Source: Escherichia phage EK5
Strand: one strand, 5' to 3'
Sequence record: PQ805429.1
Length of the DNA: 64,000 nt
In this document: piece after piece, positions 1 to 64,000 of the stretch
How the letters are laid out: each line of letters starts with the position of its first letter
Numbering within the stretch: position 1 is the first letter of the stretch
Notes under the pieces: generated by a model
The model's input: the letters and a program-made list of their open reading frames with translations, nothing else
Told to the model about the DNA's origin: nothing
Databases searched by the model: none
Translations under genes and position numbers: made by a program

Positions 1-97
1 TGAAGTGTTGCAGCCTCAAACCCGTATAGTTCGGTTTGCCGATGAAGCGGGTCGTGGAATCTCTTTTGACATGGAAACAAATAACTAAGGAATAAGA

Positions 98-631
98 ATG
101 AGTTTACTAGGAAGTATTGAACTGCATGATGTAATTGACAATGGCTATCTGGATGCGGAGCATAAGTATGTTAACGCTGCTAGTGTGGATATCCGTATTG
201 GTGATACTATCCTTGTTGAAGAACAGGCTGATGGCATCGTTGATATTGATGCGAAAGAGAATCTTCAGTGGAAGGAAGTAAAGATTCCTGAAGAGGGTTT
301 GGTTATCACTCCGGGTCAGTTCTTCTTGGCTCACTCTATGGAGGAGTTTAATCTTCCAGATAACATCTCAAGTCTGTTTGTTCTGCGTTCGTCTATGGCT
401 CGTTGTGGTTTGAACCACCTTCACGCCGGTTGGGCAGATGCAGGATTTAATAGTAGTAAGCTGACATTTGAATTCCATAACGTAACCAAGCACCACAGCT
501 TACGAGTTCGTGCTGGTATGCGTGTTGGTCAGATGGTTATGTTTGAGCACTCTCATGCAGGGGAACATTCCTACGCAGTGAAGGGTCGTTATAATAACTC
601 TGAAGGTGTGGTTGCATCTAAAGGTGTGTAA
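98..631 (+). CDS. dcd: dCTP deaminase (dCTP deaminase/dUTPase superfamily)
   Basis: 177 aa; motifs RSSMARCGL, DAGFN, LEFHN, RAGMRVGQ and a C-terminal YxVKGRYNN stretch resemble E. coli Dcd; RBS AAGGAA upstream. Confidence 0.75.
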   Translation: MSLLGSIELHDVIDNGYLDAEHKYVNAASVDIRIGDTILVEEQADGIVDIDAKENLQWKEVKIPEEGLVITPGQFFLAHSMEEFNLPDNISSLFVLRSSMARCGLNHLHAGWADAGFNSSKLTFEFHNVTKHHSLRVRAGMRVGQMVMFEHSHAGEHSYAVKGRYNNSEGVVASKGV

Positions 632-829
632 ATGAAAAAGTGGATTGTTCGTGTACATGATAACACGACTGGAGAGTTAGTAGCTGTAGATTTTGTTAAG
701 ACTCGAGAACACGCACGTAGGGTCAAAAATCAATACAAGTCTACTTTTAGACTTAATAAGGTTACACTAGGAAAAGCTATCGTGAATAGTGAAGGTGCTT
801 TTTGTGTCAACAGTAAGGTTTATTACTAA
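632..829 (+). CDS. small protein, tandem paralog 1 of 3 (ends KVYY)
   Basis: 65 aa; start overlaps preceding stop; shares W..(R/K)EAR..KK...G..V.S...KV(Y/H)Y pattern with next two ORFs. Confidence 0.5.
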   Translation: MKKWIVRVHDNTTGELVAVDFVKTREHARRVKNQYKSTFRLNKVTLGKAIVNSEGAFCVNSKVYY

Positions 830-1038
830 TGAGACCAATCACTATGAGAAAATTCTGGTTAGCGAAGATTAAGTGGGCATCAGGTGGTATGACTATGACT
901 GCACTCCCTACTCGTCAACAAGCTCGAGATTTTAAAAAGACTATGCTTACTGGTGACGTGGTTAATAGTATCAGCATCCATAAGGCCAAGGAGTATTCTT
1001 CTGGTCGTGTTTATATCAGCGGAAAGGTACATTACTAA
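829..1038 (+). CDS. small protein, tandem paralog 2 of 3 (ends KVHY)
   Basis: 69 aa; TAATG stop/start overlap; paralog pattern as above. Confidence 0.5.
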   Translation: MRPITMRKFWLAKIKWASGGMTMTALPTRQQARDFKKTMLTGDVVNSISIHKAKEYSSGRVYISGKVHY

Positions 1039-1247
1039 TGAAAAAGATGTGGGCTATTCATGTTGTTTGGGATCTTGAGCAACACATGAGAAAAGATAAC
1101 ATCAAATTGTTTGATACTCGCAAAGAGGCTCGTATTGCTAAGAAACAGTTGAAGACTCTGGGCACAATAGTAAAAAGCGCTGACATACATCGCTGGTATG
1201 AAGACCCTAACACTGGTTCTTTTATGTCTAAAGTAATTTACTACTGA
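1038..1247 (+). CDS. small protein, tandem paralog 3 of 3 (ends KVIYY)
   Basis: 69 aa; TAATG overlap; paralog pattern as above. Confidence 0.5.
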   Translation: MKKMWAIHVVWDLEQHMRKDNIKLFDTRKEARIAKKQLKTLGTIVKSADIHRWYEDPNTGSFMSKVIYY

Positions 1248-1319
1248 TTGGTAGTAGATATGGTAACTCTCAAATGTATATAGAGTACAATAAGAATTTG
1301 TATTTTACAGGAGAGAGTT

Positions 1320-1649
1320 ATGTTAGATTTGAGTAAAGTGGCCCCGCCCACTGAAGAGATTACAAAATCCAAGGTGATGCAACAGTTTTATCATCGTGAT
1401 ATGCTTGGTCGCTTTATCAAGAATCGTGATGTTGTTGCTTGGTCTATTGGTAATCAGGGATATCTGTTGAAGGTTCTTCAGGTTACAGGTTCAACTGCTA
1501 AGCGAGTTAAGGTGTATGACCCTGAAATGGGGCGTTCTAAGTCAGTAGACCCACAGAACTGCATCGTAATTACCCAGCAGGTAATGGATAATATTGCACG
1601 TAACGTTGCTAACTCAGTTGAACTTGATGGAGAAAACCCAAATGCATAA
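1320..1649 (+). CDS. hypothetical protein
   Basis: 109 aa ORF with RBS GGAGAG; no recognisable motif. Confidence 0.45.
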   Translation: MLDLSKVAPPTEEITKSKVMQQFYHRDMLGRFIKNRDVVAWSIGNQGYLLKVLQVTGSTAKRVKVYDPEMGRSKSVDPQNCIVITQQVMDNIARNVANSVELDGENPNA

Positions 1650-2205
1650 GAATGTCTTTGATTTACCTGAGATTGGTCGTGACAGCTATAGTATGTTAGA
1701 CCGGTCCGACCTATCAATCTCTCGCCTTGAAACGATGCAAGGTATGATTAGTGGAAACAGCCTAGAACACATCCTGAGCTGCTTACAAGCTAACATGGAA
1801 CTCTTGCATATCAAAGCTAAAAACTACCACTGGAACGTCTCTGGTGCAGGATTTCAGGGTGTTCATGGTATGTTTGATGAGCTGGAAGATTACGCACGAC
1901 AGGTAGGAGATCGTATTGCTGAACGTATGCGTTACCACTGTGTTAAAGTGGATGCTACAGCAGCTAACTACCTCTCTCATTCTTGGTTCTCAGAGGGTAA
2001 TGCTGATCTAGACATGGACGGTATGCTCTCTGATATGTGCATGACCTTGATGTGTATTATTGAGAAGATGGATGAGTTTGATGGTGATTTAGCCACCTAC
2101 CCTGTCGATCAGAGTATGCTTCAAGAAATTAATGAAGGTCTTGGCAAGTATTGCTACTTCGTCAAGAGCAACATGTCCCATTCAAGTGGTGACGTGTCTT
2201 ACTAA
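1642..2205 (+). CDS. Dps-like ferritin-fold protein
   Basis: Start moved to ATG 1642 (overlaps upstream stop); KNYHWNVSGAGFQGVHGMFDELEDY...DRIAERM matches the Dps ferroxidase-site signature HWNV.G..F..LH..FeE...D..AER. Confidence 0.6.
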   Translation: MHKNVFDLPEIGRDSYSMLDRSDLSISRLETMQGMISGNSLEHILSCLQANMELLHIKAKNYHWNVSGAGFQGVHGMFDELEDYARQVGDRIAERMRYHCVKVDATAANYLSHSWFSEGNADLDMDGMLSDMCMTLMCIIEKMDEFDGDLATYPVDQSMLQEINEGLGKYCYFVKSNMSHSSGDVSY

Positions 2206-2266
2206 AAACCTCCGCCCTGTCTCCTAACCCGAGGTGGGGCGAACTTATTTATAAGGATATAGATAT

Positions 2267-2446
2267 ATGTTATCAGCAATCGTATGGGGTATTTGGGCTA
2301 TCTTTATTGGTGGTGGTATTTATTGGGCTTCTGGTAAGCTTATTGAAGAAACTCCTGATAAGAAAGGTGAGATTCAAACAGCATCAACCATCATGGTTAT
2401 CGTAGCTGTTGTTATCCCATTCCTGCTTCACCTCCTGACTGCATAA
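2267..2446 (+). CDS. small membrane protein (two predicted TM helices)
   Basis: 59 aa ORF below track cutoff; hydrophobic segments AIVWGIWAIFIGGGIYW and IMVIVAVVIPFLLHLL. Confidence 0.4.
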   Translation: MLSAIVWGIWAIFIGGGIYWASGKLIEETPDKKGEIQTASTIMVIVAVVIPFLLHLLTA

Positions 2447-2454
2447 GGATTTAC

Positions 2455-2730
2455 ATGTCTAAAGTAATTAAGTTTTATAGTGATCAGTGTGCTCCATGTA
2501 AAGCAATGGCTCCTACCTTTGAGAAGGTTGTTAAGGAGTTTGATGTAGAAGTGGAAGAGATTAACATCCTTGAAGGTGATGGTCGTGAACAAGCTGTTAA
2601 GTATGGTATACGAAGCATCCCTGCTTTTGTTGTGCCTGACCGTAACAGTGGTGCACACTACAGCCTCTCCGGTATGCAGACTGAAGCAAACCTGAAAGCA
2701 TTTTTGGACACAGCCCTGAGAAATAAGTAA
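2455..2730 (+). CDS. thioredoxin-fold protein (CxxC active site)
   Basis: 91 aa; FYSDQCAPCKAMAP active-site context typical of thioredoxin/glutaredoxin. Confidence 0.7.
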   Translation: MSKVIKFYSDQCAPCKAMAPTFEKVVKEFDVEVEEINILEGDGREQAVKYGIRSIPAFVVPDRNSGAHYSLSGMQTEANLKAFLDTALRNK

Positions 2731-2745
2731 TAAGGATATTCACGG

Positions 2746-3402
2746 ATGAATGAACAACTACAAGCAACATTAATCGAAGCTATGGGAAGTGATCGTAGCG
2801 TAGTAAACGCAGCTCGAGTTTCCTTTGGCGTAACCCGTGAAGGTGATTTAAATGAACGTGATGAACGTCTCATCAACTTCCTCGCAAGAGAGAAGCATGT
2901 TACCCCATTCCGACACCCGCAAGTCAGTTTCCGATGCAAAGCACCTATCGCAATTGCGAGACAGTTGGGCAAGCATCAGGTTGGATTCTCGTGGAACGAA
3001 ATGTCCCGGCGGTATAAAGATGGAGCAGTTGAAGTCTTCATCCCTAAAGAGATTTTTGCGAGACCTTCGGACCTCCATGCAGGTTCAGGGGTTCAACTCA
3101 TCGATGGAGAACGAGCTGAAGCATTAATGTTGATTAACGATGCATATGAAGCTTCTCTAGCAGCATATGACAAGTTGATTGAATTTATTGCACCAGAGCA
3201 AGCTCGATTTGTTCTTCCTCAGGGGATGATCACTGAGTGGGTGTGGACTGGTTCTTTGTATGGCTGGTTTGAGTTGTGCCGTCAGCGACTCTCCTCTCAC
3301 GCTCAATATGAAGTTCGAGTGTTTGCTAAATCTCTAGATGAAGAGATGGCTAAACTCTACCCAATCTCGTGGGCAGCTCTGAAGAAAACTTTGGAGAGTT
3401 AA
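2746..3402 (+). CDS. thyX: flavin-dependent thymidylate synthase ThyX-like
   Basis: 218 aa; RHPQVSF...KHQVGFSWNEMSRRY resembles the ThyX RHR...S.RY signature. Confidence 0.6.
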   Translation: MNEQLQATLIEAMGSDRSVVNAARVSFGVTREGDLNERDERLINFLAREKHVTPFRHPQVSFRCKAPIAIARQLGKHQVGFSWNEMSRRYKDGAVEVFIPKEIFARPSDLHAGSGVQLIDGERAEALMLINDAYEASLAAYDKLIEFIAPEQARFVLPQGMITEWVWTGSLYGWFELCRQRLSSHAQYEVRVFAKSLDEEMAKLYPISWAALKKTLES

Positions 3403-3403
3403 A

Positions 3404-3652
3404 ATGGCTAGTAAAAGTATTTGGATTCTGAGTCGTGTTGAAGAGACAGACAGAGGGGAGTACACAGAAGTGCTTTGCTCTTTCATTACATACCCCACAA
3501 AACAACAGCTTGAAGATGCTGGAGTAGAAATAAATCTTTCTCAATCTCTTTTTGATAAAAAGGTTTCCAAGTCAACAGCCCCATTCTTTGGTTATTACTA
3601 CACACTTGATAGTTTGGAGCTACTGATGAATGATTCTTGTTTGGAGAATTAA
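3404..3652 (+). CDS. hypothetical protein
   Basis: 82 aa ORF, RBS GGAGAG upstream. Confidence 0.45.
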   Translation: MASKSIWILSRVEETDRGEYTEVLCSFITYPTKQQLEDAGVEINLSQSLFDKKVSKSTAPFFGYYYTLDSLELLMNDSCLEN

Positions 3653-3786
3653 TGTTGGAAGAAGATGACGATGTGTTCTGCACCAAGTGTGGGATGACAG
3701 TTGATGATGCATATGACCCAAGTGTAGAAATTTGTCCATGTTGCGGAGTATGTGAATATTGCTGTTCCCACAACTCAGAGGATTAG
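3652..3786 (+). CDS. small Cys-rich protein (putative zinc ribbon)
   Basis: 44 aa, CTKCG...CPCCGVCEYCC; start overlaps previous stop (TAATG). Confidence 0.35.
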   Translation: MLEEDDDVFCTKCGMTVDDAYDPSVEICPCCGVCEYCCSHNSED

Positions 3787-3798
3787 CAGGAATTCCTT

Positions 3799-4032
3799 AT
3801 GAAGATAAAACATATTACAGATATTCAGGAGGCATTTAGAATGCTTCCTCGAAGAGAGAAAGATAAGATTAAGAAGCTTATTCAAGTCTATGGTCATACA
3901 TCTGAAGGTGATGTAGATTATATGCCTGCCACTTTTAGAGAATGCGGAATTGCTCGTAATTTCACATTTGATCGTAAAGTGTTTCAGCAATTCGTTGACC
4001 ACTGGAGAAAAGATGGAAAAGAAAGTCTGTAG
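3799..4032 (+). CDS. hypothetical protein
   Basis: 77 aa ORF. Confidence 0.4.
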   Translation: MKIKHITDIQEAFRMLPRREKDKIKKLIQVYGHTSEGDVDYMPATFRECGIARNFTFDRKVFQQFVDHWRKDGKESL

Positions 4033-4198
4033 CTTCTGTAATAAAGAGAAGACTGTCGCCAACTTTAAACCTAATCCTGTAACTGGTCTGACCCATGTCA
4101 TGTGCCACTCTTGCAGGATATATCTTGAAACAAAACACACTATCAATAGATTGCATTATTATCACCCAACAACATTCAAATTTAAGGTTGTGAAATGA
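4013..4198 (+). CDS. small Cys-rich protein (CxxC...CxxC)
   Basis: Start moved to ATG 4013; CSFCNKEK...CHSCRIY. Confidence 0.4.
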   Translation: MEKKVCSFCNKEKTVANFKPNPVTGLTHVMCHSCRIYLETKHTINRLHYYHPTTFKFKVVK

Positions 4199-4524
4199 TT
4201 GACAGTAATACATTTAGGACTTCAAATGGAAGTGAAATAAGTCCCGCTGAAGTAATCAATCGGCATAGAAGGCAATTGATCATCCATTCCTATTTGTATT
4301 ACTGGTTGGATGACCCTATCTGGTCTGATGATAAATGGCAACAAGTTGCTAATGATCTAGTGGAGCTGCAAGCTCTGTATCCAGAGCCTACCGGAGTCTT
4401 TGACAATGAGTTCAAAGATTGGGATGGTTCTACAGGAATGCATCTCCCACACAATGAGGCTGTTGCTTGTATGGCGACAGCTGTTTACAGGATTCATAAA
4501 GATATGAACCATGAAGTGCTCTAA
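4195..4524 (+). CDS. hypothetical protein with NAD-ligase domain-Ia-like motif
   Basis: 109 aa; HSYLYYWLDDPIWSDDKWQQVANDLVELQALYPEP resembles the LigA N-terminal Ia pattern [29 protein letters not shown]..HPE. Confidence 0.4.
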   Translation: MIDSNTFRTSNGSEISPAEVINRHRRQLIIHSYLYYWLDDPIWSDDKWQQVANDLVELQALYPEPTGVFDNEFKDWDGSTGMHLPHNEAVACMATAVYRIHKDMNHEVL

Positions 4525-4696
4525 ATGTGAAGGAACAAACCTTCATTTAAGTAACAAGATTATCAGAGAGCTTGCCAAAGGCTCTCCAACCAAAGGGAAG
4601 AACAAACGATTTACTAACGTCAGGGTTTATACAGCAATCTGTAAAGACTGTTTAACTACTGAGTGTCATTACGAAGAAATTGGAGAGCGTAAATGA
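4511..4696 (+). CDS. small Cys-rich protein
   Basis: 61 aa; CSKCEG...CKDCLTTEC. Confidence 0.4.
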   Translation: MKCSKCEGTNLHLSNKIIRELAKGSPTKGKNKRFTNVRVYTAICKDCLTTECHYEEIGERK

Positions 4697-5436
4697 GTCG
4701 TCGTCAATCACGGAAAGAATCACGGAAAGACCTTCGTCGGGAAGCACTTGTTACTCGTAAGGGTAAGCGAGAGTATGAAGAGGTGGTTTTAGCAAAGCCT
4801 GTAGTCCCTCAGAACCAGTTTCAGTCTGAGCTACTCAATGCTATTAAGACTAAACAAGTTGTGTTCACAGACGCTCCTGCGGGCTGTGGTAAGACCTTTG
4901 TAATCACTTCCACGGTTATCGATGCACTGAAAAGTGGTAAGATTCAGAAGATCATTCTGAGTCGACCTTCAGTTGGCATGGGCAACTCTCTTGGGTTACT
5001 TCCTGGAGGAATGCGTGAGAAGTTTGAACCTTACCTGATGCCCATCATTGATGTTATTACTCAGCGATATGGTAAGGGGTTCTATGAATGCCAGCTCGGT
5101 AACAGTAACATTGAGTTCGTACCTCTGGAATATCTCCGTGGTCGTTCTTTCAATGATGCTATTGTTATTGTTGATGAATTCCAGAACACCACTAAAGATG
5201 AAGCCTTCTCGATCATGACTCGATTGGGAGAAACCTCTCAGCTGTTCTGCATGGGTGATACTAACCAGCATGATATGCGTGGTCGTGAGAGTGGTCTTAC
5301 TTGGGCTACTAACTTTATTGATGAACATGATCTGTATGAGTTCGCTGAGATTGTAGACGGCGAATCGGATGACATTGTTCGTTCTGGTTTCTGTAAAGCT
5401 ATTGTTAAAGCTATGGAAAAGGAACAAGATAAATGA
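4693..5436 (+). CDS. phoH: PhoH-like ATPase
   Basis: Walker A APAGCGKTF, Walker B IVIVDEFQNTT, PhoH block LEYLRGRSFNDA...MGDTNQHD. Confidence 0.85.
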   Translation: MSRRQSRKESRKDLRREALVTRKGKREYEEVVLAKPVVPQNQFQSELLNAIKTKQVVFTDAPAGCGKTFVITSTVIDALKSGKIQKIILSRPSVGMGNSLGLLPGGMREKFEPYLMPIIDVITQRYGKGFYECQLGNSNIEFVPLEYLRGRSFNDAIVIVDEFQNTTKDEAFSIMTRLGETSQLFCMGDTNQHDMRGRESGLTWATNFIDEHDLYEFAEIVDGESDDIVRSGFCKAIVKAMEKEQDK

Positions 5437-5618
5437 AAGTCGCTTTAGTTATTCGAGATTGTGGTGATGGTTCATCAACCATCGACTTCTACAAAAATAT
5501 CGAACGAGCGTGTTTTGAGTGTGAAGAGTTCAATGAAGACACCTGCATGAATGATGGAGAACCTACTATCATTGACGTTCCTGATGAATTTGTACCACCG
5601 GGAGGGTGGAGTGAGTAA
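5433..5618 (+). CDS. hypothetical protein
   Basis: 61 aa ORF, ATGA overlap with phoH stop. Confidence 0.4.
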   Translation: MKVALVIRDCGDGSSTIDFYKNIERACFECEEFNEDTCMNDGEPTIIDVPDEFVPPGGWSE

Positions 5619-5799
5619 TACTCAAGAGTCAGTAATAGAAGAGATTAAAGCTCAGATAGTTGATAAACTCTCTATCAGAGTTGACTCTAAAGACACCAAA
5701 TGCTCTGGTATACTGAAAATAGAACTCCTCTACAACGGAGAGACTATTTCTTTTGACGAGGTATATGCCTCTGATATTAAATACTTAGCAGAGTTTTAA
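5611..5799 (+). CDS. hypothetical protein (start uncertain, GTG 5611 or ATG 5551)
   Basis: ORF 5551-5799 overlaps upstream gene; in-frame GTG at 5611 follows GGAGGG. Confidence 0.3.
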   Translation: MSNTQESVIEEIKAQIVDKLSIRVDSKDTKCSGILKIELLYNGETISFDEVYASDIKYLAEF

Positions 5800-5808
5800 C
5801 ATCATTCA

Positions 5809-5817
5809 TAATGTATA
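5809..5817 (+). promoter_or_regulatory. TAATGTATA(CT) motif, candidate phage-sigma promoter element
   Basis: Exact TAATGTATACT, 37 nt upstream of ATG 5854; same 11-mer at 12526. Confidence 0.5.
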
Positions 5818-5853
5818 CTCCTTAGTGTACACTGATATATTAAGGAGTTCTAA

Positions 5854-6171
5854 ATGGCAGACCATGTAGGAAAGAGAGATTATGCACAAGAAAGACGTAC
5901 CGCAATTGCCCGTGGTGAAACAGGCGTTGGGAGCAAGAGCGGAGATGCTCAGCGCCACCGTGCACGTCGCATCGTTGAAAAGCGCGATGGAAAAGCTGCT
6001 GTCAGAGGTAAAGATGTTGGACACAAACGAGCTGTCAAGTCTGGAGGCTCTAATGCGTCAAGCAACTTACGTGTTGAATCAGTCAGCTCAAACCGTTCAA
6101 ACGGCGGCAAAAGTGGTGATCGAGCTGGAAAAGCGGCTGGAGCACGCAAAGGAGCTTTAAGCTCATCGTAA
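5854..6171 (+). CDS. small basic Gly/Lys/Arg-rich protein
   Basis: 105 aa; strong RBS TAAGGAG; codon usage (cgt/ggt/gct) matches other likely high-expression genes; flanked by promoter motif and terminator. Confidence 0.5.
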   Translation: MADHVGKRDYAQERRTAIARGETGVGSKSGDAQRHRARRIVEKRDGKAAVRGKDVGHKRAVKSGGSNASSNLRVESVSSNRSNGGKSGDRAGKAAGARKGALSSS

Positions 6172-6175
6172 TATG

Positions 6176-6205
6176 AGGCTACCCAAATGGGTGGCCTTTT
6201 CTTTT
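6176..6205 (+). terminator. rho-independent terminator
   Basis: AGGCTACCC-AAAT-GGGTGGCCT stem-loop followed by TTTTCTTTTAT. Confidence 0.7.
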
Positions 6206-6239
6206 ATATAAACCAAAATAAACTTCTTAGGTAATAAAT

Positions 6240-6494
6240 ATGTCTATTGTAAAAATCGTAAATATTTTTGATGTAACCAGAGATGGCAAGATTGTTAAGT
6301 GGACTTTCACTAACCACCACAACAAATCAAACAAGATCATCGAACGGATGATTGAGATTAACCCAAAAACAGCTCGCACTAATGTAATCCTTCGTGGTGC
6401 TGATGGTAAATTCATTTCTTATAAGAATAAGAACGTAGAAAAATCTTTCCGTGTTGCAGTAGAAAATCTCATCCCATTCCCTAAAGGAGTTTAA
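6240..6494 (+). CDS. hypothetical protein, tandem paralog 1 of 2
   Basis: 84 aa; shares KTART.V.LR...GKFISY......A.E.L.PFP.G with next ORF. Confidence 0.5.
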   Translation: MSIVKIVNIFDVTRDGKIVKWTFTNHHNKSNKIIERMIEINPKTARTNVILRGADGKFISYKNKNVEKSFRVAVENLIPFPKGV

Positions 6495-6495
6495 T

Positions 6496-6780
6496 ATGAA
6501 TAAGTTAGCTATGGTACAGATTCGAGATACATACCCTAACCGCCCGGAGCAGAAACCGCGTACTTGGTCTTATCTGTTGGCTGAAAGTAAGACTATTGAC
6601 AAATACGCTGTAGGGATTGATGCTATTCCAACTAGTATCACATTGCTCCCTCACAAAACAGCCAGAACCCATGTGATGTTACGTGATAGTAAAGGTAAGT
6701 TTATCTCTTATCGTGATTCACGAATCAATAATGAAATTAAATCTGCTATGGAATTTTTGATGCCATTCCCAAGAGGTTGA
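6496..6780 (+). CDS. hypothetical protein, tandem paralog 2 of 2
   Basis: 94 aa; same conserved C-terminal block. Confidence 0.5.
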   Translation: MNKLAMVQIRDTYPNRPEQKPRTWSYLLAESKTIDKYAVGIDAIPTSITLLPHKTARTHVMLRDSKGKFISYRDSRINNEIKSAMEFLMPFPRG

Positions 6781-6783
6781 GTG

Positions 6784-6942
6784 ATGAAAGAATACATTTA
6801 CGTAGGACAGCGCTGGTTCGGCGATGAATGGGAAGGCGGATACAGCGTTGTGAAAGCTTTTAAGTCGGAAGAAGATGCCAAGTCATGGGTCTTAAAAGAC
6901 GACGTTGGCGAGAGAACTTACATTGAAGTAGAGGTGGAGTAG
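6784..6942 (+). CDS. small hypothetical protein
   Basis: 52 aa ORF below track cutoff, tightly packed between neighbours. Confidence 0.3.
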   Translation: MKEYIYVGQRWFGDEWEGGYSVVKAFKSEEDAKSWVLKDDVGERTYIEVEVE

Positions 6943-6943
6943 G

Positions 6944-7357
6944 ATGCCATTACCAGCTAGACACCAAAACCGTTTCTTAGTTCTAAAGTGGGATGATATC
7001 GAAATGAATCTCACTGAACATGAACTAGATTTGTTCCATGAATTATTATCAGAGATTCGCTCTGGTATTCCTGAACGTCAGTATGTGGTTATCAGCGATA
7101 AGCACCCTCAAGAATTTGAAGAAGCTTGGGGTATGAAACTGGCTTACATCCAAAGAGCTATTCGAGAAAGAGAAGAAGTTGCTAATCAAAGAGTTGTGGC
7201 TCATCTAGTCAGAGAACAGCCTCGTGAAGTTAGGTCTTCTTATTCTCCATCTACTTGGGCACAAACAAATGCAGCAATGAGAACATATGCTGTTGATTCC
7301 ACATCCTTGGATGTAGTAGAAGATAACCAAGCATTTACAGATTTACTTTACCAATAA
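6944..7357 (+). CDS. hypothetical protein
   Basis: 137 aa ORF immediately upstream of the polymerase gene. Confidence 0.45.
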   Translation: MPLPARHQNRFLVLKWDDIEMNLTEHELDLFHELLSEIRSGIPERQYVVISDKHPQEFEEAWGMKLAYIQRAIREREEVANQRVVAHLVREQPREVRSSYSPSTWAQTNAAMRTYAVDSTSLDVVEDNQAFTDLLYQ

Positions 7358-7373
7358 TTTAAAGGAGTATAAA

Positions 7374-9218
7374 GTGAGCAACCCGGACGCTCTTCCATTT
7401 TTGACAGAGATGACTGTCGCTGATATAATCTCTAAGCAAGCAAAGCACGGAGTGAGTTTCAACCGAAGAAATGCTCGGTGGTATGTTCACCTCCTTAAAG
7501 AGATTATTGTTAATATTGACAGAGAGTTGATTCCTCTCTTACCTAAGATGAGATTAGATGGCTCTACTTACATGAAGCCATTTAAGAAGTCTGGAGCTTT
7601 ACAGAAGTGGCCTCAAGCCTATTGTGATAGGGTTGGGCTGAAGAGAGAAGATATTGGTGGAGCTTTCACCTGTGTCGAATACGTAGACTTTGACCCATCG
7701 AAAGATGCACGAGTTAAAGAAGCTCTTATGGATGAGGGCTTTCTTCCTCCAGAGTTTAACGTATCTAAGAAGCCTTGGAATACTTTCGAAATTAAGAAAG
7801 ACATGCGAAAGTATGGAACATACCAAGCATGGTATACTGCTTGGATGCGAGGCAATGCTAAGCAGAAGCAGACAGCCGAGATGGTTGACGCTGATATTAA
7901 GAAGTTCTTAGAAAAGCATTTCAGGTTTAAAACTAAGAATTATATGAAGGCTTACGTATTTGGTTTGGGATTAAACCCTAATCGCCGTAATCCTGTAACG
8001 TTTGATGAGATTAAGAAAGCACTAGCCACATCAAACAAGTGGCCTACAGCTCCTACAAACCTCGAGGAGACTCTTGAAGAAGGGTTAGGGGGTGAGCTAG
8101 GGAGTGTCGGAAGTTTGCTTAAGAGACGCGTTGTAGCGGCTCACAGGCTAGGTCTTATCAGTGGACTCATAGCAAAGGAACGCGAAGATGGTAAACTTTC
8201 GGCAGAAGCTAACAGCTGCGCTACGCCGACTTTTCGATTCAAACATCGTATCGTGGTTAATATTCCCTCCCGTGGTCTGTTTGGTCACGAGTGTCGCAGT
8301 TTGTTTGAGTCTGACTATAACTCAGACAGTGATCACTCTCGTCCTTTCGTTATTACTAACGTTGTTCCTGATGGTTGTTATATACGAAAAGGTACTAACG
8401 TAATTTACGAGAAAGGTAAGCCGGGTAAGAAAGACAAACCTATAGGTGCTTACAAATATTACATACCCGCTGGTAAAGAAGTATTCTTAGGGTATGATGG
8501 TTCTGGACTTGAACTTCGTATGCTCGCTCACTACCTCATTAAAGAGTGTAGAGATATGCTTGCTGAGGCAATTGAAGAGAACAATCCAGCTAAGAAAGCT
8601 CTGGCAGAACGTGGTTTAGCTTCTGCTATTATGTATCGTGATATTCTCCTTGAAGGTGATATCCACTCCCACAACCAGAAACTTGCTGGTCTTCCTACTC
8701 GTGACAACGCTAAAACGTTTATCTATGCATTCAACTATGGTGCTGGCGACGCTAAGCTTGGTTCAATTGTAGGTGGTGGGGCTGACGAAGGTTCAGTGAT
8801 GCGAGCACGTTTCTTAGCAGAGAACCCATGTATTGCAATCCTCATTGATCGTATGACAGAAAAGGCTGCTCAAGGATACTTGATTGGTGTTGATGGTCGT
8901 AAGATTACAATGAGACGAGATGCCACTGGTAAAGTTATGGTTCATAAAGCACTTAACACTCTCCTGCAATGTGCTGGTGCTGTTGTTATGAAATACGCTA
9001 TGATGTTCCTTAACAAGTGGATTGAGAAAGATAAGGTTCGTTGTGCTAAGGTAATTGATATGCACGATGAAGGTCAGTTCTCAGTGAACCGTAATGATGT
9101 ACAGAAACTCAAAGAGCACACCGAGCTTTGTGTTAAGAAGGCTGGTGAGTATTTGAACATGGAATGCCCTCTGGCTTCTGATTGTCAGATTGGACTTAAC
9201 TGGATGCATACACACTAA
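7374..9218 (+). CDS. family A (T7-type) DNA polymerase, polymerase domain
   Basis: GTG start after AAAGGAG; motif A YDGSGLELRMLAHY, motif B RDNAKTFIYAFNYGAG, motif C VIDMHDEG, C-terminus GLNWMHTH (T7 gp5 ends GPNWAICH); no 3'-5' exonuclease motifs seen. Confidence 0.85.
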   Translation: MSNPDALPFLTEMTVADIISKQAKHGVSFNRRNARWYVHLLKEIIVNIDRELIPLLPKMRLDGSTYMKPFKKSGALQKWPQAYCDRVGLKREDIGGAFTCVEYVDFDPSKDARVKEALMDEGFLPPEFNVSKKPWNTFEIKKDMRKYGTYQAWYTAWMRGNAKQKQTAEMVDADIKKFLEKHFRFKTKNYMKAYVFGLGLNPNRRNPVTFDEIKKALATSNKWPTAPTNLEETLEEGLGGELGSVGSLLKRRVVAAHRLGLISGLIAKEREDGKLSAEANSCATPTFRFKHRIVVNIPSRGLFGHECRSLFESDYNSDSDHSRPFVITNVVPDGCYIRKGTNVIYEKGKPGKKDKPIGAYKYYIPAGKEVFLGYDGSGLELRMLAHYLIKECRDMLAEAIEENNPAKKALAERGLASAIMYRDILLEGDIHSHNQKLAGLPTRDNAKTFIYAFNYGAGDAKLGSIVGGGADEGSVMRARFLAENPCIAILIDRMTEKAAQGYLIGVDGRKITMRRDATGKVMVHKALNTLLQCAGAVVMKYAMMFLNKWIEKDKVRCAKVIDMHDEGQFSVNRNDVQKLKEHTELCVKKAGEYLNMECPLASDCQIGLNWMHTH

Positions 9219-9226
9219 GGTGAGTG

Positions 9227-9592
9227 ATGAAAGAAACCAATATCATCTACAGAACATTGAGATGTTTAGCTAAAGAGAGGGGGATGGAGGATTTCCTCCT
9301 CCAATATTATGAAATAACTAAGACTGGAATTTATCCAAAATGGTTTAGTGAAGATCACGGATTATGCTTCAACTTTCGCTGTTATAAGAGGTATTACTAT
9401 TTCACAAAGCATTTAGATATTGACGACATGAAGAATATGTTTAATCAAGAAAAGTTTTTGGACCCAACATACCCATTCGGATGTGATCAATATTTTAGAG
9501 ATAGGGAAAACGGGGCACATCATAAGAATCCAAAACGACGGGCTTGGATTAAAGATACACTGAAAACTCTATATAGTATTGAGGTTGAGTGA
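9227..9592 (+). CDS. hypothetical protein
   Basis: ORF, ATG 9227 after AAGGTGAG. Confidence 0.4.
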   Translation: MKETNIIYRTLRCLAKERGMEDFLLQYYEITKTGIYPKWFSEDHGLCFNFRCYKRYYYFTKHLDIDDMKNMFNQEKFLDPTYPFGCDQYFRDRENGAHHKNPKRRAWIKDTLKTLYSIEVE

Positions 9593-9783
9593 TGAGTGTT
9601 CGTGGTTATTATGAATCTTGGGCCGTCTTCAGCGGTGGCTCCACTCTCGTAGCATTAAATGGTCAACTGTGTATCTTTGAGACAGAGAACTTAGCAATAA
9701 CCAAAGCAGCAGAACTAGTTCGAAAGTTTCCAAACAAGACATTCACAGTTAAAAGGATAGAAGTACCTGCATTGGTAGAGTGA
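9592..9783 (+). CDS. hypothetical protein
   Basis: 63 aa, start overlaps previous stop. Confidence 0.4.
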   Translation: MSVRGYYESWAVFSGGSTLVALNGQLCIFETENLAITKAAELVRKFPNKTFTVKRIEVPALVE

Positions 9784-10326
9784 ATAAATAAGACGAATGA
9801 ACTATTCTTATTGATTGGTTCGTAACAAGGAGATTGAAGTGGAAGAGATGCCATCGGATTGGTGTTATCGTCAGAGCGCCATCTGTAATGAACAAGGTCG
9901 TCCTGATGAGGCTGAGTTCTATCTAGAGCTAGCCGAACTGTGGAAAGAACGAGAGGAGAAAGAGTGATGGAAGGTATTTACCGTAAACCGCCTCCAAAAT
10001 ATAACATCCTTTATATTGATGCAACAGGTGAGTTTAGAAGTGTGTTAGTTTACACGGATGAAGAACGAAACCAAATGGTTGCTGCTATTGAAGCCAATGG
10101 TGGTACAATCATGCGAATTTATAACATAACATAAGGAATATCAATGACTGCTTCTGAATTAAAAGAAACCCTATCCACTGAAGAAGGTAAAGCTTTCTTC
10201 TTATCTCAAGTACACTCTATGGGTAAAGATGCCCTTCGCCAAGCAGTCGTTGAGCTTACTGGTGTAGTGATTGACTTGAGTATTGAAAATGAAACACTTG
10301 AAGCTAAAGTGAACGGTTAAATAAGA

Positions 10327-10350
10327 AGCTGCCTTCGGGCGGCTTTTCTT
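10327..10350 (+). terminator. rho-independent terminator
   Basis: AGCTGCC-TTCG-GGCGGCT followed by TTTTCTT. Confidence 0.6.
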
Positions 10351-10366
10351 GTCTAAAGGATTTGAC

Positions 10367-10759
10367 ATGAATATTGGTTTAGATTATGATGACACTTACA
10401 CAGCAGACAGACGACTGTGGAGAGATGTGATAGGCTTGATGAAAGGGTATGGGCATGATGTAAGATTCGTGACTTTCCGTTTCTCAGAGCCTAACGGTTA
10501 TGATAACGTGGATATCCTCTATGATGCAGAGACCCTGCAAATCCCTGTCATCTTTTGTAATGGTGTACAGAAGGATGAGGTGTGTCGACAGTTAGGTTTC
10601 TTCGTCGATATCTGGATTGACGACTTCCCTGTTGGAATCCCCAAAAAGGACCACCTAGACGGTATGCTGAAGGGCGTAAGACTTAATGACCTTAGGGCAG
10701 CACCTCCTGTAGAAATAGCCGCTCCTGTGTACTCTGAAGAGCCTTTGGTGATTCGATGA
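10367..10759 (+). CDS. HAD-superfamily hydrolase, possible 5'-nucleotidase
   Basis: Start moved to ATG 10367; N-terminal MNIGLDYDDT (HAD motif I) and VDIWIDDFP (motif IV-like). Confidence 0.45.
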   Translation: MNIGLDYDDTYTADRRLWRDVIGLMKGYGHDVRFVTFRFSEPNGYDNVDILYDAETLQIPVIFCNGVQKDEVCRQLGFFVDIWIDDFPVGIPKKDHLDGMLKGVRLNDLRAAPPVEIAAPVYSEEPLVIR

Positions 10760-10932
10760 AAAAGATAATCCTTTGGGCTTTAGGTATAGCTCTTTTCCTG
10801 TATCTGATTGATCTCGGAGGAGATGCCAGTAGAGAAGACTGTGAAGTGAGATTGTCTCAGGAATTTAAGTCAGAGACAAAGTGGGTTAACGGTCGATGCT
10901 ATGTAAAAGATTGGGGAAGAACTTCTCGATGA
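10756..10932 (+). CDS. small protein with N-terminal signal/TM segment
   Basis: 58 aa; MKKIILWALGIALFLYLI hydrophobic N-terminus. Confidence 0.3.
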   Translation: MKKIILWALGIALFLYLIDLGGDASREDCEVRLSQEFKSETKWVNGRCYVKDWGRTSR

Positions 10933-11090
10933 AAAAGTATAGTGTATGGTTTAACGAAGTAGAAGAAGGTTTTGATGAAGTTGGAGGATGGGTAAATATC
11001 CTAAACACTGACGACATAGAAGAGGCCGAGAAGTGCGCCCTAAACTATAACTCTGGATATTATGAAAGAAATTGGGAATATGAGGAATAA
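10929..11090 (+). CDS. hypothetical protein
   Basis: ATGA overlap with upstream stop. Confidence 0.35.
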   Translation: MKKYSVWFNEVEEGFDEVGGWVNILNTDDIEEAEKCALNYNSGYYERNWEYEE

Positions 11091-11092
11091 GA

Positions 11093-11314
11093 ATGATTTG
11101 GGTTCACACTTATAGAATTGGGAAGAAAGGGCTTACTACTATTCACACATCTGAAGATAGTGCTAAAGCATCTCAGGCTGTACTGAAAGGAAAGATCACA
11201 CCTTATGTAGTCGCTGAAGAAAAGAAGAATCCTCCAGTTCTGGAATACTTAGGAACAGGTAAAGCTTATACAGCACTGGATGTTATTAACAACAAACAAG
11301 GAGATGTGGCATAA
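11093..11314 (+). CDS. hypothetical protein
   Basis: 73 aa ORF. Confidence 0.4.
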   Translation: MIWVHTYRIGKKGLTTIHTSEDSAKASQAVLKGKITPYVVAEEKKNPPVLEYLGTGKAYTALDVINNKQGDVA

Positions 11315-11316
11315 AA

Positions 11317-11532
11317 ATGGAATACATTGATAAATACTCAGGTGAAGATTCAACAGACGCTGAAGTTTTATTTATACTAAAAACAGACTGTCTTGAACAT
11401 GGTCAACTTATCAATTTCATTGAGTTGGCAAAACTTAAAGAAGAGATTGATCAACTGTATAGCGATGAGCAATCCAGATTACTTTCTCTATCACTTCTAG
11501 GCGATTTAACTTGCGATGGGTGTACTATCTAA
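11317..11532 (+). CDS. hypothetical protein
   Basis: 71 aa ORF. Confidence 0.4.
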   Translation: MEYIDKYSGEDSTDAEVLFILKTDCLEHGQLINFIELAKLKEEIDQLYSDEQSRLLSLSLLGDLTCDGCTI

Positions 11533-11541
11533 GAGGTCTTT

Positions 11542-12045
11542 ATGGCTGAAGTTTATTTTGCAGGGGATGGTCACTTAGGTCATCGCAACATCTGTAGTTT
11601 TCGTAAGCAATTTAAAACCATCGAAGAACATGACAAAGCAATTCTAGCTGCATTTGATCATGTAACTAAGCGAGATAAAATCTTCTTTACCGGTGATTGG
11701 GTGTTTGAAAAGTATGCCCTTGATATCATCGCTGAAGTAAAAGGAGAGAAGCATCTAGTCTTAGGAAACCATGACAGGTTAGAACTTCTCCCTGATATGA
11801 TGAAAGTCTTCCGTAGAATCTCTGGTGATTATAAATATAAAGAGTTTTGGGTAACTCATATCCCTATTCACACTGATGAGATGAGAGGAAAGTTTAACAT
11901 TTATGCTCATACACACAACCATGTAATTGATGATTGGAGATATTTCTGTACATCAATGGAGCAAATTGACTATAAAGCTGTTTCTCTGCAAGAGATTAGG
12001 AAGGTCTTTGATGAAAGAAGAAAAGAACAAGATCTCGTTATTTAA
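11542..12045 (+). CDS. calcineurin-like metallophosphoesterase
   Basis: GDGHLGH, FTGDWV, LGNHD, AHTHNH match phosphoesterase metal-binding motifs. Confidence 0.7.
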   Translation: MAEVYFAGDGHLGHRNICSFRKQFKTIEEHDKAILAAFDHVTKRDKIFFTGDWVFEKYALDIIAEVKGEKHLVLGNHDRLELLPDMMKVFRRISGDYKYKEFWVTHIPIHTDEMRGKFNIYAHTHNHVIDDWRYFCTSMEQIDYKAVSLQEIRKVFDERRKEQDLVI

Positions 12046-12525
12046 AGAACCTGTAGTACATAAAGACTCTATCAGAGATCAATATAATGAGATGTTAAAG
12101 AAACAAGCTGATTCTAATCTTCGTTATCAGAGGATAGTAGAAAAATCTAACTTTAAAGGTTTACTTGAATGGTAACTTATATCCTTTACTTTTTAGCTTT
12201 CTTAGGAATAATCTTTTTATCTATTCTTATTGAATTCGGTTTAAGTAAGTTAGTTAATTATTTAGGTAATAAGTAATTAATATTCTTTTAAATAGAGAAT
12301 CAAAGTCCCTAGGAGTCCCTACAACCTAAATCAAGGATTCCTTAATTCTCTATTTTTATCTCGCAGGTGGCTCCTGCCCTTCGGTACTTGCAAGGGATTC
12401 TGTGAATTGCCCAATATACAAGCCTGCAATAACTTTATCAGCTATACAATATATATACATTACTAGTGTGTTATATCTACTACCAAAGATACTTATATTA
12501 TATAGTACTCTTATCGGTATAAGCG

Positions 12526-12534
12526 TAATGTATA
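12526..12534 (+). promoter_or_regulatory. TAATGTATA(CT) motif, candidate phage-sigma promoter element
   Basis: Exact TAATGTATACT 60 nt upstream of ATG 12594 in a 410-bp AT-rich intergenic region; inverted copy (minus sense) at 12454-12462. Confidence 0.5.
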
Positions 12535-12593
12535 CTATACATAACCGCTCAAAGAGAGCAACAATCTTTCAAATTAAATAAGGAAATTAAAAT

Positions 12594-13340
12594 ATGTCTA
12601 TGATTCCAACTATCGCAACTGCTTCCCGTAAATCCAACTACGATGTAATCCCTGATGGTGAGTACGAAGCACGTATCGTTCGTGTAGTAGGTTTAGGTGT
12701 TCACAATCGTGACCCTTGGATTGACCCGAAGACCAAAGCAGTAACTCCTAAGAATCCGGCTTTCCGTATGGATTTGGCTTTCGAGCTGATTGGTGTTGAT
12801 GCTACTGGTAAAGATTCCGATGGTAAGGCATTAGAACCACGTCCAGCTTGCCAGTTCAAGAGCTATGATGTAAACCCACGAGCTAAGAACTCTGGTATTC
12901 TTGATCTTTGCAAGATGATTGACCCAAGTATTCAAGCACTGAAAGGTGATCTATCTTGGTTCAAGGATGTTCTGTTAGGTCAGCCTGTTAACATTCTGGT
13001 TAACTCTTATACTAACAAAGCTGGTGAAGTTAAAAACTCCATCAAGACCATTTCTCCAATCCCAACCAAATATCGTGCAGCAGTTGGTGAAGCTCGTAGT
13101 CCTCTGGTATTCTTCGAACCATATGCTGAAACCGACGAGAACGTAGCATCCTACCAACTGATGTTCCCGTTCCAGCGCAACCTGCTTACTCAAGCTAATG
13201 ACGCTAAGAACATGCCTCTGGCTGGTCGTGAAATTACTCGTGCTTCTGAAACAGAGCAGAAAGAAGCTACTCCTTCAATCCCTACGATTGATAAAGAGCC
13301 TGCTTCTACTTACGAAGACGACAACGATAGCCCATTCTAA
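12594..13340 (+). CDS. putative ssDNA-binding protein (acidic C-terminal tail)
   Basis: 248 aa; C-terminus YEDDNDSPF resembles the SSB tail DDDIPF; strong RBS AAGGAA, high-expression codon usage, promoter motif upstream and terminator downstream. Confidence 0.45.
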   Translation: MSMIPTIATASRKSNYDVIPDGEYEARIVRVVGLGVHNRDPWIDPKTKAVTPKNPAFRMDLAFELIGVDATGKDSDGKALEPRPACQFKSYDVNPRAKNSGILDLCKMIDPSIQALKGDLSWFKDVLLGQPVNILVNSYTNKAGEVKNSIKTISPIPTKYRAAVGEARSPLVFFEPYAETDENVASYQLMFPFQRNLLTQANDAKNMPLAGREITRASETEQKEATPSIPTIDKEPASTYEDDNDSPF

Positions 13341-13361
13341 TAACTCTCCTTGTTATAGCTT

Positions 13362-13385
13362 AGCCACCTCCGGGTGGCTTTTTTC
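13362..13385 (+). terminator. rho-independent terminator
   Basis: AGCCACC-TCCG-GGTGGCT followed by TTTTTT. Confidence 0.75.
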
Positions 13386-13397
13386 GTTGGAGACAAC

Positions 13398-13748
13398 ATG
13401 CAAAACACATTAAGTGATAACTTAGGGTTTATCGTTTTCTCAGCTCTTGTATTCTTTGGTGGTATGAAGTTTAACGAATATCAAACAGACAGCAGTAATC
13501 TGGACAAAGAGAAGCACCAGCAAGAGTTAGAGATTGAAAGAAGTAGAGCAGCTGATGAAGTTGCTCAGAGAGTTCTTACCGGTTTATCTAACTGGAAGAA
13601 GAACACGGAAACCGTTTATAAAGAGATGCATTATGAGAAAACTAAACCAGTTTTTTATAATGTCTGCGCTAGTGATGAGTATGTCAGCTTGTTCAACGAG
13701 CGACAACAGCAGGCAATCAATGCCCTTACCAACAAACCTAAAAGCTGA
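13398..13748 (+). CDS. putative i-spanin (Rz-like)
   Basis: N-terminal TM helix LGFIVFSALVFFGG followed by charged coiled-coil region; contains overlapping lipoprotein gene in +1 frame. Confidence 0.5.
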   Translation: MQNTLSDNLGFIVFSALVFFGGMKFNEYQTDSSNLDKEKHQQELEIERSRAADEVAQRVLTGLSNWKKNTETVYKEMHYEKTKPVFYNVCASDEYVSLFNERQQQAINALTNKPKS

Positions 13749-13892
13749 ATGTAGGGTTGACCTACCTCTTTTAGAAAGTGCTCAAGGAAAAGCACTAGCC
13801 ACTACGTTGGAGTGGTATCAGGACCAGTATACAGAATGTGCTGCTAATCACAATGGATTGTTAGAAGCTCTGAAAGAGCGTGGAATAGAATA

Positions 13893-13893
<1 letters not shown>
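13633..13893 (+). CDS. putative o-spanin (Rz1-like lipoprotein)
   Basis: ATG 13633 inside the i-spanin gene; signal peptide MRKLNQFFIMSALVMSMSAC with lipobox-like MSAC; short mature protein. Confidence 0.5.
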
Positions 13894-15385
<1,492 letters not shown>

Positions 15386-15389
<4 letters not shown>

Positions 15390-16279
15390 ATGAAGAGGTA
15401 AAAGCTTTAAAGAAAGCTCTTGCAATTAAAATCAAACATTTAAATTTCGTCAGAGATGAGTTGGAGGAGCTATCCAACTTATCAGGATATGAGTTACAGA
15501 ATGAGCTTGTAGAGTTTCAAATCAATATTGATGGCGGTAAATACGTAGAAACAACTAGAGCGATTTTACCTAAAGTTACTGGTAACAAAACTTCTCCAAT
15601 AGACTACTCACATGACCACACGGAGCAATTAGAAATGGAATCTCAAGGCAATCCAGCACTGACCAATATGGTGGGAGATTCCCATTATAAGCCTTTAGTA
15701 GTAATTCTTAATGGGCCTCCGGGTTGTGGTAAAGATACGATAGCCAATGCTTGGGTTAATGCCCATTCATACCATCACAATTATTCAACCAAATCCTTCA
15801 AGGAGCCAATGTACAAGGTAGCTGCTGCTGCACTAGGCATACCTCTAGAAAACTTTCTAGCACGCTATGAAGACCGTGAATGGAAAGAAAAACCTAGACC
15901 AGAATGGGGAGGGAAGTCTGTAAGAGATTTGATGATTTCTACAAGTGAAGACTTCTTAAAACCTATGTTTGGCAACAATCATATGGGGGATCTTGCTGTA
16001 AAAAGCATCAAACAAGAAGGGCTAGGTCAGGATGATATTGTCGTGTTTACTGACGGAGGTTTTGATGCAGAGGTACGAGAACTAGAAAAGAATTTCCATG
16101 TCCAAGTTGTCCAAGTTCTTAGAGATGGTTGCTCTTTTGATGGAGACTCTCGCTCATATATTGAAGGCGAACAGAGAAAAACATATCTACTGTTTAATGA
16201 CTCAACTATTGAATCAGCAGTATCAGATCTAGATTGGATTATTGCACAAGCTCAGGATGATATTTATGGAAGAAGTTAA
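15386..16279 (+). CDS. P-loop nucleotide kinase, dNMP-kinase-like
   Basis: Walker A NGPPGCGKDTIANAW similar to T4 gp1 SGKDTTADF; N-terminal ~100 aa extra coiled-coil region; ATGA overlap with upstream gene. Confidence 0.5.
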
Positions 16280-17084
16280 GCTCCCTGAAGTTGCTATAGT
16301 GGATGCTGACGTTCTTCGATATGAAGTGGGTGCTCTTACTCAGGAGCATCCCTTTCTTGACACAGGACGTGTTCCAGTTGATTACAATTTCATGATTGAA
16401 CGACTTCAGTACAAGATAGATACAATCATTGCTCGCTCAGGTTGCAGCAAGGTTGTGTTCTACTTCAGCGAAGGTGGTAACTTCCGTTTTGATGTTGCTA
16501 AGCAGCAAGACTATAAAGCAAATAGACCTCCCGGAGAGAGACCTTTTCACTGGCAAAATGTTGGTGATTATATTAAAGGTAAATATGAATACATAGATGT
16601 ATTTGGGAGAGAGGCTGATGATGCACTAGCTGAAAGGCAACGTAGGGATAAGAACACTATCATCTGTACTAGAGACAAGGATTTGTTGATAACTCCCGGA
16701 TGGCACTACCGTTGGGCTTGTGGAGAAAGACAGAAAGAAGTTCCTCCTCACTATGTATCTGATTTAGTTTCATGGCAAAACTTCTTCTATCAGATGTTGA
16801 TTGGAGATGGTACAGATAATATCCCCGGATGTGGGGAACGTAAAGAGGTTATGTGGGGTGGTAAACTTCAGCTTCGACGTCAAGGTATAGGGAAGAAGGC
16901 AGCAACTAAATTACTAGCTGATGTTACAGATAAGTGGACCATGTATCATATAGTACGAATGGAATATTATAAGAAGTTCGATACTGAAGATGAAGAGAAG
17001 ATGCTTGAGAATGCTAGGCTGCTCTTTGTTGGTCAGACTCCGGAAGATTTATTTGATTGGACATGGTTGGATAGAGAATGGTAA
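16266..17084 (+). CDS. 5'-3' exonuclease (FEN/Pol I 5'-nuclease family)
   Basis: YKANRPP, GREADDALA and TRDKDLL match Pol I 5'-nuclease motifs YKA.R, EADD, GDKD; start moved to ATG 16266. Confidence 0.7.
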   Translation: MEEVKLPEVAIVDADVLRYEVGALTQEHPFLDTGRVPVDYNFMIERLQYKIDTIIARSGCSKVVFYFSEGGNFRFDVAKQQDYKANRPPGERPFHWQNVGDYIKGKYEYIDVFGREADDALAERQRRDKNTIICTRDKDLLITPGWHYRWACGERQKEVPPHYVSDLVSWQNFFYQMLIGDGTDNIPGCGERKEVMWGGKLQLRRQGIGKKAATKLLADVTDKWTMYHIVRMEYYKKFDTEDEEKMLENARLLFVGQTPEDLFDWTWLDREW

Positions 17085-17590
17085 CAGATTATAGATCTAG
17101 TAATACCCCAGAAGACATTAGAGATTTATGGCAAACTCCTAAATGGCTGTTTGATTTCTTTAACACAAGGTTTGAATTCTCCTGTGATATAGCATCTAGT
17201 GACAAGAATCATCTACTAGAAAAATATATAACAGAGGAAATGAATTCTCTAACCTATGATTTCTCTGAGTTCAGAAACACTTACACTTGGTGTAATCCTC
17301 CATATTCAGATATAACTCCTTGGGTTGACTTGGCAATCAAAAACAAGAAACTTAAAGTTGGTACAGTTTTATTACTACCAGCTGATACTTCTGTTAAGTG
17401 GTTTACTAAGTGTATAAACCATGCTGATGAGATTGTTTTCATAACAGGTGGTCGTGTGAGTTTCACAAGAGCAGATACACAGCAAAGTGTTAGTGGTAAC
17501 ACTAAAGGAAGTGTAGTAGTCATCTTCTCCACTGAAGCAGAGAGACGTAAGCTCTCAACCTCCTATATAGAAAGAGACTGGATAAAATAA
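17078..17590 (+). CDS. DNA N6-adenine methyltransferase (phage Dam family)
   Basis: WQTPKWLFDFF and catalytic NPPY motif. Confidence 0.75.
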   Translation: MVTDYRSSNTPEDIRDLWQTPKWLFDFFNTRFEFSCDIASSDKNHLLEKYITEEMNSLTYDFSEFRNTYTWCNPPYSDITPWVDLAIKNKKLKVGTVLLLPADTSVKWFTKCINHADEIVFITGGRVSFTRADTQQSVSGNTKGSVVVIFSTEAERRKLSTSYIERDWIK

Positions 17591-17600
17591 GGATATTATA

Positions 17601-17780
17601 ATGGGTAAATTTGATTATCGTTCATATGATGAAAACTCATCCAATCGTGAATCTCGTAAAGATCAAAAGATTAAACATCAACTGTTTGATCAGCGAACCG
17701 GTCGTATTCCTCGTGAGGGCAAAGTGAGCCATCGTGTAAACAAACGAGTTTGGGAAGAAGCTGATTATGGCGAAGTCTGA
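17601..17780 (+). CDS. small hypothetical protein
   Basis: 59 aa ORF below track cutoff filling the gap between neighbours. Confidence 0.3.
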   Translation: MGKFDYRSYDENSSNRESRKDQKIKHQLFDQRTGRIPREGKVSHRVNKRVWEEADYGEV

Positions 17781-18168
17781 GAAGACTCGCTGTAGTGGAA
17801 TGTGGACTGAAGCTCGTTATAACTCTTTCATCAAGTCAGGGATTCGTTCTCTGACTAGAAAATGGAAGCCCATGTTCGATGCACTAGCAGACGCCAAGAC
17901 AGAGCAGAAGATTAATCCAAAGACAGGCAGACTGGCAATGCACTTTAAGTGTGCCATGTGTGGTTCTGACCACCCTGTAAAGGATATGGCTATTGACCAC
18001 ATAGAGCCTATAGTTCCTCTTGACCATGAAGCCACTTGGGATGAGATCATCTCTCGTGCTCTGTGTGAGAAAGAAGGTTTTCAGGTTCTGTGTAAAGACC
18101 CTTGTCATAAGATTAAAACAAAAGAAGAGAATGATGCAAGAAAACAATTCAAAAAAGGAAATGAGTGA
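17767..18168 (+). CDS. HNH endonuclease
   Basis: CAMCG...AIDHIEPIVP...CHKIK matches the HNH zinc-finger nuclease pattern. Confidence 0.65.
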   Translation: MAKSEKTRCSGMWTEARYNSFIKSGIRSLTRKWKPMFDALADAKTEQKINPKTGRLAMHFKCAMCGSDHPVKDMAIDHIEPIVPLDHEATWDEIISRALCEKEGFQVLCKDPCHKIKTKEENDARKQFKKGNE

Positions 18169-18388
18169 TGATCAAAAATCTACGCAACAAGTGCTTCGCT
18201 TTCGCTATCGCAATTGGAGAGGCGAGGTTGCTGACCGGTCCGTTATTCCACTCCGAACCTCCGTTGCTAGCTCCCGTTTTCATAACGGTGGCAAACCTTG
18301 TTGGATTATGACAGCGATAGATGTAGAGAAAGATGAGATTCGAGAGTTCAAACTCTCTGACATTATTCAGTATTACGATTTAATCTAG
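18161..18388 (+). CDS. hypothetical protein
   Basis: Start moved to ATG 18161 overlapping HNH stop. Confidence 0.4.
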   Translation: MSDDQKSTQQVLRFRYRNWRGEVADRSVIPLRTSVASSRFHNGGKPCWIMTAIDVEKDEIREFKLSDIIQYYDLI

Positions 18389-18713
18389 GAACTGACATGA
18401 TCACACAAGCAGATAAAAACAAGCTCTTCGACTTAATCCATGACCTACTAGAAGCTCAGAGCTTTATTGATAATGCCGATACTTGGGAGATGGAAGCAGC
18501 TGGAAAAGCTTTTGATGAAAGTGAAGAGAAACTTACTAATTTTATAAACACAATCTAGGAGGGTATATGAATGAAGAAGTTGTTATCCTTGGAAGTAAAT
18601 CGGATTGGTTCTATGGAGGCATCTCAGGATGCTTTGAAGATGAACATCCAGACTTCTGAAGAGAATTGGGATGTATGACGAATTTGATGGTTTTTAAAAC
18701 TTAGAAACAAATA

Positions 18714-18746
18714 AAGCCCCTTCCTTTCGGTTGGGGCTTTTCTTTT
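18714..18746. terminator. bidirectional rho-independent terminator between convergent blocks
   Basis: AAGCCCC-12 nt loop-GGGGCTT flanked by T-runs on both strands. Confidence 0.7.
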
Positions 18747-18747
18747 A

Positions 18748-21700
18748 TCACTCCTTAGGTCGAACTCTTACACGGAGTCTCGATTGACGCTTACTGCGTT
18801 CAAGCTTCTCTGACAATGAGCCACGTTTAATCTTAGGCTTCCCTTCGTCATTAAACTTCTCCAAGAACTGCAAGTACTCAGTACGATTTGTTGTCTTGTA
18901 AGAAGGAATCTTGATATCAGGATTCTCTTCAATCACACGTCTCATCTTCGCTACATCATCCCTACCAAGCAACTTACTCTTAGCCTGTTCAGCTGTAGAA
19001 CCAAAGATTTTCTCCAGTGCTCTAGATTTGTTACCACCTGCGGACGAAGCACCAAGTTTAGCAATGGCAGAGTAATCATCAGCACTAAACCAAGCTACTG
19101 GATTATCACCATACTTCTTCTTGTTTTCAGCAGCAGTCTGCAATGCACGTACAAAGCGACGGTTGTTACCAGCCTTATCTGCACCATGAACCCTGTCTAA
19201 AACTTCAGCCACACTAGCCAACTCATCCAAGCTCTTCCCACTCAAGAAAGCTTTCTCTACTTTATCAGCAAAGACCTCTTCCTGTTGTTTAATGCTTTCC
19301 AAGATATCAGAATTTGCTTGAGATTTTTCATCATCAGGCAGAGCAGAACGAATCTTCTCCATCTCCAATTCTTCCTCTTGCAGTTTCTTAATATCAGAGT
19401 CAACCTTCTGAGCCTCCTCAATAGCCTTCCTAGTATCCGCATCCAAGTTATCAAGCTTACCTTCAGTATCTCCAGTAACCTTAACAATCTCTTTCTCGAT
19501 AGGAGTCATTGATTCGTACTTCTTAGCAAACTTCTCAACATCAGCTTCGATACGAGAACGAGCATTCTGATGTTCAGTAGGAGTCATAGGTTTCTCAAGA
19601 AGTGCATAACGGTTGTCCATATAGGAACCAGCAAACGCTTCAGCATCCTCTCTAGATATGCCCTTATCTTCCATAGTACGCATCAGGCGGCGATGAATGT
19701 CATCACGTTGACGTTGTACTGCCATAAGATCATTCTCACGCTCTTGGGCCGCTTTAAGCTCTTCACTGCGCTTAACTCTCTTGTCCACATCAAACTTACG
19801 GTTCATCTCTTCCGCTTGCTCGTACATCTTGTTCCACTTGGCCTGACGAGCATCTTCCTCTGCATCAGTTAAACGACGCTGACGATCAAGGTAATCTGAC
19901 TCGGCGTTGTGGATACGTTCAATGTAACTACGGAACTTCTCTGGAGGAACTGGAGAGTTCTTGTCATGGTGAGCAGCCAACTGTTTCAATGTACGAGATT
20001 CCTGAGCCTCACGAACAGGTTTAGGTAAACCTTCCATCATCTTCTCAATCTCACTCTTCTGAGCTGCAATAGCCTCTAAAGTTTTACGTTCATTCTCAAC
20101 AGCAGCCTTAGCATCTGAACGAGCCTGAGCCTTTTTCCTGAGGGTAGCAAGACGTTCTTCACGAGCCTGTAAGTGCTTAGCAGCAGCTTCGTATTGAGAG
20201 TTCTTGTTAGCTTTGTTGAAGGCATTCACTTCTCTGTTGTAGGTGTTAATAAACCCATCCCAAATATCCTTCATCTGACCAACTTCCAAAGCCTCTTCCC
20301 TACCAGCCTTCTCTGAAGATTTAAACTTCCCATCTACAAAGTCATTCATCAGCTTACGCATAGCATCTTTCTGAGCAGGACGTAAAGGTTCTGAATCAAT
20401 CAAAGCATCAATCTCAGACTGAAGCTCTTTCTTCTGATCAACCAGTTTAGGAGCATCTTTCTTATCGAAAGCTTTGTTCTCTTCTAGAGCTTGTTGGTAC
20501 AGTCTATCAAACTCATCCTCACGCTGCTTCTGATACAACCTTTCAGCACGACGTTTCAGACTATCCAAGTTAGTTACGTTCCCACCTAAACCTTTCTCTT
20601 CAGCACGTAATGCCTTAGTAGCAATGTCTTCTGGCAGACCACGTTCTTTAACCCATTCAGCAAAATTAGTTCGTACAGTGTTGTTCTTAGCAGTAGCAAT
20701 ACCTTGCTGAGAGGCCAGCTGGTTACGAGCCATTTCTTCATGACGTTCAGTGTTGATAGCATTATCTTCCTGACGAATACGACGCATCAGTTCCTTAGGA
20801 TCGCCTTTATAAGCCAAGAAGTTTTCAGCAGTAGCTTTAGCTTTAGCAGCCTTAGAGTACAGAGAACGAGCAAAGCGTTCTGCACGATCTTTAGTAGCCT
20901 GACGAGCAGCACTAGACATAGCAGCTAAACGTTCTACACCACTTGCCGGTTTAACGTCCTGTACAGCTTCCTTAGGAGCTTTAGGAGCACGAGCAGGTAA
21001 TGGCTCAGCTTTGACTGTTGGTTCCTCTACGGTTGGTTCTGGAGCCTGTGCGGCCTCTTCTTGAGCACGTTGCTGTTCCATTGCACGACGCTCCTCTAGA
21101 GGGTTACGAGCAGGGAGAGGTTCAGCCCGTGGAGCTTGTTCGACCGGAGCTTCTTGAGCTGCTGCTGCCTCTTCTTCAGCGCGACGCTGTTCAGCCTGAC
21201 GGATAGCGCGTCTTTGCGCAACTAAATCACGAGCTGTGAGAGGGGTTTCTTGAGGAGTAGAAGAAGGAAGATTTTCTTCCGTCACAGTACTAGAAGAAGG
21301 CTCCCGAACCGGTTCGGTTTCCACGTCATTTTGCGTCTTAAATTTAATGTCATCAACAACTGGTTCTTCTTCCATCTTAGCACGAGCTTCATCAGCAGTA
21401 GATTTAGCACGAGCAACTTCCAAATCACCACGAGCCAGAGAGCGGATAGCTTCACTATTAGACTCTTGTTGCTTAACACGTTGAGAACGGGCACGCTGAG
21501 AAGAGAAGCGATTCAGAGCATATTTAGCAGCACCGAGAGTGTTCATCACCAGACTAGGAGAAGAAGCCTCACGGAATCCATCATCAGTCAAGGAAGTCCA
21601 ACCACGATCTTGGTTGCTCATGAATTTAGCTGTATTGTTCAGAGTGTAAGCATCTTGAATAGGATTAAAACCTTCAGGCATACCTTTCAGTTTCTTCAAC

Positions 21701-23169
21701 CCACCAATAGCTTTCTTCATCTCTGGAGAAACATTATCAGCCATCTTCTGTAGTTCAGCAGCTTTCTCTACAAAGTTATTAAAGTCTTCACCATCACGAG
21801 CTTTGAATCGATTTGCTTCATTGTAGAAAGTCTTGTAAGCATCAATGAAATCACGGTCAGCTTGTGTACGATTCTTAATATCAATCGGACTACCAGTAAA
21901 ATCACCAGAAGCTCGGAGAGAAGTTAATTCACGGTCTAGGTTATCTAGAACATCTGTAAGAGCTTTCGTATTGTCTTTGGTGTAATCAGCCATTGCATCC
22001 TTCATAGCAACAGCCTGCTTCTGGTTGTGCTCGTTGTCAGCGAATGCTTTACCACGAGTCTTAGCAGGAGAAGCTAAAGGGTTGAGGCCCGGAATGTTGG
22101 AATGTTCTTTCTGAACGGAAGCAGCTTTCTCAGCACGAGCTTGGTCAGTATTAAGAATACGCTGAGCAGCAGGAGAGTCTACAGCAACAGCATCTGTAAT
22201 ACGGAATCCATTCTCATCCAGAAGGTTCAGAGCAGAAGCAGCGTTAGCAGTTTCAGCTTTAGAGTAAGCTTCTTTCAGTTCATCAATATTCTTAGCACTA
22301 CGAATTAGTTCATCATCAGCAGCAATATCAGTCTTCGCATACTCTGGAGTGTTCTTGAAGACAGTAGAATCCGGACGGCTAATCAAACCATGAACCCCAC
22401 CAACTGCACCACCGAATGCAGCACCCATAGCCCCTTCTTCGATAACACCTTCCAATGTCTTAGCTAGATCGTTGTCGTCGCCATACTTGTTCTGAACTTC
22501 AGCAGCACCCACAAGAGCACCACCTTTAGCACCAGCCACTGCGTTACTAGCAACGTTCTGACCAATACGTCCAAGTGTGGACTCAGCTGTACCAACAGCA
22601 CCCGGAAGGATTCTCTGAGCCGCATAGTTAGCACCACCAACTAAGGCTGCATCTAGAATAGACTTATCCTCTCCCTCTTCAGGGGTTTGGTCTGCATATG
22701 CACGACCTGTCTCACGACCTGCGATGATAGCAGCAGCAGCCAATGGGTTAGCAACTGTCAAACCGATATCACCAGCAACGCCAGCATACTGACCGACAGT
22801 TTTACCAATCCCATCCTCAATCTTATCCATACGTTCTTTCAGAAGGTTCTGAGAGTTCTCTTGGATACGCTTACCATAACTAGTTTGTGCTCCAGCTAGA
22901 TTCTCACCAATCTCAACTAAACCACCAATACCTTTAGCAGCACTAGCTGCAATATTTGCACCACCAGATTGAAGAGCATTTGACACACCTTGAGCAAACT
23001 CACCTATAGCACCACGTTCTTCTTGTTGTGGTTGTGCTACTGGTTGTTCCTCAGGAATAGAGCCACCTGCTGCCTTATATTGTTCTCTCATTTGAGCTTG
23101 TTGCTCCGGAGAGGCATTCAGATACGCAGGAGCTTTGGAAGCTTCTTCCCACGGTTTAATGTTAGCCAT
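18748..23169 (-). CDS. large internal virion (ejection-type) protein
   Basis: ~1473 aa; start moved to ATG 23169 with RBS AAGGAG; Gly/Ala-rich hydrophobic N-terminal third, long Ala/Glu/Arg-rich coiled-coil middle; last gene of structural block. Confidence 0.45.
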   Translation of the reverse strand: MANIKPWEEASKAPAYLNASPEQQAQMREQYKAAGGSIPEEQPVAQPQQEERGAIGEFAQGVSNALQSGGANIAASAAKGIGGLVEIGENLAGAQTSYGKRIQENSQNLLKERMDKIEDGIGKTVGQYAGVAGDIGLTVANPLAAAAIIAGRETGRAYADQTPEEGEDKSILDAALVGGANYAAQRILPGAVGTAESTLGRIGQNVASNAVAGAKGGALVGAAEVQNKYGDDNDLAKTLEGVIEEGAMGAAFGGAVGGVHGLISRPDSTVFKNTPEYAKTDIAADDELIRSAKNIDELKEAYSKAETANAASALNLLDENGFRITDAVAVDSPAAQRILNTDQARAEKAASVQKEHSNIPGLNPLASPAKTRGKAFADNEHNQKQAVAMKDAMADYTKDNTKALTDVLDNLDRELTSLRASGDFTGSPIDIKNRTQADRDFIDAYKTFYNEANRFKARDGEDFNNFVEKAAELQKMADNVSPEMKKAIGGLKKLKGMPEGFNPIQDAYTLNNTAKFMSNQDRGWTSLTDDGFREASSPSLVMNTLGAAKYALNRFSSQRARSQRVKQQESNSEAIRSLARGDLEVARAKSTADEARAKMEEEPVVDDIKFKTQNDVETEPVREPSSSTVTEENLPSSTPQETPLTARDLVAQRRAIRQAEQRRAEEEAAAAQEAPVEQAPRAEPLPARNPLEERRAMEQQRAQEEAAQAPEPTVEEPTVKAEPLPARAPKAPKEAVQDVKPASGVERLAAMSSAARQATKDRAERFARSLYSKAAKAKATAENFLAYKGDPKELMRRIRQEDNAINTERHEEMARNQLASQQGIATAKNNTVRTNFAEWVKERGLPEDIATKALRAEEKGLGGNVTNLDSLKRRAERLYQKQREDEFDRLYQQALEENKAFDKKDAPKLVDQKKELQSEIDALIDSEPLRPAQKDAMRKLMNDFVDGKFKSSEKAGREEALEVGQMKDIWDGFINTYNREVNAFNKANKNSQYEAAAKHLQAREERLATLRKKAQARSDAKAAVENERKTLEAIAAQKSEIEKMMEGLPKPVREAQESRTLKQLAAHHDKNSPVPPEKFRSYIERIHNAESDYLDRQRRLTDAEEDARQAKWNKMYEQAEEMNRKFDVDKRVKRSEELKAAQERENDLMAVQRQRDDIHRRLMRTMEDKGISREDAEAFAGSYMDNRYALLEKPMTPTEHQNARSRIEADVEKFAKKYESMTPIEKEIVKVTGDTEGKLDNLDADTRKAIEEAQKVDSDIKKLQEEELEMEKIRSALPDDEKSQANSDILESIKQQEEVFADKVEKAFLSGKSLDELASVAEVLDRVHGADKAGNNRRFVRALQTAAENKKKYGDNPVAWFSADDYSAIAKLGASSAGGNKSRALEKIFGSTAEQAKSKLLGRDDVAKMRRVIEENPDIKIPSYKTTNRTEYLQFLEKFNDEGKPKIKRGSLSEKLERSKRQSRLRVRVRPKE

Positions 23170-23207
23170 AACGTCTCCTTTTATAAATAAAAATGTCCTA
23201 CCCCCTA

Positions 23208-23216
23208 TATACATTA
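23208..23216 (-). promoter_or_regulatory. TAATGTATA motif (minus sense)
   Basis: Reverse complement of TATACATTA, 39 nt upstream of ATG 23169. Confidence 0.45.
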
Positions 23217-23236
23217 TGGAAGGCAGGACTTAGGTC

Positions 23237-24892
23237 TTATTGAGTAAACCAGCTAGTGTCTTCGACAGCTGATAAAGCACCATTAAGCTTAGGATTGGTT
23301 GCTGCACCACCAACTGCTTCTTCTGCTTGTTCAGAGAAAACACCTAGAGGGTCATAGAAACCACCAGAAGGGATTGCACGGTTAACCAATGCAGTAGCTC
23401 TCTTCTTATCCATACCAGAACCGATGTAAGCTTCAATCGTAGCTCTCTTAGCATCAGCAACACCTTTCATTGCAGAGGTGTGACCAACGTTAGCTTGCTT
23501 ACGAGCATAAGCAAGAGCAGAATCAGTAGGACGCCATCCAGACTTCAGTGCAAACTTGTTGCCAACACGAACGAAGATTGATGGGTCTTCTGCAAAGTGC
23601 CCCAAGTCTTCTTCGGTAAGAGAACGAGTAGCACCGATTTCAGCCCTTGCGGAGTTCATGATAGCCTGCATGTAAGCAGAACGAGCTGTCTGATAGTCTT
23701 TATCCTTAACAGCCTTATCAGCCAAATCCAAGTCTTTATTAGACTGGTTAAACAGGCCACCTTTCTCTGCCCACTGCTTAGCAACCGTACCTTCAGCTGT
23801 ATTCTGAGCAAGACGAACTTCTTTCGGGTTAAAGTTAAAACTCTGAGCAGCTTGTTCAGCACGTTCAGCCTTAACCTTATCACGATAACCAATCAACTCT
23901 TTCTGACGTTCAAAGTTCATGTTAGCTCTTTCTTCAGCGGCACGACGAGTTTCATCAGCACGCTCACGCATAGTTTGCTCTTGAATCTGTTGACGTCTAT
24001 CCCATTCAGCATTTTGTCGTTCTTCACGAGCAGCATACAGCGCTTCTTTCTGAGCAGGGTCTACAGCTCTCATCTTCAGTAGAGACGGGTCTCCGTTAGC
24101 AATAGCAGCTGCGATTGAGTCTTGAGAGAAGCCTTGTTCAATCAGAGCATCACGGTTAGCTTCCAGTTGCTTCTTAGTCTCATCTTGATTAGCCATTCCC
24201 TGACCAATCTGGAAAGCTTCAATAGGAGACTTACCTGACATAATGGAAAGACCTACACCCATCAAACCTGTGTAGAAACTGGAGTTTTGGTAGAATGGTT
24301 CTTTCTGTAGTTTGTTCCAAGCTTCCGAAGGGTCTTTAGCTTTCGCAACTTGCAAGATATCATTGTTAACACGTTCCTGATCTTTAGCACGAGTAGCAGC
24401 AGTCATTCCATCACCAGTGTCTTGTCCTTGAGCAAGAGTGTTAATCACACCTTGTGCCTGTTCCACCTGAGAAGGAGTAAACTCCATAGGACCAGCTTCT
24501 AACGGTTTAGTAGGAGGTGTTACCGGAAGAGGGTCACTAGGCATAAGCCCAGCATCCTGTAAACCTTGATCAGTGGATAGGTTAGGGTTAGACGCTACAG
24601 GGGCCGGTGCTCCAATATCAATACCCTGAAGACTGGTAGGAGTTCCTTGATTCTGCTGTTCCATAAGACGTTGCTGGAACCCCGGATTAACCATAGCATC
24701 CTGATCTTCTTCTGCCTGAGAGACAAGACCCGCAAGAGATGAAGGTACAGCAGGACGTTGATACATAGAAATATCTGCTGTCTGAGTTGGTCTAGCCATA
24801 TAAGGAGAGGCCGAAGCCGCTCCCGGATTAACACCATAGAAAGTATTTCTCGGGTCACGACTTCTGACCTGAGCGTAAGTTGTCTGTTGCAT
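23237..24892 (-). CDS. virion structural protein
   Basis: 551 aa, RBS AGGAGA, coiled-coil central region, within structural operon. Confidence 0.4.
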   Translation of the reverse strand: MQQTTYAQVRSRDPRNTFYGVNPGAASASPYMARPTQTADISMYQRPAVPSSLAGLVSQAEEDQDAMVNPGFQQRLMEQQNQGTPTSLQGIDIGAPAPVASNPNLSTDQGLQDAGLMPSDPLPVTPPTKPLEAGPMEFTPSQVEQAQGVINTLAQGQDTGDGMTAATRAKDQERVNNDILQVAKAKDPSEAWNKLQKEPFYQNSSFYTGLMGVGLSIMSGKSPIEAFQIGQGMANQDETKKQLEANRDALIEQGFSQDSIAAAIANGDPSLLKMRAVDPAQKEALYAAREERQNAEWDRRQQIQEQTMRERADETRRAAEERANMNFERQKELIGYRDKVKAERAEQAAQSFNFNPKEVRLAQNTAEGTVAKQWAEKGGLFNQSNKDLDLADKAVKDKDYQTARSAYMQAIMNSARAEIGATRSLTEEDLGHFAEDPSIFVRVGNKFALKSGWRPTDSALAYARKQANVGHTSAMKGVADAKRATIEAYIGSGMDKKRATALVNRAIPSGGFYDPLGVFSEQAEEAVGGAATNPKLNGALSAVEDTSWFTQ

Positions 24893-24905
24893 ATATGTCT
24901 CCTAA

Positions 24906-25874
24906 TTAAGTACTAGCCAACCCACCGATTACACCCCCAGCTAATGCACCCCAAGGCCCAAAGGAAGAACCTGCTGCTGCACCACTCATAGCCCCACCTA
25001 AGAAGCCACCGCCACCACCAGATGTTTTAGTAGTTGTAGTTTGTCCGAGAGCGCCATTAAGTACACCTGCTGCACCGAGTTGGTTATTGATATCTTGCCA
25101 TCCCCAATTAGCTGCGTTCTGAGCATTCTGGTAGGCATTATCATATTCATTCTGTTGTTGCTGTTGTTGCTGCAACCCTGCATTCCATTGATTCATTATT
25201 TGCTGTTGAGACAAATTAGCACCCTGCTGACCTAGGTTAGAAAGGTTAGAACCAATATTAGAAAGACCAGAGAGAGCAGCTGCCTGATTCTGTCTATTAC
25301 CAGAGAGGATGCTTTCAGCTTGGCTAATAGCCGAGTTATAGGCACTATTGGTAATATCTGTTGCTTGGCCTTGCATCTGATTCAGAGCATCACCTTGGGC
25401 AAAAGACTTAGCCATACGAGCACCTGAACCTTGTTGACCAGCAAACTGTTGAGCTAACTGAGGAAGAGCATTACGTGCCAAGTTCTGTTGAACCTGTTCA
25501 TTATTAGCTGTAATGGCTGCCTGAACAGCATCGTCGTCATACAGTTGACCAGCAAGAGCACCAATCTGTTCTCCAGTAATCCCTCCTTGTCCAGAGAGGC
25601 TCTGATAGCCTTTATAGGCGTTATCGAGATACCCTAACCCTTGACCTGCTGCATCCATATATTGCTGTGAGAGAGTGCCTAAAGCTCCAGATTGTGCTAG
25701 GTTATTAAGTGCCTCTGTCTGATTATTATTAAACCCTACATTGTCACGATAAACATAATCCCCTGAACTAGTATTACCAATCTGTTGGTTAAGCTGGTCA
25801 ATATACTGTTGAATGTATTCAGGGCGAATCATTTGGGAAGTAGTTTTACTACCCCCGCCTCCGAAAAGTCCCAT
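24906..25874 (-). CDS. Gln/Asn/Gly-rich virion protein (paralog of 25887-26939)
   Basis: 322 aa; M.LFG...S.TT N-terminus, poly-Q stretch, Gly-rich hydrophobic C-terminus. Confidence 0.45.
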   Translation of the reverse strand: MGLFGGGGSKTTSQMIRPEYIQQYIDQLNQQIGNTSSGDYVYRDNVGFNNNQTEALNNLAQSGALGTLSQQYMDAAGQGLGYLDNAYKGYQSLSGQGGITGEQIGALAGQLYDDDAVQAAITANNEQVQQNLARNALPQLAQQFAGQQGSGARMAKSFAQGDALNQMQGQATDITNSAYNSAISQAESILSGNRQNQAAALSGLSNIGSNLSNLGQQGANLSQQQIMNQWNAGLQQQQQQQNEYDNAYQNAQNAANWGWQDINNQLGAAGVLNGALGQTTTTKTSGGGGGFLGGAMSGAAAGSSFGPWGALAGGVIGGLAST

Positions 25875-25886
25875 ATCAAATCTCCT

Positions 25887-26939
25887 TTAGTTTGCTCCAA
25901 ATGCCCCTAAGACACCACCTAAGATATTACTACCTGCTGTGGATAACCAGTTAGACTGACCTTTCTGTTGAGAAAGATTAGAACCACCAATCATAGGACC
26001 AGCCATTCCAGATTGCCCACCTGAGTTGTTATAGGAACTCCAAGCATTCTGAGTCTGTTGATTAGGAGAGAAAGCACCCATACGACCTGCAATACCTAAT
26101 CCAGTGATACCAGCACCTAGGAGCTGTTGTCCAGTATTAACCCCCGGAGCAGCATTCTTAATTGTATACCCAGCCATTGGGCTTACGCTATTTAATACAT
26201 TAAGTTGGTTGTTAAGCTGATTCCACCCATACTGCTGAGAGCCAATAGCGTTCTGCCAATTAATATCAGCTTGAGCTTGGGCTTGTTGTTGTTGTAGATT
26301 ACCAGCCATGAGTTGATTCTGGATAGCTTGTTGAGTTGCCTGAACACCTTGAGCACCAAGATTGAGATTCTGTCCAGCCAATCCTGACTGAGCGCCAAGT
26401 AAGCCTCTCTGGAAGTTTTGATCTTGTTGAAGAGCACTTACACCCATATTCTTACCACTGATAGTACGAGACAGGTTAGTGTTAGCACCATTCAAAGCAG
26501 CCCCTTGAGCCGCAGCCCTACGGAGAGAGCCAGAGTCAGAGCCATTGCCAAGAGAGACATTAGAAGCTGCTTTGCTAGTAGCTTGTGCAAGGGCTGAGTT
26601 ATTCAAACCTTTACTAAAGTTATTAACCCCTTCAGCCGTTACTCCACCACCATTAACAATATTCTGATACTGCTGGGCAAGAGCATTTAATTGGTCTAAC
26701 CCTTGCTGTGTACGAGGCGTGTACATATCAGCCAATTGCTTCTGAGTAGTAGAAGCTGCTAAGTTGTTCAGAGCACCTTGTTGGTTGCCATTAAACCCAG
26801 CCAGCTGTTGGGAGATGAATCCCGGATCGTTGTTCTGCATATTCTGAGCATTAGCAACAATCTGCTTCAGCAGGGCATCAACCTGAGAGGAAGGGGCCAC
26901 TGTGGTTTTGCTAGAAGCTGATTTTCCAAATAAAGACAT
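25887..26939 (-). CDS. Gln/Asn/Gly-rich virion protein
   Basis: 350 aa; same architecture as downstream paralog. Confidence 0.45.
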   Translation of the reverse strand: MSLFGKSASSKTTVAPSSQVDALLKQIVANAQNMQNNDPGFISQQLAGFNGNQQGALNNLAASTTQKQLADMYTPRTQQGLDQLNALAQQYQNIVNGGGVTAEGVNNFSKGLNNSALAQATSKAASNVSLGNGSDSGSLRRAAAQGAALNGANTNLSRTISGKNMGVSALQQDQNFQRGLLGAQSGLAGQNLNLGAQGVQATQQAIQNQLMAGNLQQQQAQAQADINWQNAIGSQQYGWNQLNNQLNVLNSVSPMAGYTIKNAAPGVNTGQQLLGAGITGLGIAGRMGAFSPNQQTQNAWSSYNNSGGQSGMAGPMIGGSNLSQQKGQSNWLSTAGSNILGGVLGAFGAN

Positions 26940-26958
26940 AAGTCCTCCTTAAAGATTA

Positions 26959-27741
26959 TTACTTTACACCAATGCTAGCCAAACGTCTGAGCACTGCTTG
27001 TGTTTGTGGACTGTACTGAGAACCTGCTGCATGTGGTGCACTTGCCCTCTGAACTGTTTGAGAAGTCGGAGGTTTACCAGCAAGCATAGCAGCTACACCT
27101 AATACTGCATTACCAAAGTTCTGTTGAGGCTTCTGATCTTCCCCTTCTTGTACTTCATCAGAGTAAAACTCTACCGGATTACCACCTAAAGCACCTGTCT
27201 TAGAAGCAGCAATCTCTGCCTGAGTGGGAGCTTGTGCAGCCTTCTCTCTGTCTAACAAGTCAGGGTTAAACTGATTGACTGGTTGAACAGCTTGCAAAGC
27301 TCCAATTGGGTTAGCAATCTGAGAAGCTGCATCACCGTAAAAAGGAAGAAAGTGTTTGTTGTTCATTGAGTCTAGAGCCTGAGGGGTAAACCCTTTCTTA
27401 CCAGCAAACATCTGCCTAGCACCCCCTGTCCCTTCAGAGTAACCAACCATTGCTTTCTTAACATCGCCATTAAAAGCTTTTAAGTTATCTCTGATATAAC
27501 GAGCACCCATGTCAATATTCTTTGCTGGGTCCAGTCTATCTTCTAGTTTGTATCCATAGTCTTTAGCCAATCCTTTACTGATCTGCATTAAACCTACAGG
27601 ACCAGTTCCAGAGGCTACTTTAGGACGTCCACTAGACTCTCTTTGGATTACAGCATGAATCAAAGCAGCAGGAATCCCATACTTCTTTGAAGCTTGCTGT
27701 ACCATTGGGTCTAGTTCTTCGATACCCATTCTAATTGCCAT
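26959..27741 (-). CDS. SLT-domain lytic transglycosylase (virion-associated)
   Basis: IPAALIHAVIQRESSGRP...GLMQI matches the SLT catalytic E-S and GLMQ motifs. Confidence 0.75.
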   Translation of the reverse strand: MAIRMGIEELDPMVQQASKKYGIPAALIHAVIQRESSGRPKVASGTGPVGLMQISKGLAKDYGYKLEDRLDPAKNIDMGARYIRDNLKAFNGDVKKAMVGYSEGTGGARQMFAGKKGFTPQALDSMNNKHFLPFYGDAASQIANPIGALQAVQPVNQFNPDLLDREKAAQAPTQAEIAASKTGALGGNPVEFYSDEVQEGEDQKPQQNFGNAVLGVAAMLAGKPPTSQTVQRASAPHAAGSQYSPQTQAVLRRLASIGVK

Positions 27742-27750
27742 AATATCTCC

Positions 27751-28785
27751 TTATTGTATACTCCTGAATATCTTTCTAGCATCTAATACTGGAATACTCA
27801 ACCCGAGGGCACCACCCCCTCCTAAATCATATTGACTACTCCAAGAGTAAATCATCCTTCCGAAACCTGTACCGAAAGAAGAGCCATTCATCATGTGAGA
27901 TCTTGTGTGTTGAAAATACCAACCACTAGCCTTGCCCCTTATTGCTCCTGCTCCGTAAGATAGTGGTATCATTGGATAGGCCAGAGATGTGTTACCGCCA
28001 CTCATAGGCATAAATCCCTCAACACTAAAAGGGGTTCTATATGTAGAAAATACACACTGAGACCCATTTGGAGAGAAGATATTTAAACCCCCATTGTGGG
28101 TTGGTACTCCAGAACCATCACAGAAGACGGCAATTCTAACACCACCAATGTATCCTGTTTGGTTTGTGTTACCATTATCATGAGATCTGTTCTGGTACAC
28201 ATAAACAACCCTATTGGATGGATTGTATAGCAGCCCTGCTCCACCGTTACTCCAATTCGCGTAGACAGTTGCTCGGCTCATATCAAAACCACCAATATCT
28301 GGTATTTGAAGAGAACCATTTATGTCACCCTCCCAAGCCCAAATACATTGACCAACAACCCCAGAATCGGATATTGAGAAATAGTCAGCAGAGTTGGAGA
28401 ATGTGATTCCATAATTCCTGTTAGCTCTAGGCCATATTTGATACACATTAAAAGCCATATCAAATACCCAACCGTTTACATTATAGTCCATAGTAACTCT
28501 GAAGGTTGAGTTATTAATAACAGATATATCCGTTATCCAATACACATCAGACGTTACGTTAGGAGGTATGTATCTCTCCCAAACAACAGACCCTGTTGGA
28601 ACTACAACTATCTGACCACTACCATCCCAACCACTTATAGGCAAGTCACAGGTATTTCCACTAAAAGAGAAATTCCCACTGACTCTATTTCTGAGTTGAG
28701 GGAATGTGCTACCACTATCGATGTAAATATCAGCAGGTGCCGCTGGACCCGGACCAACCGGGCGTGTCCATATTCCATATGCCAT
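27751..28785 (-). CDS. virion structural protein
   Basis: 344 aa in structural operon, RBS GGGAG. Confidence 0.4.
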   Translation of the reverse strand: MAYGIWTRPVGPGPAAPADIYIDSGSTFPQLRNRVSGNFSFSGNTCDLPISGWDGSGQIVVVPTGSVVWERYIPPNVTSDVYWITDISVINNSTFRVTMDYNVNGWVFDMAFNVYQIWPRANRNYGITFSNSADYFSISDSGVVGQCIWAWEGDINGSLQIPDIGGFDMSRATVYANWSNGGAGLLYNPSNRVVYVYQNRSHDNGNTNQTGYIGGVRIAVFCDGSGVPTHNGGLNIFSPNGSQCVFSTYRTPFSVEGFMPMSGGNTSLAYPMIPLSYGAGAIRGKASGWYFQHTRSHMMNGSSFGTGFGRMIYSWSSQYDLGGGGALGLSIPVLDARKIFRSIQ

Positions 28786-28786
28786 G

Positions 28787-29755
28787 TTACCAACTCCCTA
28801 TTCTTATGCGAAGAGTTCCACTCCCATCATAAAAATCTATTCTATTACCATTCATCCACAACTGAGAACCACCTGTACCACCCATAACAAAATCACCACC
28901 AACAGTAAGTCTCCAGTTAGAACCCCACATAGAACCAGCAGTGATTTTATCCGCTGATAAGTTCTGAATCTGAGCATTGGAGATAGATACGTTATCAATC
29001 TGTGCCCATTGGATCCTAGCGTTGGCAATCTGAGCAGTTGTGATGTTGACGTTCTTTATGTCAGCGAATTCCATCCTAGCTCGCCCACCCTCAAATACGA
29101 AGGGGGTATTCCCAGAGCTGCCATCACCAACAATAAATTTGTTAGCTGTTACTTGGAATTGACTGTTTGTTCCGTTGTTAGTTAACTTGACCCCAGCATA
29201 TCTTCCGTTGACTGTAGAGTTAACACCCCACGTAGCTTCATACTCAGAGAGTTTCATATACTGAGAAAGGCTTCCGTTGATATTTTGCAGTTCTGTCTGA
29301 ACAAGAGCAATCTCTTGACCTTGATCGTTAACAATACCTTCTACTGTCTGAATTTTAGTTGTGTTACCTTCGATGCTGGTCTTAAAACCAGATACAGTGC
29401 TTTCTAGCTTCACAGGGGGTTGAACAGAATTATCCCAAATGTCCTCAGTGGACAGGTTCCCCATCTGGGTTTGGATATCTGCAATAGCTGTTTCTATCTC
29501 TGTAGTAATTCTATTCTCAAGCTCATCAAATTGTAGATTCATTGCATTAAGAGCTTTAATACGAACATCAATCTCTTCGTGAATTTCATCTATAGCTTGG
29601 AACATTTGGTTAGTAGCTGTGCTAACTTTTTGTAATTCATCATACACGGCTACGTTATATGTTTCTGTGTCCTGTACATTATTGAGAAACCCAACGTTGT
29701 ACGGGAGTGTGGTGTTGTTGCGACCAGTATTCTTACGAAAACCACCTGCACCCAT
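28787..29755 (-). CDS. tail-associated structural protein
   Basis: Start moved to ATG 29755 (RBS GGAGG), removing overlap with upstream gene; N-terminal coiled coil. Confidence 0.4.
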   Translation of the reverse strand: MGAGGFRKNTGRNNTTLPYNVGFLNNVQDTETYNVAVYDELQKVSTATNQMFQAIDEIHEEIDVRIKALNAMNLQFDELENRITTEIETAIADIQTQMGNLSTEDIWDNSVQPPVKLESTVSGFKTSIEGNTTKIQTVEGIVNDQGQEIALVQTELQNINGSLSQYMKLSEYEATWGVNSTVNGRYAGVKLTNNGTNSQFQVTANKFIVGDGSSGNTPFVFEGGRARMEFADIKNVNITTAQIANARIQWAQIDNVSISNAQIQNLSADKITAGSMWGSNWRLTVGGDFVMGGTGGSQLWMNGNRIDFYDGSGTLRIRIGSW

Positions 29756-29798
29756 AAGTTCCTCCAAAACAATAAAAGGGGCACGAAGCCCCTTGTTG

Positions 29799-32700
29799 TT
29801 ATCTCCGCCCGCCAACAGCAAACTCTATCGTTAAACCATTGATAGCAGCATTACTATTAACATCATTATCTATAACATTATAGAAAAGGTATGGATGGTT
29901 CAGTCTCACCGAGACATGCCTGTCAACACCGATCGTATATGTCTTAGATGTGTGTGGGTGTCCATATTCATTTGAGAATTGACTACCACCAGCTTCAAAT
30001 ATGTAAGTACCTGAACCAGTTGTCTGAGGTCGGAACCTGTTAATATGCTTCTGATTCCACTCATTCGTCACATTATCAAAATCTATACCAGTCCTCTCCA
30101 ACCTCATTTCCAGAGGCTTCTCTATAACAACATCATTTAGCCTGTCATAGAAGTAATCAAGAGCACCCACATCCACTTGATAGAATCCCTTCAAGAATGA
30201 ACCTACTATCGTAACCCTCTGTCTAAAGTTTGTTGCATCCTTTCTCCAAACGAGTTCTTTAATAGATGGGTCATCCCAAGTGATTTCTTGGAAGTCGGAC
30301 CAGATTGGACCTCTTTCTAAAACAGGAGGATCAACCAGACCAATACACTGAGCATATGGGATAGTACGGAAGGACCAAGTATCAAACTCGTAGTTCCATA
30401 CAGCAGCTTTAGTACAAGCGAAGCTTTCTTTTGGCTCCCCCGGACCTACATACAGAACCCAAACCTCTTTCTTATCCTGATGCAAGTGTACTCGAGTTGC
30501 TAAAGGGTTAACCAGACACACCTCGTTAATCAGCATGTTCTTGACACGGTTAGATGCAATTGATTTCTTAGTTGCACCGTTGTGTAAGATTACATCGTTC
30601 TGAGTAACTACGAAGTGACTACCTTCTACTTCAACCACACACTCAGGAGCAAGGATACCAGAGTCGTTAAAAAGCTTCTTGAACATTAGAGGTTGGTACG
30701 TGTTATTAGTTGGAGAACCAATATACGTTTCAAACTCTGTATAAACAAACAAGTAGTCTTTAAGAGGTAGGATATCAATCAAGCTACCATTAGAGTCAGC
30801 TAGGTCAATGTAACCAGCATACCCATTCTCTAGAGCCTGAGTCTGCCCTACGATATTAGAAGCTAAGTCCGAAGACACAACTCGATCATAGGCAAAGTCA
30901 TCCCACAGTGTAGGAGCCTTGTTCTCATTGGCAAAGTTAGACCAACGAAGACGAAGCGGGTAGTTAGTGGTAACACCAGAAGCATTAGCCTCTCTCATAT
31001 TCAGAGCAAAAAGACGGTTGTTAAAAGATCTTACTCTCTCACATTTCCAGTTAAACTTCTTGACTGAAGGGTTTCCATCATTATCAACAACTGTTTGCTC
31101 ACCCCACCCCGGAAGGTCTACAAAGTATTCTGATTCGAATTCTTTTACCTGAGGAGTTTCATAGTGAGTTGTAGCAACTGCACAGTTAGAGATAACAGCG
31201 TGATACCAAGGATAGTCATCAAAAGCATCGTAATCTTTCTGAGTCATCTGACTAACAGTACAAGTTACATTAATCTCCCCTTTACGGAGAGCAACCAGTT
31301 TGATAGATTTACCAGTGACTGAAGTTGTAGAAACATAGCCAGTTTTATCAACAGACCATTGATAAGAATAATCACCTTCTGGAGAAGCCGTAGCTGTAAT
31401 GACAATCTCTTCACCAACATCAAGTGAGGCGCTGACAACATCTAAGGTTACAGATGACAAAGGGGTTGCCAGTAAAGAAGCTCTTGCAAAACCTTCAATG
31501 TCATTCACGTTAGAGTAGTCATAGAAGTTATTACCTTCGTACATCCCTGACGTATCAATACCGGATGTAGGCTCAGCAAAATAAACCGTCTCTTCACTTT
31601 CAGGAGGAGTTACTACTTCTTCCTCTTGAGTTTCTACTGGCTCTGACACAGGAGCAGCAAATGCCATAGCACTTGTCCTCATTGTCCTTCCAGCTAAATC
31701 CACACGTACAGTACAGACAGCAACTCTGTTACCTTCTTCAGTGGTAGCTGTAATCTCAGTAAAACCAGCAAGTAGAGCGTTGATCGTCCCTTGTGTGCTA
31801 GTCCCTGATACTGTTGCAATATTTGGATTAGAAGAGGTCCAAGTAATATTTTGATTAGGGGCGTTAGCAGGAGAAAGGGTAGCAGTTAAGATATACTGAG
31901 AACCTCTACTCACAGTAACATCTGACTGGCTTAAAGAGATACTATCAATCTGAGGGATGGAAACAACCTCACAAGAAGCAGTCTTAGTTCCGTTATCAGC
32001 AGTGATTGTTACATTACCTTCTCCATTCGCTGTAATGACAGCAGTTAAAGAGTTGGCGTTAGGGGTTACGGATACAATAGAAGCATTATTGCTGGACCAA
32101 GTTACAGGGGTCTTGCCAGTAACAGCCGTGAGAGTAGTAGTCCCTCCTTTACGAATTGTAACAGTATCTTGACTCAAGAAGATACCTGAATCACCATCGA
32201 TAATATTAACAGCAATCTGAGCCACTACGGATTCGTTGGCAGTAGAGATAGTTACTACAAGATTACCCTCTTTCTCAAAAGATGTTAGAGTAGCAAGTTT
32301 AGAGTCACCAGGGTCTACCGTAATACTTCCATAGGATGAGTTACTAACCTCCCAAATAAGATCAGTGTTGTTAGCATCAGCAGGGAGAAGAGAAACCTCT
32401 AGATTCTTGGTCTGATTGAAGTTCATTGAGATAGTTGATTCTTTAGGAACAATCTGAGAAACAACTGGATAAATCTTAATTGAGGCAGAAGCCTTCTTAG
32501 TGACTGTAGCAACCTTACGGCTAATATCAGTCAAGCTTTCATCTGTCAGTTTATATAACTTCTTATCCGTACCTACAACAAGAAAGCTATTACCTGCGCT
32601 ATAATAATCGAAAGGCATAGAAACGAAAGACAGAGGGGTTAAATCCTTATCTTCATCTACATAAGAAAGAGGGGCATTGCCCCCCGTCTTAAATACTCTC

Positions 32701-32816
32701 TGCTCAACAAATCGAGCATTTATAGCATTAGTGAAAGCATTAGGAGCTAAGTCTGTCGGAGCCTGATCAGCGATAACGCCTACAGCACCTAGTGACTTTA
32801 TTGGATACAGCGCCAT
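29799..32816 (-). CDS. large structural protein with tandem Ig-like (BIG2-type) domains
   Basis: 1005 aa; several ~80-aa repeats ending ...G.VTITA / GFTEITA. Confidence 0.5.
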   Translation of the reverse strand: MALYPIKSLGAVGVIADQAPTDLAPNAFTNAINARFVEQRVFKTGGNAPLSYVDEDKDLTPLSFVSMPFDYYSAGNSFLVVGTDKKLYKLTDESLTDISRKVATVTKKASASIKIYPVVSQIVPKESTISMNFNQTKNLEVSLLPADANNTDLIWEVSNSSYGSITVDPGDSKLATLTSFEKEGNLVVTISTANESVVAQIAVNIIDGDSGIFLSQDTVTIRKGGTTTLTAVTGKTPVTWSSNNASIVSVTPNANSLTAVITANGEGNVTITADNGTKTASCEVVSIPQIDSISLSQSDVTVSRGSQYILTATLSPANAPNQNITWTSSNPNIATVSGTSTQGTINALLAGFTEITATTEEGNRVAVCTVRVDLAGRTMRTSAMAFAAPVSEPVETQEEEVVTPPESEETVYFAEPTSGIDTSGMYEGNNFYDYSNVNDIEGFARASLLATPLSSVTLDVVSASLDVGEEIVITATASPEGDYSYQWSVDKTGYVSTTSVTGKSIKLVALRKGEINVTCTVSQMTQKDYDAFDDYPWYHAVISNCAVATTHYETPQVKEFESEYFVDLPGWGEQTVVDNDGNPSVKKFNWKCERVRSFNNRLFALNMREANASGVTTNYPLRLRWSNFANENKAPTLWDDFAYDRVVSSDLASNIVGQTQALENGYAGYIDLADSNGSLIDILPLKDYLFVYTEFETYIGSPTNNTYQPLMFKKLFNDSGILAPECVVEVEGSHFVVTQNDVILHNGATKKSIASNRVKNMLINEVCLVNPLATRVHLHQDKKEVWVLYVGPGEPKESFACTKAAVWNYEFDTWSFRTIPYAQCIGLVDPPVLERGPIWSDFQEITWDDPSIKELVWRKDATNFRQRVTIVGSFLKGFYQVDVGALDYFYDRLNDVVIEKPLEMRLERTGIDFDNVTNEWNQKHINRFRPQTTGSGTYIFEAGGSQFSNEYGHPHTSKTYTIGVDRHVSVRLNHPYLFYNVIDNDVNSNAAINGLTIEFAVGGRR

Positions 32817-32825
32817 AATTCCTCC

Positions 32826-33629
32826 TTAGCTAATACGTCTCCAAATGTGAGCTGCTCTGAATGGTGGCAAAGTGTTAATAGGTTGACGAGAGATATCATC
32901 ACGACCAAGACTTACACTACCAGAGATTGTATGAGTGTGAGTGTCGCTATCAGTTCTCTGACTGTAACCACCACCCGGACTATACCAGTTTGGTGAGCTG
33001 TTATGACCACTAGCATCTCCACGACCAAACACCATATTGTGACTGTGAGTGTTACTGGATAGAGAGAAGCTGGAGCCATTAACTGTCATCAGAGGTACGT
33101 TCTCAGTTCGAATGGTATTGAAGACACGACCACCAGTACCACCTGCTTGGAACTCAACTCTCTGAGCATTAGGGACAGAACCATCAGGGTTTACTACACC
33201 AGTACCCATAATGACACCAGTCACTTTAGCCCAAGAACCAAACCCTAAGGAGATAGAATCACCGGGGTTAATATCTTCTTCAGTGATGTAGTAAGAACCA
33301 ATTCGATAGAGCTTATTCTCCATCCAGTTCTTCATGAACGCTTCCATCTGACCTTTAGTAACAACATCCTTGTCACCAGTTCCCGGAGTAACGTTCTTGA
33401 TCATAAGACCACCAACATCCATTGCATCACCAGTAAACTTGAGCTTCTCTGACATAATCTTAAAGGTGTCAGAATCTATATCAACCGGTTCTGTAACATT
33501 GGGGAATGTGTTCTGTAACGTTTGTTTAATGAGGCGGATTTGAGCCGCCCCTTCGTAGATGTAATCCCTGTCTCTAGGATAGAGTGGGTTTAAGTCGGTA
33601 ATAACTACCGCATTAGTTTCGATAGCCAA
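32826..33629 (-). CDS. tail-associated protein (TTG start)
   Basis: 267 aa; TTG start preceded by GGAGG. Confidence 0.4.
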   Translation of the reverse strand: MAIETNAVVITDLNPLYPRDRDYIYEGAAQIRLIKQTLQNTFPNVTEPVDIDSDTFKIMSEKLKFTGDAMDVGGLMIKNVTPGTGDKDVVTKGQMEAFMKNWMENKLYRIGSYYITEEDINPGDSISLGFGSWAKVTGVIMGTGVVNPDGSVPNAQRVEFQAGGTGGRVFNTIRTENVPLMTVNGSSFSLSSNTHSHNMVFGRGDASGHNSSPNWYSPGGGYSQRTDSDTHTHTISGSVSLGRDDISRQPINTLPPFRAAHIWRRIS

Positions 33630-33641
33630 AAGGCACCTCCA

Positions 33642-34133
33642 TTAATATTTACCTTCGGTGTAAAGATTAGCTTCTGCAACTCTTCTATTATGAAGACCCT
33701 GACTTCTCTGCTTCTCTCCCTTGACCGTTATTTTATCCCAACGAAGAAATTCGGAATAAACATCCCCCTTAACATCTCCATTGATTACCTTCCTTAACTT
33801 AGATGTGCTCAAAGCCCCACTGCCAACATTGAAGTTGAAAGAAGTGAGTGCATCAAACTCATGAACTAGTAAAGGAACCTTTATGTTCTTCTGAGTAGCA
33901 CGAACAGAGTCTTGTGTGTCTCTATCTAGCAGAGCTAGACAATCCTCTATAGAATACGTTAATCCTTGTCTAACCGGATAACCATTCATATCGCGCGTAG
34001 CCCCTACACATATAGTCCAGATACCTGCGGAATCTTTATAAGCCTTTGTTCTCATACCCTCATGCTTCATGATGAATTCCATTCCAGCTGGGCTTAAGTT
34101 TAGTTGTACAGGTGGCAATGCGACGTTATCCAT
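33642..34133 (-). CDS. GH24 phage lysozyme (muramidase)
   Basis: MEFIMKHEGMRTKAYKDSAGIWTICVGAT matches T4/lambda lysozyme E...D...T catalytic region. Confidence 0.75.
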   Translation of the reverse strand: MDNVALPPVQLNLSPAGMEFIMKHEGMRTKAYKDSAGIWTICVGATRDMNGYPVRQGLTYSIEDCLALLDRDTQDSVRATQKNIKVPLLVHEFDALTSFNFNVGSGALSTSKLRKVINGDVKGDVYSEFLRWDKITVKGEKQRSQGLHNRRVAEANLYTEGKY

Positions 34134-34162
34134 TTCTAACCTCCTTTTGTAGTCCCTTTAAA

Positions 34163-34381
34163 TTAAGGTAGTATCTTTCTCAGAGCGTTAGATTCAGCAT
34201 CAGGGCAAATAACAACTAAGTTATTTTGAATTGTTCTCTGCTTGCATTGAGAGCTAAGCTTCTCTACTGGAGCAGGGACAGTTACTAATGGATGAACTGC
34301 GCCTACAGGAACTGCGGTGGATACCACAACACCTGCGCCTAAACATATTAAACCATATGCAGCTTGTTTCATCATTTTCAT
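34163..34381 (-). CDS. small exported protein
   Basis: 72 aa; N-terminal signal-like MKMMKQAAYGLICLGAGVVVSTAV. Confidence 0.45.
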   Translation of the reverse strand: MKMMKQAAYGLICLGAGVVVSTAVPVGAVHPLVTVPAPVEKLSSQCKQRTIQNNLVVICPDAESNALRKILP

Positions 34382-34473
34382 TTGAGTGTCTCCTATATAT
34401 TAACCTCTTGGGATATATTAGTTTCATTACTTACTAAGGGTACTCACTACTAAAGCCCCCGAAGGGGCTTATA

Positions 34474-36672
34474 TTACCTCTCTGCTAGTTTTGCTTCTAG
34501 AACTTCAATACGCTTCAGAAGGTCTTGAACAACCTGCATAGTATCAAGGAGCATAGGAGCTGAGTCTAGCTCTTTCTGTTCTTGCTCTACACCATCATTG
34601 TCGTGGAACCTACGAGTCTTAACATAAAGAGGTTCTACCTTTTCTGCTTGCTGTGCAATAACACCGCGACGAGTTCTTCCTTGTTCATCACTGTTGTACA
34701 CAAACGATTTGAAATCCAAACCTTTGATAGCCTTGATAGCTTTCTCAGGGGAAATATCTTGGATATTATGTTTTAACCTTTCATCTGACACAGGATTCAA
34801 GGCAAGGGTATATGTTCCAGTAGAGCTGGGTTGCCAAGTATAATAGAAAATCTCATTCCTGTTTGGTCGAAGGGTTAGGCGACAACCGTATTTGTTGTCT
34901 TCATCACCTGCAACGTGCCAGCAAGAATCGGCAAAAGTTCCGGCGTCATTGTGAATCATACCAACGTGAGTTGTAGTCTTGTACCCTCCATTGGATGCTT
35001 GTGATGCACTTAGTATAGAGTTGAATGAGTAGTTAGACCCTATCCCTTGGTTATCCATAGAGAATGTTCCTTTCCTAGCTCCTGTTTCACTCCAAGACAT
35101 CAAAGTGCCAAATCTAGAAACATACCTATCAGAATTCAGTGTACCAGAATCGTCGAAAGCTAACTGCTTGGTAACTCCTTTAGTTTTATTGTAGACGTCA
35201 ATGATTCCATAGTAAGCTCCGTTGATGTAGGCATCAGTTTTGAGAGTAGTAGAAGCTTCTACTTCTGAACCGATTTTATACTCAGAGACAACTGACCCAC
35301 TAGAAACTTTCGTTCCGTTGGAAGGTCGTGTGGTGTCACTATTAATAACAGACCAAGAAGTATTAGCAGCAACAAATCCACCGGTAGCACGAATAGTCCA
35401 CACACCAACAAAGTTTCTCGGTATAATGTTATCAGAGATACTATAACGACCATAAACTGGGTTGGACTGACTTGCGTCGAAGACTAGAGTATTATTACGT
35501 CCACCAACTGCACCGGACCCCGGAGGTATAGTGTCCCCCCCACCAGCCGGATACAAACTGTTGTCCGTATAGAATGAATCCTGCACAGACGTCCCGAATA
35601 TCCCTGCATAAGTCCCGGCTGATACACCAGCGACCTTACCCCTGATATTAGGTGCAGCAGAATCGTAGATAACACCATTGTTGGACGATATACCACCATC
35701 ACCGCGACCAAATAGCTCCTTAATAGAACCGACCTGAACCCCGTTGCGGTCTGGAACGCGGAAAGTAGTAGAACCGTCACCAGTAGAGTACTGTCCACGT
35801 TTTTGGGCATCACTAAGCCATTCAGAATCTGAGATAGGGGATAACAACTGTGCATAAGCCCAGAGATCTGGGTACTCTGAACGGTTAAGAAGCTGACCGT
35901 CTGATGTTACCTCAAAAGCTGGAATAAAAGCTCGACTATCACGTAAATGGAAATCACCAATACCGAAGTTAGAGATACCGCTCATCGTAGGACCACCAGA
36001 GCCACCACCACTGTTTCGAAGCTGTCTCAAAGTGACTGCATCATAATCACCAACTGCATCAGGAACAGTAACTGGTTGAGTGAAAGTTACCTTCTGGGTA
36101 AGTTGTTTGATATCAGAGTTAATCCCTGTACGAGTAACCCCAATAGTACGACCCTTGGAGTCTTTAACATAAGAACCAATTGCAGCAAAAGGCAAATCAT
36201 CAATCTCAGGACGGTAACGTTTAGAATAAACTGGATACTTAGTTTCTACCCCAGAGTCATTCTGGTCAACAACCTGAAGACGACCAGCAGAATGAATCTC
36301 TACACCTCGAACTGAAGAGGCATAACTACCAATCTTGATTGAGTTATCAGTAGTAACTTTCATCATATCAACTGATTCTACACCATTAGCTCCAGTAGAA
36401 CGGAATGGGGTATCATTAACAACCCAAGGGTCTTCTCGGAACAAAGCACCAGACATAATAGGTTGAATTGAATCCAGCACAAAATCTTTAGATGCACCTT
36501 CTACTTTAGTCTGGTATGTAGCAGCCGCATCGGTTTTCTGTAAATATTTTCCAGTAAGGTCAATAGCACCTGCTTGTCCATCTACAGTAGAAACGCCAAC
36601 AACAGCCGCATCTCTGGTTACAACTACATGAGGCATCATTATGCCAGATTTGGGCATTAATTCTCTAGACAT
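34474..36672 (-). CDS. tail fibre/tailspike with C-terminal intramolecular chaperone (Peptidase S74-like)
   Basis: 732 aa; C-terminal NPVSDERLKHNI resembles the S-D-x-R-x-K auto-cleavage site of endosialidase-type chaperone domains. Confidence 0.65.
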   Translation of the reverse strand: MSRELMPKSGIMMPHVVVTRDAAVVGVSTVDGQAGAIDLTGKYLQKTDAAATYQTKVEGASKDFVLDSIQPIMSGALFREDPWVVNDTPFRSTGANGVESVDMMKVTTDNSIKIGSYASSVRGVEIHSAGRLQVVDQNDSGVETKYPVYSKRYRPEIDDLPFAAIGSYVKDSKGRTIGVTRTGINSDIKQLTQKVTFTQPVTVPDAVGDYDAVTLRQLRNSGGGSGGPTMSGISNFGIGDFHLRDSRAFIPAFEVTSDGQLLNRSEYPDLWAYAQLLSPISDSEWLSDAQKRGQYSTGDGSTTFRVPDRNGVQVGSIKELFGRGDGGISSNNGVIYDSAAPNIRGKVAGVSAGTYAGIFGTSVQDSFYTDNSLYPAGGGDTIPPGSGAVGGRNNTLVFDASQSNPVYGRYSISDNIIPRNFVGVWTIRATGGFVAANTSWSVINSDTTRPSNGTKVSSGSVVSEYKIGSEVEASTTLKTDAYINGAYYGIIDVYNKTKGVTKQLAFDDSGTLNSDRYVSRFGTLMSWSETGARKGTFSMDNQGIGSNYSFNSILSASQASNGGYKTTTHVGMIHNDAGTFADSCWHVAGDEDNKYGCRLTLRPNRNEIFYYTWQPSSTGTYTLALNPVSDERLKHNIQDISPEKAIKAIKGLDFKSFVYNSDEQGRTRRGVIAQQAEKVEPLYVKTRRFHDNDGVEQEQKELDSAPMLLDTMQVVQDLLKRIEVLEAKLAER

Positions 36673-36712
36673 TTAAATCTCCTTAAAGCTCCCCGAAGGG
36701 AGCATTATTGTT

Positions 36713-39493
36713 TCATTTAGAAGGCATCTCAACACGAAGGTCAATCCATCTTCCAGAAGGGATATCAATTGGTTCACCATCCACCACACCATCTATTACA
36801 TTACTTGCAAAAGAAGGAACTCCCTCATGGGTTCGATGGTAAGTTTTCAGAGTAATATCACCTTCTTCATCAACTTCATAATCAACCCAAAGAAGAGGTA
36901 ATCCGTTAGAGTTCTGAGGAATAGAAAAACCACCGTCATTACCACCCCAAGAGGCATCAGAGTTAAACCCTAAGACTCCTGAGATTTTATAGACACCAAC
37001 ATCTAATCTTTCGGTTGTTGCTCCTTGGGCTTGGTCATTAACTTCAGAAGACCCGTCAGATTTTAGTTTGACTATAGGCGATGCAATCTTAACAAAACCA
37101 TTAACATCTACGGTAGTGTTCAAATCCCTTACTAAGAAGTCACGCCAGTTTGTGATTAAAGAGGGGTCACTAGTCCTTTGTCTATAGCGAGGGGCTTCAT
37201 ATGTGATAGTAGAGAACCCTATTTGGGACCAGTTACCTCCACGACCACCTTCAGCAATAGTCATTATCTCCGCATATGTGAAGGGTGCACCATTACCTCC
37301 CGGAAAAGGTGACGAGTCCCCGCTGTAGAATCCAATACCAGTTGGTAAATCATCACCACCGTAGTAGACTGAGGAACCGTACTGACAATGCATTGCCCCT
37401 AGTTTTTCAGAACCTTCGGCTGGAGTCTTCCCTCCTGTACCACCACTTATTACCGGCAAAGCTATTCGAGAAGAGTCGGAGTTATTGAAATACCCCCAAT
37501 CTGCATCTGTAATAAAGAAGGTATGTTCTCCAGAACCATCTAAGAGCTTAGTGTCAGTTGAACTCTGGATAAGTTTATCAACTTTCAGATTGACACGAGC
37601 AGCAGCTTCAGATATAGCTCCCGTACCACCTGACCCTATAGGGATTGGAGCTGTATTACCCTCTGTTGTTTGGTAGACAAAAGTGCCCTCATTACCAAGC
37701 ATTAGCCGGTAATTTTTATTGGGGGATTGTATTGCAGTATATCCGCTTATAGTTGAAATAGCACCAACACCAAGATTCTCCCTAGCTTCAGAAGCTGAAG
37801 TAGCTCCTGTACCACCCGATTCTATAGCAAAAGGTATAGTGTTTGAATCTGACTGGTTTATCAACTTAAAACTACCACTGTTTGCGAGCCGTATTTGTTT
37901 ACTCCCATCTGGAGTACTCATAGAGCTGTAAAGATTATCACCTTCCCCATTTATGGCATGAAATGTTTGTAAGTTTAAAGAAATTCTAGCATTACCTACA
38001 TCACTGGCGCCTGTACCACCTTGGGCAACAGATAGAGGAGTAGTTAATCCGTTAAGAGAGGTGATATCTGAGTTTGCCCCGGATGCCGCTGCACCAACAT
38101 TAGCAGCTGTGAGGACTACGTTACCATTAGCATCATCAGGAGCTTTTCCATTTACTGTTACAATGTAAGGAATCTGAGATTGAACACGCCCTTTGTAATT
38201 GGAATCCTTATCTGAGTCAGGAGAGCGGATAGCCTCACCACCAGTCCAGTCGGGAAGTCGAATGCTAATAAAATTAGTAGAATCTGCATCAGTTATACCA
38301 TCAGCCAGCTTACCCCAAGAGAAATATTGTCTAGCACCACCCTGCCACTCTGTCTCTGAGACAACAGGAAGCTGTCCACTAATAAGAGATGGGCCTAAAT
38401 CTAGAGCAGACTCTTTTGATACCAAACGACCATCGGCAGGAAGAACTCCTGGGTAGGAGATATTCTTAGTTGGGTCATAAGGGAACATCACCATCTCACC
38501 AAGATACAGAGATGGGTTTCCTGTTGGAATGGTAATATCAATGTTACCACTTGAGTCTGGAGAGCGAGAGTTAACAGTAAGGATTCTACCTTCAGTCTTA
38601 ACAGGAGTTAATGTTTTGTTAGAAGCAACAGTATAAAATTCATACTTAGTAGCTTCCCAAACTAAGACCTTCTCACCAACTTGGCGATATTGAGCGTCAG
38701 CATCAGCTTCTGCTTTAGATTGATATGTCTTGGTGGTTTTATCAAACTTGTCATTAATCTCTTGACGACTGTACTGAGCAACGTTCAGAACATTTCCTAA
38801 ACCTACCGTCTCTTTGTTAAGTGTTAGAGCAACCTCTCCATCAAGAGCTGGACCGCCGTTAATAGAGACAGAACGAACAGATGGGATTAAGTTAGCAATG
38901 TTATCTAGAGTAGTTTTGTGGACGGTATTGTCATCTTTGTCAACATAGAAACCTAAATCACCTAGCTCTGGAACACCTGTAGGTGCTGTATCCAAATCCT
39001 TAACAGAACCATCTTTTCCGGGATCACCTTCTGGAATACCTAAAGAGATTACACCAGTGTTAGGATTAAAAGAGCCAGTAGCCGGAGTTCCCGGAGGGAG
39101 AGTTGTTACATCAACAGACATTCCTAACAGAACATCAAGCTGATTCTGGACTTCAATGAGTTTCTGGTTAATCAGGGCGACTGCGTTATTTGCATCAGAT
39201 ACTGCTGCATTAGTCTGAGCAATCAAGCTCATCAGACGAGCATCTTGATCTTTAAAGTCCTGCTTAAGATCTTCAATATCTTGCTTCATCAGAACACCCT
39301 GTTGATACAGACGTTCTACTTCAGCGATCAAGTCATCAATTGTACCAAACTTAGATTCTGCTAACAGTGCCCAATATTTGGAGTCAGCTGCATATTCTGC
39401 TGCTTGCTTGTAAGCTCCGATAGAGCCTTCAGTAGCACCAAACTGCCCAACGTTATTCACTGCATCAGGTGCTTGGTTATTATAAACGATCAT
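36713..39493 (-). CDS. tail fibre protein with phage fibre repeats
   Basis: 926 aa; N-terminal coiled coil; four repeats of GGTGA(S/T)...AR.NLG. Confidence 0.65.
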   Translation of the reverse strand: MIVYNNQAPDAVNNVGQFGATEGSIGAYKQAAEYAADSKYWALLAESKFGTIDDLIAEVERLYQQGVLMKQDIEDLKQDFKDQDARLMSLIAQTNAAVSDANNAVALINQKLIEVQNQLDVLLGMSVDVTTLPPGTPATGSFNPNTGVISLGIPEGDPGKDGSVKDLDTAPTGVPELGDLGFYVDKDDNTVHKTTLDNIANLIPSVRSVSINGGPALDGEVALTLNKETVGLGNVLNVAQYSRQEINDKFDKTTKTYQSKAEADADAQYRQVGEKVLVWEATKYEFYTVASNKTLTPVKTEGRILTVNSRSPDSSGNIDITIPTGNPSLYLGEMVMFPYDPTKNISYPGVLPADGRLVSKESALDLGPSLISGQLPVVSETEWQGGARQYFSWGKLADGITDADSTNFISIRLPDWTGGEAIRSPDSDKDSNYKGRVQSQIPYIVTVNGKAPDDANGNVVLTAANVGAAASGANSDITSLNGLTTPLSVAQGGTGASDVGNARISLNLQTFHAINGEGDNLYSSMSTPDGSKQIRLANSGSFKLINQSDSNTIPFAIESGGTGATSASEARENLGVGAISTISGYTAIQSPNKNYRLMLGNEGTFVYQTTEGNTAPIPIGSGGTGAISEAAARVNLKVDKLIQSSTDTKLLDGSGEHTFFITDADWGYFNNSDSSRIALPVISGGTGGKTPAEGSEKLGAMHCQYGSSVYYGGDDLPTGIGFYSGDSSPFPGGNGAPFTYAEIMTIAEGGRGGNWSQIGFSTITYEAPRYRQRTSDPSLITNWRDFLVRDLNTTVDVNGFVKIASPIVKLKSDGSSEVNDQAQGATTERLDVGVYKISGVLGFNSDASWGGNDGGFSIPQNSNGLPLLWVDYEVDEEGDITLKTYHRTHEGVPSFASNVIDGVVDGEPIDIPSGRWIDLRVEMPSK

Positions 39494-39502
39494 ATTATCT
39501 CC

Positions 39503-40255
39503 TTATACACGAGAAGTACGAATACCATAAATATCAGGCAAGCTGCTCTGAAGTCGAGTCATGTTATTCGGAATTGCGATAGGTGAACCTGAGTACTCTT
39601 GTTTCTTATTCTGTTCTACCATTTCATCAAGGATAGCTTTTCCTAATGCTGACCATTTCTGAACACCATTATCATCTTGAACAAAGAGACAAGCATGACG
39701 TAGGGTGAAGTACAGAAGAAGTTCTGGTGCTATAGTAAGAATAGTACTAGTATCTGTATCTTCATGGAATTCCGGTGGGTCTGCATAATAGCTAAGAATC
39801 ACTGAGTTTTCTGCTGGAATCAAAGGGCTTCCATCATCAGGGTAGTACGGAGTATCTGCTTCGATGCTAGGGTAGAAAATGAAACGACTACCGAAACGAG
39901 CAAAGTTGACAGGTTGGTTATTCCAGTGAGATGGGTTAATTGTTCCATGCTGTCTACGATAGCTAATCTCTTCAGGAGAGGTTACTTGGAAGATTGTGCC
40001 ATCTTTGGCTCTCATCATCCATTGAGCTTCTAAGTAATCAGGAGGAATGTAAGCTACTCCATCTTTAATATCTAAATACACTTCTTTTTCCAGAGGAGGA
40101 ATACGTAAGTTACGATAAATCTCTTTCTCTGCAAAGTTAATAAAGTTTGGAATTTGATTAACAAATTCGTCATCGTCCCTATCTGCCCAGAGGGCCACGG
40201 CCTTCTTTAGCCACCCATAGGTATTGATGGGGTATTGAACATCTGGCATTGCCAT
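39503..40255 (-). CDS. virion structural protein
   Basis: 250 aa, RBS AAGGAGG, first gene after promoter motif and terminator. Confidence 0.4.
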   Translation of the reverse strand: MAMPDVQYPINTYGWLKKAVALWADRDDDEFVNQIPNFINFAEKEIYRNLRIPPLEKEVYLDIKDGVAYIPPDYLEAQWMMRAKDGTIFQVTSPEEISYRRQHGTINPSHWNNQPVNFARFGSRFIFYPSIEADTPYYPDDGSPLIPAENSVILSYYADPPEFHEDTDTSTILTIAPELLLYFTLRHACLFVQDDNGVQKWSALGKAILDEMVEQNKKQEYSGSPIAIPNNMTRLQSSLPDIYGIRTSRV

Positions 40256-40288
40256 AGGTTGTCCTCCTTGTTATATGTAGACAAAGAA

Positions 40289-40297
40289 TATACATTA
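40289..40297 (-). promoter_or_regulatory. TAATGTATA motif (minus sense)
   Basis: 34 nt upstream of ATG 40255, just downstream of the capsid terminator. Confidence 0.45.
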
Positions 40298-40319
40298 CAC
40301 ACTGGCTTGTATAGGTCTT

Positions 40320-40350
40320 AAAACGAAAAAACCCCGCCCGAAGGCAGGGT
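40320..40350 (-). terminator. rho-independent terminator after capsid genes
   Basis: Minus strand CCCTGCC-TTCG-GGCGGGG followed by TTTTTTCGTTTT. Confidence 0.75.
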
Positions 40351-40356
40351 CTAGTT

Positions 40357-40869
40357 TTAAGCAGGTGTTACACCAGTAAAAGTGCATGTTGCATTGATGG
40401 ATGGGTCAGCTGTCAAACTTGCTTGAACAGTAACTTCGCCACTTGCAGCAGCATCTAAGGTTAACGCACCAGCGGCGCTTACTGTACCGGCTTCTGTAGG
40501 AGTTACAACAAACGTGTAATCCGCAGCAGCAGAGTTAGTTACAGTAAACATGGTAGTGAAATTAGTGGAGGAACCACCAGTTTTACCCGTAATTGGACCC
40601 TTAGCTACAATAGTAGGAGCAGGAGCAACAATTTCAGAAATGGTTGCTGTACCAGAAACACCTTCTAAAGTTGCAGTAATGGATACATCAGTGGATTGAG
40701 ACGCACTCGGAGCAGTATACAAACCCGACTGAGTGATAGAACCACCTCCTGTCACTGACCAAGTAAAGCCAGTTGTTTCGGTAGAACCATCACTTTTCTC
40801 CGCGCTTGCAGTGAACTGCCGAGTAGCCCCTGTCTCTAGACTTGCTAAAGACGCAGGGCTAACAGTCAC
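40357..40869 (-). CDS. Ig-like (BIG2) domain, likely C-terminal extension of capsid protein by -1 frameshift
   Basis: Annotated ORF begins with GTG and has no RBS; frame is open upstream and is the -1 frame of the capsid gene. Confidence 0.5.
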   Translation of the reverse strand: MTVSPASLASLETGATRQFTASAEKSDGSTETTGFTWSVTGGGSITQSGLYTAPSASQSTDVSITATLEGVSGTATISEIVAPAPTIVAKGPITGKTGGSSTNFTTMFTVTNSAAADYTFVVTPTEAGTVSAAGALTLDAAASGEVTVQASLTADPSINATCTFTGVTPA

Positions 40870-40880
40870 ACTGTCTACTG

Positions 40881-41939
40881 TTACGCCGCCACCTTTCCCG
40901 CAGCAGTGAACAGAACGCCAGAAGCATACGGGTTGCGGTGACGCAGACCAACTTCCATTTCAATCATCCACTTCTCGTAAGAACCATCTTTAGCCAGTTC
41001 AGTACGTTTCGGAGCACGCAGAACCATCTGAGTCCAGTCAGCGCTACGGAAGAAGTAAACTGCATCGGTAGGCATCCAACGGTTAACGATGATTTTGTAG
41101 CTCTGGCCCAGCGGGTCAGTGATGCTGTTAACTTCGTAGATGAACTGCTTGGTGTTCTCAAAGATACGCTTACGTGAACCCTGAGTATTTTCTTGCAGAC
41201 CAGCAAAGATCTTAGCATGAGCCGGGTTAATCATGATGATATCTGCTTCAGAACCAGCGGTATACAGTTGCAGAGTCATATCAAAGATATCAGCTTCGTC
41301 GAAACCAATGTTAGTGGTCGGGTTAGAAGCATTCTGTGCAACTTTAACAGTTACTGCACCAGTGTCCGGGTCAGCAGGACCATTCTTGGTCTTGTCAACA
41401 ACGCCACCAGCCAGACCACCGTGAGCACACAGGAACTGGAATGCACCAGTCTTACGAGCTGCATGGGTGTCATTCAGACCAACAACAGCAGGATCAGTTG
41501 CAGAGTTAGTCAGATACTGGTCAGCCAGAACGTCGGTACGAGCCTGACCGGACAGAAGGATTTTCTCGAGGTCACGCTTGATCTCTTTACCTTTCTTCTC
41601 CAGCTGATACATCAGTTCACGACCACGACCGTAGTTAGCGGTGGTGTTAGCAGTATCAGAAACACGAACAACCTTACGCAGAATCTGAGTAACGTTAGAT
41701 TTGATAACAGTCGGTTTCATTTCACCGTCTTCAGCACGAGAGCCTTCGACGTGTGCGTTATTACCGTCAACGCTTGCCAGTGCATCGGTCTGCCAGCTAA
41801 AGATAGTCTGGTTGATAGACTCTTTACCGGTCATAGATACGAACGGGGTATCCTGAGGGGACAGAACAGAAATCCAGTTAGCAAAAGAAAGTTTTTTACC
41901 ATTCTGGTCATACGATACAAATAAAGTTGGATTAGCCAT
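40881..41939 (-). CDS. major capsid protein
   Basis: 352 aa; follows scaffold gene; strong RBS; strong terminator downstream. Confidence 0.65.
   Translation of the reverse strand: MANPTLFVSYDQNGKKLSFANWISVLSPQDTPFVSMTGKESINQTIFSWQTDALASVDGNNAHVEGSRAEDGEMKPTVIKSNVTQILRKVVRVSDTANTTANYGRGRELMYQLEKKGKEIKRDLEKILLSGQARTDVLADQYLTNSATDPAVVGLNDTHAARKTGAFQFLCAHGGLAGGVVDKTKNGPADPDTGAVTVKVAQNASNPTTNIGFDEADIFDMTLQLYTAGSEADIIMINPAHAKIFAGLQENTQGSRKRIFENTKQFIYEVNSITDPLGQSYKIIVNRWMPTDAVYFFRSADWTQMVLRAPKRTELAKDGSYEKWMIEMEVGLRHRNPYASGVLFTAAGKVAA
40893..40899 (-). other. candidate -1 ribosomal slippery heptamer G GGA AAG
   Basis: In capsid zero frame as G|GGA|AAG, five codons before stop; -1 frame continues KGGGVTVDSV into the Ig-like ORF. 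Confidence 0.5.
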
Positions 41940-41979
41940 GTTATGTTAGCTCCTATACTATTAATAATTAATTTGTCGA

Positions 41980-43056
41980 TTAATCTACGAGGAATTTGAA
42001 TGCGTCTTCGTGACTAACGCGACCCTCTGCGAATGCCTTGGCAACCTTAGCGTTGTCGGGCTTATTGGAAGTGCGAGACTTTGCAGCATCAGACTTCACA
42101 ACCTTGCGTGGAGCACCGGGACGTTTAATCTTAGCCATCACCTGTTGCTTACCTTTATCAAATTGGTATGCTTTGTGGAGAGCTAGGAAAATAGACGGAC
42201 GGTTTTCCTTCAATACTTCTTCTTCAGTAGCACCTAAGTCAATTGCGTATTGCATTAAGTTTTGATATAAGTTTTCATCCCAATTTGGAATCTCACGTTT
42301 CAGAATATTAACACATTCAATACTCTTGGCTTGGAAAGCTTCCTGCTCTTTAGCTGCTGCTTCCTGCTTAATACGGACCTGAGCCTGTTCAAGCTGTTGA
42401 CGGCGAGCTGTGTACTTCTCTAGGAAACGTTTGTTTTCAACATATGCTTGAGGATCTTCTACTGCAAGCTTGTCCCAATCAAAACCGTTATAATCTTCAA
42501 TTACTCGGTCTGCTTCTAAAGACGCTAGTTCTAATACATCCTTCAAACCTACTACACGTTCCTCGAATGCTTCCATATGACGCTGAAGAGTTGATTCTCG
42601 TTCTGTCATATCAGCACCAGTAAGATAGCCATTAGAAAGTTCTTCAATAGTCATCTCACGTCCATCAGGAAGGGTGATAACGGTTTCGTAGTCTACATCA
42701 AAGACTTCACCTTCACCGTCAGCAGAATCATCTTCATACTCTGCATCGCTTGAATCTTCTTCCTCTTGTTCTTCTGCTTCAGAGGATTCGTCTTCATCTT
42801 CTTCGACTTCGCCTTCCTCTTCACGATCTTCCCAACCATCTTCATCTTCGAACTTAAGCTCATCGCTTTCACCGAGAAGGTCGGTATCAAAGTCGAAATC
42901 GTCACCGTCTTTTTCCGGGAACTCATCGTCAATGTCCACTTCTGGTTCTTGTTCAGATTCTAATCGACCGAGTTCTTCTTTGAAAGAACCTTTCAGGTCA
43001 TCCAGTTGGAGGAAAGATTTAAAATCGTTCGGGTCAATATAATTATCTTGTGGCAT
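41980..43056 (-). CDS. scaffolding protein
   Basis: 358 aa; very acidic (EEDEDESSEAEEQEEED), coiled-coil; between portal and capsid genes. Confidence 0.6.
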   Translation of the reverse strand: MPQDNYIDPNDFKSFLQLDDLKGSFKEELGRLESEQEPEVDIDDEFPEKDGDDFDFDTDLLGESDELKFEDEDGWEDREEEGEVEEDEDESSEAEEQEEEDSSDAEYEDDSADGEGEVFDVDYETVITLPDGREMTIEELSNGYLTGADMTERESTLQRHMEAFEERVVGLKDVLELASLEADRVIEDYNGFDWDKLAVEDPQAYVENKRFLEKYTARRQQLEQAQVRIKQEAAAKEQEAFQAKSIECVNILKREIPNWDENLYQNLMQYAIDLGATEEEVLKENRPSIFLALHKAYQFDKGKQQVMAKIKRPGAPRKVVKSDAAKSRTSNKPDNAKVAKAFAEGRVSHEDAFKFLVD

Positions 43057-43292
43057 TATGAAACATCTCCTGCACTATTGATAGCAGCTTTTATGACCTC
43101 TTTTAAGCTACCCACCATTTTATACTTTTGATAACAATCTTCGCGTTTCTTATTCTCATGAGGTTCAGTTTGAACTATCTCTGTCATGAGTCTTTCTTTC
43201 AATGCCTCTAATGCTGCGTCAAGACTGCCGTTAAGATTGAGAGCCGCCAAAGCGGCGGCGTGCTCTTTATTGAATTGATGCCTAATGTTCAT
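43056..43292 (-). CDS. hypothetical protein
   Basis: 78 aa between portal and scaffold genes. Confidence 0.4.
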   Translation of the reverse strand: MNIRHQFNKEHAAALAALNLNGSLDAALEALKERLMTEIVQTEPHENKKREDCYQKYKMVGSLKEVIKAAINSAGDVS

Positions 43293-43301
43293 TCGACGTC
43301 C

Positions 43302-45545
43302 TTACTTTTTACTTCCAAGACGTTTGCCTGGAATCCGTGAATCTTTGAGAGAAGCTTGTTGCTCTTTCTTAGTTACATTAGCTTCTTTCTTTTGGAGTTC
43401 CAAAGTTTTGTCCTGAACACGAGCTTGCTGAACAATCTTCTCTTGGTCTACCTGATGAGACATAACCATCTGCAATTCTTTCAGTACAGATTCATACTGA
43501 CGGACCTGCTGTTGCATAAGAGCTAACTTGTGCTTAGCTTGTTCCAGAGTTGCATTGTTATCCTCTTTACGGTTTTCCAGAGTCATAGCATCTGCTGCAT
43601 TTTCTTGCTTGAACTGCAACTCTTCCTGACGCAGACTTAACTCATCCGCAGCTTTCTGCTGTTCGAATGTAGTACGTTCACGTTGGTCGAATGCATCAGC
43701 AATCATCTTCTGAGAGGAAGCCTGTACGTTCTCAACCTGAGCTTTAGTCATCTCGAGCTGGAGGATTTCCATCGGAGAAGGTTCTGGAGGCTGATACTGT
43801 TCCAGAGGCAGAAGGTATTTATGAGTATCTTTAATACCCATCAACTCAAAGATTTGTGCAGTCATGTAACGGTCTTGCTCCAAACCAAAGAGAGGCGCTA
43901 ACTGTGCATCTGCTGCAATCAGCTGTTTCAAGCTAATCAGTTTCTGTGCACGTTCTGCTTTCTCGTTAGGAGAGATAGCTACAACAACTTGGAGGTTGTG
44001 ACGAGCTGGTAATTGTTTTGGATTTACCTGAATCATACCACGAGGGGTTTGTACCTCGATAGGAACTTCACCATTTTCTCTGATAAGGTTGTAAATACCA
44101 CGCATCAATTCAACCATACCATTGTGAGCAATGTTACGACATACCATACGGAGACGGTTCTGTGCAGCATTCATCATCAAGCCTACGGTTGCATAAGCGT
44201 TATCATTCTTAAACACATCAGGGTTGATACCCATGCCTAGTTTGGTTACACCGGTACGTGTCTCTTTAAGCTCCTCAGACATGCCTAGAAGGCCGTCAAT
44301 ACCTTGAGGTAGGTTATGGTATGGGAACAGGTCAATAGCGTCCTGACGTTCCATTTCAACCACTCCACCGGGACGGTTATCAAGCAGAGAGCGACGGTCG
44401 TATGCACCAACAAGAGCTTTGTATCGACCATAGTTAGCATTGTTGACGTTATCAATATAACCACGAACTAACGCGGTACGTAAATCTTGAATATCTTTCG
44501 TAATGTCATAGACCGATTGACCATAGAAGGAACCCGGAATCGGATACGGACAGAAGGTTACAAACGGAATGTGAGTTACTTCTTCAGTGTGAAGGATATG
44601 CTCACCAGCTTGGATAACCTGATAGAGTTTAGACTCTTTATTCTTATCTAGAACACCAGTACGAATGTAGTGCTCGTAAACCCAAACCATAGAAGCGATA
44701 TCTTCGGTATCTGTACCAATATCAGCATCAATGTCCTGACGCCAGTCAGTACGAGACCAAGCAACTGTAGATTGAGTGGTGTCCATCGTATCTGTCCAGT
44801 CGTTGAATGCTTCAATCTCATCTTTAGGGAAGCCCATAGCAACCAGATCTTCTTTAGAACGACGTACACGATGACAGAAGTATTGTGCATCTGCAAAAGA
44901 GGTAGCATGTTCGTCAACAAAGATTTGCTCTGAAGGAACATATTCAACTTTCACACGTTTAACAGTTTGTTCATAAGTAACTTTAACATCTACTGTACCA
45001 TCTTCATTTTCTTCAGTGAAGATTTCCAGATTCTTGAGTCCACCAGCTTCTAATCCCTGAACATATGCAGCCAATGCTTCCGGTGGTACACCTTCAGCTT
45101 CTTCAGTTTGAGTAGAAGTTTGTTCATCCCAATAATACTTGATAAAAGAGTTACGAGTAACCAGACATTCTTGTGCAGCAGAAGAGATAATATTGTATCC
45201 CGGATTGTCACGCAGAAGAATTTGGTTAACCAATTTAGTTGCTACATCAGCAGCATCAGAATCCTGTTGGTTGTCAGCTACGAAAGTAACTGCTTCATCA
45301 CCAGAACAGAATACGTTAATAATATCTTGCAATGTACCGTTAACAGATTCCCAAACAGTACGATCTACCCAACTAGAGCTGCCAGCAGTTACTGGTGCAG
45401 GTAAGTTACCATAGAAATATTCCCAAGCTTCACGAGCATAACCCTTAACAGCCATGTCCACGTAGCCTTGAGCGTAATTAAAACGACGTTGAAGGTCAAC
45501 ACGTAACTCGTCCAACACCTCTTCACTATATTTTTGCTTAGCCAT
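43302..45545 (-). CDS. portal protein
   Basis: 747 aa directly downstream of terminase large subunit; size and position typical. Confidence 0.6.
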   Translation of the reverse strand: MAKQKYSEEVLDELRVDLQRRFNYAQGYVDMAVKGYAREAWEYFYGNLPAPVTAGSSSWVDRTVWESVNGTLQDIINVFCSGDEAVTFVADNQQDSDAADVATKLVNQILLRDNPGYNIISSAAQECLVTRNSFIKYYWDEQTSTQTEEAEGVPPEALAAYVQGLEAGGLKNLEIFTEENEDGTVDVKVTYEQTVKRVKVEYVPSEQIFVDEHATSFADAQYFCHRVRRSKEDLVAMGFPKDEIEAFNDWTDTMDTTQSTVAWSRTDWRQDIDADIGTDTEDIASMVWVYEHYIRTGVLDKNKESKLYQVIQAGEHILHTEEVTHIPFVTFCPYPIPGSFYGQSVYDITKDIQDLRTALVRGYIDNVNNANYGRYKALVGAYDRRSLLDNRPGGVVEMERQDAIDLFPYHNLPQGIDGLLGMSEELKETRTGVTKLGMGINPDVFKNDNAYATVGLMMNAAQNRLRMVCRNIAHNGMVELMRGIYNLIRENGEVPIEVQTPRGMIQVNPKQLPARHNLQVVVAISPNEKAERAQKLISLKQLIAADAQLAPLFGLEQDRYMTAQIFELMGIKDTHKYLLPLEQYQPPEPSPMEILQLEMTKAQVENVQASSQKMIADAFDQRERTTFEQQKAADELSLRQEELQFKQENAADAMTLENRKEDNNATLEQAKHKLALMQQQVRQYESVLKELQMVMSHQVDQEKIVQQARVQDKTLELQKKEANVTKKEQQASLKDSRIPGKRLGSKK

Positions 45546-45570
45546 CTATTCTCTCCCTCGGTTGATAGCT

Positions 45571-45600
45571 TAAATAAAAGAAGGGAGGACAAACCTCCCC
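45571..45600 (-). terminator. stem-loop with T-run (partial terminator) after terminase
   Basis: Minus strand GGGAGG-TTTGT-CCTCCC then TTCTTTTATTTA. Confidence 0.55.
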
Positions 45601-45606
45601 CTTACT

Positions 45607-47148
45607 TTAGTAGCTCTGATTCCATCTGCTTACGTTTGCCTCATACAGAGAAGCACTTCCGTAGCTAACGTCATGCTTAGAGCGACCACGATGTGTAACA
45701 GAGCACGCTGAATAGCGCATTGCATCCATTAAGTCATCATGTTCTTTAATAATCTTACCAACCTTACGGTGATATCTAGCTTTCTCTTCGAATAGCTTAG
45801 CGTTAGCGGCTGTGTTAAAGACTTTAAAGCGTCCACTCATCATTCTTTCTCGGATATCTGTGATTCCCGGTTCTACAAAGAAGTTCTTTTTACCATCCAT
45901 TCCAATTTTGTTGTAGAAGGTCTCACTCTGTACGTTAACTCCTGCATTCTTATAGAATTGAGCAACAGATGAACCACTACCTTTCTCAATATTGTCCGCA
46001 TCGTGCGGTAGGATGACAGGAATCCACTGACCACGACCATTAATAGCTGGAGCATGATACACTGGAGTAAAGCCACCTTCTTTATATGAGTCGTAAACAT
46101 AGATAGTATCCGTGTTTGCGTCGTAAGCTGTCCAAACAGCAGCAGTTGGGTGATCAATACCAATATCAATTGCACAGACACGTTTCCACGTATCAGGAAT
46201 TTCGAATGGTTCACATTTAATTGTGTCATCCGATACATCATATATCAAACCACTTCCTAACAATGGCATACCTTTCGAACGCATCTCTAACTGCCACGCT
46301 GGAATACCTTCAGTCATATCTTTTATATCTTGGTCAGTGATATGTCCACCTAGGTCTGCATGAGCATCCCACCAAGAAGCATTCTGGAAATATAGAGAAC
46401 CTGTGTTCTCATCCCCTTCACCTTTCATAAATTTATCTACCAGTTCAGTTAAACCGTTCTCTGGTGTAGCTGTAATTGTAACTAGACCTTTAGTTGTGAG
46501 TGTACGTGTGACGCACTGTGCGAATATAGCCATAGACTCGTATGGATCTTCTTCGTCTAACCAAATGTAGTCAACTGTTGCACCCATCAATGTGTGTTCA
46601 CCCTGTTGGGTTGAACGGAATTCTAATGTACTTAAACCGTCAAACTCTCCTCTTTCATTTTGATGTTTGATTTGTACGATTTGAAGTTTGTTACCATCTC
46701 GTTCTATCGTGTCAATGACGATAGCATCACGAGGAATGACACCTGTCCCCAATAAATTTGTATCCTTTCCGATAGGTGTACCAAACAATTCCTTTTGCAA
46801 TACTTTCCTTGTGGAATCCCCTGTAATACCAACTGCCCATGCTAAGATAGGTCTTTTAAATTTATATCCTGTCCACCAAGTTGGGTAGCGACCTGTGACA
46901 TGACAAGCAAACTCGTATGCCTCGCTATAAGATTTACCAACACGGTTCGCTGCACACAAGAATCTAAAGCGATGCTTCAATCCTGCTGCATAAAATTTCT
47001 TTTGGAAGTCATACGCCTTGAAAGACAAAATCTTATTATACTTCCTCCATTGGTCGCGCTCTTTCAACATATTCAATAGTGCTTTCTTTTCCTCTACACT
47101 AAGATTGTTACCAGTTAGAGCTTCATAAATTTGTTTATCTAATGACAT
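45607..47148 (-). CDS. terminase large subunit
   Basis: 513 aa; Walker A CAANRVGKSYS, Walker B IWLDEED, C-terminal nuclease-like CAIDIGIDHPTAAV. Confidence 0.85.
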   Translation of the reverse strand: MSLDKQIYEALTGNNLSVEEKKALLNMLKERDQWRKYNKILSFKAYDFQKKFYAAGLKHRFRFLCAANRVGKSYSEAYEFACHVTGRYPTWWTGYKFKRPILAWAVGITGDSTRKVLQKELFGTPIGKDTNLLGTGVIPRDAIVIDTIERDGNKLQIVQIKHQNERGEFDGLSTLEFRSTQQGEHTLMGATVDYIWLDEEDPYESMAIFAQCVTRTLTTKGLVTITATPENGLTELVDKFMKGEGDENTGSLYFQNASWWDAHADLGGHITDQDIKDMTEGIPAWQLEMRSKGMPLLGSGLIYDVSDDTIKCEPFEIPDTWKRVCAIDIGIDHPTAAVWTAYDANTDTIYVYDSYKEGGFTPVYHAPAINGRGQWIPVILPHDADNIEKGSGSSVAQFYKNAGVNVQSETFYNKIGMDGKKNFFVEPGITDIRERMMSGRFKVFNTAANAKLFEEKARYHRKVGKIIKEHDDLMDAMRYSACSVTHRGRSKHDVSYGSASLYEANVSRWNQSY

Positions 47149-47217
47149 ACTTCCTCCAGTTTAAAAATAGAAAAGGGAAAGTCCCTTCGTCAAAGAACCT
47201 CCCCTTCTTTCCTTTAC

Positions 47218-47691
47218 TTAACTCTCGTCCGCTTCCTCCCCCTTTTCAGCGTCCTCAGAGTTGTCTTCTTCTGGAGGCATAACGTCGATACCAAGTGCTC
47301 CAGTCAAGAAGTCCTTGATTTGTGCATTCAATGATTCTTCGTTGATTACATTCTCTTCCTCAATCTTAACTTCAACAGAGGCCGCCTTAGGATATACCAG
47401 ATCTGCAACTTTTGATGCAGCCTTGAATCTAAGATCAGGTGGAATATTAGGATCTTCGTAAATTTGAATTAACACTTCATCAGGAGACAAATGACTTGCA
47501 GCAACACGGTCCAACATTAATTGTGTCAGTTTACCTCTACTACCTCTGGGTCGTCCGAATTTATTTCCCTTTTGAAACTTCCCATTGCTTGGGTTCATAC
47601 CACGGCTTTCGAGTTCTTCCGTTACTCCGGGTAATCTTCCTGTAATCTCAGCTACCTGTGCAGGCGTGAGTTCTCCGTTTTCTCCAAACAT
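47218..47691 (-). CDS. putative terminase small subunit
   Basis: 157 aa upstream of terminase large subunit; basic GRPRGSRGK block and acidic C-terminus. Confidence 0.4.
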   Translation of the reverse strand: MFGENGELTPAQVAEITGRLPGVTEELESRGMNPSNGKFQKGNKFGRPRGSRGKLTQLMLDRVAASHLSPDEVLIQIYEDPNIPPDLRFKAASKVADLVYPKAASVEVKIEEENVINEESLNAQIKDFLTGALGIDVMPPEEDNSEDAEKGEEADES

Positions 47692-47715
47692 TTTATACTC
47701 CTTCTACATTATCAA

Positions 47716-47742
47716 CAACACAAAAAGCCTCCCAACGGAGGC
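47716..47742 (-). terminator. rho-independent terminator
   Basis: Minus strand GCCTCC-GTTG-GGAGGC followed by TTTTTGTGTT. Confidence 0.6.
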
Positions 47743-47747
47743 AAATA

Positions 47748-48380
47748 TTACTTACAATCACCAACGGACAGGTTAAACATCTTACCAAGAGCGATCGTCT
47801 CACCTTCCCACGGAAGTTCTACGCCCTTCTCTTCCTCTAAAAGAATAGAGCCGTCGACCAAAAATTTTTCGTAGTCTCGCAGTGCGTCGTCTACTAGCTC
47901 ACTCTTGTGAATCCACGTAATTGTTTCTGTACCATCCTCTTCGATTCGAACATCACGATGCCATTCATCTTTGGAGGTAATGTAATCATGGAGCATTTCA
48001 TATTCAGCTTCTTCAATCATCTCAATCATTGCGCGAGCATAATCAGGGAGGTGATCATGTTTAGTAGATTCATATTCAACTACTTCCAGAGTAGAAGGCT
48101 TAGCCCGTGCAACTTCTTCAAGTACTTTTGAGCGATCTTTGTAGTAGTTCTCATATTTATCACCAATAGTACCGACTTGAAGTCCACGGTATTGTTCTAC
48201 TAAACTCATCATATCTTTCTTCTCCGTAATAGTTGGTTTAAGAATACTTCCACTATATAAATCTTGTACAGCTAGTCCTGAAATATTTCCCATAGTTTCT
48301 AAATGCTGTAAGCTACAACCGGAGCGGCACAGCTGTGAATTGTACTCGTTAAGGTCCATCGCTTTGATTAAATTATTCAT
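47748..48380 (-). CDS. hypothetical protein
   Basis: 210 aa, first part of minus-strand block. Confidence 0.45.
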   Translation of the reverse strand: MNNLIKAMDLNEYNSQLCRSGCSLQHLETMGNISGLAVQDLYSGSILKPTITEKKDMMSLVEQYRGLQVGTIGDKYENYYKDRSKVLEEVARAKPSTLEVVEYESTKHDHLPDYARAMIEMIEEAEYEMLHDYITSKDEWHRDVRIEEDGTETITWIHKSELVDDALRDYEKFLVDGSILLEEEKGVELPWEGETIALGKMFNLSVGDCK

Positions 48381-48627
48381 CCATCTCTCCCTTGCTATAA
48401 TCTTTGTATGTTTCTACTTTGTAAGTGCGGAATGCTCTGAAGAAGAGCCAACCTAAGCTACTCACATCAATAGTAATATCGAAATCTGTTTCATCATCTA
48501 AGTCAACAAGTCGACCTAAACATGTAGCTTCCATCCCTTCTTCAGAGTCACTGTTGATTACGAAAGCGTATGTCTCTGTTCTGAACCGAGGCACCATCTC
48601 TGATAAAAAGTCTAATACTAAATTCAT
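48373..48627 (-). CDS. hypothetical protein
   Basis: 84 aa, first gene of minus-strand block. Confidence 0.4.
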   Translation of the reverse strand: MNLVLDFLSEMVPRFRTETYAFVINSDSEEGMEATCLGRLVDLDDETDFDITIDVSSLGWLFFRAFRTYKVETYKDYSKGEMDE

Positions 48628-49732
48628 AATTCTTCTCCTCTGAATAAGAGTATAAAGGGCACATCATAAGACCTACCCGTAAAGGCCACCTCACATTAAC
48701 ACCCGTGAGAATACCTGTATTCATTTTCGTAGTCTTCTTCAGAGAAGCTACCGTATTCATCTTCTGTCATACATCCCTCTGATAAAGTTAAGACATAAAG
48801 GGGACGTCATCTTTGATGACTACTTCACATTAAGGCACCCCCATAAAGGCCATGTCACGTTAAGGCCTATCCATCCATGTGCTGTGTTTAAGCTTACCAC
48901 ATTTACTACATCTCCAAGTGGACTTATAAAAGGTGTGAACTCTTTCATCCCCGTAAGCTTTGCGTATCCGATAGTACTCATGATCACATTTGAATTGCTT
49001 AATGATTAACTTAATTTTCCACATAAGTTCTCTTTCAACCTTATATATAAGAGTTTAAAATTCTGATTTGACCGAGTGGGGCTAGCCGCTTCCCGCGCGT
49101 TTCCTAAAAAGGGGGAGTCCTCATTTAAAAAAGGGTTATTGGCAATGCCTTTACCTTCCCTTTCAACGTTCCACCTCTCCCCGTGCCTACTCCCCGTAAT
49201 TATTCCCCCGTGTATACTACCCAATACATTAGCTACCCGTTTATTTAGTACCCCTTTAAAGAGTGAGAGAAAGGCTAGCACTGTATAAACTAGTACAGGC
49301 ACAATCATAACAGGTCTAATAATACCCATAAGTAATAGTCGCAGCTCCCCATAGTTTGAGTGTAAATAGTTTCAATAGTAATGATTATGAGTGCAATAAT
49401 GATGTATGTATTAATTAAGTGGAAAGATTATGTTTCTTTTAATTGTTTCTTTTATTCTTTCCTTTTTCAGCGTACATGAGCGTAGCGAATGGTCTTTGAT
49501 GTTTGAGTTAACTAATTATTTAAGTGGTATATTATTACCGCACTATCTTGCATGTTTCCCCGTGGTCTGTCCTGCGGTTGTTGTATCCCCGTTTGTCCTG
49601 GTCTGTTGGTCTGTTACCCGTAGTGTTATAAAGTAACAATAAGAAGTAAGCTGATTCTCTGAGTATGGAAAGTTTAGCAAATTAAATTCCTTTAGTTTTC
49701 AGTGAGTTATAGGAAAGTTAGAAAATAAATGG

Positions 49733-49760
49733 TTGACAGCCTTTTCCTTTATTATATAGT
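49733..49760 (+). promoter_or_regulatory. sigma70-like promoter
   Basis: TTGACA-16 nt-TATAGT, about 45 nt upstream of ATG 49805. Confidence 0.5.
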
Positions 49761-49804
49761 TGCGATTGTAGTTTGTAGTTTTCATCAACCATAAGGAATA
49801 TCAA

Positions 49805-50677
49805 ATGTCTAAAGTAGCAATTAACCACTTGAACAAAGCAAACGAAAGCCTTTCCTCTTTAGGCTTAACCGTTGGTAGTCCTGATGCGTGGATGGAAAAC
49901 GAAAGTGCACGTAAAGGATTCAAAAACTCAATCATGTTGGCTTGCTTGATCATCAATTCTACTGCGAACGCTTTACAGTGTGAAGATGAAAGCACGTTCA
50001 AAGAGAACGGTTTTACCGATATGCAGGACGCTATTAATTGCTACATTCAGGCTAATTTAGATAGCTGGAATCAGAAAGATTGGCCTGAGTCGTGCCGTGA
50101 TGTGAAAGCTGAATTATCCCGCTTGTCTGTCATGGTTGAAGCATGGAACAAGAAAAACAAGAAACAGCCAATCAAGCCTACTGTTGCAAGTAAGATTATG
50201 AAGTCTGTTAATCTGGCAAGTTATGCACTGGTTGCAGCTATTGGTGTTAGTGCACTGGTCACATCTCTTTCTGATAAGGCTATCGCTAGTCCTACTCCTG
50301 CAACTGATGCCGCTGATGTTTTCGCTAGTTCCATCAATAAGGGTTGGATGATTTGCAACGGTGCGGATAGTGATGGAAGTACTATTGTATTAAAAATGAA
50401 GTTTAGCAACGTAACTAATGATGGCGTTCTCTTTCAGTCTAAGACACTAGACAATCAGCCTAACAATGATCTAGTTCTCAAGCGCACCGATAGTGACTCG
50501 GATATGGTTACATTTGGCACTGTACAACGTTACGAAGACGTTAAAGCTGTAACCAATCTAGTGAGTTATGGTCCGGTTAATGAGTCGATGATCGCCACTA
50601 CCGTTTATAATAACGCTGATAACGCTGTTTATACCGTTCACGTTAATTTAGCCAACTGCATTAAGGCTAGTAAGTAA
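49805..50677 (+). CDS. hypothetical protein with internal TM segment
   Basis: 290 aa; hydrophobic LASYALVAAIGVSALVTSL. Confidence 0.5.
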   Translation: MSKVAINHLNKANESLSSLGLTVGSPDAWMENESARKGFKNSIMLACLIINSTANALQCEDESTFKENGFTDMQDAINCYIQANLDSWNQKDWPESCRDVKAELSRLSVMVEAWNKKNKKQPIKPTVASKIMKSVNLASYALVAAIGVSALVTSLSDKAIASPTPATDAADVFASSINKGWMICNGADSDGSTIVLKMKFSNVTNDGVLFQSKTLDNQPNNDLVLKRTDSDSDMVTFGTVQRYEDVKAVTNLVSYGPVNESMIATTVYNNADNAVYTVHVNLANCIKASK

Positions 50678-50701
50678 ATAACCTATTTTGGGAGTGTAAA
50701 A

Positions 50702-50953
50702 ATGGCTATCAAAGAAATTAAGTTATCTAATGGCTTTTCTTGTTTTGTTGGTGGAAGCTCTATCCTGTTTAATACACTTGATGGTCAGATAATCTTGCCT
50801 GTTATCACTTTTTGCAGGATGGAATATCAGCCTCTTAAAGATTGGCTAGCCTTTGCTGATTTCGAAATTACCCGCGATGATTTCAGATCAATCTATATTG
50901 ACGGTGATTTGTCGCTGGCTAACCTGCTTAATCATGGTCTGATTGGGGGATGA
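50702..50953 (+). CDS. hypothetical protein
   Basis: 83 aa, RBS GGGAG. Confidence 0.4.
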   Translation: MAIKEIKLSNGFSCFVGGSSILFNTLDGQIILPVITFCRMEYQPLKDWLAFADFEITRDDFRSIYIDGDLSLANLLNHGLIGG

Positions 50954-51159
50954 TACCAATGGGAAATGAAACTATCGCGCTAATTGATACGCATAATTAC
51001 GGTGGCGTTACGTTATCCTTTGATGAATCAGCCGACGTTGGCTATTTGTCTTTTCTTTCCAAAGGTGAGATACAAAATATACGCTTTCCTATTGTCTGTT
51101 TAGTGCAAGATTATATAACCGTTGGGAAGTATTTAGCCCAACGCGGGATTCTCCTGTAG
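50950..51159 (+). CDS. hypothetical protein
   Basis: 69 aa, ATGA overlap. Confidence 0.4.
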   Translation: MIPMGNETIALIDTHNYGGVTLSFDESADVGYLSFLSKGEIQNIRFPIVCLVQDYITVGKYLAQRGILL

Positions 51160-51315
51160 CTGGAAGAAGTGGAACAGATTAGCGTAGCATTTTTTGGTGA
51201 GGATAGCAACCAATGATTCATGATTATTTTTGGCGTTGCTTGTTCGTTGTTACAGTGGCGTTATTCGTCGCTGATATGCTTTATTCTTACATTCTCTAAC
51301 TAAAGGTTTATTATC

Positions 51316-51681
51316 ATGGGTGTTATCAAGTTTGTAGTGAAAGTATTTGTAGGCTTCTTTCTGGTTGTTCTCCTGTTAGGTGTCCTGCTGTCATCTATGG
51401 GTAGCGTTAAGGCTGCAACATTTTCCCCTGATACGGTTGACGGTTTACAGTGCACCTATTTGATAGAAAACTATGAAACTGGTAAAAAGTCACCTAAAGT
51501 TATTATTTTACATGTGAATGATTTCGAACATGTACAATCATACGATAAAACTATTCAACTGGTAAATGAAACTACCGGTAAACAAATTACGGTGGATCAC
51601 TTGATGCGCTCATCGTTGACGCTCTTTGATGAGTCCATGAATGAAATGGCATCCGGTAACGGTCAATGTGTAAATCCATAG
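51316..51681 (+). CDS. exported protein (signal peptide)
   Basis: 121 aa; N-terminal FVGFFLVVLLLGVLLSSMGSVKA. Confidence 0.45.
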   Translation: MGVIKFVVKVFVGFFLVVLLLGVLLSSMGSVKAATFSPDTVDGLQCTYLIENYETGKKSPKVIILHVNDFEHVQSYDKTIQLVNETTGKQITVDHLMRSSLTLFDESMNEMASGNGQCVNP

Positions 51682-51757
51682 GCTTAATCTTTCTCCTGTA
51701 TTGTGCCGTAGTCATGCCTATGGTCATAATTTATCTGATTCTCTAATCCTTCCTGTA

Positions 51758-51784
51758 AGCCTCCTAGTGAGGCTTTTCTCTTTT
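51758..51784 (+). terminator. rho-independent terminator
   Basis: AGCCTC-CTAGT-GAGGCT followed by TTTCTCTTTT. Confidence 0.65.
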
Positions 51785-52589
51785 ATGAGGTGATTGTATG
51801 CCTTACTCCCTTTTAGCTCGTTGTGATGCGTTTTAGGCCGCTAAATATCGCTTTACAAGCCGTTTTCTATGATGTATCGCGTGCGCCTGCTCTTTTACCT
51901 TCCTATAGTGAAAAAGTTTAAAATAATTTGCTTTACCCTATTGCAACCTCATCTGATTAGCGTATACTTCATTTCATCGGGTACGATGTAAAACATACAA
52001 GGCAAGAAATTGCCCCGCTCTTTAAAAATATGATTTGTCTTACGGGTGGCGGCGACGTCATTACTATAAGGCGCTCAGTTAATCGGTAGAATTGATTCCT
52101 GATTCATACGTGACGCAGGCGGACAATAAGCAATATCAATAAGCCTTATTTGTTCGATACTTTCAAAAGATTAATGCTTGAAAGCGCACTAGATTCCCTG
52201 AAAGACAAATCAGACTTATCATCTTGCCCTTTCGCATAGATTCACGCGAGATAAGGGAAAGGAATTAAAAGAAGATGATAAAAAGAGTTGCAAACGTGGT
52301 TAAAGTAGTCCATACTAACCACAAGTTAGCAAAACATCGCTAACTAGTTCCCAAATCAACGTATCGCGGGAAAGGTGGCACATAGTGCAGCGATTAGTTC
52401 AGGTGTAGGCGGCCTGTTAATGAATCAGTAAGCCTTCAATGTGACAGTGATTAGCAGACACTTTAAAAGGCTAAACGCTCTTTAACAATATGAGTCATAA
52501 GTTAAGCCTCACCGCTTAATCTTCAATCAAATAAAGCTGATTGATATATCCTCCCAATAGCGGGAACGACGAAAAAGATTAAAAAGCGG

Positions 52590-52618
52590 TTGACAGCGAA
52601 AACAACATGATTCATAAT
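52590..52618 (+). promoter_or_regulatory. near-consensus sigma70 promoter inside ORF-free region
   Basis: TTGACA-17 nt-CATAAT. Confidence 0.5.
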
Positions 52619-53541
52619 GAGCACTCACTAAGCAAATCATCGCTTCAGTGAAAAGCGTAACAACGGCTAACAGTTGCATAGTGTGAGAAAGCACACTGAT
52701 AGATTTACCGCTCTTTAATAATTTAAACATTCTCCTATATCGGTTGAATATGCTTGATGATAATAACCATCGGAAAGCATACCAGATAAAACGGCGTAAA
52801 ACTCCCTAAATTATCAGGGTAAACAGTTTTACATTCCCTTACTGGAAACGTCACCATTGATAAACGGATTCATTGAGTACACGCAAAGACTTGAGCTAAT
52901 CGCCCACGGTTAAGGGTAGCGGCGGTCATTGCTAACACGGTGCTACAGTGAAAGAAGTTAATCAGGGTAGGCAATCCCGACGAATTAACGCTCAATTGAG
53001 AGCGGCGGGGAGTGGTTAAAAAGTGGCAAATTGCTATTTAACAATAAGGTTTAGTGTGAACGTTTACAATGTGAACGGCTTGAGATTCATCTTATGATGA
53101 AAGTACATAGTCGGTTTATGTAGTAAACTTGCCGAAAGATATAAAACGTCGGAACATTAGACGGTCAATGACTCTTTCGCAATAGTATCCCGTAGTGGGC
53201 GATGACTAGCGATTGAGAGTTGATATAAAAGGATAGGCGAGAGCGAAAGCAAAGTAAACGATATTGCCGACGGTTACAATAACGTAACTAATTAGAGTCG
53301 GACGCACTGCCTTATTGTGATGATTGATCATCGCTATCAGGTCGGCTTCGTTTATAGCGACTAATTAAAGATACCAGATGAAACATCACGGATAAGGGGG
53401 CGGCAAGGTTAACTCCTGATAAGACCGCCCCGCTTACCTATAACTACTTAACAACGAGTGGTTATAGTTAAGTTAATAGTGACTTAAACAAGCTCATAGA
53501 GAGCGGGGCAATAGCGCCCTTACAATTGAAAGGTGAATATT

Positions 53542-54441
53542 ATGGCTAAAATCTTTACTCTGGTTAACGAATCCGGTTTTAATGCTCTGGCTAACAACAT
53601 TCGCAGTAATAACGCGGCGATCAAACAAGATGTTTCTAACTTCCTGTTAGGTCATTTGCAGCACTTTCGTAGCAACGGTAAGAAGTTAGATGTATTGCAG
53701 GCGGCGGTTGACTTCCTGTTAACCGAACGTTTCCGCGATATGGATGTTATTGCCACCGCGATTACTTTCTTAACTCCTATCAAGTTTAACACCGATGCGG
53801 CAAATGGTCGTAAAAAGTGGATTAATCTGGAAGGTGAGGCGAAAGCTAAAGAAGATGCGAAAGAAGCGCAAATTAAGGCCAAAATGGAACAAAACCGCGC
53901 TCGCTGGTCAAACGCTTTCGAAAACTTTGCATTAGGTCGTGCAATTGAAGTGGATAATCCTAACTTCTACAAAGGTTGCAATGACAACGTGGCGGCACAC
54001 CTGCAAATTCCGGCGAAAAACAAGGAAGATTTTAATCAGGATATTTACGCTTTGGTTGAACGCTTGAATGCAATCCGTATTGAAGCCAAATTACTGGCTG
54101 ATGAGCGCAACGGCGCAACCAGCGATAACACTATCGCCCTGAGTGAAGAAGTTGGGAAGGTTAAAAAGTCCTTTGATTCACTCATCAAGAAAATCACGGC
54201 CTCGACGGTAGCGATCTCGGATGATTATCTGATGAACGCATCAAGCAAGGAATTAGAATCACTCGATTCATACGCTGATGAAATGGAAAAGACTGTTGCA
54301 GCTATGCAGGAGAAGTTAGAAAGTCTGCGCGGTCGTATCTCTTCAACGGTTGCTACCCGTAGCGAACAAGCGGCGAAAGCAGAAGAGGAAGAAGTATTGC
54401 GTAAAGCGGCTGAAATTATGGCGGCACGTCAAGCGGCATAA
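53542..54441 (+). CDS. hypothetical protein (coiled-coil C-terminus)
   Basis: Start moved to ATG 53542 after AAAGGTG. Confidence 0.5.
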   Translation: MAKIFTLVNESGFNALANNIRSNNAAIKQDVSNFLLGHLQHFRSNGKKLDVLQAAVDFLLTERFRDMDVIATAITFLTPIKFNTDAANGRKKWINLEGEAKAKEDAKEAQIKAKMEQNRARWSNAFENFALGRAIEVDNPNFYKGCNDNVAAHLQIPAKNKEDFNQDIYALVERLNAIRIEAKLLADERNGATSDNTIALSEEVGKVKKSFDSLIKKITASTVAISDDYLMNASSKELESLDSYADEMEKTVAAMQEKLESLRGRISSTVATRSEQAAKAEEEEVLRKAAEIMAARQAA

Positions 54442-54464
54442 GTAAGACAATTTAAATAAACATA

Positions 54465-54499
54465 AGGCGCTATCTTAACGGGTAGCGCCTTTTCTTTTA
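54465..54499 (+). terminator. rho-independent terminator
   Basis: AGGCGCTA-loop-TAGCGCCT followed by TTTCTTTTAT. Confidence 0.65.
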
Positions 54500-54552
54500 T
54501 CAGTGCATTGATTCAGTGCATTAATCAAAGAATCTAATTAAAGGTGACGATC

Positions 54553-54771
54553 ATGTTAATTACACATACCACGATCTATAGGAATCTTGTCAACGGTCAA
54601 CATTACCGACTATCTAAAAAGTATGGCGTTGAATGTAAATGTGTTATTACCGGTGAATGGTATCCGTCGCCAATGAAGATTGAAACGTTGGAACGTGAAG
54701 CGATCAGCTATATTATCACGCAAGAAACAACGTTAGGTCGTATCTTAAGAAAGTTGGGATTGAGAAAATGA
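54553..54771 (+). CDS. hypothetical protein
   Basis: Start moved to ATG 54553. Confidence 0.4.
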   Translation: MLITHTTIYRNLVNGQHYRLSKKYGVECKCVITGEWYPSPMKIETLEREAISYIITQETTLGRILRKLGLRK

Positions 54772-54992
54772 TATTCAGTAGCAATTTTGGCAAGTGTCCT
54801 ATTTGTGAGAAACATCGCAGCACGGGAAACCATCGCAAATGTAGTAAGATATTACAGCGCCAACGTGATAACAAACATTGGGATACTGTACACACTAACC
54901 AGCGTAAAGAAGAAGTTAGGAAAATGGCTGTTAAAGCGTCATTTGCTCAATCCACCCGTATTGAACACATTCAAAGGTATCAAGCATTATGA
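54768..54992 (+). CDS. small basic Cys/His protein
   Basis: 74 aa; CPICEKHRSTGNHRKC. Confidence 0.4.
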   Translation: MIFSSNFGKCPICEKHRSTGNHRKCSKILQRQRDNKHWDTVHTNQRKEEVRKMAVKASFAQSTRIEHIQRYQAL

Positions 54993-55198
54993 TCACTAAC
55001 ATTTCAGAATTTAAGAAAGCACCTTCCCGCTTGTTAGGCCGTCGTGTTGTATATCTTTACAGCAATAAAGGTAAATGTACAACTGGACGAATTACAACGG
55101 TGAGTAGTGCTAACAAGAAACTGTTAAAGTTATGCGTAGCTATGGATGACGGTACAATCCTGCTACGCAGTTGGAAATCGTTTAGTTTACTAGATTAA
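54989..55198 (+). CDS. hypothetical protein
   Basis: 69 aa, ATGA overlap. Confidence 0.4.
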   Translation: MITNISEFKKAPSRLLGRRVVYLYSNKGKCTTGRITTVSSANKKLLKLCVAMDDGTILLRSWKSFSLLD

Positions 55199-55267
55199 GT
55201 TATTTGTTCAAGCCTATCGCCTTGATGGGCTTGCCCGATATAACTTATCACTGAAAGGAATAAGATT

Positions 55268-55711
55268 GTGGCTAAATCTAAAATCAGCATGAAGGGCGGG
55301 CGTTGTTTTGCTATCTCTGAACTAGAGAAAGAGAAACCGAAGGCAACTAATCACGTTAGTAAGCGTAGTTTAAAACGTCGTGCTGCAAAGGCTGAGGCTG
55401 AATCCCATGTTCCTTCCAGTGTGGCAAAGCGTGTAGGCCATCGTGTCCATCGGGCTGATGCGTTGTTGTTGGCTGATCATAAACGTTCTTTGTTAAAGAG
55501 CGGGGGAGCTAAAACAGAAGAGGAGAAGAAGTTAGAAATCTTCTGTAATGGTCGCACCCGTGGTAAACAGAAGTTTAAAGGTAGCACGAAAGACCCGCAG
55601 GCTTTCCCTAAGACAAGCCAGTGTGCACCTGATGTTTTCTACGCAGATAGTAAACACAAGTGGGGCGTTGAAAAATACATTGACCCCATCAAAGAGGCAA
55701 GGGTTAAGTAG
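55268..55711 (+). CDS. basic hypothetical protein
   Basis: 147 aa, GTG start after AAGGAA. Confidence 0.4.
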   Translation: MAKSKISMKGGRCFAISELEKEKPKATNHVSKRSLKRRAAKAEAESHVPSSVAKRVGHRVHRADALLLADHKRSLLKSGGAKTEEEKKLEIFCNGRTRGKQKFKGSTKDPQAFPKTSQCAPDVFYADSKHKWGVEKYIDPIKEARVK

Positions 55712-55791
55712 TAGGAATATAGCCCCCTCTTTTAGTACTATGACGCTCTTTCTGTAGCGTCGTGCCCTCTCCCCATTTGAAGCTTCCGCAT

Positions 55792-55814
55792 AGCCGCCTT
55801 TGAGCGGCTTTTTG
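55792..55814 (+). terminator. rho-independent terminator (first of tandem pair)
   Basis: AGCCGC-CTTTGA-GCGGCT followed by TTTTTG. Confidence 0.55.
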
Positions 55815-55875
55815 CGTTGCTGTAAGTGCATTTGCGAGTGTATTTATAGCAACGGTCATGTGTTGCTTTCAGGTT

Positions 55876-55901
55876 TGCCCCGGCTACGGCTGGGGCTTTT
55901 T
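55876..55901 (+). terminator. rho-independent terminator (second of tandem pair)
   Basis: GCCCCGGC-TACG-GCTGGGGC followed by TTTTTT. Confidence 0.65.
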
Positions 55902-55928
55902 TATGTCTACTGTATAGGAATCTATGAA

Positions 55929-56609
55929 ATGAAAGCAATTGTATTATCCTCAATCCTAGCTCTGTCCATAATGGCATCGCCTGTTTTTGCTAAAAGTGGA
56001 AACAATGGCAATGGCAATGGAGGTTGTGGTGTAGGTCAATCTACCAATGGTTGCGGTATCGGAGATTGGTTTAAAGGTGAAAAAGGTGATCAGGGAGAGA
56101 AAGGCGACACTGGCGCTAATGGCATTGATGGTAAAGATGGCATTGATGGAGAACAAGGCGCTCAAGGTGAAAAAGGTGATTCTGGTGCAGATGGTAAGAA
56201 AGGCGAAACTGGCCTAACTGGTGCAGCAGGTTTGAATGGCGTTGACGGATTAAATGGCAAAAACGGTAAAGATGCAGATATGTCTGCCGTTAATGCTAAC
56301 GCCAAATCCATCAAAGCTCTGGAACAATCCACCAATAAACGTTTTGCTTCTTTGCAAAAACAAGTAGACCGTAACCGTGATCATGCCTCTGCTGGTATTT
56401 CTGGCGTGGCTGCAATGGCTAACATCCCGCAAGTAAGTCAAGGATCTGCTTTCTCTGTTGGTGCTGGGGTAGGTGCTTACGATGGTGAATCTGCTCTTGC
56501 TATTGGTGTTAGTGCTCGTTTCAATGAAAACTTAGTAACTAAAGCATCAGTGGCAATGACTTCAGAGAGTGACGCTGTTCTGGGCGCTGGTGTAAGTTAC
56601 GAGTGGTAA
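55929..56609 (+). CDS. collagen-repeat protein with YadA-type C-terminal anchor (trimeric autotransporter-like)
   Basis: Start moved to ATG 55929; signal peptide MKAIVLSSILALSIMASPVFA; ~22 uninterrupted G-X-Y triplets; coiled-coil neck; C-terminus ...ALAIGVSARFNENLVTKASVAMTSESDAVLGAGVSYEW matches the YadA anchor ending. Confidence 0.7.
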   Translation: MKAIVLSSILALSIMASPVFAKSGNNGNGNGGCGVGQSTNGCGIGDWFKGEKGDQGEKGDTGANGIDGKDGIDGEQGAQGEKGDSGADGKKGETGLTGAAGLNGVDGLNGKNGKDADMSAVNANAKSIKALEQSTNKRFASLQKQVDRNRDHASAGISGVAAMANIPQVSQGSAFSVGAGVGAYDGESALAIGVSARFNENLVTKASVAMTSESDAVLGAGVSYEW

Positions 56610-56616
56610 GATAGTG

Positions 56617-56645
56617 CCTCTCCCGAAAGGGAGGGGTGTTTCTAT
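56617..56645 (+). terminator. rho-independent terminator
   Basis: CCTCTCCC-GAAA-GGGAGGGG followed by TGTTTCT. Confidence 0.6.
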
Positions 56646-56719
56646 AAGCATCTTTTCGAGGGTGTTTATTGAAACAACAAAACAGGAGGTAGCAAGTTCT
56701 GATAACAACGGCACAGCTA

Positions 56720-57109
56720 ATGTTGACATTGACTATTTATTATGAGGCAGGGAATCAGCCAACCGCATGTAAGGCTTTAGTTGCGGATACCGTGATAAAT
56801 AGAATGGCCCAACGAAAACTGACCGCTGAACAGGTGATAAGACAGAAGAACCAGTTTGAGTGGATTCCGGTACTATTAAAACAGGAGAAACCTTATAAAC
56901 GTTATGTAAAGCTGATTCGTGATAAAAATCCGATGACTAAGCAAGCCATTGGAGAAAGCGAGCGACTTGCTAAACGTGCCCTTAAGAAGAATTATGTTCC
57001 GCTGTACAGTGGGACTTACTTTCAGAGTAAGAGCGAAGGGGTGCCAAAATGGTATGCCAATCCTATGTATTGTGGTGATTTAGTGTTCGATAATAGCTCT
57101 AGGGAATAA
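56720..57109 (+). CDS. cell-wall hydrolase, SleB/CwlJ-like (Hydrolase_2)
   Basis: IYYEAGNQPTACKALVADTVINRMAQ resembles the Hydrolase_2 N-terminal motif GEA..E...G..AVA.VI.NR. Confidence 0.55.
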   Translation: MLTLTIYYEAGNQPTACKALVADTVINRMAQRKLTAEQVIRQKNQFEWIPVLLKQEKPYKRYVKLIRDKNPMTKQAIGESERLAKRALKKNYVPLYSGTYFQSKSEGVPKWYANPMYCGDLVFDNSSRE

Positions 57110-57308
57110 TCACTAGTGCCAGATTTGACAAACTAAATTCCTTTATAAACCAACCACTTAGTAAATTTATCGAAAAAGATGGTAGTATTCTGGGACTATG
57201 GGTAATGCTCTGTATATAGACCCTTTGAAAATTTCTTAGAAAATAAGTTTACTAAATATAACTTACTTAAATAATATTACTTTTAATCTCTGATAAAGGG
57301 TAAATAAT

Positions 57309-57605
57309 ATGACTTTAGAAGTATATAAATTCCTTTTTGTAAGCTGTTTAACTATCAGCGTTCTAGGATTTATTGTTCTCAGAAACAAAGCAGCAAGCTG
57401 GGAAAGAATGTATAAATCCCTAGTTCGAGTGGATGAGATGTATAACGAGAAGGTTAAAGTAACACTCAACGATCTTATTATGCAAGTTGAAGACAGAAAC
57501 AAACGTCTTCAGAACCTCAATCATGAAGTGTTGCGACTTGCTCGTGCTAATGAAGACTTACGAGTGGCTATTGCTAAGCAGCAGGAGATTAACAGTGAAA
57601 GTTAA
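57309..57605 (+). CDS. membrane-anchored coiled-coil protein (possible holin or spanin-like lysis accessory)
   Basis: 98 aa; TM helix FLFVSCLTISVLGFIVL then charged helical region; next to hydrolase gene. Confidence 0.35.
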   Translation: MTLEVYKFLFVSCLTISVLGFIVLRNKAASWERMYKSLVRVDEMYNEKVKVTLNDLIMQVEDRNKRLQNLNHEVLRLARANEDLRVAIAKQQEINSES

Positions 57606-57831
57606 TATTAAATCTGATTATACAATGCTTCGATTAAATAACATGAAGCCGGGCGTTCTGTTTGAGCGTAAAGAATCCCTTTACATTAGAACCGACACAT
57701 TGTACGCAGACAATTATGTCAACTGTGTTGATGTGGTAACTGGAAAGCTCATGCCTTTTAAACGGGATGAAGTCTGCCAAGTACGTAGTGATCTCCACAT
57801 AACTAACATAGGGGCTAAGGATGAAGATTAA
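57595..57831 (+). CDS. small protein, paralog family member
   Basis: GTG start after AGGAG; shares family pattern with 57821, 58079, 60721, 62146, 62394, 62642. Confidence 0.4.
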   Translation: MKVNIKSDYTMLRLNNMKPGVLFERKESLYIRTDTLYADNYVNCVDVVTGKLMPFKRDEVCQVRSDLHITNIGAKDED

Positions 57832-58078
57832 TCTTGAAGTAAATGAACCGTCTTTGTGTGTTGGTGATCTCAAACTTGGAGATGTATTCCAAATCAGGGA
57901 AACACGAGCAGATTTCTACATGGTTGTTCAGCTATTTACCTCACAGATTGAAGAGACCAAGCCTTCTGATGGTGGTTGTGTCGTCCTTAGTCTAACAAAT
58001 AAGCAAGTCCTTAAGCTCAGCTCGAAAAGCAAGGTTGTTCTTCTTCATGATGTTGTTATTACTAACAAGGGTAAGTGA
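57821..58078 (+). CDS. small protein, paralog family member
   Basis: 85 aa; MKI..., L..GDVF motif. Confidence 0.45.
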   Translation: MKINLEVNEPSLCVGDLKLGDVFQIRETRADFYMVVQLFTSQIEETKPSDGGCVVLSLTNKQVLKLSSKSKVVLLHDVVITNKGK

Positions 58079-58297
58079 ATGGAAATTAAAGTAGTTGATT
58101 ATCCTAAATATGCAAATGCAGAAGACGTTAAAAGTGGTGATGTTTTCTCTTACGATAGACGTTTCTGGCTGATGTTAGAAGATAAAACTCCTGATGGTTT
58201 GTGTAAGGCCGCCGATCTGAACAGTGGTTCTGTTGAAGTCTTCGGTTTATCAACCACTGTTATGCCCCGTCCTGATCTGTGTTTATCCCAAAAGTAA
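58079..58297 (+). CDS. small protein, paralog family member
   Basis: 72 aa; V.SGDVF motif, LNSGSVE. Confidence 0.45.
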   Translation: MEIKVVDYPKYANAEDVKSGDVFSYDRRFWLMLEDKTPDGLCKAADLNSGSVEVFGLSTTVMPRPDLCLSQK

Positions 58298-58305
58298 CAT
58301 CGACT

Positions 58306-58408
58306 TATAGCCCTTGTGTTTATCAGAGGGCTATGTGAGGGTGTTCCTCATTAACTTATTAATTCAGGCATATGCCACACCGCTAGGGAGAGCTTGCTCG
58401 AACATCCG
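58306..58408 (+). repeat. conserved intergenic element, copy A
   Basis: Hairpin TATAGCCCT...AGGGCTATGTGAG plus GCTAGGGAGAG...CTCGAACATCCG; second copy at 63584-63693. Confidence 0.5.
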
Positions 58409-58785
58409 GTGTTAGACTAAAACCTGTCAATTTTCGAAAGACTTTCTGATATGTAGGGGTACATATTGGTTTGGGATTCAGGAGACTTCCTAGGGGTAGG
58501 GAGTCTTCACCAGTTGGAATAAGAGATAGCTCTAGAACCTGAACTCTTAGGCAGAGAGGGTCGGCAATGAGTACGCGGTCAGAATTAGTCTACTGACTAG
58601 AGCTATCCCTTATATTAACTGGCAATAATGCCTCCACTAACAAAGAGAGATAGGTATGAAAGTATCAACCAAACGTATGAACCGCCCTGAACGTATGGAT
58701 GTAGTAGCTAATGGTGCTCTGAAACTGGAAGGCTTTTGGATTCATGCAATGTCAGCCATCCGTAACAAACAAGGCAATTGGACCT

Positions 58786-58995
58786 ATGCCGGTTAAGACA
58801 ACCCATGTGATAGGTATGCGAGAGATCATTCGCATTGCCTTGATGGAACACACAGAACGCAACATTCAACTAACGCAAATCTCTAAGTGTCTTAATTGCT
58901 CAAGAGATGTGGCTAAGGAGTTGATGTTTGCATTCCTGTATAATGCAGAAGACGAAATGCTACAGAATCATCTGATTCGTTGTGTTAGTCAATAA
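58786..58995 (+). CDS. hypothetical protein (possible HTH)
   Basis: Start moved to ATG 58786; terminator follows. Confidence 0.4.
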   Translation: MPVKTTHVIGMREIIRIALMEHTERNIQLTQISKCLNCSRDVAKELMFAFLYNAEDEMLQNHLIRCVSQ

Positions 58996-58999
58996 AGAG

Positions 59000-59029
59000 A
59001 GGCTGCCTTCGGGCGGCCTTTGTTGTTTT
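59000..59029 (+). terminator. rho-independent terminator
   Basis: AGGCTGCC-TTCG-GGCGGCCT followed by TTGTTGTTTT. Confidence 0.7.
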
Positions 59030-59073
59030 AATTAAGGGTCAGCTCTTACTTAAACTAACAAGAGGAAGCTAAA

Positions 59074-59250
59074 ATGTCTAAGCAAACAATCAAACATACG
59101 CAAGCTGGTTACTCTTATGTCAACTCCCCTTGCTGTGGTGCTCGTGTCAATCTGGTTAAGGAAGAGGTTCGTATCGTTCAGCGTGGCGCTACTGTTGTTC
59201 GCTCATGCTGTGTCTGTGGTAATGACATTTTTATCAAAGGTAAAGTATGA
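59074..59250 (+). CDS. small zinc-ribbon-like protein
   Basis: 58 aa; SPCCG...SCCVCG. Confidence 0.35.
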   Translation: MSKQTIKHTQAGYSYVNSPCCGARVNLVKEEVRIVQRGATVVRSCCVCGNDIFIKGKV

Positions 59251-59498
59251 AAAACTTTCAAGCTGCACCGATAACTAAAGTGATCGAAGTTGATGATGTG
59301 ATGATGACTGTTCCTCTGAACACTCGTTACATTGCAATTGACAGGATGGGTTATGTATGGGCTTGGAAGATTAAGCCTAGCTATAACGCACTGTTCGACG
59401 AGTTTGTTTGTACTGGTATTTACAGTCCTACATTCTTGGGTTTATTTGGAGAGTTCGAAGGTCAGTATAAAATCATCACTCTCCCTGCTTGTGCTTGA
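59247..59498 (+). CDS. hypothetical protein
   Basis: 83 aa, ATGA overlap. Confidence 0.4.
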   Translation: MKNFQAAPITKVIEVDDVMMTVPLNTRYIAIDRMGYVWAWKIKPSYNALFDEFVCTGIYSPTFLGLFGEFEGQYKIITLPACA

Positions 59499-59505
59499 GG
59501 TTAAT

Positions 59506-59667
59506 ATGTTCAAGTGGCTAAAGCGTGTCTTTCATTGTCATGATTGGAAGATTATTAATACTCGCCCTCTGGTCTATACAGATTCGGATGGGAACAATGA
59601 CAAGGGCACACGTTACGTTATTCAGTGTAAGGTGTGTGGTGATGTTAGTCATCGTGATGTAATCTAA
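59506..59667 (+). CDS. small Cys/His protein, paralog 1 of 3
   Basis: 53 aa; MFKWLKRVFHCHDW...CKVCG. Confidence 0.4.
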   Translation: MFKWLKRVFHCHDWKIINTRPLVYTDSDGNNDKGTRYVIQCKVCGDVSHRDVI

Positions 59668-59676
59668 GGAATCATT

Positions 59677-59841
59677 ATGATCAAATGGTTCAAACGCTTC
59701 TTTCATTTCCATGAGTGGGAAGATCTTCATACTTATGAACTGACGATCACAAATAAACTTACTGACAGAGAGCGACAAGGGTTGCGTATCTACTCTCGCT
59801 GTAAAGTGTGTGGTCTGCACAAGAAAACAGATCTGATCTAA
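59677..59841 (+). CDS. small Cys/His protein, paralog 2 of 3
   Basis: 54 aa; MIKWFKRFFHFHEW...CKVCG. Confidence 0.4.
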   Translation: MIKWFKRFFHFHEWEDLHTYELTITNKLTDRERQGLRIYSRCKVCGLHKKTDLI

Positions 59842-59849
59842 GGGGTGTT

Positions 59850-60059
59850 ATGTTCTTTCGTAAGAAAAAGCCCGAAGATTCTGGATGTAAACATGAGTGG
59901 GTGATCACTGAGAACCTACATATCACCCACGCTAAAGACACTCCGGTCGAGAGAAAAGAATCTCGTGTATCTCGTATCTGTAAACACTGTTTGAAAATAG
60001 AACAGCATAAAGTTCCCGGTCATATCGGTCACGATGTAGCCATTCGTATCTTTAGTTAA
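59850..60059 (+). CDS. small Cys/His protein, paralog 3 of 3
   Basis: Start moved to ATG 59850; CKHEW...CKHC. Confidence 0.4.
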   Translation: MFFRKKKPEDSGCKHEWVITENLHITHAKDTPVERKESRVSRICKHCLKIEQHKVPGHIGHDVAIRIFS

Positions 60060-60068
60060 ACAAATCTA

Positions 60069-60144
60069 GCACCCTTAGCTCAATGGACAGAGCAGCGACC
60101 TTCTAAGTCGTTGGTTACAGGTTCGAGTCCTGTAGGGTGCACCA
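60069..60144 (+). tRNA. tRNA-Arg (anticodon UCU)
   Basis: 7-bp acceptor stem GCACCCT/AGGGTGC, D-arm GCTC/GAGC, anticodon loop CTTCTAA, T-arm ACAGG-TTCGAGT-CCTGT, discriminator A and encoded CCA. Confidence 0.9.
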
Positions 60145-60163
60145 ATCAACGTAGGAGGTAGTT

Positions 60164-60463
60164 ATGAGTTGGGGTGGTGTAATATCCTTAATCTGTATCT
60201 TCCTTGTCTGTGTGGCCCTTACAGGCTGCGTACAGAGCCGTCCTGATGGATGGTGTGCAGTAGCAGTGGATGGTATTTGTGTATCTCGCTGGCATAAAGG
60301 TGAGAAGGTTCCTTCTGGTGAGATTGATATGCGCTGGAACGGAGCAACCTGCTCTAATGCTAACCCTTCTATCAACGAAGAGAAGTCTACGCCAGACAGT
60401 GTTGTGATTGATACAGCGTTGTGGTGTGGTGGCTCTACAGTTACCACTGGTAAGGAGTGGTAA
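60164..60463 (+). CDS. Cys-rich lipoprotein
   Basis: Signal peptide with lipobox LTGC; strong RBS AGGAGG; four additional Cys in mature part. Confidence 0.55.
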   Translation: MSWGGVISLICIFLVCVALTGCVQSRPDGWCAVAVDGICVSRWHKGEKVPSGEIDMRWNGATCSNANPSINEEKSTPDSVVIDTALWCGGSTVTTGKEW

Positions 60464-60464
60464 C

Positions 60465-60713
60465 ATGACAGCTCATTATTGGAATACAAAGAAGCTCCTT
60501 GAAGAGATGGCTGGAGTTAGTAGAGTACAGCTAATCTCTATGCTTCGAATGGATGCTCGCTCCTTACGCTTCCAAGTAAAGATTGGTAACTTCAGTGATG
60601 GCCTTTATTACACGCTGAAGGAAAGGATTAAGAAGACACACTTCATTATATATGGACTCAAACCGAGAACATATGTTAACTACATGTATTGGGATACATG
60701 CTACGATAATTGA
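60465..60713 (+). CDS. hypothetical protein
   Basis: Start moved to ATG 60465 after AAGGAG. Confidence 0.4.
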   Translation: MTAHYWNTKKLLEEMAGVSRVQLISMLRMDARSLRFQVKIGNFSDGLYYTLKERIKKTHFIIYGLKPRTYVNYMYWDTCYDN

Positions 60714-60720
60714 GGTTATT

Positions 60721-60942
60721 ATGAAACTAGACTCTAAGCAGTCACTTAAAACCGTTGAGCTGTCCAGCCTTCCAAACGGAAGTGTTTTTGGTCATGATAA
60801 ACACTTCTGGATTAAAACAGACATCATAAACGATGGATATATCACCTGTGTCAATCTTTGGAACGGCTCAGTGGATGGTTATCGCCCTAGCGCAAAGGTA
60901 GTCCCTCAACCTGATGCAAAGGCTGTAGGTTTAGTTTATTAG
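60721..60942 (+). CDS. small protein, paralog family member
   Basis: Start moved to ATG 60721; LPNGSVF, NLWNGSVD. Confidence 0.45.
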   Translation: MKLDSKQSLKTVELSSLPNGSVFGHDKHFWIKTDIINDGYITCVNLWNGSVDGYRPSAKVVPQPDAKAVGLVY

Positions 60943-60951
60943 GGAGTATGT

Positions 60952-61125
60952 ATGAGTTGTTTTGGTGGCGGTGAAGTAGATGACGATGATGACATGGAAT
61001 CCAACGGTACATGTCCTGATTGTGGATGTGAGACGTTTGATGGGGTGTCTGTTTATCCTGCCTGTAGTTACTCACCAGTGATCTGTAAAACATGTGGTGA
61101 TCAGCCGTGTGACCAATCTTGTTAA
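60952..61125 (+). CDS. small Cys-rich acidic protein
   Basis: 57 aa; CPDCGC...CKTCGDQPC. Confidence 0.35.
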   Translation: MSCFGGGEVDDDDDMESNGTCPDCGCETFDGVSVYPACSYSPVICKTCGDQPCDQSC

Positions 61126-61277
61126 GAGAATCTTATGACTGAAGAATTTTTAGAGTGGTTTGGGAACACCTTCAAAGATTATCTATTCTCTCCAGAAGAC
61201 TTTGAAGAACTGAAAACCTACACTTGGTTGGCTTGGAGAGATAGCCGACGAAAGTTGAACAAGTAAGAGATGATTAA

Positions 61278-61535
61278 ATGGGTTTACTTGATATTTTTAT
61301 CTCAGTTTACTTTATTGGAGTATTCCTTTCTGTCTTAGTGATGAAACTGCTATACAAGAAAGGTCTACTAAAAGGGGTCATTACAACAGGGTCTACCAGC
61401 TCTGAACCTGATGAGATGATGGTTGTTCTCTTAATTGTGTTGTGGCCTATCTCAATACTGTCAGGAGTTTTTTATCCAATAGGTTGGCTTCTGTTTAAAG
61501 CATATGATGCAGTTATGCATTTTATCTTTAAGTAA
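61278..61535 (+). CDS. small membrane protein (two TM helices)
   Basis: 85 aa; two hydrophobic segments. Confidence 0.45.
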   Translation: MGLLDIFISVYFIGVFLSVLVMKLLYKKGLLKGVITTGSTSSEPDEMMVVLLIVLWPISILSGVFYPIGWLLFKAYDAVMHFIFK

Positions 61536-61825
61536 TATCGTGAAGGATTCTTACGAGAGTCCTTTGAGATAGGACTTCAGATCTCCTATCAAACTAACAT
61601 TCATGTAACTAGCCCATAAGGGCGTTACCCTTTAATAACCCAGCCCACTAAGGGGGCGGGAGTTTAGTGCTGGATTAGCATAACGCTTATTCCTACAAAG
61701 GCAACCGATTGTTAGATCTTACATGCAATATTAACTAATAGGATAAGGGAGGATTCGTCCCCTCCCCCTATTTTATTGAATCTTTATCTAAGCAAGTCTT
61801 ATATAAACGTTTAATTGGAGGATGT

Positions 61826-62137
61826 ATGAAAGCACGAAGAACTATATGGACTCCGATGCAGATTGAAAATCTTCGGAGACTGATCAAAGAGTACTCGGTT
61901 CAAGAAGTTGCTCAGATTATGAATGTAACGGAGAATGCTGTTAACACAGCTTGCACTAAATTCGGAATATCAAGAGCTTCAATCCGAGTCAAGTGGTCTA
62001 AAGAAGAAGATCAGTTCCTTATCCGTAATGCCGGGTTTATGTCTATTCAGAGAATGGCTGACATGCTTGGTAGAAGTTATGCTGCTGTACAGAACAGGGC
62101 ATGTATGCACCTTAATATTAGCCTCAAACTTAAATAG
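61826..62137 (+). CDS. DNA-binding protein with two HTH-like repeats
   Basis: 103 aa; internal duplication W(T/S)..(Q/E)...L.......S..(E/R)(V/M)A..(M/L)...........(F/M)..IS. Confidence 0.45.
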   Translation: MKARRTIWTPMQIENLRRLIKEYSVQEVAQIMNVTENAVNTACTKFGISRASIRVKWSKEEDQFLIRNAGFMSIQRMADMLGRSYAAVQNRACMHLNISLKLK

Positions 62138-62145
62138 GAATCAAT

Positions 62146-62394
62146 ATGAAGATTACTCACAAGAAAGAAGAAGTGTCCACGGTTGATATCAACTCTCTTC
62201 CTAGTGGAGCAGTATTTAAATTCCCTGAGAGTTCTACTCTCTATGTCAAAGGGTCTGTGTCTGAAAGTCCTAATGTAACCGTTAACTCCGATCGAGCAAT
62301 CACTCTTCGTCTATCTGATGGTAACGTAACAGCCCCTTCTATCTGGTGCCGAGTTGTCCCTGTATCGGCAGAACTTTTGGTGGATAATACATAA
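62146..62394 (+). CDS. small protein, paralog family member
   Basis: 82 aa; LPSGAVF. Confidence 0.45.
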   Translation: MKITHKKEEVSTVDINSLPSGAVFKFPESSTLYVKGSVSESPNVTVNSDRAITLRLSDGNVTAPSIWCRVVPVSAELLVDNT

Positions 62395-62639
62395 TGAAAA
62401 TCATCCCAAAGAAAAAGGATAATACGGTTCGATTGGAAACAATCATTCCCGGAAACCCCTTCGTAGTTCAGCACGGAAGTGCCTCTCCTCAGTATTATAT
62501 GAGGGTTGAAAATGCTTCTGGTAACATCCGTATAGCCAGTGGCTGGGTTCCTGTAGTAAATCTATCCACAGGTGTACTGTCTGTTAAAGGTCTTGATGAT
62601 CAGGTAGAAATGATTCGTATGTCTGTGGTTCAGGAGTGA
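62394..62639 (+). CDS. small protein, paralog family member
   Basis: 81 aa; NLSTGVL. Confidence 0.45.
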   Translation: MKIIPKKKDNTVRLETIIPGNPFVVQHGSASPQYYMRVENASGNIRIASGWVPVVNLSTGVLSVKGLDDQVEMIRMSVVQE

Positions 62640-62641
62640 GA

Positions 62642-62887
62642 ATGAGCACGATACATATTAAGGTTCACAACAAAGAAAAAAAGAAACTCTTTGTTAAAGA
62701 TCTATCAACCGCTGACATCTTTACTTTAAAAGATGATGACAGTCAGGTCATTTATTTGATGATGCCTCTATCTGGTGGATATCGCAGAGCAGTTAATTTA
62801 GGTACAGGCGAACCTCGTCCTGTTTCTGACACTCTTGAAGTTGGCGAGAAGTTTGCCAAAGCAGAGATCATCTTAACTCCGATGTAA
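62642..62887 (+). CDS. small protein, paralog family member
   Basis: Start moved to ATG 62642; NLGTGEP. Confidence 0.45.
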   Translation: MSTIHIKVHNKEKKKLFVKDLSTADIFTLKDDDSQVIYLMMPLSGGYRRAVNLGTGEPRPVSDTLEVGEKFAKAEIILTPM

Positions 62888-63120
62888 GGGTAAGTAAGTG
62901 AAAACAAAAGCATATTCTTATGATGATATGATCAACCAGAAAGGCTTCGGTCAACGCCAGCCTGACGGTTCAATTATCTGGTTTGTAAACGGACAGAAAA
63001 AGGTAGCTAAATAAGCCCTCTTCTCTCCTCCTTTTAGTACTATGACGCCTCTCTGTGGGCGGCCCAATTTGCGTAGGGAATTCCCTCTACGCAGCCATGA
63101 CTTTTTAAGGAATTTCCCCT

Positions 63121-63354
63121 ATGTCTAAAGTAAGTGCAATTGATGCAATCCGTCAACCGTTCCAGTTCCAATCCAAATCAACCCAAACCTTCAGCGAACC
63201 TAAGCAAATTCGCTTGGGTGGCACAGAGAAAACTGTGTTCGATCTGGCTAAAAACAAGAGCGTTACCGTAGTTGATGGTGGCACTCTGGTTAACGTTTCT
63301 CATCGCATCCGCACTGGCAAAACTGCCAAAGATCGTGCTAAGAAAGGCGAGTAA
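63121..63354 (+). CDS. hypothetical protein
   Basis: 77 aa. Confidence 0.4.
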   Translation: MSKVSAIDAIRQPFQFQSKSTQTFSEPKQIRLGGTEKTVFDLAKNKSVTVVDGGTLVNVSHRIRTGKTAKDRAKKGE

Positions 63355-63569
63355 TGATAACACTTGTGTCGATCGTTTACAGAATACACTACCGTCTAGA
63401 CAAAGGTAAGACCTATAAGTGCAAGAGTAAGACAGGCAATAGATGCTCTGTAGAAAACAACTCTGGTCAATGGGTGGATGTACCTTGTTGTTGGTTCAGG
63501 AAAGACTTGACTAACAAAGAAATTGACGAAATCCTTAGTGATGATTTTGTAAAATCAAGTGATTTTTAG
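63354..63569 (+). CDS. hypothetical Cys-containing protein
   Basis: 71 aa, ATGA overlap. Confidence 0.4.
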   Translation: MITLVSIVYRIHYRLDKGKTYKCKSKTGNRCSVENNSGQWVDVPCCWFRKDLTNKEIDEILSDDFVKSSDF

Positions 63570-63583
63570 TTGTAGTAACGCCT

Positions 63584-63693
63584 ATAGCCTTCTTCGGAGG
63601 GCTATGTGAGTTATTCTGACTCAACTAACCTAATCTTAATATATTTCCCGTATGGGGCCGATGCTAGGGAGAGGAACATTCCTCGAACATCCG
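63584..63693 (+). repeat. conserved intergenic element, copy B
   Basis: TATAGCC...AGGGCTATGTGAG and GCTAGGGAGAG...CTCGAACATCCG, same order as copy A. Confidence 0.5.
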
Positions 63694-63760
63694 TCGGATA
63701 GATATTTTAAGAGCAGGTTATCCACAGATATTGGGTAATATCTTTTTGTATTTAAAGCTT

Positions 63761-63786
63761 GACTCTTTTCGGAGAGTCCTTTTTTA
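63761..63786 (+). terminator. rho-independent terminator
   Basis: GACTCT-TTTCGG-AGAGTC followed by CTTTTTT. Confidence 0.65.
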
Positions 63787-64000
63787 AATTCAACGAGAGG
63801 AAATATGTCTAAATTAGATTTAAAACTGCTAGCAGCAGCGGTAGTGATTTGTGCACTAGCACTGGTAACGCAGAGAACATCTGGATTTATTCAGTGTTTC
63901 TTTTCTGGGCAATCCACTTATCAGTGGGTTATTGACGAGTGTAAACAACAGGAGTAAGTATGAATACACGTCCCATCAAGGGCAACGTTAATATTGAAAC

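Follow-up and report, generated by a model that had tools for sequence, protein, structure and literature searches.

The window, by which we mean the whole stretch of 64 kb that was analysed, belongs to a phiEco32-like coliphage (Kuravirus) and is 97–99.5% identical to phiEco32, TH06 and YW01. On its plus strand, inside the middle-gene (replication) block, there are two genes which overlap in different frames: the first codes for a membrane protein and the second for a putative lipoprotein. A megablast search with positions 12500–15500 matched 98 phage records, nearly all of them phiEco32-like podophages (Gordonclarkvirinae) of E. coli and Shigella; TH06 and YW01 are the top matches (99.5%), while phiEco32 has an identity of 97.2% in this region. 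The plus strand of the window corresponds to the phiEco32 record in reverse complement, so that the two genes are the homologues of phiEco32 genes 39 and 38. We will call them the i-spanin gene and the o-spanin gene. They are neighboured by a homologue of gene 40, by a macro-domain gene and by the gene of the phage sigma factor. Their place between gene 40 and the sigma gene is fixed in all the relatives examined. The initial annotation had remarked that there is no holin or endolysin beside the pair, as it is indeed apparent from these neighbours. The features which we will discuss are collected in Table 1.

Table 1. Position and main characteristics of the spanin genes, their putative control elements and the other lysis-related genes found in the window
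Feature	Position	Strand	Characteristics
P40 promoter element, gp36-sigma-dependent	12526–12534	+	TAATGTATA, exact match, upstream of the gene-40 homologue
Intrinsic-terminator-like hairpin	13362–13385	+	AGCCACC-TCCG-GGTGGCT and then T6; in the spacer that separates gene 40 from the i-spanin gene
i-spanin gene (phiEco32 gene 39 homologue)	13398–13748	+	ATG start, 116 aa; phrog_1152, N-terminal transmembrane helix
Region read in two frames	13633–13748	+	116 nt; last 39 i-spanin codons, o-spanin signal peptide and first mature residues
o-spanin gene (phiEco32 gene 38 homologue, correctly started)	13633–13893	+	ATG start, 86 aa; PS51257 lipobox, phrog_2425
SLT protein	26959–27741	-	PF01464, E=1.7e-24
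Endolysin, GH24 muramidase	33642–34133	-	163 aa; PF00959 Phage_lysozyme, E=3.7e-32; phrog_7 endolysin, E=4e-46
Holin candidate	34163–34381	-	72 aa, single transmembrane segment; phrog_11161 holin, E=2.8e-50
SleB-like Hydrolase_2 protein	56720–57109	+	PF07486, E=1.7e-7

The i-spanin matches phrog_1152, described as Rz-like spanin, over residues 3–116 (E=2.7e-37). It has a sole hydrophobic segment, LGFIVFSALVFFGGMKF, which is N-terminal and corresponds approximately to residues 9–25 (mean Kyte-Doolittle value 1.9 over 17 residues). A single-sequence AlphaFold2 model has helices in residues 3–25, 36–76, 79–91 and 93–111; we use it as weak support for helicity, since its confidence is low (pLDDT 56). 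The phiEco32 orthologue has 61% of predicted helix by Jpred, and Pepcoil gives no coiled coil for it; in the NJ01 orthologue a coiled coil is found in residues 24–51 only (PMC6139136, Tables S2 and S3). The protein had been described as a transmembrane segment plus a coiled coil. The single transmembrane segment and the helical character stand, while the coiled coil is weakly supported: the Pepcoil result on the orthologues is borderline and the confidence of the structural model is low. The stretch ahead of the transmembrane helix, MQNTLSDN, has a net charge of -1 and contains no positive charge, so that the positive-inside rule by itself fails to predict a topology with the N-terminus inside and the C-terminus outside; the same remark on the N-terminal charge was made for the NJ01 i-spanin by Kongari et al. 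2018 (PMC6139136). By analogy with other i-spanins the N-in/C-out topology would nevertheless be expected.

The o-spanin gene starts at nucleotide 236 of the i-spanin gene, in its +1 frame: the difference between the two starts (13633-13398) leaves 1 when divided by 3. Its precursor begins with MRKLNQFFIMSALVMSMSA|CSTS, where MRKLNQFFIMSALVMSMSA is the signal peptide and the cysteine that follows, Cys20, is predicted to be lipidated. The segment MSALVMSMSAC, in which the lipobox is MSAC, fits the PROSITE pattern PS51257, with R2 and K3 in the n-region and Ser in position +2 after Cys20. Among the 540 Met-initiated reading frames of at least 50 aa in the six frames of the window it is the only match to this pattern, which argues that the lipobox is no chance feature. 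A lipoprotein gene in the +1 frame with a lipobox-like signal peptide had been proposed from the beginning, and it is confirmed here. A lipoprotein signal prediction had been suggested as a check: for the identical o-spanin of phage Paul the annotation gives a LipoP SpII cleavage between residues 19 and 20 (score 18.0). According to the +2 rule of E. coli a serine in this position directs the lipoprotein to the outer membrane. Sorting of the o-spanin to the outer membrane is therefore expected, as the +2 residue is Ser and not Asp. The predicted mature protein has 67 aa counted from Cys20; it contains Cys40, Cys69 and a conserved C-terminal motif. In residues 6–84 the protein matches phrog_2425 (E=3.5e-27), a group without an assigned function in PHROGs; there is also a weak match to phrog_456, Rz-like spanin (E=1.3e-3). 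The start codon at 13633 and the Shine-Dalgarno sequence AAAGAG which precedes it are invariant in the aligned phages. A longer version of the gene, starting at a TTG in position 13534 of the window, was considered and rejected, because in the diverged phages stop codons interrupt it.

The two genes have 116 nt in common, and the o-spanin gene extends 145 nt beyond the i-spanin gene's stop codon. The arrangement of i-spanin and o-spanin which had been proposed is thus borne out, and it is of the overlapped type, not of the embedded one. We have studied selection in an alignment of 11 Gordonclarkvirinae phages from the genera Kuravirus, Nieuwekanaalvirus and Suseptimavirus, with a nucleotide identity of about 80% at its lowest. 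Both frames are open in all 11 phages; Cys20, Cys40 and Cys69 of the o-spanin and Cys90 of the i-spanin are unchanged in all of them. In the 142 nt which belong only to the o-spanin gene, the variable sites in its own frame are 18, 5 and 38 at codon positions 1, 2 and 3. There dN/dS is 0.06–0.12 for the three most diverged computable pairs; in the other two frames it is either about 0.7–1 or far above 1. For the part which belongs only to the i-spanin gene dN/dS is 0.03–0.28 (11 phages). The overlap has 25 variable sites out of 114, the region upstream 86 out of 234 and the region downstream 61 out of 142. The changes in the overlap are found at third positions of the i-spanin frame, which are second positions of the o-spanin frame. 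This distribution indicates that the C-terminus of the i-spanin is the more constrained of the two sequences, while the signal peptide of the o-spanin absorbs the changes. Both frames are under purifying selection and the o-spanin frame is a real gene.

Homologues were searched with tblastn in 50,697 phage records; the o-spanin was found in 253 of them and the i-spanin in 434. Outside the phiEco32 group, with identities of 26–43%, there are homologues in Felix O1-like myophages, Erwinia phages, Sashavirus and other siphophages, small Peduoviridae and Proteus phages. Many of these records are already annotated as i-spanin or o-spanin. Both partners are found side by side in the Felix O1-like, Sashavirus, Peduoviridae and Proteus phages, and they keep the lipobox cysteine and the C-terminal motifs. 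In several cases they belong to a lysis cassette. Salmonella phage Sergei has the order holin/antiholin, endolysin, holin, i-spanin, o-spanin; Yersinia phage YenM_324 has holin, peptidase, i-spanin, o-spanin; and Proteus phage ZX7 has holin, endolysin, i-spanin, o-spanin, the last one unannotated. The Felix O1-like phage Mordin has the pair directly after a terminator, among non-late (early/middle) genes, with a macro-domain gene 1.5 kb downstream. Phages of the Bas87 type show a different change: an HNH gene splits the overlap, and a new signal peptide bearing a lipobox is found ahead of an unchanged mature o-spanin.

The residues G22, N88, C90, Y95, N100, E101 and L110 are invariant in the aligned i-spanin homologues, down to 26% identity; Cys90 lies in the invariant motif N-x-C-x-x-x-x-Y-x-x-x-x-N-E. 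In the same way C20, G52, Y66, C69, N74 and L76 are invariant in eight aligned o-spanins, down to 30% identity. One cysteine of each protein, C90 of the i-spanin and C69 of the o-spanin, is thus found in all the aligned distant homologues. That each partner keeps a C-terminal motif with a cysteine is what would be expected of periplasmic domains in contact within disulfide-linked oligomers, if the lambda model applies.

The pair belongs to PHROG 1152 and PHROG 2425, and also to the i-spanin family JH2 and the NJ01 o-spanin group of Kongari et al. 2018; KBNP1711, a member of these groups, has identities of 94% (i-spanin) and 84% (o-spanin) with the proteins of the window. We rejected a membership in the sequence families of lambda Rz and Rz1: neither protein matches PF03245, Rz1 or any other spanin family in a Pfam scan, and an NCBIfam scan gave no match for either of them. 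The only Pfam matches of the i-spanin are DUF3290 and DUF7333, far below threshold (E up to 0.1), and a profile built from the i-spanin alignment found nothing among the PDB sequences at E up to 1. The two proteins would work like Rz and Rz1 while standing outside those families. The literature searched reports no genetic or biochemical experiments on members of this spanin family.

The holin and endolysin genes are found about 20 kb away from the spanin pair, on the opposite strand. The holin candidate is annotated as holin class III in phage Paul, and its gene is directly upstream of the GH24 gene; both are flanked by tail-fibre genes and baseplate genes and belong to the late structural block. 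The GH24 protein contains the triad E25-x8-D34-x5-T40 and its maximum hydrophobicity (KD17) is 0.71; in phage Paul it is annotated as endolysin glycosidase. Its sequence identifies it as a soluble endolysin. Two GenBank records label it as a SAR endolysin, a label which we reject since there is no hydrophobic N-terminal segment. The other two hydrolases are found elsewhere. The SLT gene adjoins the DNA-ejection genes, and the Paul record annotates its product as an internal virion protein resembling T7 internal virion protein D; most likely it serves entry and not exit. The SleB-like gene is found in the early region, beside a gene with a YadA anchor and collagen repeats. At the domain level the three peptidoglycan hydrolases listed in the initial annotation are all present where it placed them, while their roles are different. 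Its conclusion that the lysis functions are dispersed holds for the spanin pair, which does lie apart. It is overstated for the rest, since the holin gene adjoins the GH24 gene in a normal holin-endolysin pair and the SLT protein is a virion protein. Only the spanins are detached from the holin-endolysin pair; the SleB-like hydrolase is also located elsewhere.

We have also analysed how the spanin genes may be expressed. The replication cluster belongs to the middle temporal class (PMC8948821, PMC9965538); the class which we give to genes 38 and 39 comes from the statements of these two papers on the whole cluster. A P40 promoter with the sequence found in the window is listed for phiEco32 and five relatives among the predicted middle/late promoters (PMC8948821, supplement). 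The spacer between the gene-40 homologue and the start of the i-spanin gene has 57 nt and contains the hairpin given in Table 1, which occupies 13362–13379 and is followed by the T run. The hairpin folds at -19.3 kcal/mol (z=-3.7), and the spacer is nearly invariant in the 11 phages, though the coding flanks diverge to about 80% identity. The Paul record labels the hairpin as a terminator, and it probably acts as such. Conservation and folding energy are the evidence for its structure; no covariation was detected in the terminator or anti-Shine-Dalgarno helices of the 11 phages, because the stems are invariant. A predicted outer pairing CUCUCC/GGAGA (13344–13349 with 13389–13393) would cover the Shine-Dalgarno sequence of the i-spanin gene.

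A promoter past the terminator, ahead of the i-spanin start, was considered and rejected: the interval has only 18 nt, Shine-Dalgarno sequence included. A sigma70-like match at 13633–13661 was also discarded: it falls within the genes, and such sites do not exceed chance, with 5 found versus 7.8 expected. As there is no room for a promoter past the hairpin, read-through transcripts of the middle phase most likely supply the spanins, ahead of the late holin and endolysin; P40 is the likely source of these transcripts. According to the established view spanin complexes stay inert as long as the peptidoglycan is in place, and an early accumulation of the spanins fits this view.

A further idea may be considered, which we regard as doubtful: the spanins might be deliberately kept as middle-phase proteins at a low level. 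Transcription from P40 would be attenuated by the nearly invariant terminator, the ribosome-binding site of the i-spanin would be masked by the conserved CUCUCC/GGAGA helix, and translation would depend on ribosomes which terminate at gene 40. If this is true, it would be a device to control the dosage and timing of a lysis protein encoded apart from the late regulon. The Felix O1-like phages, which also have a terminator before the pair, may be the source from which such a device was inherited along with the spanin cassette.

Taken as a whole, the match to phrog_1152, the lipobox, the purifying selection on both frames, the invariant cysteines and the homologues found in holin-endolysin-spanin cassettes support the reading as overlapped i-spanin and o-spanin genes. 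We consider it very probable that the pair is the two-component spanin of this phiEco32-like podophage, and most likely the phage uses it to break the outer membrane at lysis. The sequence features used by Summer et al. 2007 and Kongari et al. 2018 to define this class are found in the window: the i-spanin has a single N-terminal transmembrane domain and a largely alpha-helical remainder, the o-spanin combines a lipobox cysteine, within a signal for signal peptidase II, with a +2 residue different from Asp, the two genes are adjacent through their overlap, and there are cysteines for predicted disulfides in the periplasmic parts (Cys90 in the i-spanin, Cys40 and Cys69 in the mature o-spanin). 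We have found no other lipoprotein candidate, nor a unimolecular spanin candidate, in the 64 kb of the window.

The lambda Rz/Rz1 model, established by the Young laboratory, can be applied to the gene structure, targeting signals, double selection, family membership and cassette context described above; the topology, complex formation and membrane fusion which follow, as well as the transcription route, are modelled on it. The first gene would give a type II inner-membrane protein with an N-terminal anchor and a helical periplasmic domain. The second one, starting 235 nt into the first in the +1 frame, would give a prolipoprotein cut by signal peptidase II before Cys20. Once lipidated, it would be carried by the Lol system to the inner leaflet of the outer membrane, in agreement with Ser instead of Asp at +2. 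With their conserved C-terminal motifs the periplasmic domains may then bind each other, giving disulfide-linked complexes which thread the peptidoglycan and are harmless while the wall is intact. Transcription would probably start at the gp36-dependent P40 and read through the terminator, so that the spanins would accumulate well before the late holin and endolysin. When the holin releases the GH24 endolysin and the wall is degraded, the freed complexes would cluster and fuse the inner and outer membranes, as the last step of lysis.

The position of the pair suggests a different interpretation: the two proteins might serve superinfection exclusion or receptor masking, like the Llp lipoprotein of T5 or Imm and Sp of T4, and have no role in lysis. 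The genes are placed in the middle replication block, beside those for the macro domain and the sigma factor, at a distance of about 20 kb from holin and endolysin; their likely driver is a middle promoter, P40; the homologues in Mordin are also found among early/middle genes; and the literature searched contains no experimental lysis phenotype for this family. We think that this interpretation is unlikely. In three unrelated phage groups homologues of both partners directly follow the holin and endolysin genes, and the combination of an inner-membrane anchor with an overlapped outer-membrane lipoprotein, both with periplasmic cysteines, is kept at identities of 26–43%. The T4 spanins pseT.3 and pseT.2 are also far from the holin t and the endolysin e (PMC6139136), so that a remote position is no argument against a spanin function. 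Furthermore, the window offers no other spanin candidate.

The pair could also be a decaying or redundant remnant of a spanin, while another factor located elsewhere in the genome disrupts the outer membrane. It is unlinked from the holin-endolysin pair and stands behind a terminator, about 13.5 kb of the genome of roughly 77.5 kb are outside the window, and phages without spanins do exist (PMC6139136). Such a remnant is very improbable in view of the strong purifying selection, the complete conservation over three genera, the location, unchanged in all relatives examined, between gene 40 and the sigma gene and the repair of the o-spanin signal peptide after the HNH insertion. It is even harder to believe that the o-spanin frame is a chance overlapping frame and only the i-spanin gene is real, as a membrane protein of unrelated function: the full frame is indeed uncalled in most GenBank and RefSeq records (there are fragments of 57 aa in phi32_38 of phiEco32 and in Bas90_0031 and of 41 aa in KBNP1711 and EP335, and none in HC-25922) and its PHROG lacks a function, but this idea is contradicted by the substitution pattern (18/5/38, dN/dS 0.06–0.12), by the invariant start codon, Shine-Dalgarno sequence and three cysteines, by a lipobox signal found in one of 540 frames and retained in homologues with 30–43% identity, and by the gain of a new signal peptide after the HNH insertion.

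A spanin pair in phages of this group had been described before. In the i-spanin family JH2 of Kongari et al. 2018, PhiEco32, NJ01, ECBP2 and KBNP1711 stand alongside Felix O1-like phages; the same four phages form a single o-spanin group (PMC6139136). For Phieco32 they give an overlapped architecture ('ovl') with the i-spanin in 35417–35768, the o-spanin in 35272–35533 and 116 nt of overlap (PMC6139136, Table S4); the o-spanin starts of ECBP2 and KBNP1711 were moved upstream to recover the lipoprotein signal (PMC6139136, Table S1). The pair is annotated in at least three GenBank records: Paul, ShigP1 and SU7. In phage Paul (MN045231) CPT_Paul_036 and CPT_Paul_035 are annotated as i-spanin and o-spanin and their proteins are identical to those of the window. 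There is no discussion of lysis genes in the genome announcement of Paul or in the SU7 paper, and a 2023 review of Kuravirus genomics (PMC9965538) does not mention spanins. In the related Proteus phage Privateer the spanins are also away from holin and endolysin (PMC7881722). The pair had been catalogued previously, together with its overlapped architecture and with its separation from holin and endolysin; the 2018 census and the Paul annotation of the same pair make our finding a correct rediscovery. It has little value as a discovery, and its practical value lies in annotation. Most phiEco32-like records, including the RefSeq reference, have an o-spanin gene which is truncated and lacks the signal peptide, or have none. 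Those who engineer these phages, which are therapeutic candidates, or insert payloads in the 'replication block' should be aware that a lysis function sits there.

The closest systems are those of phiEco32 and Paul. The proteins of phiEco32, gp39 and gp38, differ from those of the window by one residue each, and those of Paul are 100% identical. Both phages have the same overlap of 116 nt, an o-spanin of 86 aa cleaved between residues 19 and 20, an i-spanin of 116 aa and the same position among gene 40, the macro-domain gene and the sigma gene. The RefSeq and GenBank records of phiEco32 differ from the window by a truncated gene 38, with 57 aa and no signal peptide. In the Felix O1-like phages (Ounavirinae) the pair Mordin_134/133 has an i-spanin of the same family and a related o-spanin, with 26–34% identity. 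It is also overlapped, has a terminator ahead, lies among non-late genes and has a macro-domain gene nearby; it differs in that Mordin is a myophage and that Cys40 of the o-spanin is not conserved.

With lambda Rz/Rz1 the pair shares the predicted topology of both partners, the periplasmic cysteines and a helical periplasmic domain in the i-spanin. In lambda, Rz1 is fully embedded in Rz, whereas the genes of the window only overlap; the pair has no match to PF03245 and is not adjacent to the equivalents of S and R. Lambda Rz1 has 40 aa and is proline-rich and unstructured. In contrast, the mature o-spanin of the window has 67 aa with only 3 prolines and about 46% of predicted helix (PMC6139136).

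The prototype of the overlapped architecture is LysB/LysC of P2 (PMC6139136). In both cases the o-spanin gene starts within the i-spanin gene, in another frame, and continues past its stop codon, and an inner-membrane anchor is combined with an outer-membrane lipoprotein. We have found no detectable sequence relationship between the two pairs, and that of P2 is placed in the lysis cassette, while here the distance to holin and endolysin is about 20 kb. In this last respect the window is closer to T4, where PseT.3 and PseT.2 are encoded far from t and e. Their sizes, 117 and 83 aa, are similar to those found here, and a C-terminal helix is predicted for the o-spanin (PMC6139136, Fig. 8). In T4, however, the two genes do not overlap but are separated, and their sequence family is another one.

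In Escherichia phage AnnaHegner_Bas87 the overlap of the i-spanin gene with the o-spanin gene is interrupted by an HNH homing-endonuclease gene, and the same is found in Bas86, SU7, PAS59, EK010 and E20-1. The insertion has about 516 nt. The i-spanin ends prematurely with a novel tail (…QQQAAEALKLKN*). Reading from the original o-spanin start now meets a stop codon 17 codons on, so this start is dead. The unchanged mature o-spanin is preceded instead by a new signal peptide, MLTKKKQKSCLVILLASSLMAC, which has a lipobox and whose coding sequence overlaps the HNH gene at the 3' end of the latter. Downstream of the HNH stop there is a 29-nt copy of the i-spanin 3' end. The event converts an overlapped spanin pair into a separated one. 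In the Bas87 record the i-spanin is entered as a join of two pieces; its sequence does not obviously require this.

A further HNH homing-endonuclease gene, of about 420–540 nt, is carried by SU10, KM01, FH3, 1-6af and CHD5UKE1, close relatives of the window at 12500–15500. It lies inside this 3-kb stretch, annotated beside the macro-domain (Appr-1-p) and sigma-factor genes; the window is without it at 12500–15500.

Coordinates of the features discussed
Feature	Sequence	Position	Remarks
Gene-40 homologue, conserved, directly upstream of the spanins	window	12594–13340	phrog_6599, function not given
57-nt spacer, gene-40 homologue to i-spanin gene	window	13341–13397	
Predicted outer helix in spacer	window	13344–13349 with 13389–13393	CUCUCC with GGAGA
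Terminator hairpin in spacer	window	13362–13379	plus T6
Collagen triple-helix repeats and YadA-like outer-membrane anchor	window	55800–56609	PF03895, E=2.9e-19
Small SleB-like cell-wall hydrolase, after the collagen/YadA-anchor gene	window	56720–57109	PF07486
Region with the HNH homing-endonuclease gene in the i-/o-spanin overlap	L009 (AnnaHegner_Bas87)	688–1725	

Most public records mis-annotate the o-spanin gene (window 13633–13893, considered together with L002, L003, L007, L008 and L011–L015, stretches from related phage records). It is called as a "hypothetical protein" of 57 or 41 aa without signal peptide; shortened versions are phi32_38 of phiEco32, Bas90_0031, ECBP3_0034 of KBNP1711 and ORF34 of EP335, among others, and in the HC-25922 record the gene is not called. 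Its family, phrog_2425, has no function assigned in PHROGs v4.

The spacer upstream of the i-spanin gene is nearly invariant across 11 phages, with coding flanks about 80% identical. Its predicted outer helix would mask the i-spanin Shine-Dalgarno sequence; comparison of the 11 phages gave no covariation to support pairing in the spacer helices. The gene-40 homologue weakly resembles the phage replication initiation proteins of family NGO0469 (NF046043), with E=2e-5 and 24 bits, under the cutoff of 75 bits.

As for the hydrolases, the GH24 protein (window 33642–34133, minus strand) is labelled "SAR-endolysin" in GenBank records MN03 and MN05. We reject this label: the protein has no hydrophobic N-terminal segment, its maximum 17-residue Kyte-Doolittle mean being 0.71. 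Judged by its sequence, it looks like a soluble endolysin with an E25/D34/T40 triad. The collagen/YadA-anchor gene has a start resembling a signal peptide at an internal Met (MKAIVLSSILALSIMASPVFA). This early-region block is variable in part: among 99 related records, coverage of window 55200–57700 reaches 80% or more in only 8.

The spanin family of the window is also found in Citrobacter phage Mordin, a Felix O1-like myophage (L005 2220–5028). There a terminator is annotated directly upstream of the spanins and a macro-domain gene lies about 1.5 kb downstream of them, which echoes the terminator-spanin-macro order of the window. This shared order may correspond to a module exchanged between Felix O1-like and phiEco32-like phages. 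The HNH event in Bas87-type phages is of the same kind as the GIY-YIG gene event described by Kongari et al. (PMC6139136) in the spanins of the T5-like phages Shivani and phiR201.

Follow-up and report, generated by a model that had tools for sequence, protein, structure and literature searches.

The capsid locus of EK5

The window (the whole 64,000-nt stretch of DNA that was analysed, from Escherichia phage EK5; sequence record PQ805429.1) is that of a Kuravirus, a podovirus of the phiEco32/SU10 type, with 99.5% nucleotide identity to YW01 and SkaterBoy. Based on nucleotide comparison, its capsid locus is 98.6% identical to that of phiEco32. The gene order around the major capsid protein (MCP) gene is that of Kuravirus (portal, scaffold, MCP, adaptor), with a SU10_adaptor match downstream. 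The following features lie at the locus:

41950..41954, minus strand: Shine-Dalgarno sequence AGGAG of the capsid gene, 10 nt 5' of the ATG (read from the sequence)
40881..41939, minus strand: MCP ORF in the zero frame, 352 aa, 38.7 kDa, HK97 fold, SU10_MCP (PF17236, E=9e-77; SU10 capsid protein 7z45, E=9e-236)
40893..40899, minus strand: slippery heptamer G_GGA_AAG in the X_XXY_YYZ register (GGA is codon 348, AAG codon 349)
40357..40893, minus strand: -1 frame extension, 178 codons plus TAA at 40359..40357 (sequence; 86% identity at 99% coverage to the YF01 long isoform)
40870..40892, minus strand: Gly/Ser-rich linker and first Ig-domain residues (GGGVTVDS), translated in the -1 frame only and 5' of the nominal GTG
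40645..40878, minus strand: Big_2 domain, extension residues 6-83 (PF02368, 24.8 bits against a gathering cut-off of 22.8, E=2e-5)
40360..40620, minus strand: second, putatively Ig-like module, extension residues 92-178 (repeat alignment; profile search; phrog_13745 "Ig domain containing protein")
40808..40873, minus strand: stable RNA hairpin within the Big_2 coding sequence (-33.5 kcal/mol, z=-4.6, 0/200 shuffles)
40319..40352, minus strand: intrinsic terminator 3' of the extension (10-bp stem, UUCG loop, T-run)

The MCP zero frame ends GCG GGA AAG GTG GCG GCG TAA, with the TAA at 40883..40881. Direct reading of these letters confirmed two claims of an earlier note made from the sequence alone (the sequence-only reading), namely that the capsid ORF ends in TAAGKVAA and a stop, and that G GGA AAG lies there in zero-frame register. 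Its statement that lambda G/GT uses the same heptamer was also correct: lambda G has an identical G_GGA_AAG in the same register, with the same CTGC 5' context, five codons before the stop, and slips at ~3.5%. The lambda products differ in being tail assembly chaperones that are absent from virions and carry no Ig domain.

The heptamer alone carries no weight, because GGGAAAG occurs six times in the window and 7.2 occurrences are expected, which is no excess over chance; heptamer frequency was dropped as evidence. Its context in the capsid gene, unlike the heptamer alone, is beyond chance. Within the MCP gene, G_GGA_AAG is the only in-register X_XXY_YYZ sequence, and the capsid site is the only one of the six GGGAAAG sites in the window that is in register within a long ORF and has a long -1 extension. 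G_GGA_AAG has been reported to be highly shift-prone in E. coli.

The -1 frame extension and its point of initiation

The -1 frame proved to be open from the heptamer through KGGGVTVDSV into a 170-aa Ig-like ORF, as the sequence-only reading had described, and it continues for 178 codons to the TAA. Past the slip it reads GGT GGC GGC GTA ACA GTA GAC AGT GTG (GGGVTVDSV), which puts it in frame with the 170-aa GTG ORF (40869..40357). The -1 frame of the MCP gene contains 44 stops in 352 codons; it opens ~4 codons 5' of the heptamer and is then open for 178 codons, a run with P ~5e-11 at the -1 stop rate of the MCP gene and seen in 0 of 20,000 shuffles. The fusion product is computed to comprise MCP residues 1-349 and 178 further aa (527 aa, 55.6 kDa), and the short form has 352 aa and 38.7 kDa. 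The strong terminator that had been claimed to follow the Ig-like ORF is present, with a 10-bp stem, a UUCG loop and a T-run spanning 40352..40329, and is annotated at the equivalent place in SU10, Paul and Privateer.

The Big_2 match already starts 3 codons 5' of the GTG, before any start codon. A Pfam search of the second module (residues 92-178) returned no match. A profile built from eight repeats of this module matched T5-type tail tube proteins in their C-terminal domain (8hqz, E=4e-4; pb6, E=0.012), a domain that, from T5 work, we take to be Ig-like. The module recurs 3-4 times in the extensions of Paul and OliverMaurmann, and modules also align with E20-1. An AlphaFold (AF2) single-sequence model of the extension was all-beta, but its pLDDT of 56 made it unusable, and the repeat-profile search was used instead.

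In most GenBank records, the capsid protein and the Ig-like ORF are two separate genes, the latter named "Ig domain containing protein." The records of YW01, SkaterBoy_Bas90, phiEco32 and ES17 list, apart from the capsid protein, a second protein labelled "Ig domain containing" or "hypothetical," and in some cases "hemagglutinin." The Paul and Privateer records have a joined CDS, annotated "Frameshift at GGGAAAG."

The majority annotation would fit a 170-aa Ig-like ORF that is a separate gene translated from GTG 40869 into a free decoration or accessory protein, with the heptamer incidental; a possible GTG start is indeed present, and the SU10 structure paper, in which gp10 is a product in its own right, discusses that it might be a minor capsid protein of low affinity. 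We nevertheless consider a separate gene improbable. The sequence-only reading had stated that this ORF begins with GTG and lacks an RBS, and no Shine-Dalgarno sequence was found within 20 nt upstream of GTG 40869 (gcggcgtaacagtagacagt), unlike the AGGAG before the capsid ATG. The GTG is also base-paired in the stem of the -33.5 kcal/mol hairpin. It is absent in six relatives (Paul, NJ01, TH34, OliverMaurmann, KBNP1711 and E20-1), with GTA or ATA instead in relatives, and a protein initiated at the next start would lack part of the Big_2 domain: in the -1 frame, no start codon comes before extension codon 34 in Paul, NJ01, TH34 and OliverMaurmann, before codon 47 in KBNP1711 or before codon 61 in Privateer. 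Big_2 homology and protein-level conservation reach upstream past the GTG to the heptamer, with linker indels in relatives that are multiples of 3 and a Ser retained through an AGT<->TCC codon switch; the heptamer itself is invariant, whereas the zero-frame tail is variable.

Because the Big_2 match starts earlier than the GTG, the Shine-Dalgarno sequence is absent, the GTG is held in a stem and is not conserved, and the linker is conserved, these comparisons support translation of the extension from the slip site and not from the GTG. The tryptic peptide GGGVTVDSVTVSPASLASLETGATR, predicted from the fusion, has an N-terminus that is not obtainable from a GTG-initiated protein. The evidence says that the capsid and Ig-like ORFs are one gene with two products, contrary to the closest database records.

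RNA structure near the heptamer

The hairpin at 40808..40873 starts 19 nt after the heptamer, and its conserved core, from 40869, starts 23 nt after it. Across relatives, 94.5% of cells were paired, compared with 29-51% in slid controls, and three pairs changed on both sides. The covariation score, over ~5 independent lineages, was 0.169, which is not above the 0.173 of the -1 slide control. The alignment points to real conservation of pairing that is partly covarying, and we do not claim the covariation as proven.

The sequence-only reading had advised looking for a downstream stimulatory RNA structure. At the classical spacing of 5-9 nt, no significant structure was found (z=-1.3 for the 113 nt after the heptamer; z=-0.09 for the 86 nt around it); the search did yield the strong hairpin, but at 19-23 nt it is too far away for a classical stimulator. 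The 30 nt upstream of the heptamer contain no Shine-Dalgarno-like element. Because both this element and a structure at classical spacing are lacking, slip efficiency may be low; frameshift cassettes often have one or the other but do not strictly need it. The SU10 paper described a stem with the "heptamer in the loop" (CUGCUGC/GYGGCGG). This stem appears in the MFE fold, with 0 pairs changed on both sides; it was rejected as a stimulator since it has no two-sided changes and would be melted by a ribosome on the heptamer.

The hairpin (40873..40808) might instead modulate the ratio of long to short isoform at a non-classical distance and share ancestry with the core of the larger structures that follow the weaker G_GUA_AAG or A_AAA_AAG sites of sister lineages, a proposal that we put forward tentatively and regard as rather unlikely. 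If it is true, the whole SU10_MCP family would share a tunable frameshift cassette for capsid decoration, with an RNA element that is at the same time the coding sequence for the first Big_2 strands.

Conservation, proposed mechanism and significance

All 17 Kuravirus and Privateervirus genomes compared, with MCP identities as low as 57%, keep the GGGAAAG heptamer unchanged, and 16 of the 17 have an open -1 frame. At 57% MCP identity (Privateer), the extension is a non-homologous I-set and Big_2 pair. In ManiMatter, the heptamer and the -1 frame persist though the zero-frame tail and stop differ. Extension length across genomes ranges from 178 to 545 aa through gain and loss of whole Ig modules with the frame kept, which argues for ongoing selection on the extension. 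Sister lineages have G_GTA_AAG (as in Aeromonas phage 4_4572) or A_AAA_AAG at the equivalent position, with structures 5-8 nt downstream, and the A-site AAG is always kept. In Salmonella phage 7-11, a second MCP paralogue is extended in frame by Big_2, and many long in-frame MCPs were among the protein-search matches. The in-frame paralogue, the long in-frame MCPs and the other heptamers are independent ways of reaching one end.

A capsid-Ig frameshift is already known for this phage group and has been published for SU10/phiEco32, Privateer and YF01. Privateer gave two capsid bands on SDS-PAGE, and MS identified the minor form in virions. The SU10 paper described GGGAAAG slippage "as in phiEco32," and the YF01 paper described a long isoform for the whole Kuravirus-like group; papers and records on relatives cite the phiEco32 long product as being made.

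SU10 itself departs from this pattern. In the sequence deposited for it, an insertion of 1 nt closes the -1 frame. The SU10 cryo-EM capsid, the one high-resolution Kuravirus capsid, has no extra density for Ig domains, and the YF01 authors noted that the long-isoform band is missing from SU10 SDS-PAGE; the closed frame accounts for both. Since SU10 is viable without an open frame, the long isoform is dispensable. SU10 MS covered 50.3% of the 527-aa fusion (22 peptides) and 78.1% of the 352 aa (23 peptides); these data argue only weakly for a fusion and do not require Ig peptides, because 50.3% of 527 holds no more residues than 78.1% of 352.

We conclude that a programmed -1 frameshift at GGGAAAG very probably produces a minor, surface-displayed capsid-Ig long isoform; comparative evidence and the literature on the phage group support the fusion of the capsid protein to Ig-like domains that the sequence-only reading had proposed. 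The present analysis showed the slip signal and its register, an open -1 frame, a domain that runs on across the nominal start, and conservation; detection in virions comes from the literature on close relatives. Most ribosomes would stop at the TAA at 40883..40881 and release the 352-aa HK97-fold capsid protein. At G_GGA_AAG, a minority would shift backwards by one base, with tRNA-Gly moving from GGA to GGG and tRNA-Lys from AAG to AAA, and would then read the Gly-rich linker, Big_2 and the second, putatively Ig-like module up to the stop just 5' of the terminator, giving the 527-aa, 55.6-kDa product. The long isoform would co-assemble as a minor capsid subunit with its Ig-like domains exposed on the outside of the head. 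If it resembles that of lambda G/GT on the same heptamer, slip efficiency may be a few per cent, which would correspond to tens of copies among roughly 715 subunits. Display on the head surface, where the domains were said to be "decorating the head," is what we infer from this arrangement, and the Ig domains may serve in weak adhesion.

The extension could also be a decaying remnant that is no longer usefully expressed in EK5, as in SU10, which has lost the open frame at no cost to viability and whose capsid is uniform; the absence of a classical stimulator would agree with such decay. We find this very improbable, as the frame is intact over 178 codons in the window and open in 16 of the 17 genomes, and the turnover of whole modules with the frame kept indicates selection. 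Transcriptional slippage by RNA polymerase at GGGAAAG, in place of ribosomal slippage, would be expected to yield an identical protein, and sequence alone cannot separate the two mechanisms. For RNA polymerase to slip productively, long homopolymer runs are required, usually of at least 7 identical bases, and here the runs are G3 and A3; X_XXY_YYZ with an A-site AAG is the signature of tandem tRNA slippage, and the alternative heptamers of sister lineages all retain that AAG. A transcriptional origin of the long isoform is therefore extremely improbable, and ribosomal frameshifting is the preferred reading.

Among known systems, the long isoform of other Kuravirus phages (phiEco32 gp11-gp12, YF01 gp8, Paul gp009/gp010) involves the same gene, heptamer, register and near-stop position, and a homologous extension. 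Aligned over 99% of its length, the EK5 fusion shares 86% identity with the 892-aa long isoform annotated in YF01. The EK5 extension is a short, two-module version of 178 aa, like those of phiEco32 and ES17, and the extensions of Paul and YF01 have 545 aa; there is no essential difference. The Proteus phage Privateer shares the MCP family (57% identity) and GGGAAAG, but its heptamer directly abuts the stop and its I-set and Big_2 pair is not homologous to the EK5 extension. Salmonella phage 7-11 (also ECO319P1 and APT65) has the same MCP family and a minority long capsid form with C-terminal Big_2 domains; these phages differ in using a second gene, an in-frame fusion behind a terminator, without recoding.

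The sequence-only reading had compared the fusion with T7 10A/10B. T3 and T7 gene 10A/10B likewise yield a minor C-terminally extended subunit by -1 frameshifting late in a podovirus major capsid gene, so that the analogy holds for how the system works; T3 gene 10 is the closer parallel, however, since its extension is Ig-like and that of T7 10B is not. Both differ from EK5 in capsid family and slip site, with T7 using a G_GUU_UUC-type heptamer, and in T7 a terminator element >200 nt away takes part in frameshifting. The EK5 cassette resembles T7 gene 10 in how it works, without belonging to that system.

The ES17 paper attributed mucin and heparan-sulfate binding to the tail fibre. This binding was rejected as a function of the Ig domains, since the authors credit the tail fibre and not the Ig-like domains.

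For the EK5 window, the value of the finding is chiefly in annotation, and what is known about frameshifting is unchanged. Across the family, a single structural need has seen recoding come, change its signal and go: three heptamers are in use, in-frame paralogues occur, and SU10 has lost the open frame. Some Kuraviruses, ES17 among them, are candidates for phage therapy; Ig-like domains on the surface might adhere to mucus or glycans and might be immunogenic, and a C-terminus fed by frameshifting is a natural display site.

Capsid gene, slip site and extension

The major capsid protein (MCP) locus is 99.5% identical to those of Escherichia phages YW01 and SkaterBoy_Bas90 and 98.6% identical to that of phiEco32; this identity indicates that the window belongs to a Kuravirus, a prolate-headed C3 podovirus. 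The order of portal, small ORF, scaffold, MCP, Ig-like ORF, terminator, adaptor and tail fibre is the same as in SU10, Paul and ShigP1. Between the Ig extension and the adaptor, the window has no HNH gene, just ~100 nt of intergenic sequence (40256-40356). An HNH homing-endonuclease gene sits between the post-extension terminator and the adaptor in MLP3 (L020 4682-5194), OliverMaurmann (L022 5524-6036) and a sister-lineage locus (L039 3222-3605). The features of the window locus are as follows.

Features of the MCP locus
41939..40881, minus strand: MCP ORF, 352 aa, SU10 major capsid protein family (PF17236, E=9e-77)
10-nt spacer before the MCP ORF, minus strand: Shine-Dalgarno AGGAG of the MCP gene, read from the sequence
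40899..40893, minus strand: slippery heptamer G_GGA_AAG in the canonical X_XXY_YYZ register
40873..40808, minus strand: predicted stable hairpin in the Big_2 coding sequence, -33.5 kcal/mol, z=-4.6, 0/200 shuffles
40352..40329, minus strand: intrinsic terminator after the extension, with a 10-bp stem, UUCG loop and T-run

The MCP hardly differs from the SU10 capsid protein of known structure (7z45, E=9e-236), and its gene ends in GCG GGA AAG GTG GCG GCG TAA. Read from the heptamer's final G, the -1 frame begins GGGVTVDSVTVSPASL... and runs for 178 codons until the TAA at 40359..40357; the 170-aa ORF with a nominal GTG start lies in this same frame. The predicted MCP-Ig fusion is 527 aa and 55.6 kDa, versus 38.7 kDa for the short form. 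The sequence-only reading had proposed that a -1 frameshift at this heptamer produces the fusion; re-reading the ORFs, heptamer, -1 frame and terminator, we found all of its sequence statements correct, coordinates included, and signal context, conservation and the literature on the phage group support its interpretation.

By itself, GGGAAAG is not above chance in the window (6 occurrences versus 7.2 expected); the context of the MCP heptamer, however, exceeds chance. Only this one of the six sites is in register within a long ORF and followed by a long -1 continuation, and it is the sole in-register X_XXY_YYZ of the MCP gene. Within the gene, 44 stops interrupt the -1 frame over 352 codons; the frame opens ~4 codons 5' of the heptamer and thereafter is uninterrupted for 178 codons, a run with P ~5e-11 at the gene's -1 stop rate; 0/20,000 shuffles of the extension were stop-free.

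Translation of the Ig-like sequence

The Ig-like ORF could be a separate gene started at its GTG; several independent lines of sequence evidence instead support translation from the slip site. The Pfam Big_2 match (24.8 bits; cut-off 22.8) begins at extension residue 6, three codons 5' of the GTG; no Shine-Dalgarno sequence was found in the 20 nt upstream of the GTG, which is also paired, and hence sequestered, in the hairpin at 40873..40808. Nor is the GTG conserved: the position is GTA or ATA in Paul, NJ01, TH34, OliverMaurmann, KBNP1711 and E20-1, where the earliest possible start falls at extension codon 16 to 47, within the Ig domain, and in Privateer the earliest possible start in the -1 frame is extension codon 61. 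The stretch from heptamer to GTG is conserved as -1 protein, with indels in multiples of three and a Ser retained through an AGT<->TCC switch. In ManiMatter, the heptamer and -1 frame are kept, whereas the zero frame has another tail and another stop position.

Tandem tRNA slippage on G_GGA_AAG, which a 2016 recoding review describes as highly shift-prone in E. coli, is the best-supported mechanism. We found no Shine-Dalgarno-like element upstream of the heptamer. The downstream stimulatory structure that the sequence-only reading suggested looking for is not evident at the classical 5-9 nt spacing, where folds were not significant (z=-1.3 and -0.09); a stable hairpin does occur, but 19-23 nt away, which is too distant to contact a ribosome sitting on the heptamer. 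RNAalifold recovered this hairpin (alignment A1 columns 64-123) from 11 distinct Kuravirus sequences, with 94.5% of cells able to pair versus 29-51% with the partner slid, and with three pairs altered on both sides. One of these three, columns 85-99, is U-A, G-C or A-U, pairing a synonymous Ser third position with the second position of a variable codon. We grade the hairpin as only a probable RNA structure because its covariation score is not above that of the -1 slide control, which matches it, and the sequences represent only ~five independent lineages. The published SU10 analysis names only a different structure, a stem with the heptamer in its loop; we rejected that stem as a stimulator, as it has no pairs changed on both sides and the decoding ribosome would melt it.

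The frameshift has already been described for this phage group, so that the sequence-only reading was a correct rediscovery. The Privateer paper reports two capsid bands, with the minor form detected by mass spectrometry (MS), and names phiEco32 and SU10 as phages in which the frameshift product had been observed; the YF01 paper describes short and -1 extended isoforms, with the same heptamer, across the whole Kuravirus-like group. In RefSeq, joined CDSs with the note "Frameshift at GGGAAAG" are given for Paul and Privateer. According to the 2016 review, frameshift-fed C-terminal Ig-like domains recur on phage structural proteins (T3 coat, Lactobacillus A2, Listeria A118/A500). The likeness to lambda G/GT also held: in lambda G, GGGAAAG occupies the same register and lies five codons ahead of the stop. 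Lambda G (L028 456-466) and the Kuravirus MCP (window 40893-40903) even have a common 5' CTGC, with codons xCT GCG GGA AAG in both; this may be coincidence or reflect the E-site context. The codon before the heptamer is GCG in CsaP_009 too and GAG in Privateer.

Conservation and alternatives among relatives

GGGAAAG is unchanged and in register in 17/17 Kuravirus and Privateervirus genomes examined, and all but SU10 (16/17) have an open -1 extension, of 169 to 545 aa. Privateer and vB_CsaP_009 (57% MCP identity) retain the heptamer, with an I-set plus Big_2 pair as a non-homologous extension. Extension length differs, from 178 to 545 aa, by whole modules of ~87 aa gained or lost (Paul, OliverMaurmann and E20-1 compared with window 40357-40893); residues 92-178 of the window extension are one copy, and Paul has four. 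Searched as a profile, the module hits T5-type tail tube proteins at their C-terminal domain (8hqz, E=4e-4; pb6, E=0.012), which, from T5 structures, we take to be an Ig-like decoration domain. A distinct C-terminal domain (...TITLSAPITSEDTKV...KSGA), absent from the window, also contributes to the length differences. In TH34, whose record is flagged UNVERIFIED, the extension breaks off at 217 aa.

In the deposited SU10 genome (L002 2600-2660), a 1-nt insertion (cactgtctactg versus cagtgtgactg) 20 nt 3' of the stop brings the -1 frame to a stop after 11 codons; the YF01 authors made the same observation. The SU10 MS table lists gp9 at 78.1% coverage (23 peptides) and "9+10" at 50.3% coverage (22 peptides). 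Because 50.3% of 527 aa (~265 residues) is no more than 78.1% of 352 (~275), the "9+10" identification needs no Ig-domain peptide, as gp9 peptides alone could account for it. Such a reading is consistent with the closed frame, the cryo-EM capsid, which is uniform and without extra density, and the YF01 authors' observation that the long-isoform band is missing from SU10's SDS-PAGE. The SU10 case shows that a phage can do without the long isoform under laboratory conditions.

Distant phages of the SU10_MCP family reach an Ig-extended capsid protein by other routes. In Salmonella phage 7-11 (L004 2482-5258), a short MCP gene and terminator are followed by a second MCP paralogue, 585 aa in total, with an in-frame extension ending in Big_2; tandem MCP genes number two in ECO319P1 (L024 2992-5096) and three in APT65 (L007 1569-4427). 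These paralogues are a gene-duplication alternative to frameshifting. Many long in-frame MCP forms were also among the protein search matches.

Sister lineages without GGGAAAG have another in-register heptamer a codon ahead of the MCP stop. In each case the -1 frame continues open past the heptamer and codes for Ig domains without a credible start. Where the heptamer is G_GTA_AAG (57-68% identity), the gene ends in ...GTA AAG NNN TAA and the open -1 frame spans 89-170 codons, with I-set or Big_2: a 90-aa I-set/Ig_3 extension in Aeromonas phage 4_4572 (L006 4412-4690) and L017, two Big_2 domains (169 aa) in L014-L016 and L029-L036, and 170 aa in L037/L038 (2406-2924). A_AAA_AAG, the dnaX-type heptamer, occurs in L039/L040 (2409-3191; 66% MCP identity), with a 258-aa -1 frame and three Big_2 domains, and in L019 (around 4422-4555), whose extension has just 42 codons. 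The 2016 review lists G_GU among known P-site variants (T7 gene 10) and A_AAA_AAG as the classic E. coli heptamer. Structures in these lineages start 5-8 nt 3' of the heptamer and are better than shuffles (L014, z=-4.65; L015, z=-2.84; L037, z=-2.5; L039, z=-2.98); by our reading of sequences and folds, one outer-stem pair is compensatory between L014 and L015 (C-G to U-A). The 4_4572 record lists the ORF downstream of the heptamer as a separate 75-aa "tail protein." The G_GTA_AAG sites are probably unannotated frameshifts at a T7-like G_GU heptamer, and a narrow literature search found no paper describing the sister-lineage slip sites.

Copy number and significance

We infer the slip efficiency, surface display and role of the long isoform. 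Lambda slippage on the same heptamer is ~3.5% (YF01 paper), and the SU10 capsid has ~715 subunits; at lambda's rate, a capsid of this size would hold tens of long subunits. Phage-surface Ig-like domains are generally thought to give weak adherence to carbohydrates; in Kuravirus ES17, the tail fibre rather than Ig domains is credited with binding mucin and heparan sulfate. The practical value of the finding is that the closest database records still list the MCP and Ig-like ORF as two separate genes; what novelty remains is in the downstream hairpin and the alternative heptamers of the sister lineages.

Follow-up and report, generated by a model that had tools for sequence, protein, structure and literature searches.

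An oriented CCC(G/A)T array at the probable junction of the genome ends in a phiEco32-like coliphage

The sequence analysed here, hereafter the window, is a stretch of 64,000 nucleotides from Escherichia phage EK5 (PQ805429.1), and the region under study is the 1,177 bp between positions 48628 and 49804. When positions 48300-50100 were searched against deposited phage genomes by megablast, 97 phage records matched at 86-95% identity, nearly all of them from Escherichia or Shigella phages of the genus Kuravirus (phiEco32-like, Gordonclarkvirinae). The window is thus that of a Kuravirus coliphage. On its minus-strand side the region is followed by homologues of phi32_4 and phi32_5, by a gene for a 157-aa protein (47218-47691) and by the gene for the large terminase (45607-47148); on the other side it is bounded by the homologue of phi32_128, for which no Pfam match was found. 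These flanking genes agree with the phiEco32 map. The features of the region are collected in Table 1.

Table 1. Features in and around the region, in coordinates of the window.
Feature	Position	Strand	Remarks
Variable spacer	48628..48859	-	two diverged modules of ~140-165 nt before small ORFs
Putative acidic mini-ORF, 24 aa	48696-48770	-	GAGGG ribosome-binding site
Gene 1 homologue (phi32_1 / SU10_01), 54 aa	48860..49024	-	zinc-ribbon-like; C-x-H ... C-x2-C pattern
Near-invariant block outside the repeat, gene-1 side	49041..49083		TTATATATAA..GTTTAAAATTCTGATTTGACCGAGTG
GCT/AGC palindrome, gene-1-side repeat boundary	49081..49086		inferred cut 49083/49084, the right physical end of phiEco32
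Direct terminal repeat, 193 bp	49084..49276	- (phiEco32 orientation)	from alignment of the phiEco32 ends
Most conserved element within the repeat	49100..49135		AAAAAGGGGGAGTCCTCATTTAAAAAAGGG, with two AAAAAGGG half-repeats
Array A, four CCCGT within the repeat	49179..49240	+	49180, 49193, 49207, 49236; spacing 13, 14, 29 bp
Second GCT/AGC, other repeat boundary	49274..49279		inferred cut 49276/49277, the left physical end of phiEco32
Non-coding segment, 69% A+T	49277..49556		between repeat and array B
Array B, three CCCGT	49557..49621	+	49559, 49588, 49617; 29-bp period; interleaved GTCTGT / TGGTCTGT
Sigma-70 early promoter of the gene-128 homologue	49733..49760	+	TTGACA-16-TATAGT; 11/12 consensus positions
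phi32_128 homologue, 290 aa	49805..50677	+	first early gene at the right end; PHROG 36409; bounds the junction
Early helix-turn-helix protein, 'D5-like transcriptional regulator'	61826-62137		Sigma70_r4_2, E=1.6e-7; PHROG 323

The original prediction held that the first minus-strand gene starts at 48627 and that no convincing coding sequence lies between it and the gene at 49805. The region is indeed mostly non-coding, but both parts of this statement are refuted by a conserved 54-aa ORF on the minus strand, the homologue of gene 1. This ORF is kept in 10 of 11 relatives with residues C13, H15, C39 and C42 invariant, and its substitutions (99, 62 and 158 at the three codon positions) show a third-position excess. 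Its product matches PHROG 7696 (E=6.6e-17), with no match in Pfam or NCBIfam, and the gene is annotated in deposited genomes as SU10_01, ES17_1 and 4E8 g001. Three longer ORFs, at 49006-49329 on the minus strand and at 49076-49288 and 49430-49636 on the plus strand, were rejected as genes, being partial or absent in relatives by tblastn; likewise, no ORF in the A+T-rich segment had a tblastn match in relatives. Positions 47500-51000 gave no Rfam match, and no tRNA was found in the region.

Beyond gene 1 lies a variable spacer, where conservation across the junction is at its lowest (mean column identity 0.48) and relatives differ by indels. It holds four copies of the 16-mer RTGANRTSSCCTTTAY on the minus strand, a pattern that occurs nowhere else in the window. 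The direct repeats that had been predicted in this part are present, with TAAAGGCCA at 48680 and 48844, and nowhere else in the window, and CACATTAA at 48692 and 48826. Three copies of the pentamer CCC(G/A)T, written CCCRT below, are also found in the spacer, at 48676, 48702 and 48840.

The 157-aa protein is a putative small terminase, an assignment that relies on its gene position and on a published HHpred result (PMC9965538). Searches with its sequence gave no match in Pfam, NCBIfam or the PDB; a pattern scan of IMG/VR recovered close relatives only; and a single-sequence AlphaFold model, with a pLDDT of 57, was too poor for a fold search.

The rightward promoter TTGACA-16-TATAGT withstood scrutiny. 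The ATG at 49805 follows it by 45 nt; phiEco32 has exactly the same bases from the -35 to the -10 element, 9 of 11 junctions have nearly the same, and a promoter is annotated at the homologous place in 4E8 and SU7. For both phiEco32 and SU10, the last early gene has been reported to be preceded by a sigma-70 promoter (PMC4281155). The proposal that the region is the switch point between early and late genes was not borne out: CDS 1-3 of SU10, the homologues of the adjacent minus-strand genes, are classed as early (PMC4281155), and the late promoter motif of the phage sigma factor (gp36-type), TAATGTAGA, is found at 47703-47711 on the minus strand, ~1.3 kb to the left of the region and directly upstream of the 157-aa putative small-terminase gene. 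Within the region, the sole match to the phage-sigma promoter (tAATGTAtA), at 49223-49231 on the minus strand, carries one mismatch whose position differs in phiEco32, and it was discarded as not conserved.

Several deposited records (ES17, SGF2, Ptacy1532) begin or stop within the region, which gave the first hint that genome ends are located here. The phiEco32 genome is linear, 77,554 bp in length, and its first and last 193 bp are identical. This repeat was mapped by experiment in phiEco32, and the fragments from both ends run colinear with the window at ~90-91% identity, which places the repeat edges at 49084 and 49276. In YF01 and 4E8 the homologous place bears an annotated direct terminal repeat, of 193 and 206 bp respectively, and terminal repeats of 192-193 bp have been described in 30 related phages (PMC9965538). 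Furthermore, the order of gene-1/terminase side, repeat and gene-128 side is the same in ShigP1, 4E8, YF01 and others. The window contains one collapsed copy of the repeat, the second being absent from the 64 kb, and this is what is expected where an assembler collapses two ends.

We conclude that the region is almost certainly a concatemer junction, in which the terminal repeat joins two genome ends, together with an early promoter and gene 1. The virion DNA would be linear, with a 193-bp repeat at each end, while a single repeat copy would join the right end, with the early genes and their promoter, to the left end, with gene 1 and then the terminase genes, both in concatemers during replication and in the circularised assembly. 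Given this identity, the left and right halves of the region would be located at opposite ends of the DNA in the virion; what had been taken for an internal divergent control region is instead the point at which the repeat brings together the two termini of a linear genome. A T7-like strategy of concatemer cutting and packaging has been described for the group (PMC9965538; PMC4281155), and the genome ends of SU10 were reported to be blunt (PMC4281155). Earlier work on the group has also covered the terminal repeat, the conserved element inside it and the early promoter.

Per-column conservation was scored on an alignment of 11 junctions. The 7-mer GGCTAGC occurs at both edges of the repeat and has only three copies on that strand in 64 kb, and the CTAG core of the edges is kept in relatives. 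By homology with phiEco32, the cuts that generate the ends would fall within the GCT/AGC motif at both edges. No hairpins or cruciforms were found at the repeat edges, with z-scores of -0.2 to +1.9. On the gene-1 side, positions 49041-49050 and 49053-49078 do not differ among at least 10 of the 11 junctions, and the whole block of 49041-49083 is better conserved than the flanking genes (0.89 versus 0.64-0.77); it may be part of the terminase recognition or cleavage region and/or promoter DNA of gene 1. Its inner continuation, at 49107-49129 (AAAAGGGGGAGTCCTCATTTAAA), is invariant. The resulting near-invariant block of ~90 bp across the 49083/49084 edge is the best candidate for a terminase core site.

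The element at 49100-49135 contains the only two copies of AAAAAGGG in the window, and corresponds both to the CCCTTTTTTA-10-CCCTTTTTTA repeat described for SU10 (PMC4281155) and to the conserved region at 'positions 130-170' of an earlier comparison (PMC9965538). At the other edge, GAAAGGCTAG (49269-49278) is kept in at least 10 of 11 junctions. The middle of the terminal repeat, which carries array A, is less conserved. Two IMG/VR contigs of 88-90 kb, otherwise dissimilar here, share only the invariant 17-mer of the 49100-49135 element, with its GC-rich neighbour, and the TACCCGTATTT...GAAAGGC element at the other edge of the repeat. Since they are shared with otherwise dissimilar contigs, the two terminal elements are the oldest parts of the junction. 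Phage 7-11 has neither the invariant element nor a CCCRT array.

The predicted clusters of CCCCGT and CCCGT proved to be real, with positions off by ~5-15 nt. CCCGT starts at 48676, 48702, 48950, 49180, 49193, 49207, 49236, 49559, 49588 and 49617 on the plus strand, and is absent from the opposite strand of the region. The window has 30 copies in all; the 10 found here compare with an expectation of 0.37 based on the remainder of the sequence (Poisson P ~1e-11). CCCCGT starts at 48949, 49179, 49192, 49206, 49558 and 49587, which comprise six of the nine plus-strand copies in 64 kb. The window-wide CCCCGT count is not above chance (11 versus 8.3 expected), and hence the signal consists of clustering and single orientation. 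In 5000 composition-matched first-order Markov simulations of the region, none reached 10 CCCGT, with a mean of 1.4. When both forms of the motif are counted, the region has 13 copies of CCC(G/A)T versus 1.4 expected, all on one strand; they lie within the repeat and on both of its flanks, such that both inferred cut sites are flanked. The GTCTGT triplets that had been pointed out near array B are also found, at 49565, 49601 and 49609.

The comparison with related phages that accompanied the original prediction as a check was carried out, and the number, orientation and spacing of the array are kept in four complete divergent genomes. MLP3, EP335, 4E8 and Bas88 have 15-17 CCCRT in the homologous 1.2 kb, versus 1.2-1.5 expected, with 0-1 on the opposite strand. 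The identity of this region to the window is only ~67-80% in 4E8, EP335 and MLP3, and parts of the Bas88 junction are unalignable. EP335 belongs to another genus. At the place of array A, 4-5 copies are found in phiEco32, SU10, ShigP1, XT32, Bas93, 4E8 and EP335, and ACCCAT x3 plus ACCCGT x1 in TH42, MLP3 and Bas88; more generally, ACCCAT replaces several CCCCGT copies in TH42, MLP3, Bas88 and SU7. At the place of array B, every relative examined has 2-4 copies. The bases between the CCCRT cores differ among relatives while the copy numbers of both arrays are kept. Across the 11 junctions, the spacings fall into two sharp classes, with 33 at 12-16 bp and 46 at 26-32 bp; the dominant spacing is 29-30 bp. 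The aforementioned IMG/VR contigs retain the terminal elements but just 1-2 CCCGT. A G-quadruplex at array A was considered and dropped, the G-runs being too far apart in the MLP3 group.

Judged by sequence comparison, these counts, the strict orientation and the spacing classes are the signature of a selected, direction-specific binding array, and not of base composition. In the literature searched, the scope of which did not extend to the original phiEco32 papers (Savalia 2008, Pavlova 2012), we found no description of an oriented CCCRT array or of its parallel in T7. The view that the region is a cis-acting control region with an iterated motif and a host-type promoter was well founded.

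As for its role, the CCCRT motifs would form a cis-acting array bound by a phage protein, which would serve to label the genome ends and to orient both the processing and the packaging of concatemers. We favour this role because copies lie in and around the repeat, both cut sites are flanked, the orientation is strict and T7 offers a parallel; the assignment is tentative, with somewhat less than an even chance of being correct. Several observations count against it: array B is 280-340 bp away from the closest cut site but only 115-175 bp upstream of the early promoter, few CCCGT are present in the IMG/VR contigs, phage 7-11 is without the array, and the repeat edges lack hairpins. Taken together, the best explanation as a whole, at a probability of roughly 0.45, would be a terminal-repeat junction with an oriented array for end processing and packaging.

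To search for a protein that might read the array, all ORFs of the window were compared in a co-variation test with EP335 and 4E8, which have CCCGT in the repeat, and with MLP3 and Bas88, which have ACCCAT in it. The whole early block (50.9-63 kb) differs between the two motif groups, the terminase subunits are equally conserved in both, and the 157-aa putative small terminase shows no motif-group-specific substitution (CCCCGT versus ACCCAT) in its first 135 residues. However, single genomes were found to contain both the G and the A variant, the gene-1-side cluster being CCCAT in 4E8 and CCCGT in MLP3. Given that the variants coexist, the motif is best described as CCCRT and the co-variation argument collapses; for the same reason, the null result for the terminase is uninformative rather than contrary, and the case for an early protein as the reader, built on the difference in the early block, fell as well. 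The early helix-turn-helix protein likewise found no support in this role, as it is absent from MLP3 and Bas88, which have 15-16 copies, and as its phiEco32 orthologue is just 63% identical although the arrays of phiEco32 match those of the window.

The strongest rival to the packaging role is a replication origin, with arrays A and B as iteron-like initiator sites flanking an AT-rich unwinding segment and the strong promoter providing transcriptional activation. Direct repeats do lie on both sides of this segment, 49351-49480 ranks in the top three 120-nt stretches of the 64 kb for A+T content, T-rich tandem 12-13-mers occur at 49431-49465, and the segment contains near-invariant non-coding blocks at 49347-49363 (CCCCATAGTTTGAGTGT), 49385-49411 (TTATGAGTGCA.TAATGATGTATGTAT) and 49459-49473 (TTCCTTTTTCAGCGT). 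The cumulative GC-skew also has its minimum at 49-50 kb, but since this coincides exactly with the switch in gene orientation, it does not constitute independent evidence of an origin. T7 lends itself to arguments in both directions: its origins consist of a promoter and an AT-rich stretch, and phiOL and phiOR near its ends act as secondary origins, yet its primary origin lies elsewhere despite the same kind of array at the ends. The motif itself fits poorly, with a conserved core of just 5-6 nt, differing flanks and spacings of 12-16 and 26-32 bp, unlike iterons of 17-22 bp; moreover, gene 1 and the stretch beyond it hold further copies, a long way from the AT-rich segment. Searches of the neighbouring genes (Pfam, PHROG, NCBIfam) revealed no initiator-like family, and our literature search returned nothing on a phiEco32 origin. 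On balance, we regard an origin as unlikely.

Somewhat less probable again is a regulator or DNA-entry array, at which an early phage or host protein bound to the CCCRT sites would modulate the end promoters, or the entry or protection of the first kilobase. The position of array B upstream of the conserved early promoter would suit such a role, as would the early classification of both sides of the junction in SU10 (PMC4281155), the early helix-turn-helix protein that the phage encodes, and the right end with its early promoter, which by analogy with T7 probably enters first. However, most copies are located in the repeat or near gene 1, with no recognisable promoter alongside, the helix-turn-helix candidate fails simple co-occurrence with the array, and gp79, the known early shut-off factor of phiEco32, has RNA polymerase and not DNA as its target (PMC8948821). 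We consider it very improbable that the array has no function of its own, in which case the motif would reflect a pyrimidine-rich strand together with ancient local duplications. The motif is indeed short, the plus strand is pyrimidine-rich here, and the coding sequence of gene 1 accounts for the CCCCGT copy at 48949, which encodes part of residues AYGD and is lost in the MLP3 group; but the simulations of composition fell short of the observed count in every case, and copy number, strict orientation and spacing persist where the flanking bases have diverged.

Several consequences follow for the sequence record and for future work. The assembly is circularly joined, and its true ends, one extra copy of the 193-bp repeat and the small gene merit annotation; the region should not be taken for an internal regulatory switch. 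The CCCRT array, the ~90-bp invariant block and the GCT/AGC edges are testable candidates for the cutting and packaging signals of the phiEco32 group, members of which are under development for phage therapy.

Among known systems, the closest are the ends of other Kuravirus genomes (phiEco32, SU10, YF01), which share the homologous 193-bp repeat, the flanking genes 1 and 128, the early promoter and the AAAAAGGG half-repeats; the difference is that the repeat is single and mid-sequence here, because the assembly was circularised. In the R sites of lambda cosB and in P1 pac (4+3 hexamers), packaging takes its direction from short repeats on either side of the cleavage point. Several short repeats likewise flank the inferred cuts in our region; however, those of cosB and pac have known binding proteins and stay within ~100-160 bp of the cut, whereas the CCCRT copies are spread over ~950 bp and their binder is only postulated. 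Iteron origins such as lambda ori resemble the region in having direct repeats beside an AT-rich segment with a promoter nearby, but the core here is much shorter, the spacing is unlike theirs, and copies reach into the terminal repeat and a gene.

The T7 junction provides the most extensive parallel. T7 (NC_001604) has a 160-bp terminal repeat with three CCTAAAG inside, eight more just after the left repeat copy, mostly in a 13-bp register, and two before the right copy; none is on the other strand, and next come the promoters phiOL and A1-A3 and the first early gene. As in our region, a short terminal repeat thus has a motif of one orientation inside it and on both flanks, and then early promoters. 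The layout of the Kuravirus right end is also alike, running from the repeat with its array through conserved AT-rich DNA to a second array, a strong early promoter and the early genes. The CCTAAAG arrays were reportedly named SRL and SRR by Dunn and Studier in 1983. Their spacings, 13 and 25-26 bp versus 12-16 and 26-32 bp here, are similar but not equal; CCTAAAG and CCCRT have no sequence similarity, so that the likeness is one of analogy and not of homology; and T7 has its own RNA polymerase, while phiEco32-like phages use the host polymerase with a phage sigma factor. Our literature search on the T7 repeat arrays found nothing usable. As the T7 arrays have no function that we know of, the parallel transfers architecture to the Kuravirus junction and not function or mechanism, which counts against the packaging role.

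With regard to the junction itself, T7-like phages have one repeat copy per concatemer junction, and the terminase cuts specific sites while the repeat is duplicated (PMC10438801); in T7, pausing of its RNA polymerase at the junction starts packaging (PMC3276506). The likeness of the CCCRT array to the long-unexplained arrays of T7 suggests a common logic. It is conceivable, though on present evidence doubtful, that oriented arrays in a regular register across the repeat and its flanks are a general and required feature of T7-style genomes with direct terminal repeats, having arisen independently as CCCRT in one case and as CCTAAAG in the other. If this were true, the arrays might serve, for example, to wrap around a ring-shaped small terminase or to set the direction of packaging, and the Kuravirus array, whose non-coding copies outside the repeat are easily mutated, would be the tractable case in which to learn the function of such arrays.

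On the minus-strand side of the junction region, which the original prediction had taken to be the early/late switch point, the phage-sigma promoter-like element TAATGTAGA lies 12 nt upstream of the gene for the 157-aa putative small terminase. Judged by homology with the phiEco32 promoter P6, this site is the real early/late boundary on that side. Closer to the terminal repeat, the motifs shared by the two upstream modules precede a ribosome-binding site in both; a homologue of the phiEco32 gene phi32_4 follows one module, while a 24-aa acidic mini-ORF follows the other. The number of modules differs among relatives, and their 16-mer family is similar to the invariant terminal-repeat element AATGAGGACTCCCCCTTTTT.

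Features in and around the junction region
Feature	Position	Strand	Remark
Phage-sigma promoter-like element TAATGTAGA	47703-47711	(-)	One mismatch versus phiEco32 element tAATGTAtA
phi32_5 homologue	47748-48380	(-)	'ABC transporter' in many records (PHROG 12176)
Two diverged upstream modules	48640-48870	(-)	TTAAYGTGA, GGCCTTTAY and ATGAYGTSCCCTTTAT in each
Early ORF, 121 aa	51316-51681	(+)	'Terminase' in several deposited relatives via PHROG 13168
1.85-kb stretch without long ORF	51682-53532		Also without annotation in 4E8, EP335 and Bas88
Terminator-like hairpins	51705-51775		Inside 51682-53532
Near-consensus sigma-70 site TTGACA-17-CATAAT	52590-52618		Inside 51682-53532
Helix-turn-helix protein, 103 aa	61826-62137	(+)	'D5-like transcriptional regulator'
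Segments of IMG/VR contigs compared with the window	L028 1-300; L032 250-620		L032 reverse complement

Two annotation labels near the junction are doubtful. Given that the 121-aa early ORF lacks a Pfam match and opens on a long hydrophobic segment, its 'terminase' label looks like an annotation artefact. Likewise, neither Pfam nor NCBIfam supports the 'ABC transporter' label of the phi32_5 homologue, which is weakly conserved among relatives (34-49% identity x coverage).

The 1.85-kb stretch that follows the 121-aa ORF is probably the counterpart of the phiEco32/SU10 spacer, the reported site of three early promoters; its homologue also lacks annotation in 4E8, EP335 and Bas88, complete genomes of divergent relatives. 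The early-gene block (50900-63000) is mosaic in the window versus these three and a fourth such genome, MLP3: many of its small genes show 80-97% identity x coverage against EP335 and 4E8; in MLP3 and Bas88 these genes either are missing or stay under 55%. The similarity of the terminase and structural genes to all four is about equal. The helix-turn-helix protein has at least 88% identity in most Kuravirus records but only 63% in phiEco32, and tblastn found no match for it in MLP3 or Bas88.

Two IMG/VR contigs of 88-90 kb terminate about 70-340 nt from the invariant 17-mer AAAGGGGGAGTCCTCAT. Within the junction region, the window and both contigs have in common only this 17-mer and the TACCCGTATTT...GAAAGGC element. 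Such contigs suggest that larger, undescribed relatives with identical end-recognition sequences exist.

Near both ends of the T7 genome (1-1000 and 38900-39937 of NC_001604), CCTAAAG occurs 13 times, or 11 times when the three terminal-repeat copies, otherwise counted at both ends, are taken once; none lies on the opposite strand in these segments. Most copies keep a 13-bp register, in agreement with the shorter of the two spacing classes in the Kuravirus array, 12-16 bp.

Follow-up and report, generated by a model that had tools for sequence, protein, structure and literature searches.

The spacer between genes 125 and 124 of the phiEco32-like Escherichia phage EK5 is likely a transcription unit that is built like a host rRNA operon and gives rise to a large functional RNA. 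In the 64,000-nt stretch of EK5 DNA that we analyzed (sequence record PQ805429.1; hereafter, the window), this spacer carries tandem promoters, rrn-type boxA motifs that alternate with them on the same strand, and a conserved plus-strand RNA with extensive secondary structure. Across an entire phage subfamily, and outside it as well, this RNA is under strong purifying selection. The three early promoters were previously known, and sigma70 early promoters in this spacer have been published for phiEco32 and SU10 (PMC4281155), whereas neither the boxA elements nor the ~0.85-kb RNA turned up in the literature searched, which left out the primary phiEco32 papers (PMC2587145 and PMC3275717).

Boundaries and conservation of the gene 125-124 spacer

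The window is from a Kuravirus, a phiEco32-like coliphage with 99.9% identity to phage phiEc_1, and its ORF-poor gap at 51785-53541 corresponds to the spacer between phiEco32 genes 125 and 124. A first-pass annotation, made from the sequence alone, had pointed to this gap, and every item that it listed was found in the sequence. The scarcity of ORFs is genuine: the longest plus-strand ORF is 40 aa, the only ORF of at least 60 aa lies on the minus strand (67 aa, 52527-52730), and the longest stop-free runs in the spacer are 48 codons (+) and 92 codons (-). The richness in CG dinucleotides, previously judged by eye, was also borne out, with a CpG observed/expected ratio of 1.27 in the region versus 0.67 for the window, a value matched by only 7 of 249 equal-sized windows. 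The features of the unit are as follows.

51757..51784, + strand: intrinsic terminator, stem at 51757-51775 (7 bp, AAGCCTC/GAGGCTT) and a T-run; 5' limit of the unit
51910..51968, + strand: predicted promoter P1, 9/12 matches
52001..52014, + strand: boxB-like hairpin GGCAA-GAAA-TTGCC, directly 5' of boxA#1 (2 nt)
52017..52028, + strand: boxA#1, GCTCTTTAAAAA(T), 13-nt identity to the E. coli rrnB 16S-23S spacer boxA
52031..52281, + strand: accessory RNA "domain 0"
52288..52316, + strand: predicted promoter P2 (weak in EK5), TTGCAA-17-CATACT with an A-rich tract 5', 8/12 matches
52477..52488, + strand: boxA#2, GCTCTTTAACAA(T), identical to the E. coli rrn leader boxA (rrnB leader compared)
52571..52618, + strand: predicted promoter P3 (strongest), A-rich tract at 52571-52586 and TTGACA-17-CATAAT at 52590-52618, 11/12 matches
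52679..52698, + strand: boxB-like hairpin (helix H2), ending 11 nt 5' of boxA#3, with a covarying stem
52710..52721, + strand: boxA#3, GCTCTTTAATAA, from the repeat search and alignments
52722..53020, + strand: domain I, closed by the long-range helix H4 (52722-52735 with 53007-53020); helices 4-17
53021..53318, + strand: hairpin H18 and domain II, closed by H19/H20 (53041-53058 with 53303-53318); helices 18-31
53319..53520, + strand: 3' hairpin array H32-H40
53497..53512, + strand: "anti-boxA," TAGAGAGCGGGGCAAT, complementary to ATTGCCCCGCTCTTTA (16 nt, 94% complementary)
53542..54441, + strand: gene 124 homologue; 299-aa helical protein with a coiled coil at its C terminus, always 3' of the RNA
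54464..54501, + strand: strong intrinsic terminator with a T-run after its 12-bp stem; 3' limit of the unit

The terminator just 5' of the region, which had been noticed before, closes the upstream early operon (homologues of genes 128-125), and the equivalent site carries a terminator annotation in SU10 and SU7; the counterpart of the 3' terminator is annotated in SU7. Since the terminator scan was negative on the plus strand from 51784 to 54464, we take the RNA and gene 124 to be co-transcribed, and the promoter array, RNA, and gene 124 constitute one unit flanked by two terminators. The product of gene 124 itself gives few clues. Its AlphaFold2 model has a pLDDT of 67, and a Foldseek search of that model against the PDB returned nothing at E<1; sequence comparison with the PDB yielded coiled-coil noise only, Pfam gave only a sub-threshold match to DUF3450, and the PHROG family is one of unknown function.

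We compared the region with 14 phages, and with a set of 23 sequences that adds nine uncultured distant relatives. The region is conserved in 98 phage records, with 98.4% identity in Bas90 of the BASEL collection, and alignment to related phages revealed the pattern of RNA helices. No match was found among 5,426 E. coli genomes or 72,556 plasmids, and the earlier suggestion of acquired non-phage DNA is thus refuted. In ~98 GenBank records, these 1.8-2 kb carry either no annotation or spurious small CDSs. The 1-kb leader of Salmonella phage 7-11 was rejected as a homologue, as both nhmmer and covariance model R1 (built on the 3' array) were negative; gp124 displays no similarity to 7-11 gp151, and the half of the 7-11 genome that was examined contains no boxA. 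T5-like phages carry the same promoter-boxA modules. The loci L020 and L024-L029, obtained from a pattern scan of viral contigs, proved to be AT-rich operator repeats of temperate phages and are unrelated.

Promoter-boxA modules

Three near-consensus promoters are predicted in EK5, and up to five in its relatives. P1 consists of a UP-like A/T tract (GAAAAAGTTTAAAATAATTTGCTTT, 51910-51934), a -35 element TTGCAA (51941-51946), a 16-nt spacer, and a -10 element TATACT (51963-51968). Across six phages (alignment A5), its hexamers and A/T tract are invariant and its spacer is variable, a pattern that is the usual signature of a promoter, as judged from sequence. P2, with 8/12 matches, lies under the threshold of the promoter scan and was read from the sequence; its -35 position is kept as TTGCAA or TTGACA (end of alignment A2), the latter occurring in phiEco32, SU10, EK010, EP335, and Paul. 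P3, the near-consensus TTGACA-17-CATAAT promoter of the first-pass annotation, is found in all relatives ~930-940 nt 5' of the gene 124 ribosome-binding site, and its sequence equals that of the SU10 promoter at 73511 (Table S2 of PMC4281155).

Each EK5 promoter is coupled to a boxA plus the downstream RNA and gene. The three copies of CGCTCTTTAA(A/C/T)AAT that had been reported as short repeats are present, starting at 52016, 52476, and 52709 (the second had been placed at 52468, 8 nt off), but their identity had been missed: the repeat CGCTCTTTAA(N)AAT is the E. coli rrn boxA, which reads GCTCTTTAACAA in the leader and GCTCTTTAAAAAT in the 16S-23S spacer. The copies match the consensus GCUCUUUAACAA and are exact plus-strand matches to GCTCTTTAANAA, of which there are exactly three on this strand within 700 nt and only one more in the remaining 62 kb on both strands. 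Allowing one mismatch to GCTCTTTAANAA, we counted 9 matches versus 2.3 ± 1.6 expected, a number reached by none of 100 shuffles. Identity to the E. coli rrnB boxA extends over 13 nt in EK5, 18 nt in SU7, and 20 nt in L041; the core recognized by NusB-NusE comprises 8 nt (PMC3177189).

Every EK5 boxA is positioned 50-190 nt 3' of a predicted sigma70-type promoter of matching orientation, as it is in all 14 relatives, where the two kinds of element alternate along one strand; they also do so in most of the nine distant relatives. Across both groups each genome has 1-5 boxA copies, nearly all of them behind sigma70-type promoters. The counterpart of boxA#3 is the only boxA found at an equivalent position in 23/23 sequences; within it GCTCTTTAA is invariant, also in the distant relatives with their diverged flanks, and position 10 is T or C. 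The copy number changes through recombination between boxA copies; compared with phiEc_1, EK5 lacks 109 bp with one promoter and one boxA, and this deletion is joined at a 16-nt direct repeat (52014-52029). A fourth boxA candidate at 53033 (GCTATTTAACAA, 53033-53044) was rejected, as it contributes to helices H18 and H19, which are covarying or invariant, and so has a structural role.

Hairpins resembling boxB, with loops of the GAAA type, precede two of the three copies. The one in front of boxA#1 is kept in alignment A5 without covariation, whereas H2, in front of boxA#3, has compensatory changes in 3/7 pairs and a nearly invariant loop GAGAAAGC (one G-to-A change, in EK010). The distant relatives have, in place of H2, a hairpin whose loop is A-rich and whose stem is entirely different. 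No comparable hairpin was seen 5' of boxA#2. Likewise, the sequences that follow the three copies (TATGATTTGTC, TATGAGTCAT, and TTTAAACATTC) contain no GU-rich boxC element like UGUGUGGG; boxC is not known to be needed for rrn antitermination. A lambdoid nut site was rejected, given that the order here is hairpin followed by boxA and not boxA followed by the boxB hairpin. By analogy with rrn operons, Nus-factor antitermination may operate at these boxA copies.

A large structured RNA downstream of the last boxA

The ~0.85 kb located 3' of the last boxA (52722-53520) constitutes a large structured RNA. An alignment of the 14 phages supports 249 consensus pairs, with 99.1% of cells paired. Compensatory pairs number 65, against 26.8 ± 2.8 in shuffled and 3-7 in slid controls. 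In the alignment of 23 sequences, 98 of 132 pairs are compensatory (55.7 ± 3.7 in shuffled and 31-44 in slid controls), and the covariation score is 0.484 versus ~0.09. Among paired cells, G·U accounts for 11.1% and A·C for 0.3%, an asymmetry that places the RNA on the plus strand; together with the consensus fold energy (-255.7 kcal/mol for plus, -184.1 for minus), it rules out a minus-strand RNA. The single-sequence fold has a z-score of -6.8. Variable sites are distributed over the three codon phases as 122/115/110, i.e., without coding periodicity, and no conserved short coding ORF emerged.

The region thus belongs to the generic class of large structured noncoding RNAs. The first-pass annotation had listed one or more noncoding RNAs among its candidates, and that reading is now strongly supported by massive covariation over most of the region, although the extent of the structure had not been seen. 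The fold is novel with respect to Rfam 15: a search of the spacer returned nothing at E<=1 (the sole match, BtsR1, scored 21.6 bits against a gathering score of 66), only a tRNA-Arg reached its gathering score in the whole window, and four distant loci gave no match. Accordingly, no covariance model of the known families (GOLLD, ROOL, OLE, 6S, RNase P, tmRNA, introns, rRNA, and others) matched. A CsrA sponge was also rejected, with GGA occurring 8 times versus ~14 expected and not concentrated in loops.

The closing and inner helices of domain I are kept with covariation in the 23-sequence alignment (helices 2-6 there), in which domain II corresponds to helices 7-18, helix 8 having 4 covarying pairs, and the 3' array to helices 19-25, with 12 of the 15 pairs of helix 24 covarying. 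The array includes a 10-bp hairpin (53438-53467) and the GGGGCGG/CCGCCCC inverted repeat noticed earlier, which is a real helix at 53397-53403/53425-53431 with 5 of 7 pairs covarying. Covariance model R1 gives 179.7 bits for the window and 114-135 bits for distant relatives. Domain 0, which occurs in most Kuravirus-type relatives and went undetected by nhmmer in the distant ones, has 83 consensus pairs in alignment A2, 3 of them compensatory, with few broken pairs and little overall variation.

The anti-boxA is a candidate partner of a boxA in a leader-trailer helix, and it pairs with boxA#3 in the minimum-free-energy fold; its sequence is almost invariant. Neither the leader-trailer pairing nor pairing of the Shine-Dalgarno region has covariation support, and helix H3, which would join the flank of boxA#3 to the Shine-Dalgarno region of gene 124, was rejected since it is broken without compensation in Bas88.

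Proposed function, alternatives, and comparison with known systems

We propose that, early in infection, host sigma70 RNA polymerase would initiate at the tandem promoters P1, P2, and P3, and that the nascent transcript would soon present a boxB-like hairpin and an rrn-type boxA. The latter, by analogy with rrn operons and boxA-led CRISPR arrays, would recruit NusB-NusE(S10), which together with NusA, NusG, and SuhB may form a Rho-resistant polymerase complex that also aids RNA folding. Such a polymerase would complete an untranslated RNA of ~0.9-1.6 kb that would otherwise be terminated by Rho, run on into gene 124, and halt at the terminator at 54464; boxA is known to shield long untranslated RNAs from Rho (PMC7665894). 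The main product would be a folded RNA made up of domains I and II and the 3' hairpins (up to 53520), together with the lineage-specific 5' domain at 52031-52281. It may serve as a functional noncoding RNA of early infection, possibly freed by processing and possibly a partner of gp124. We extend this tentatively, giving it slightly less than an even chance, to a new class of large "ornate" phage RNA, a trans-acting machine (RNA only, or an RNP with gp124) whose synthesis hijacks the host rRNA antitermination/chaperone machinery. If it acts in trans and is not a leader, possible roles are host takeover, anti-defence, or catalysis; these phages are notably resistant to the defence systems tested (PMC11990801).

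Since neither a terminator nor a proven processing site precedes gene 124, the RNA could act only in cis. It would then be a giant 5' leader of the gene 124/early mRNA, devoid of trans function, that protects the 5' end, sets mRNA half-life, or gates translation of gp124. The invariable adjacency of RNA and gene 124 fits such a leader, as do the uninterrupted transcription into the gene, the structured hairpins that reach up to the Shine-Dalgarno sequence, and the computed folds, in which sequence close to a boxA can pair with the Shine-Dalgarno region or with the anti-boxA. We nevertheless regard it as unlikely: ~40 helices, two closed multi-helix domains, and conserved unpaired motifs far exceed what known leaders need, the loss of the Shine-Dalgarno-region pairing in Bas88 is uncompensated, and between SU7 and the window the RNA retains 89% nucleotide identity while gp124 retains 79% amino-acid identity.

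A transcription-activated replication origin, with a structured primer or R-loop RNA like ColE1 RNA II or the T7/T4 origins, would account for the strong tandem promoters ahead of a long, structured, untranslated transcript; gene orientation and GC skew switch a few kb away, and no mention of a phiEco32 origin was found in the literature searched. Yet the GC-skew turn (48-49 kb) coincides with the gene-orientation switch, the region is devoid of DnaA boxes, of iterons, and of an AT-rich unwinding element (direct repeats are limited to the boxA family and short two-copy matches, probably due to chance), and selection acts on RNA base pairs over the full 0.85 kb and not on DNA motifs, leaving this earlier proposal unsupported and very improbable. 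Even harder to credit is a decoy array that soaks up host RNA polymerase or NusB/NusE and thereby stops host rRNA synthesis, with the transcript as a by-product. The 3-5 near-consensus promoters and 3-6 boxA copies per genome would suit it, and the promoter array that the first-pass annotation had proposed does exist, but its titrating purpose found no support: 65-98 compensatory base-pair substitutions are not what a by-product would display, boxA copy number varies freely (EK5 lost one module), and phiEco32 gp79 already shuts off sigma70 transcription (PMC12276001). Hidden small protein genes or foreign DNA seem to us scarcely credible. GenBank does hold small hypothetical CDSs here (e.g., 11 in CHD5UKE1, gp104 in SU7, and gp116 in Paul), but they are not conserved from record to record, plus-strand ORFs do not exceed 40 aa, substitutions lack codon periodicity, and no similarity to E. 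coli genomes or plasmids points to a foreign source.

Should the rRNA-operon-like reading hold, virulent phages employ an N-independent, rRNA-type boxA/Nus system, which may partly explain how phiEco32-like phages drive host polymerase through long early units, a question that has been posed for phage 7-11 (PMC8948821). Large structured RNAs without known function are rare, and the phage-associated GOLLD and ROOL reside in organisms that are hard to handle. Because the present RNA resides in virulent E. coli phages, and BASEL relatives such as Bas90 plate on a K-12 derivative whose O16 O-antigen has been restored, it is directly open to deletion, probing, cryo-EM, and host-factor genetics.

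The closest parallel is the E. coli rrn leader, in which boxB, boxA, and boxC assemble a Nus/SuhB/S4 antitermination complex and leader and trailer form a helix. Both have tandem sigma70 promoters (rrn P1/P2, UP element) preceded by A/T-rich tracts, the order hairpin-boxA with the same boxA sequence (GCTCTTTAACAAT/GCTCTTTAAAAAT), and a long, untranslated, highly structured product whose 3'-end sequence is complementary to the 5' leader. The phage unit differs in that it has no boxC, repeats boxA 3-6 times with internal promoters, includes a co-transcribed protein gene, and belongs to a virulent phage and not to the host; its product is not rRNA and has no similarity to Rfam rRNA models. In boxA-led CRISPR arrays and other long untranslated RNAs (PMC7665894), a promoter-proximal rrn-type boxA likewise precedes a noncoding transcript that would be a Rho substrate, but the phage RNA is a single folded molecule and not a repeat-spacer array, has several boxA copies, and is found in a phage setting. 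Lambdoid nut sites share the use of host NusB/NusE by phage early transcripts via boxA, which we infer here; they differ in that boxA is weakened in lambda (CGCUCUUA) and has the full rrn consensus here, the hairpin comes before boxA here, and the phage is virulent. To our knowledge, phiEco32-like phages have no N-like protein. Like GOLLD and ROOL, the RNA is large (>0.5 kb), multi-domain, phage-encoded, noncoding, and supported by covariation; unlike them, it has no Rfam model match, occurs in virulent podophages of Enterobacteria, is not located beside tRNAs, is linked to boxA, and, judging from its promoters, is expressed early. Finally, the T7 early region is also headed by three tandem strong promoters for host polymerase (A1-A3) followed by a leader. 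The T7 leader is a few hundred nt long with an RNase III site before gene 0.3, and we know of no boxA array or large conserved fold in it.

The gene 125/124 spacer and its promoter-boxA modules

The 1.9 kb around the region is 99.9% identical to Escherichia phage phiEc_1. In total, 97-98 phage records match it, and every one of them is an E. coli or Shigella phage within Gordonclarkvirinae (Kuravirus, Suseptimavirus, Nieuwekanaalvirus, and their relatives). The gap corresponds to the phiEco32 gene 125/124 spacer (72787-74730 in NC_010324, whose orientation is the reverse of that of the window). Everything that the first-pass annotation had listed here is present in the sequence. More specifically, the spacer contains no plus-strand ORF of more than 40 aa and one minus-strand ORF of 67 aa, and we recovered the terminator (51757-51775, then a T-run), promoter P3 (TTGACA-17-CATAAT, 52590-52618), three repeat copies starting at 52016, 52476, and 52709 (boxA#1, #2, and #3), and the GGGGCGG/CCGCCCC inverted repeat (53397-53431). 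The CpG richness judged by eye was borne out, with an observed/expected ratio of 1.27 in the region versus 0.67 in the window and only 7 of 249 equal-sized windows as high; CpG is depleted genome-wide (0.67) without depletion in the RNA region (1.27), and the early region just downstream of the RNA also has a higher ratio (1.05).

Features of the spacer and its surroundings
49733-49760: near-consensus promoter TTGACA-16-TATAGT (11/12 matches), heading the upstream early operon
51316-51681, plus strand: gene 125 homologue
51941-51968: promoter P1, invariant hexamers and invariant A/T-rich upstream tract, variable spacer
52288-52316: promoter P2, weak here; TTGACA at the same position in phiEco32-type genomes
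53542-54441, plus strand: gene 124 homologue
54464-54491: strong terminator, directly after gene 124
60069-60144: tRNA-Arg(TCT) gene

The promoter at 49733-49760 matches the SU10 promoter "upstream of CDS125." The gene 125 homologue (121 aa, hydrophobic N-terminus) is named "terminase" and the gene 127 homologues (small early proteins of ~85 aa) "polymerase" in RefSeq and PHROGs; both labels appear to be annotation errors that have been propagated.

Three sigma70 promoters have been described in the SU10 spacer, as in phiEco32, and their sequences listed (PMC4281155); P3 is identical to one of them. The promoter array suggested in the first pass is therefore correct as anatomy and already published for phiEco32/SU10. 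The literature searched, which did not extend to the two primary phiEco32 papers, makes no mention of boxA or structured RNA in these phages.

The spacer repeat occurs far above chance frequency, and we compared it with the E. coli MG1655 rrnB leader and 16S-23S spacer, read directly. The rrnB boxA is cacTGCTCTTTAACAAtttatcag in the leader and tttGCTCTTTAAAAAtctgg in the 16S-23S spacer, and the phage copies in the window are GCTCTTTAAAAAT, GCTCTTTAACAAT, and GCTCTTTAATAAT; judged by sequence, the repeat is boxA. Copies in relatives agree with the rrn leader at every position across 18-20 nt: GCTCTTTAACAAtttatc in SU7 and NC-B, and ...tttatcag in the uncultured contig L041. A GAAA-loop hairpin lies 5' of boxA#1, and a second hairpin, with a covarying stem and a nearly invariant loop, lies 5' of boxA#3. 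The phage spacer shares the rrn order of boxB, then boxA, and no boxC-like element follows any boxA copy in the window. The imperfect motif at 53033, a "fourth" boxA, belongs to helices H18 and H19 of the RNA described below and is therefore structural. In addition, a fourth exact GCTCTTTAACAA at 55490-55501 (minus strand, inside the plus-strand early gene cluster) may be a chance match or an antisense element. A Yersinia sRNA Ysr197 match in Rfam overlaps a boxA copy of L041 (3325-3387) at a sub-threshold 24.5 bits (gathering score, 167); we suspect that it merely reflects rrn-leader-like sequence.

In each of the 14 isolates compared, promoters (10-12 of 12 consensus positions matched) and boxA copies alternate along the spacer, each boxA lying 50-120 nt downstream of its promoter; there are three to five such modules, always on the gene 124 strand. 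One module that phiEc_1 and most other relatives have is missing from the window, a 109-bp segment with TTGACA-17-TATAGT and one boxA. The deletion junction (52014-52029) is a 16-nt direct repeat made of two boxA copies, and therefore the array changes via recombination between boxA copies.

A large structured RNA upstream of gene 124

The non-coding RNA proposed in the first pass proved right: a conserved, covarying plus-strand fold follows the array. Its consensus, derived from an alignment of the 14 phages from the P3 start site to the gene 124 ATG, has 249 pairs in 40 helices. Standard pairs occupy 99.1% of sequence-by-pair cells, and compensatory double substitutions occur in 65 pairs, a number reached by 0 of 500 shuffled controls (26.8 +/- 2.8); sliding the 3' partner by 1-3 columns left 3-7. 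Among paired cells, 11.1% are G·U and 0.3% A·C, and the consensus fold energy is -255.7 kcal/mol on the plus strand versus -184.1 on the reverse complement; the RNA is therefore on the plus strand, in promoter orientation. The fold of the window's own sequence has a z-score of -6.8. No Rfam 15 family matches the RNA.

Parts of the RNA (plus strand)
52722-53020: domain I, closed by a long-range helix
between domains I and II: H18 hairpin
53041-53318: domain II, closed by a long-range helix
ending at 53520: 3' hairpin array

A further 5' domain (52031-52281, the 250 nt after boxA#1) has a conserved fold in Kuravirus-type genomes, with little variation and just 3 compensatory pairs; it is absent from the distant relatives. 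These are nine uncultured contigs whose gp124 homologues share only 47-70% identity, and no close isolate of any of them is in the phage collection. A gene-free gap of ~3 kb precedes the gp124 homologue in all five contigs with enough upstream sequence, and its distal ~1.5 kb, upstream of the promoter-boxA array, contains no long ORF, boxA, or Rfam match.

Loci in the gene-free gap upstream of the gp124 homologue
L036:1455-3000
L037:1483-3200
L039:1063-3000
L041:1435-2900
L044:1397-3000

In all nine, a boxA lies 870-936 nt upstream of the ATG, with a hairpin of unrelated stem 5' of it. Further upstream boxA copies, mostly behind promoters, are found in eight; the ninth (L047) is truncated by the contig end. 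When the full set of 23 sequences was aligned with plain MAFFT, 132 consensus pairs remained, with 94.6% of cells paired versus 37-45% in slid controls. Compensatory changes were found in 98 of these pairs (shuffles, 55.7 +/- 3.7; slid controls, 31-44), and the covariation score was 0.484 versus ~0.09. A covariance model of the 3' third of the RNA scored 180 bits on the window and 114-135 bits on the most distant relatives, with no hit in phage 7-11, T5, or the T5-like Proteus phage.

There is no plus-strand terminator between 51784 and 54464, and one follows gene 124; the promoter-boxA array thus shares one operon of ~2.7 kb with the RNA and gene 124. The SU7 annotation agrees, with a promoter after the gene 124 terminator. 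The gene 124 product, gp124, occurs only in the phages that have the RNA. It is helical, with a long coiled coil at its C-terminus, and neither family nor fold searches gave an informative match.

BoxA and leader regions in other phages

In the T5-like Proteus phage PM135 (L019:5990-7060; MG030347, ~96.8-97.9 kb) and phage Stubb (L026), four sigma70 promoter-to-boxA modules sit in the pre-early A1/A2 region, directly ahead of protein genes (e.g., TTGACA-17-TATAAT, then CGCTCTTTAACAAT ~20-25 nt past the start site). Their sequence is not similar to that of the window, which makes them an independent instance of rrn boxA close to a promoter in a virulent phage. T5 itself (NC_005859) carries one hairpin-plus-boxA element, ggcgggaagtttaccgcc-ac-GCTCTTTAAAAA, at ~4988 on the minus strand, in the first-step-transfer (pre-early) region and on the strand of the pre-early genes; the literature searched contains no link between boxA and T5. 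In Salmonella phage 7-11, ~1.05 kb of non-coding sequence (L035:48864-49916, minus strand) runs from the right genome end to gene 151, the first early gene, and its fold is better than that of shuffled sequences (z = -3.25). The last 50 kb of that genome lack boxA, and the stretch resembles the Kuravirus RNA neither in sequence nor by covariance model. It may encode a leader RNA of analogous kind, the 8 related records being too few for covariation.

A probably functional RNA and its likeness to the rRNA operon

Two things are new here, the presence of rrn-type boxA modules in a virulent phage and a family of large structured RNA that had gone unannotated. We favor a functional RNA over a spacer or a simple leader because it is large, has two closed domains, keeps conserved motifs in unpaired positions, and is conserved at least as well as the neighboring protein. 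A role as cis-leader only would fit the shared operon with gene 124, and we regard it as unlikely given those same features. The replication origin raised in the first pass found no support, and an origin primer is improbable; that the array is a decoy is slightly less probable still. Least probable of all are hidden genes or foreign DNA. Variable sites number 122, 115, and 110 by codon phase and so lack periodicity, and the acquired non-phage DNA suggested earlier is unsupported, as neither 5,426 complete E. coli genomes nor the PLSDB plasmids contain anything similar to the RNA region.

For the functional RNA that we favor, the established roles of boxA point to a mechanism. BoxA recruits NusB-NusE (PMC3177189) and protects long untranslated transcripts (rRNA, CRISPR arrays) from Rho (PMC7665894), from which we infer that the phage exploits the Nus machinery of its host. 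This machinery would let the phage complete the RNA and reach gene 124, and would perhaps also help to fold the RNA.

A 16-nt element just before the gene 124 ribosome-binding site (53497-53512) is complementary to boxA and its 5' flank, and pairs with boxA#3 in the minimum-free-energy fold. Such pairing, whose almost invariant sequences lie beyond the reach of covariation, would resemble the rRNA leader-trailer helix. The phage spacer copies the anatomy of an E. coli rRNA operon: tandem promoters with A/T-rich upstream tracts, boxB-boxA, and a long, untranslated, structured RNA.
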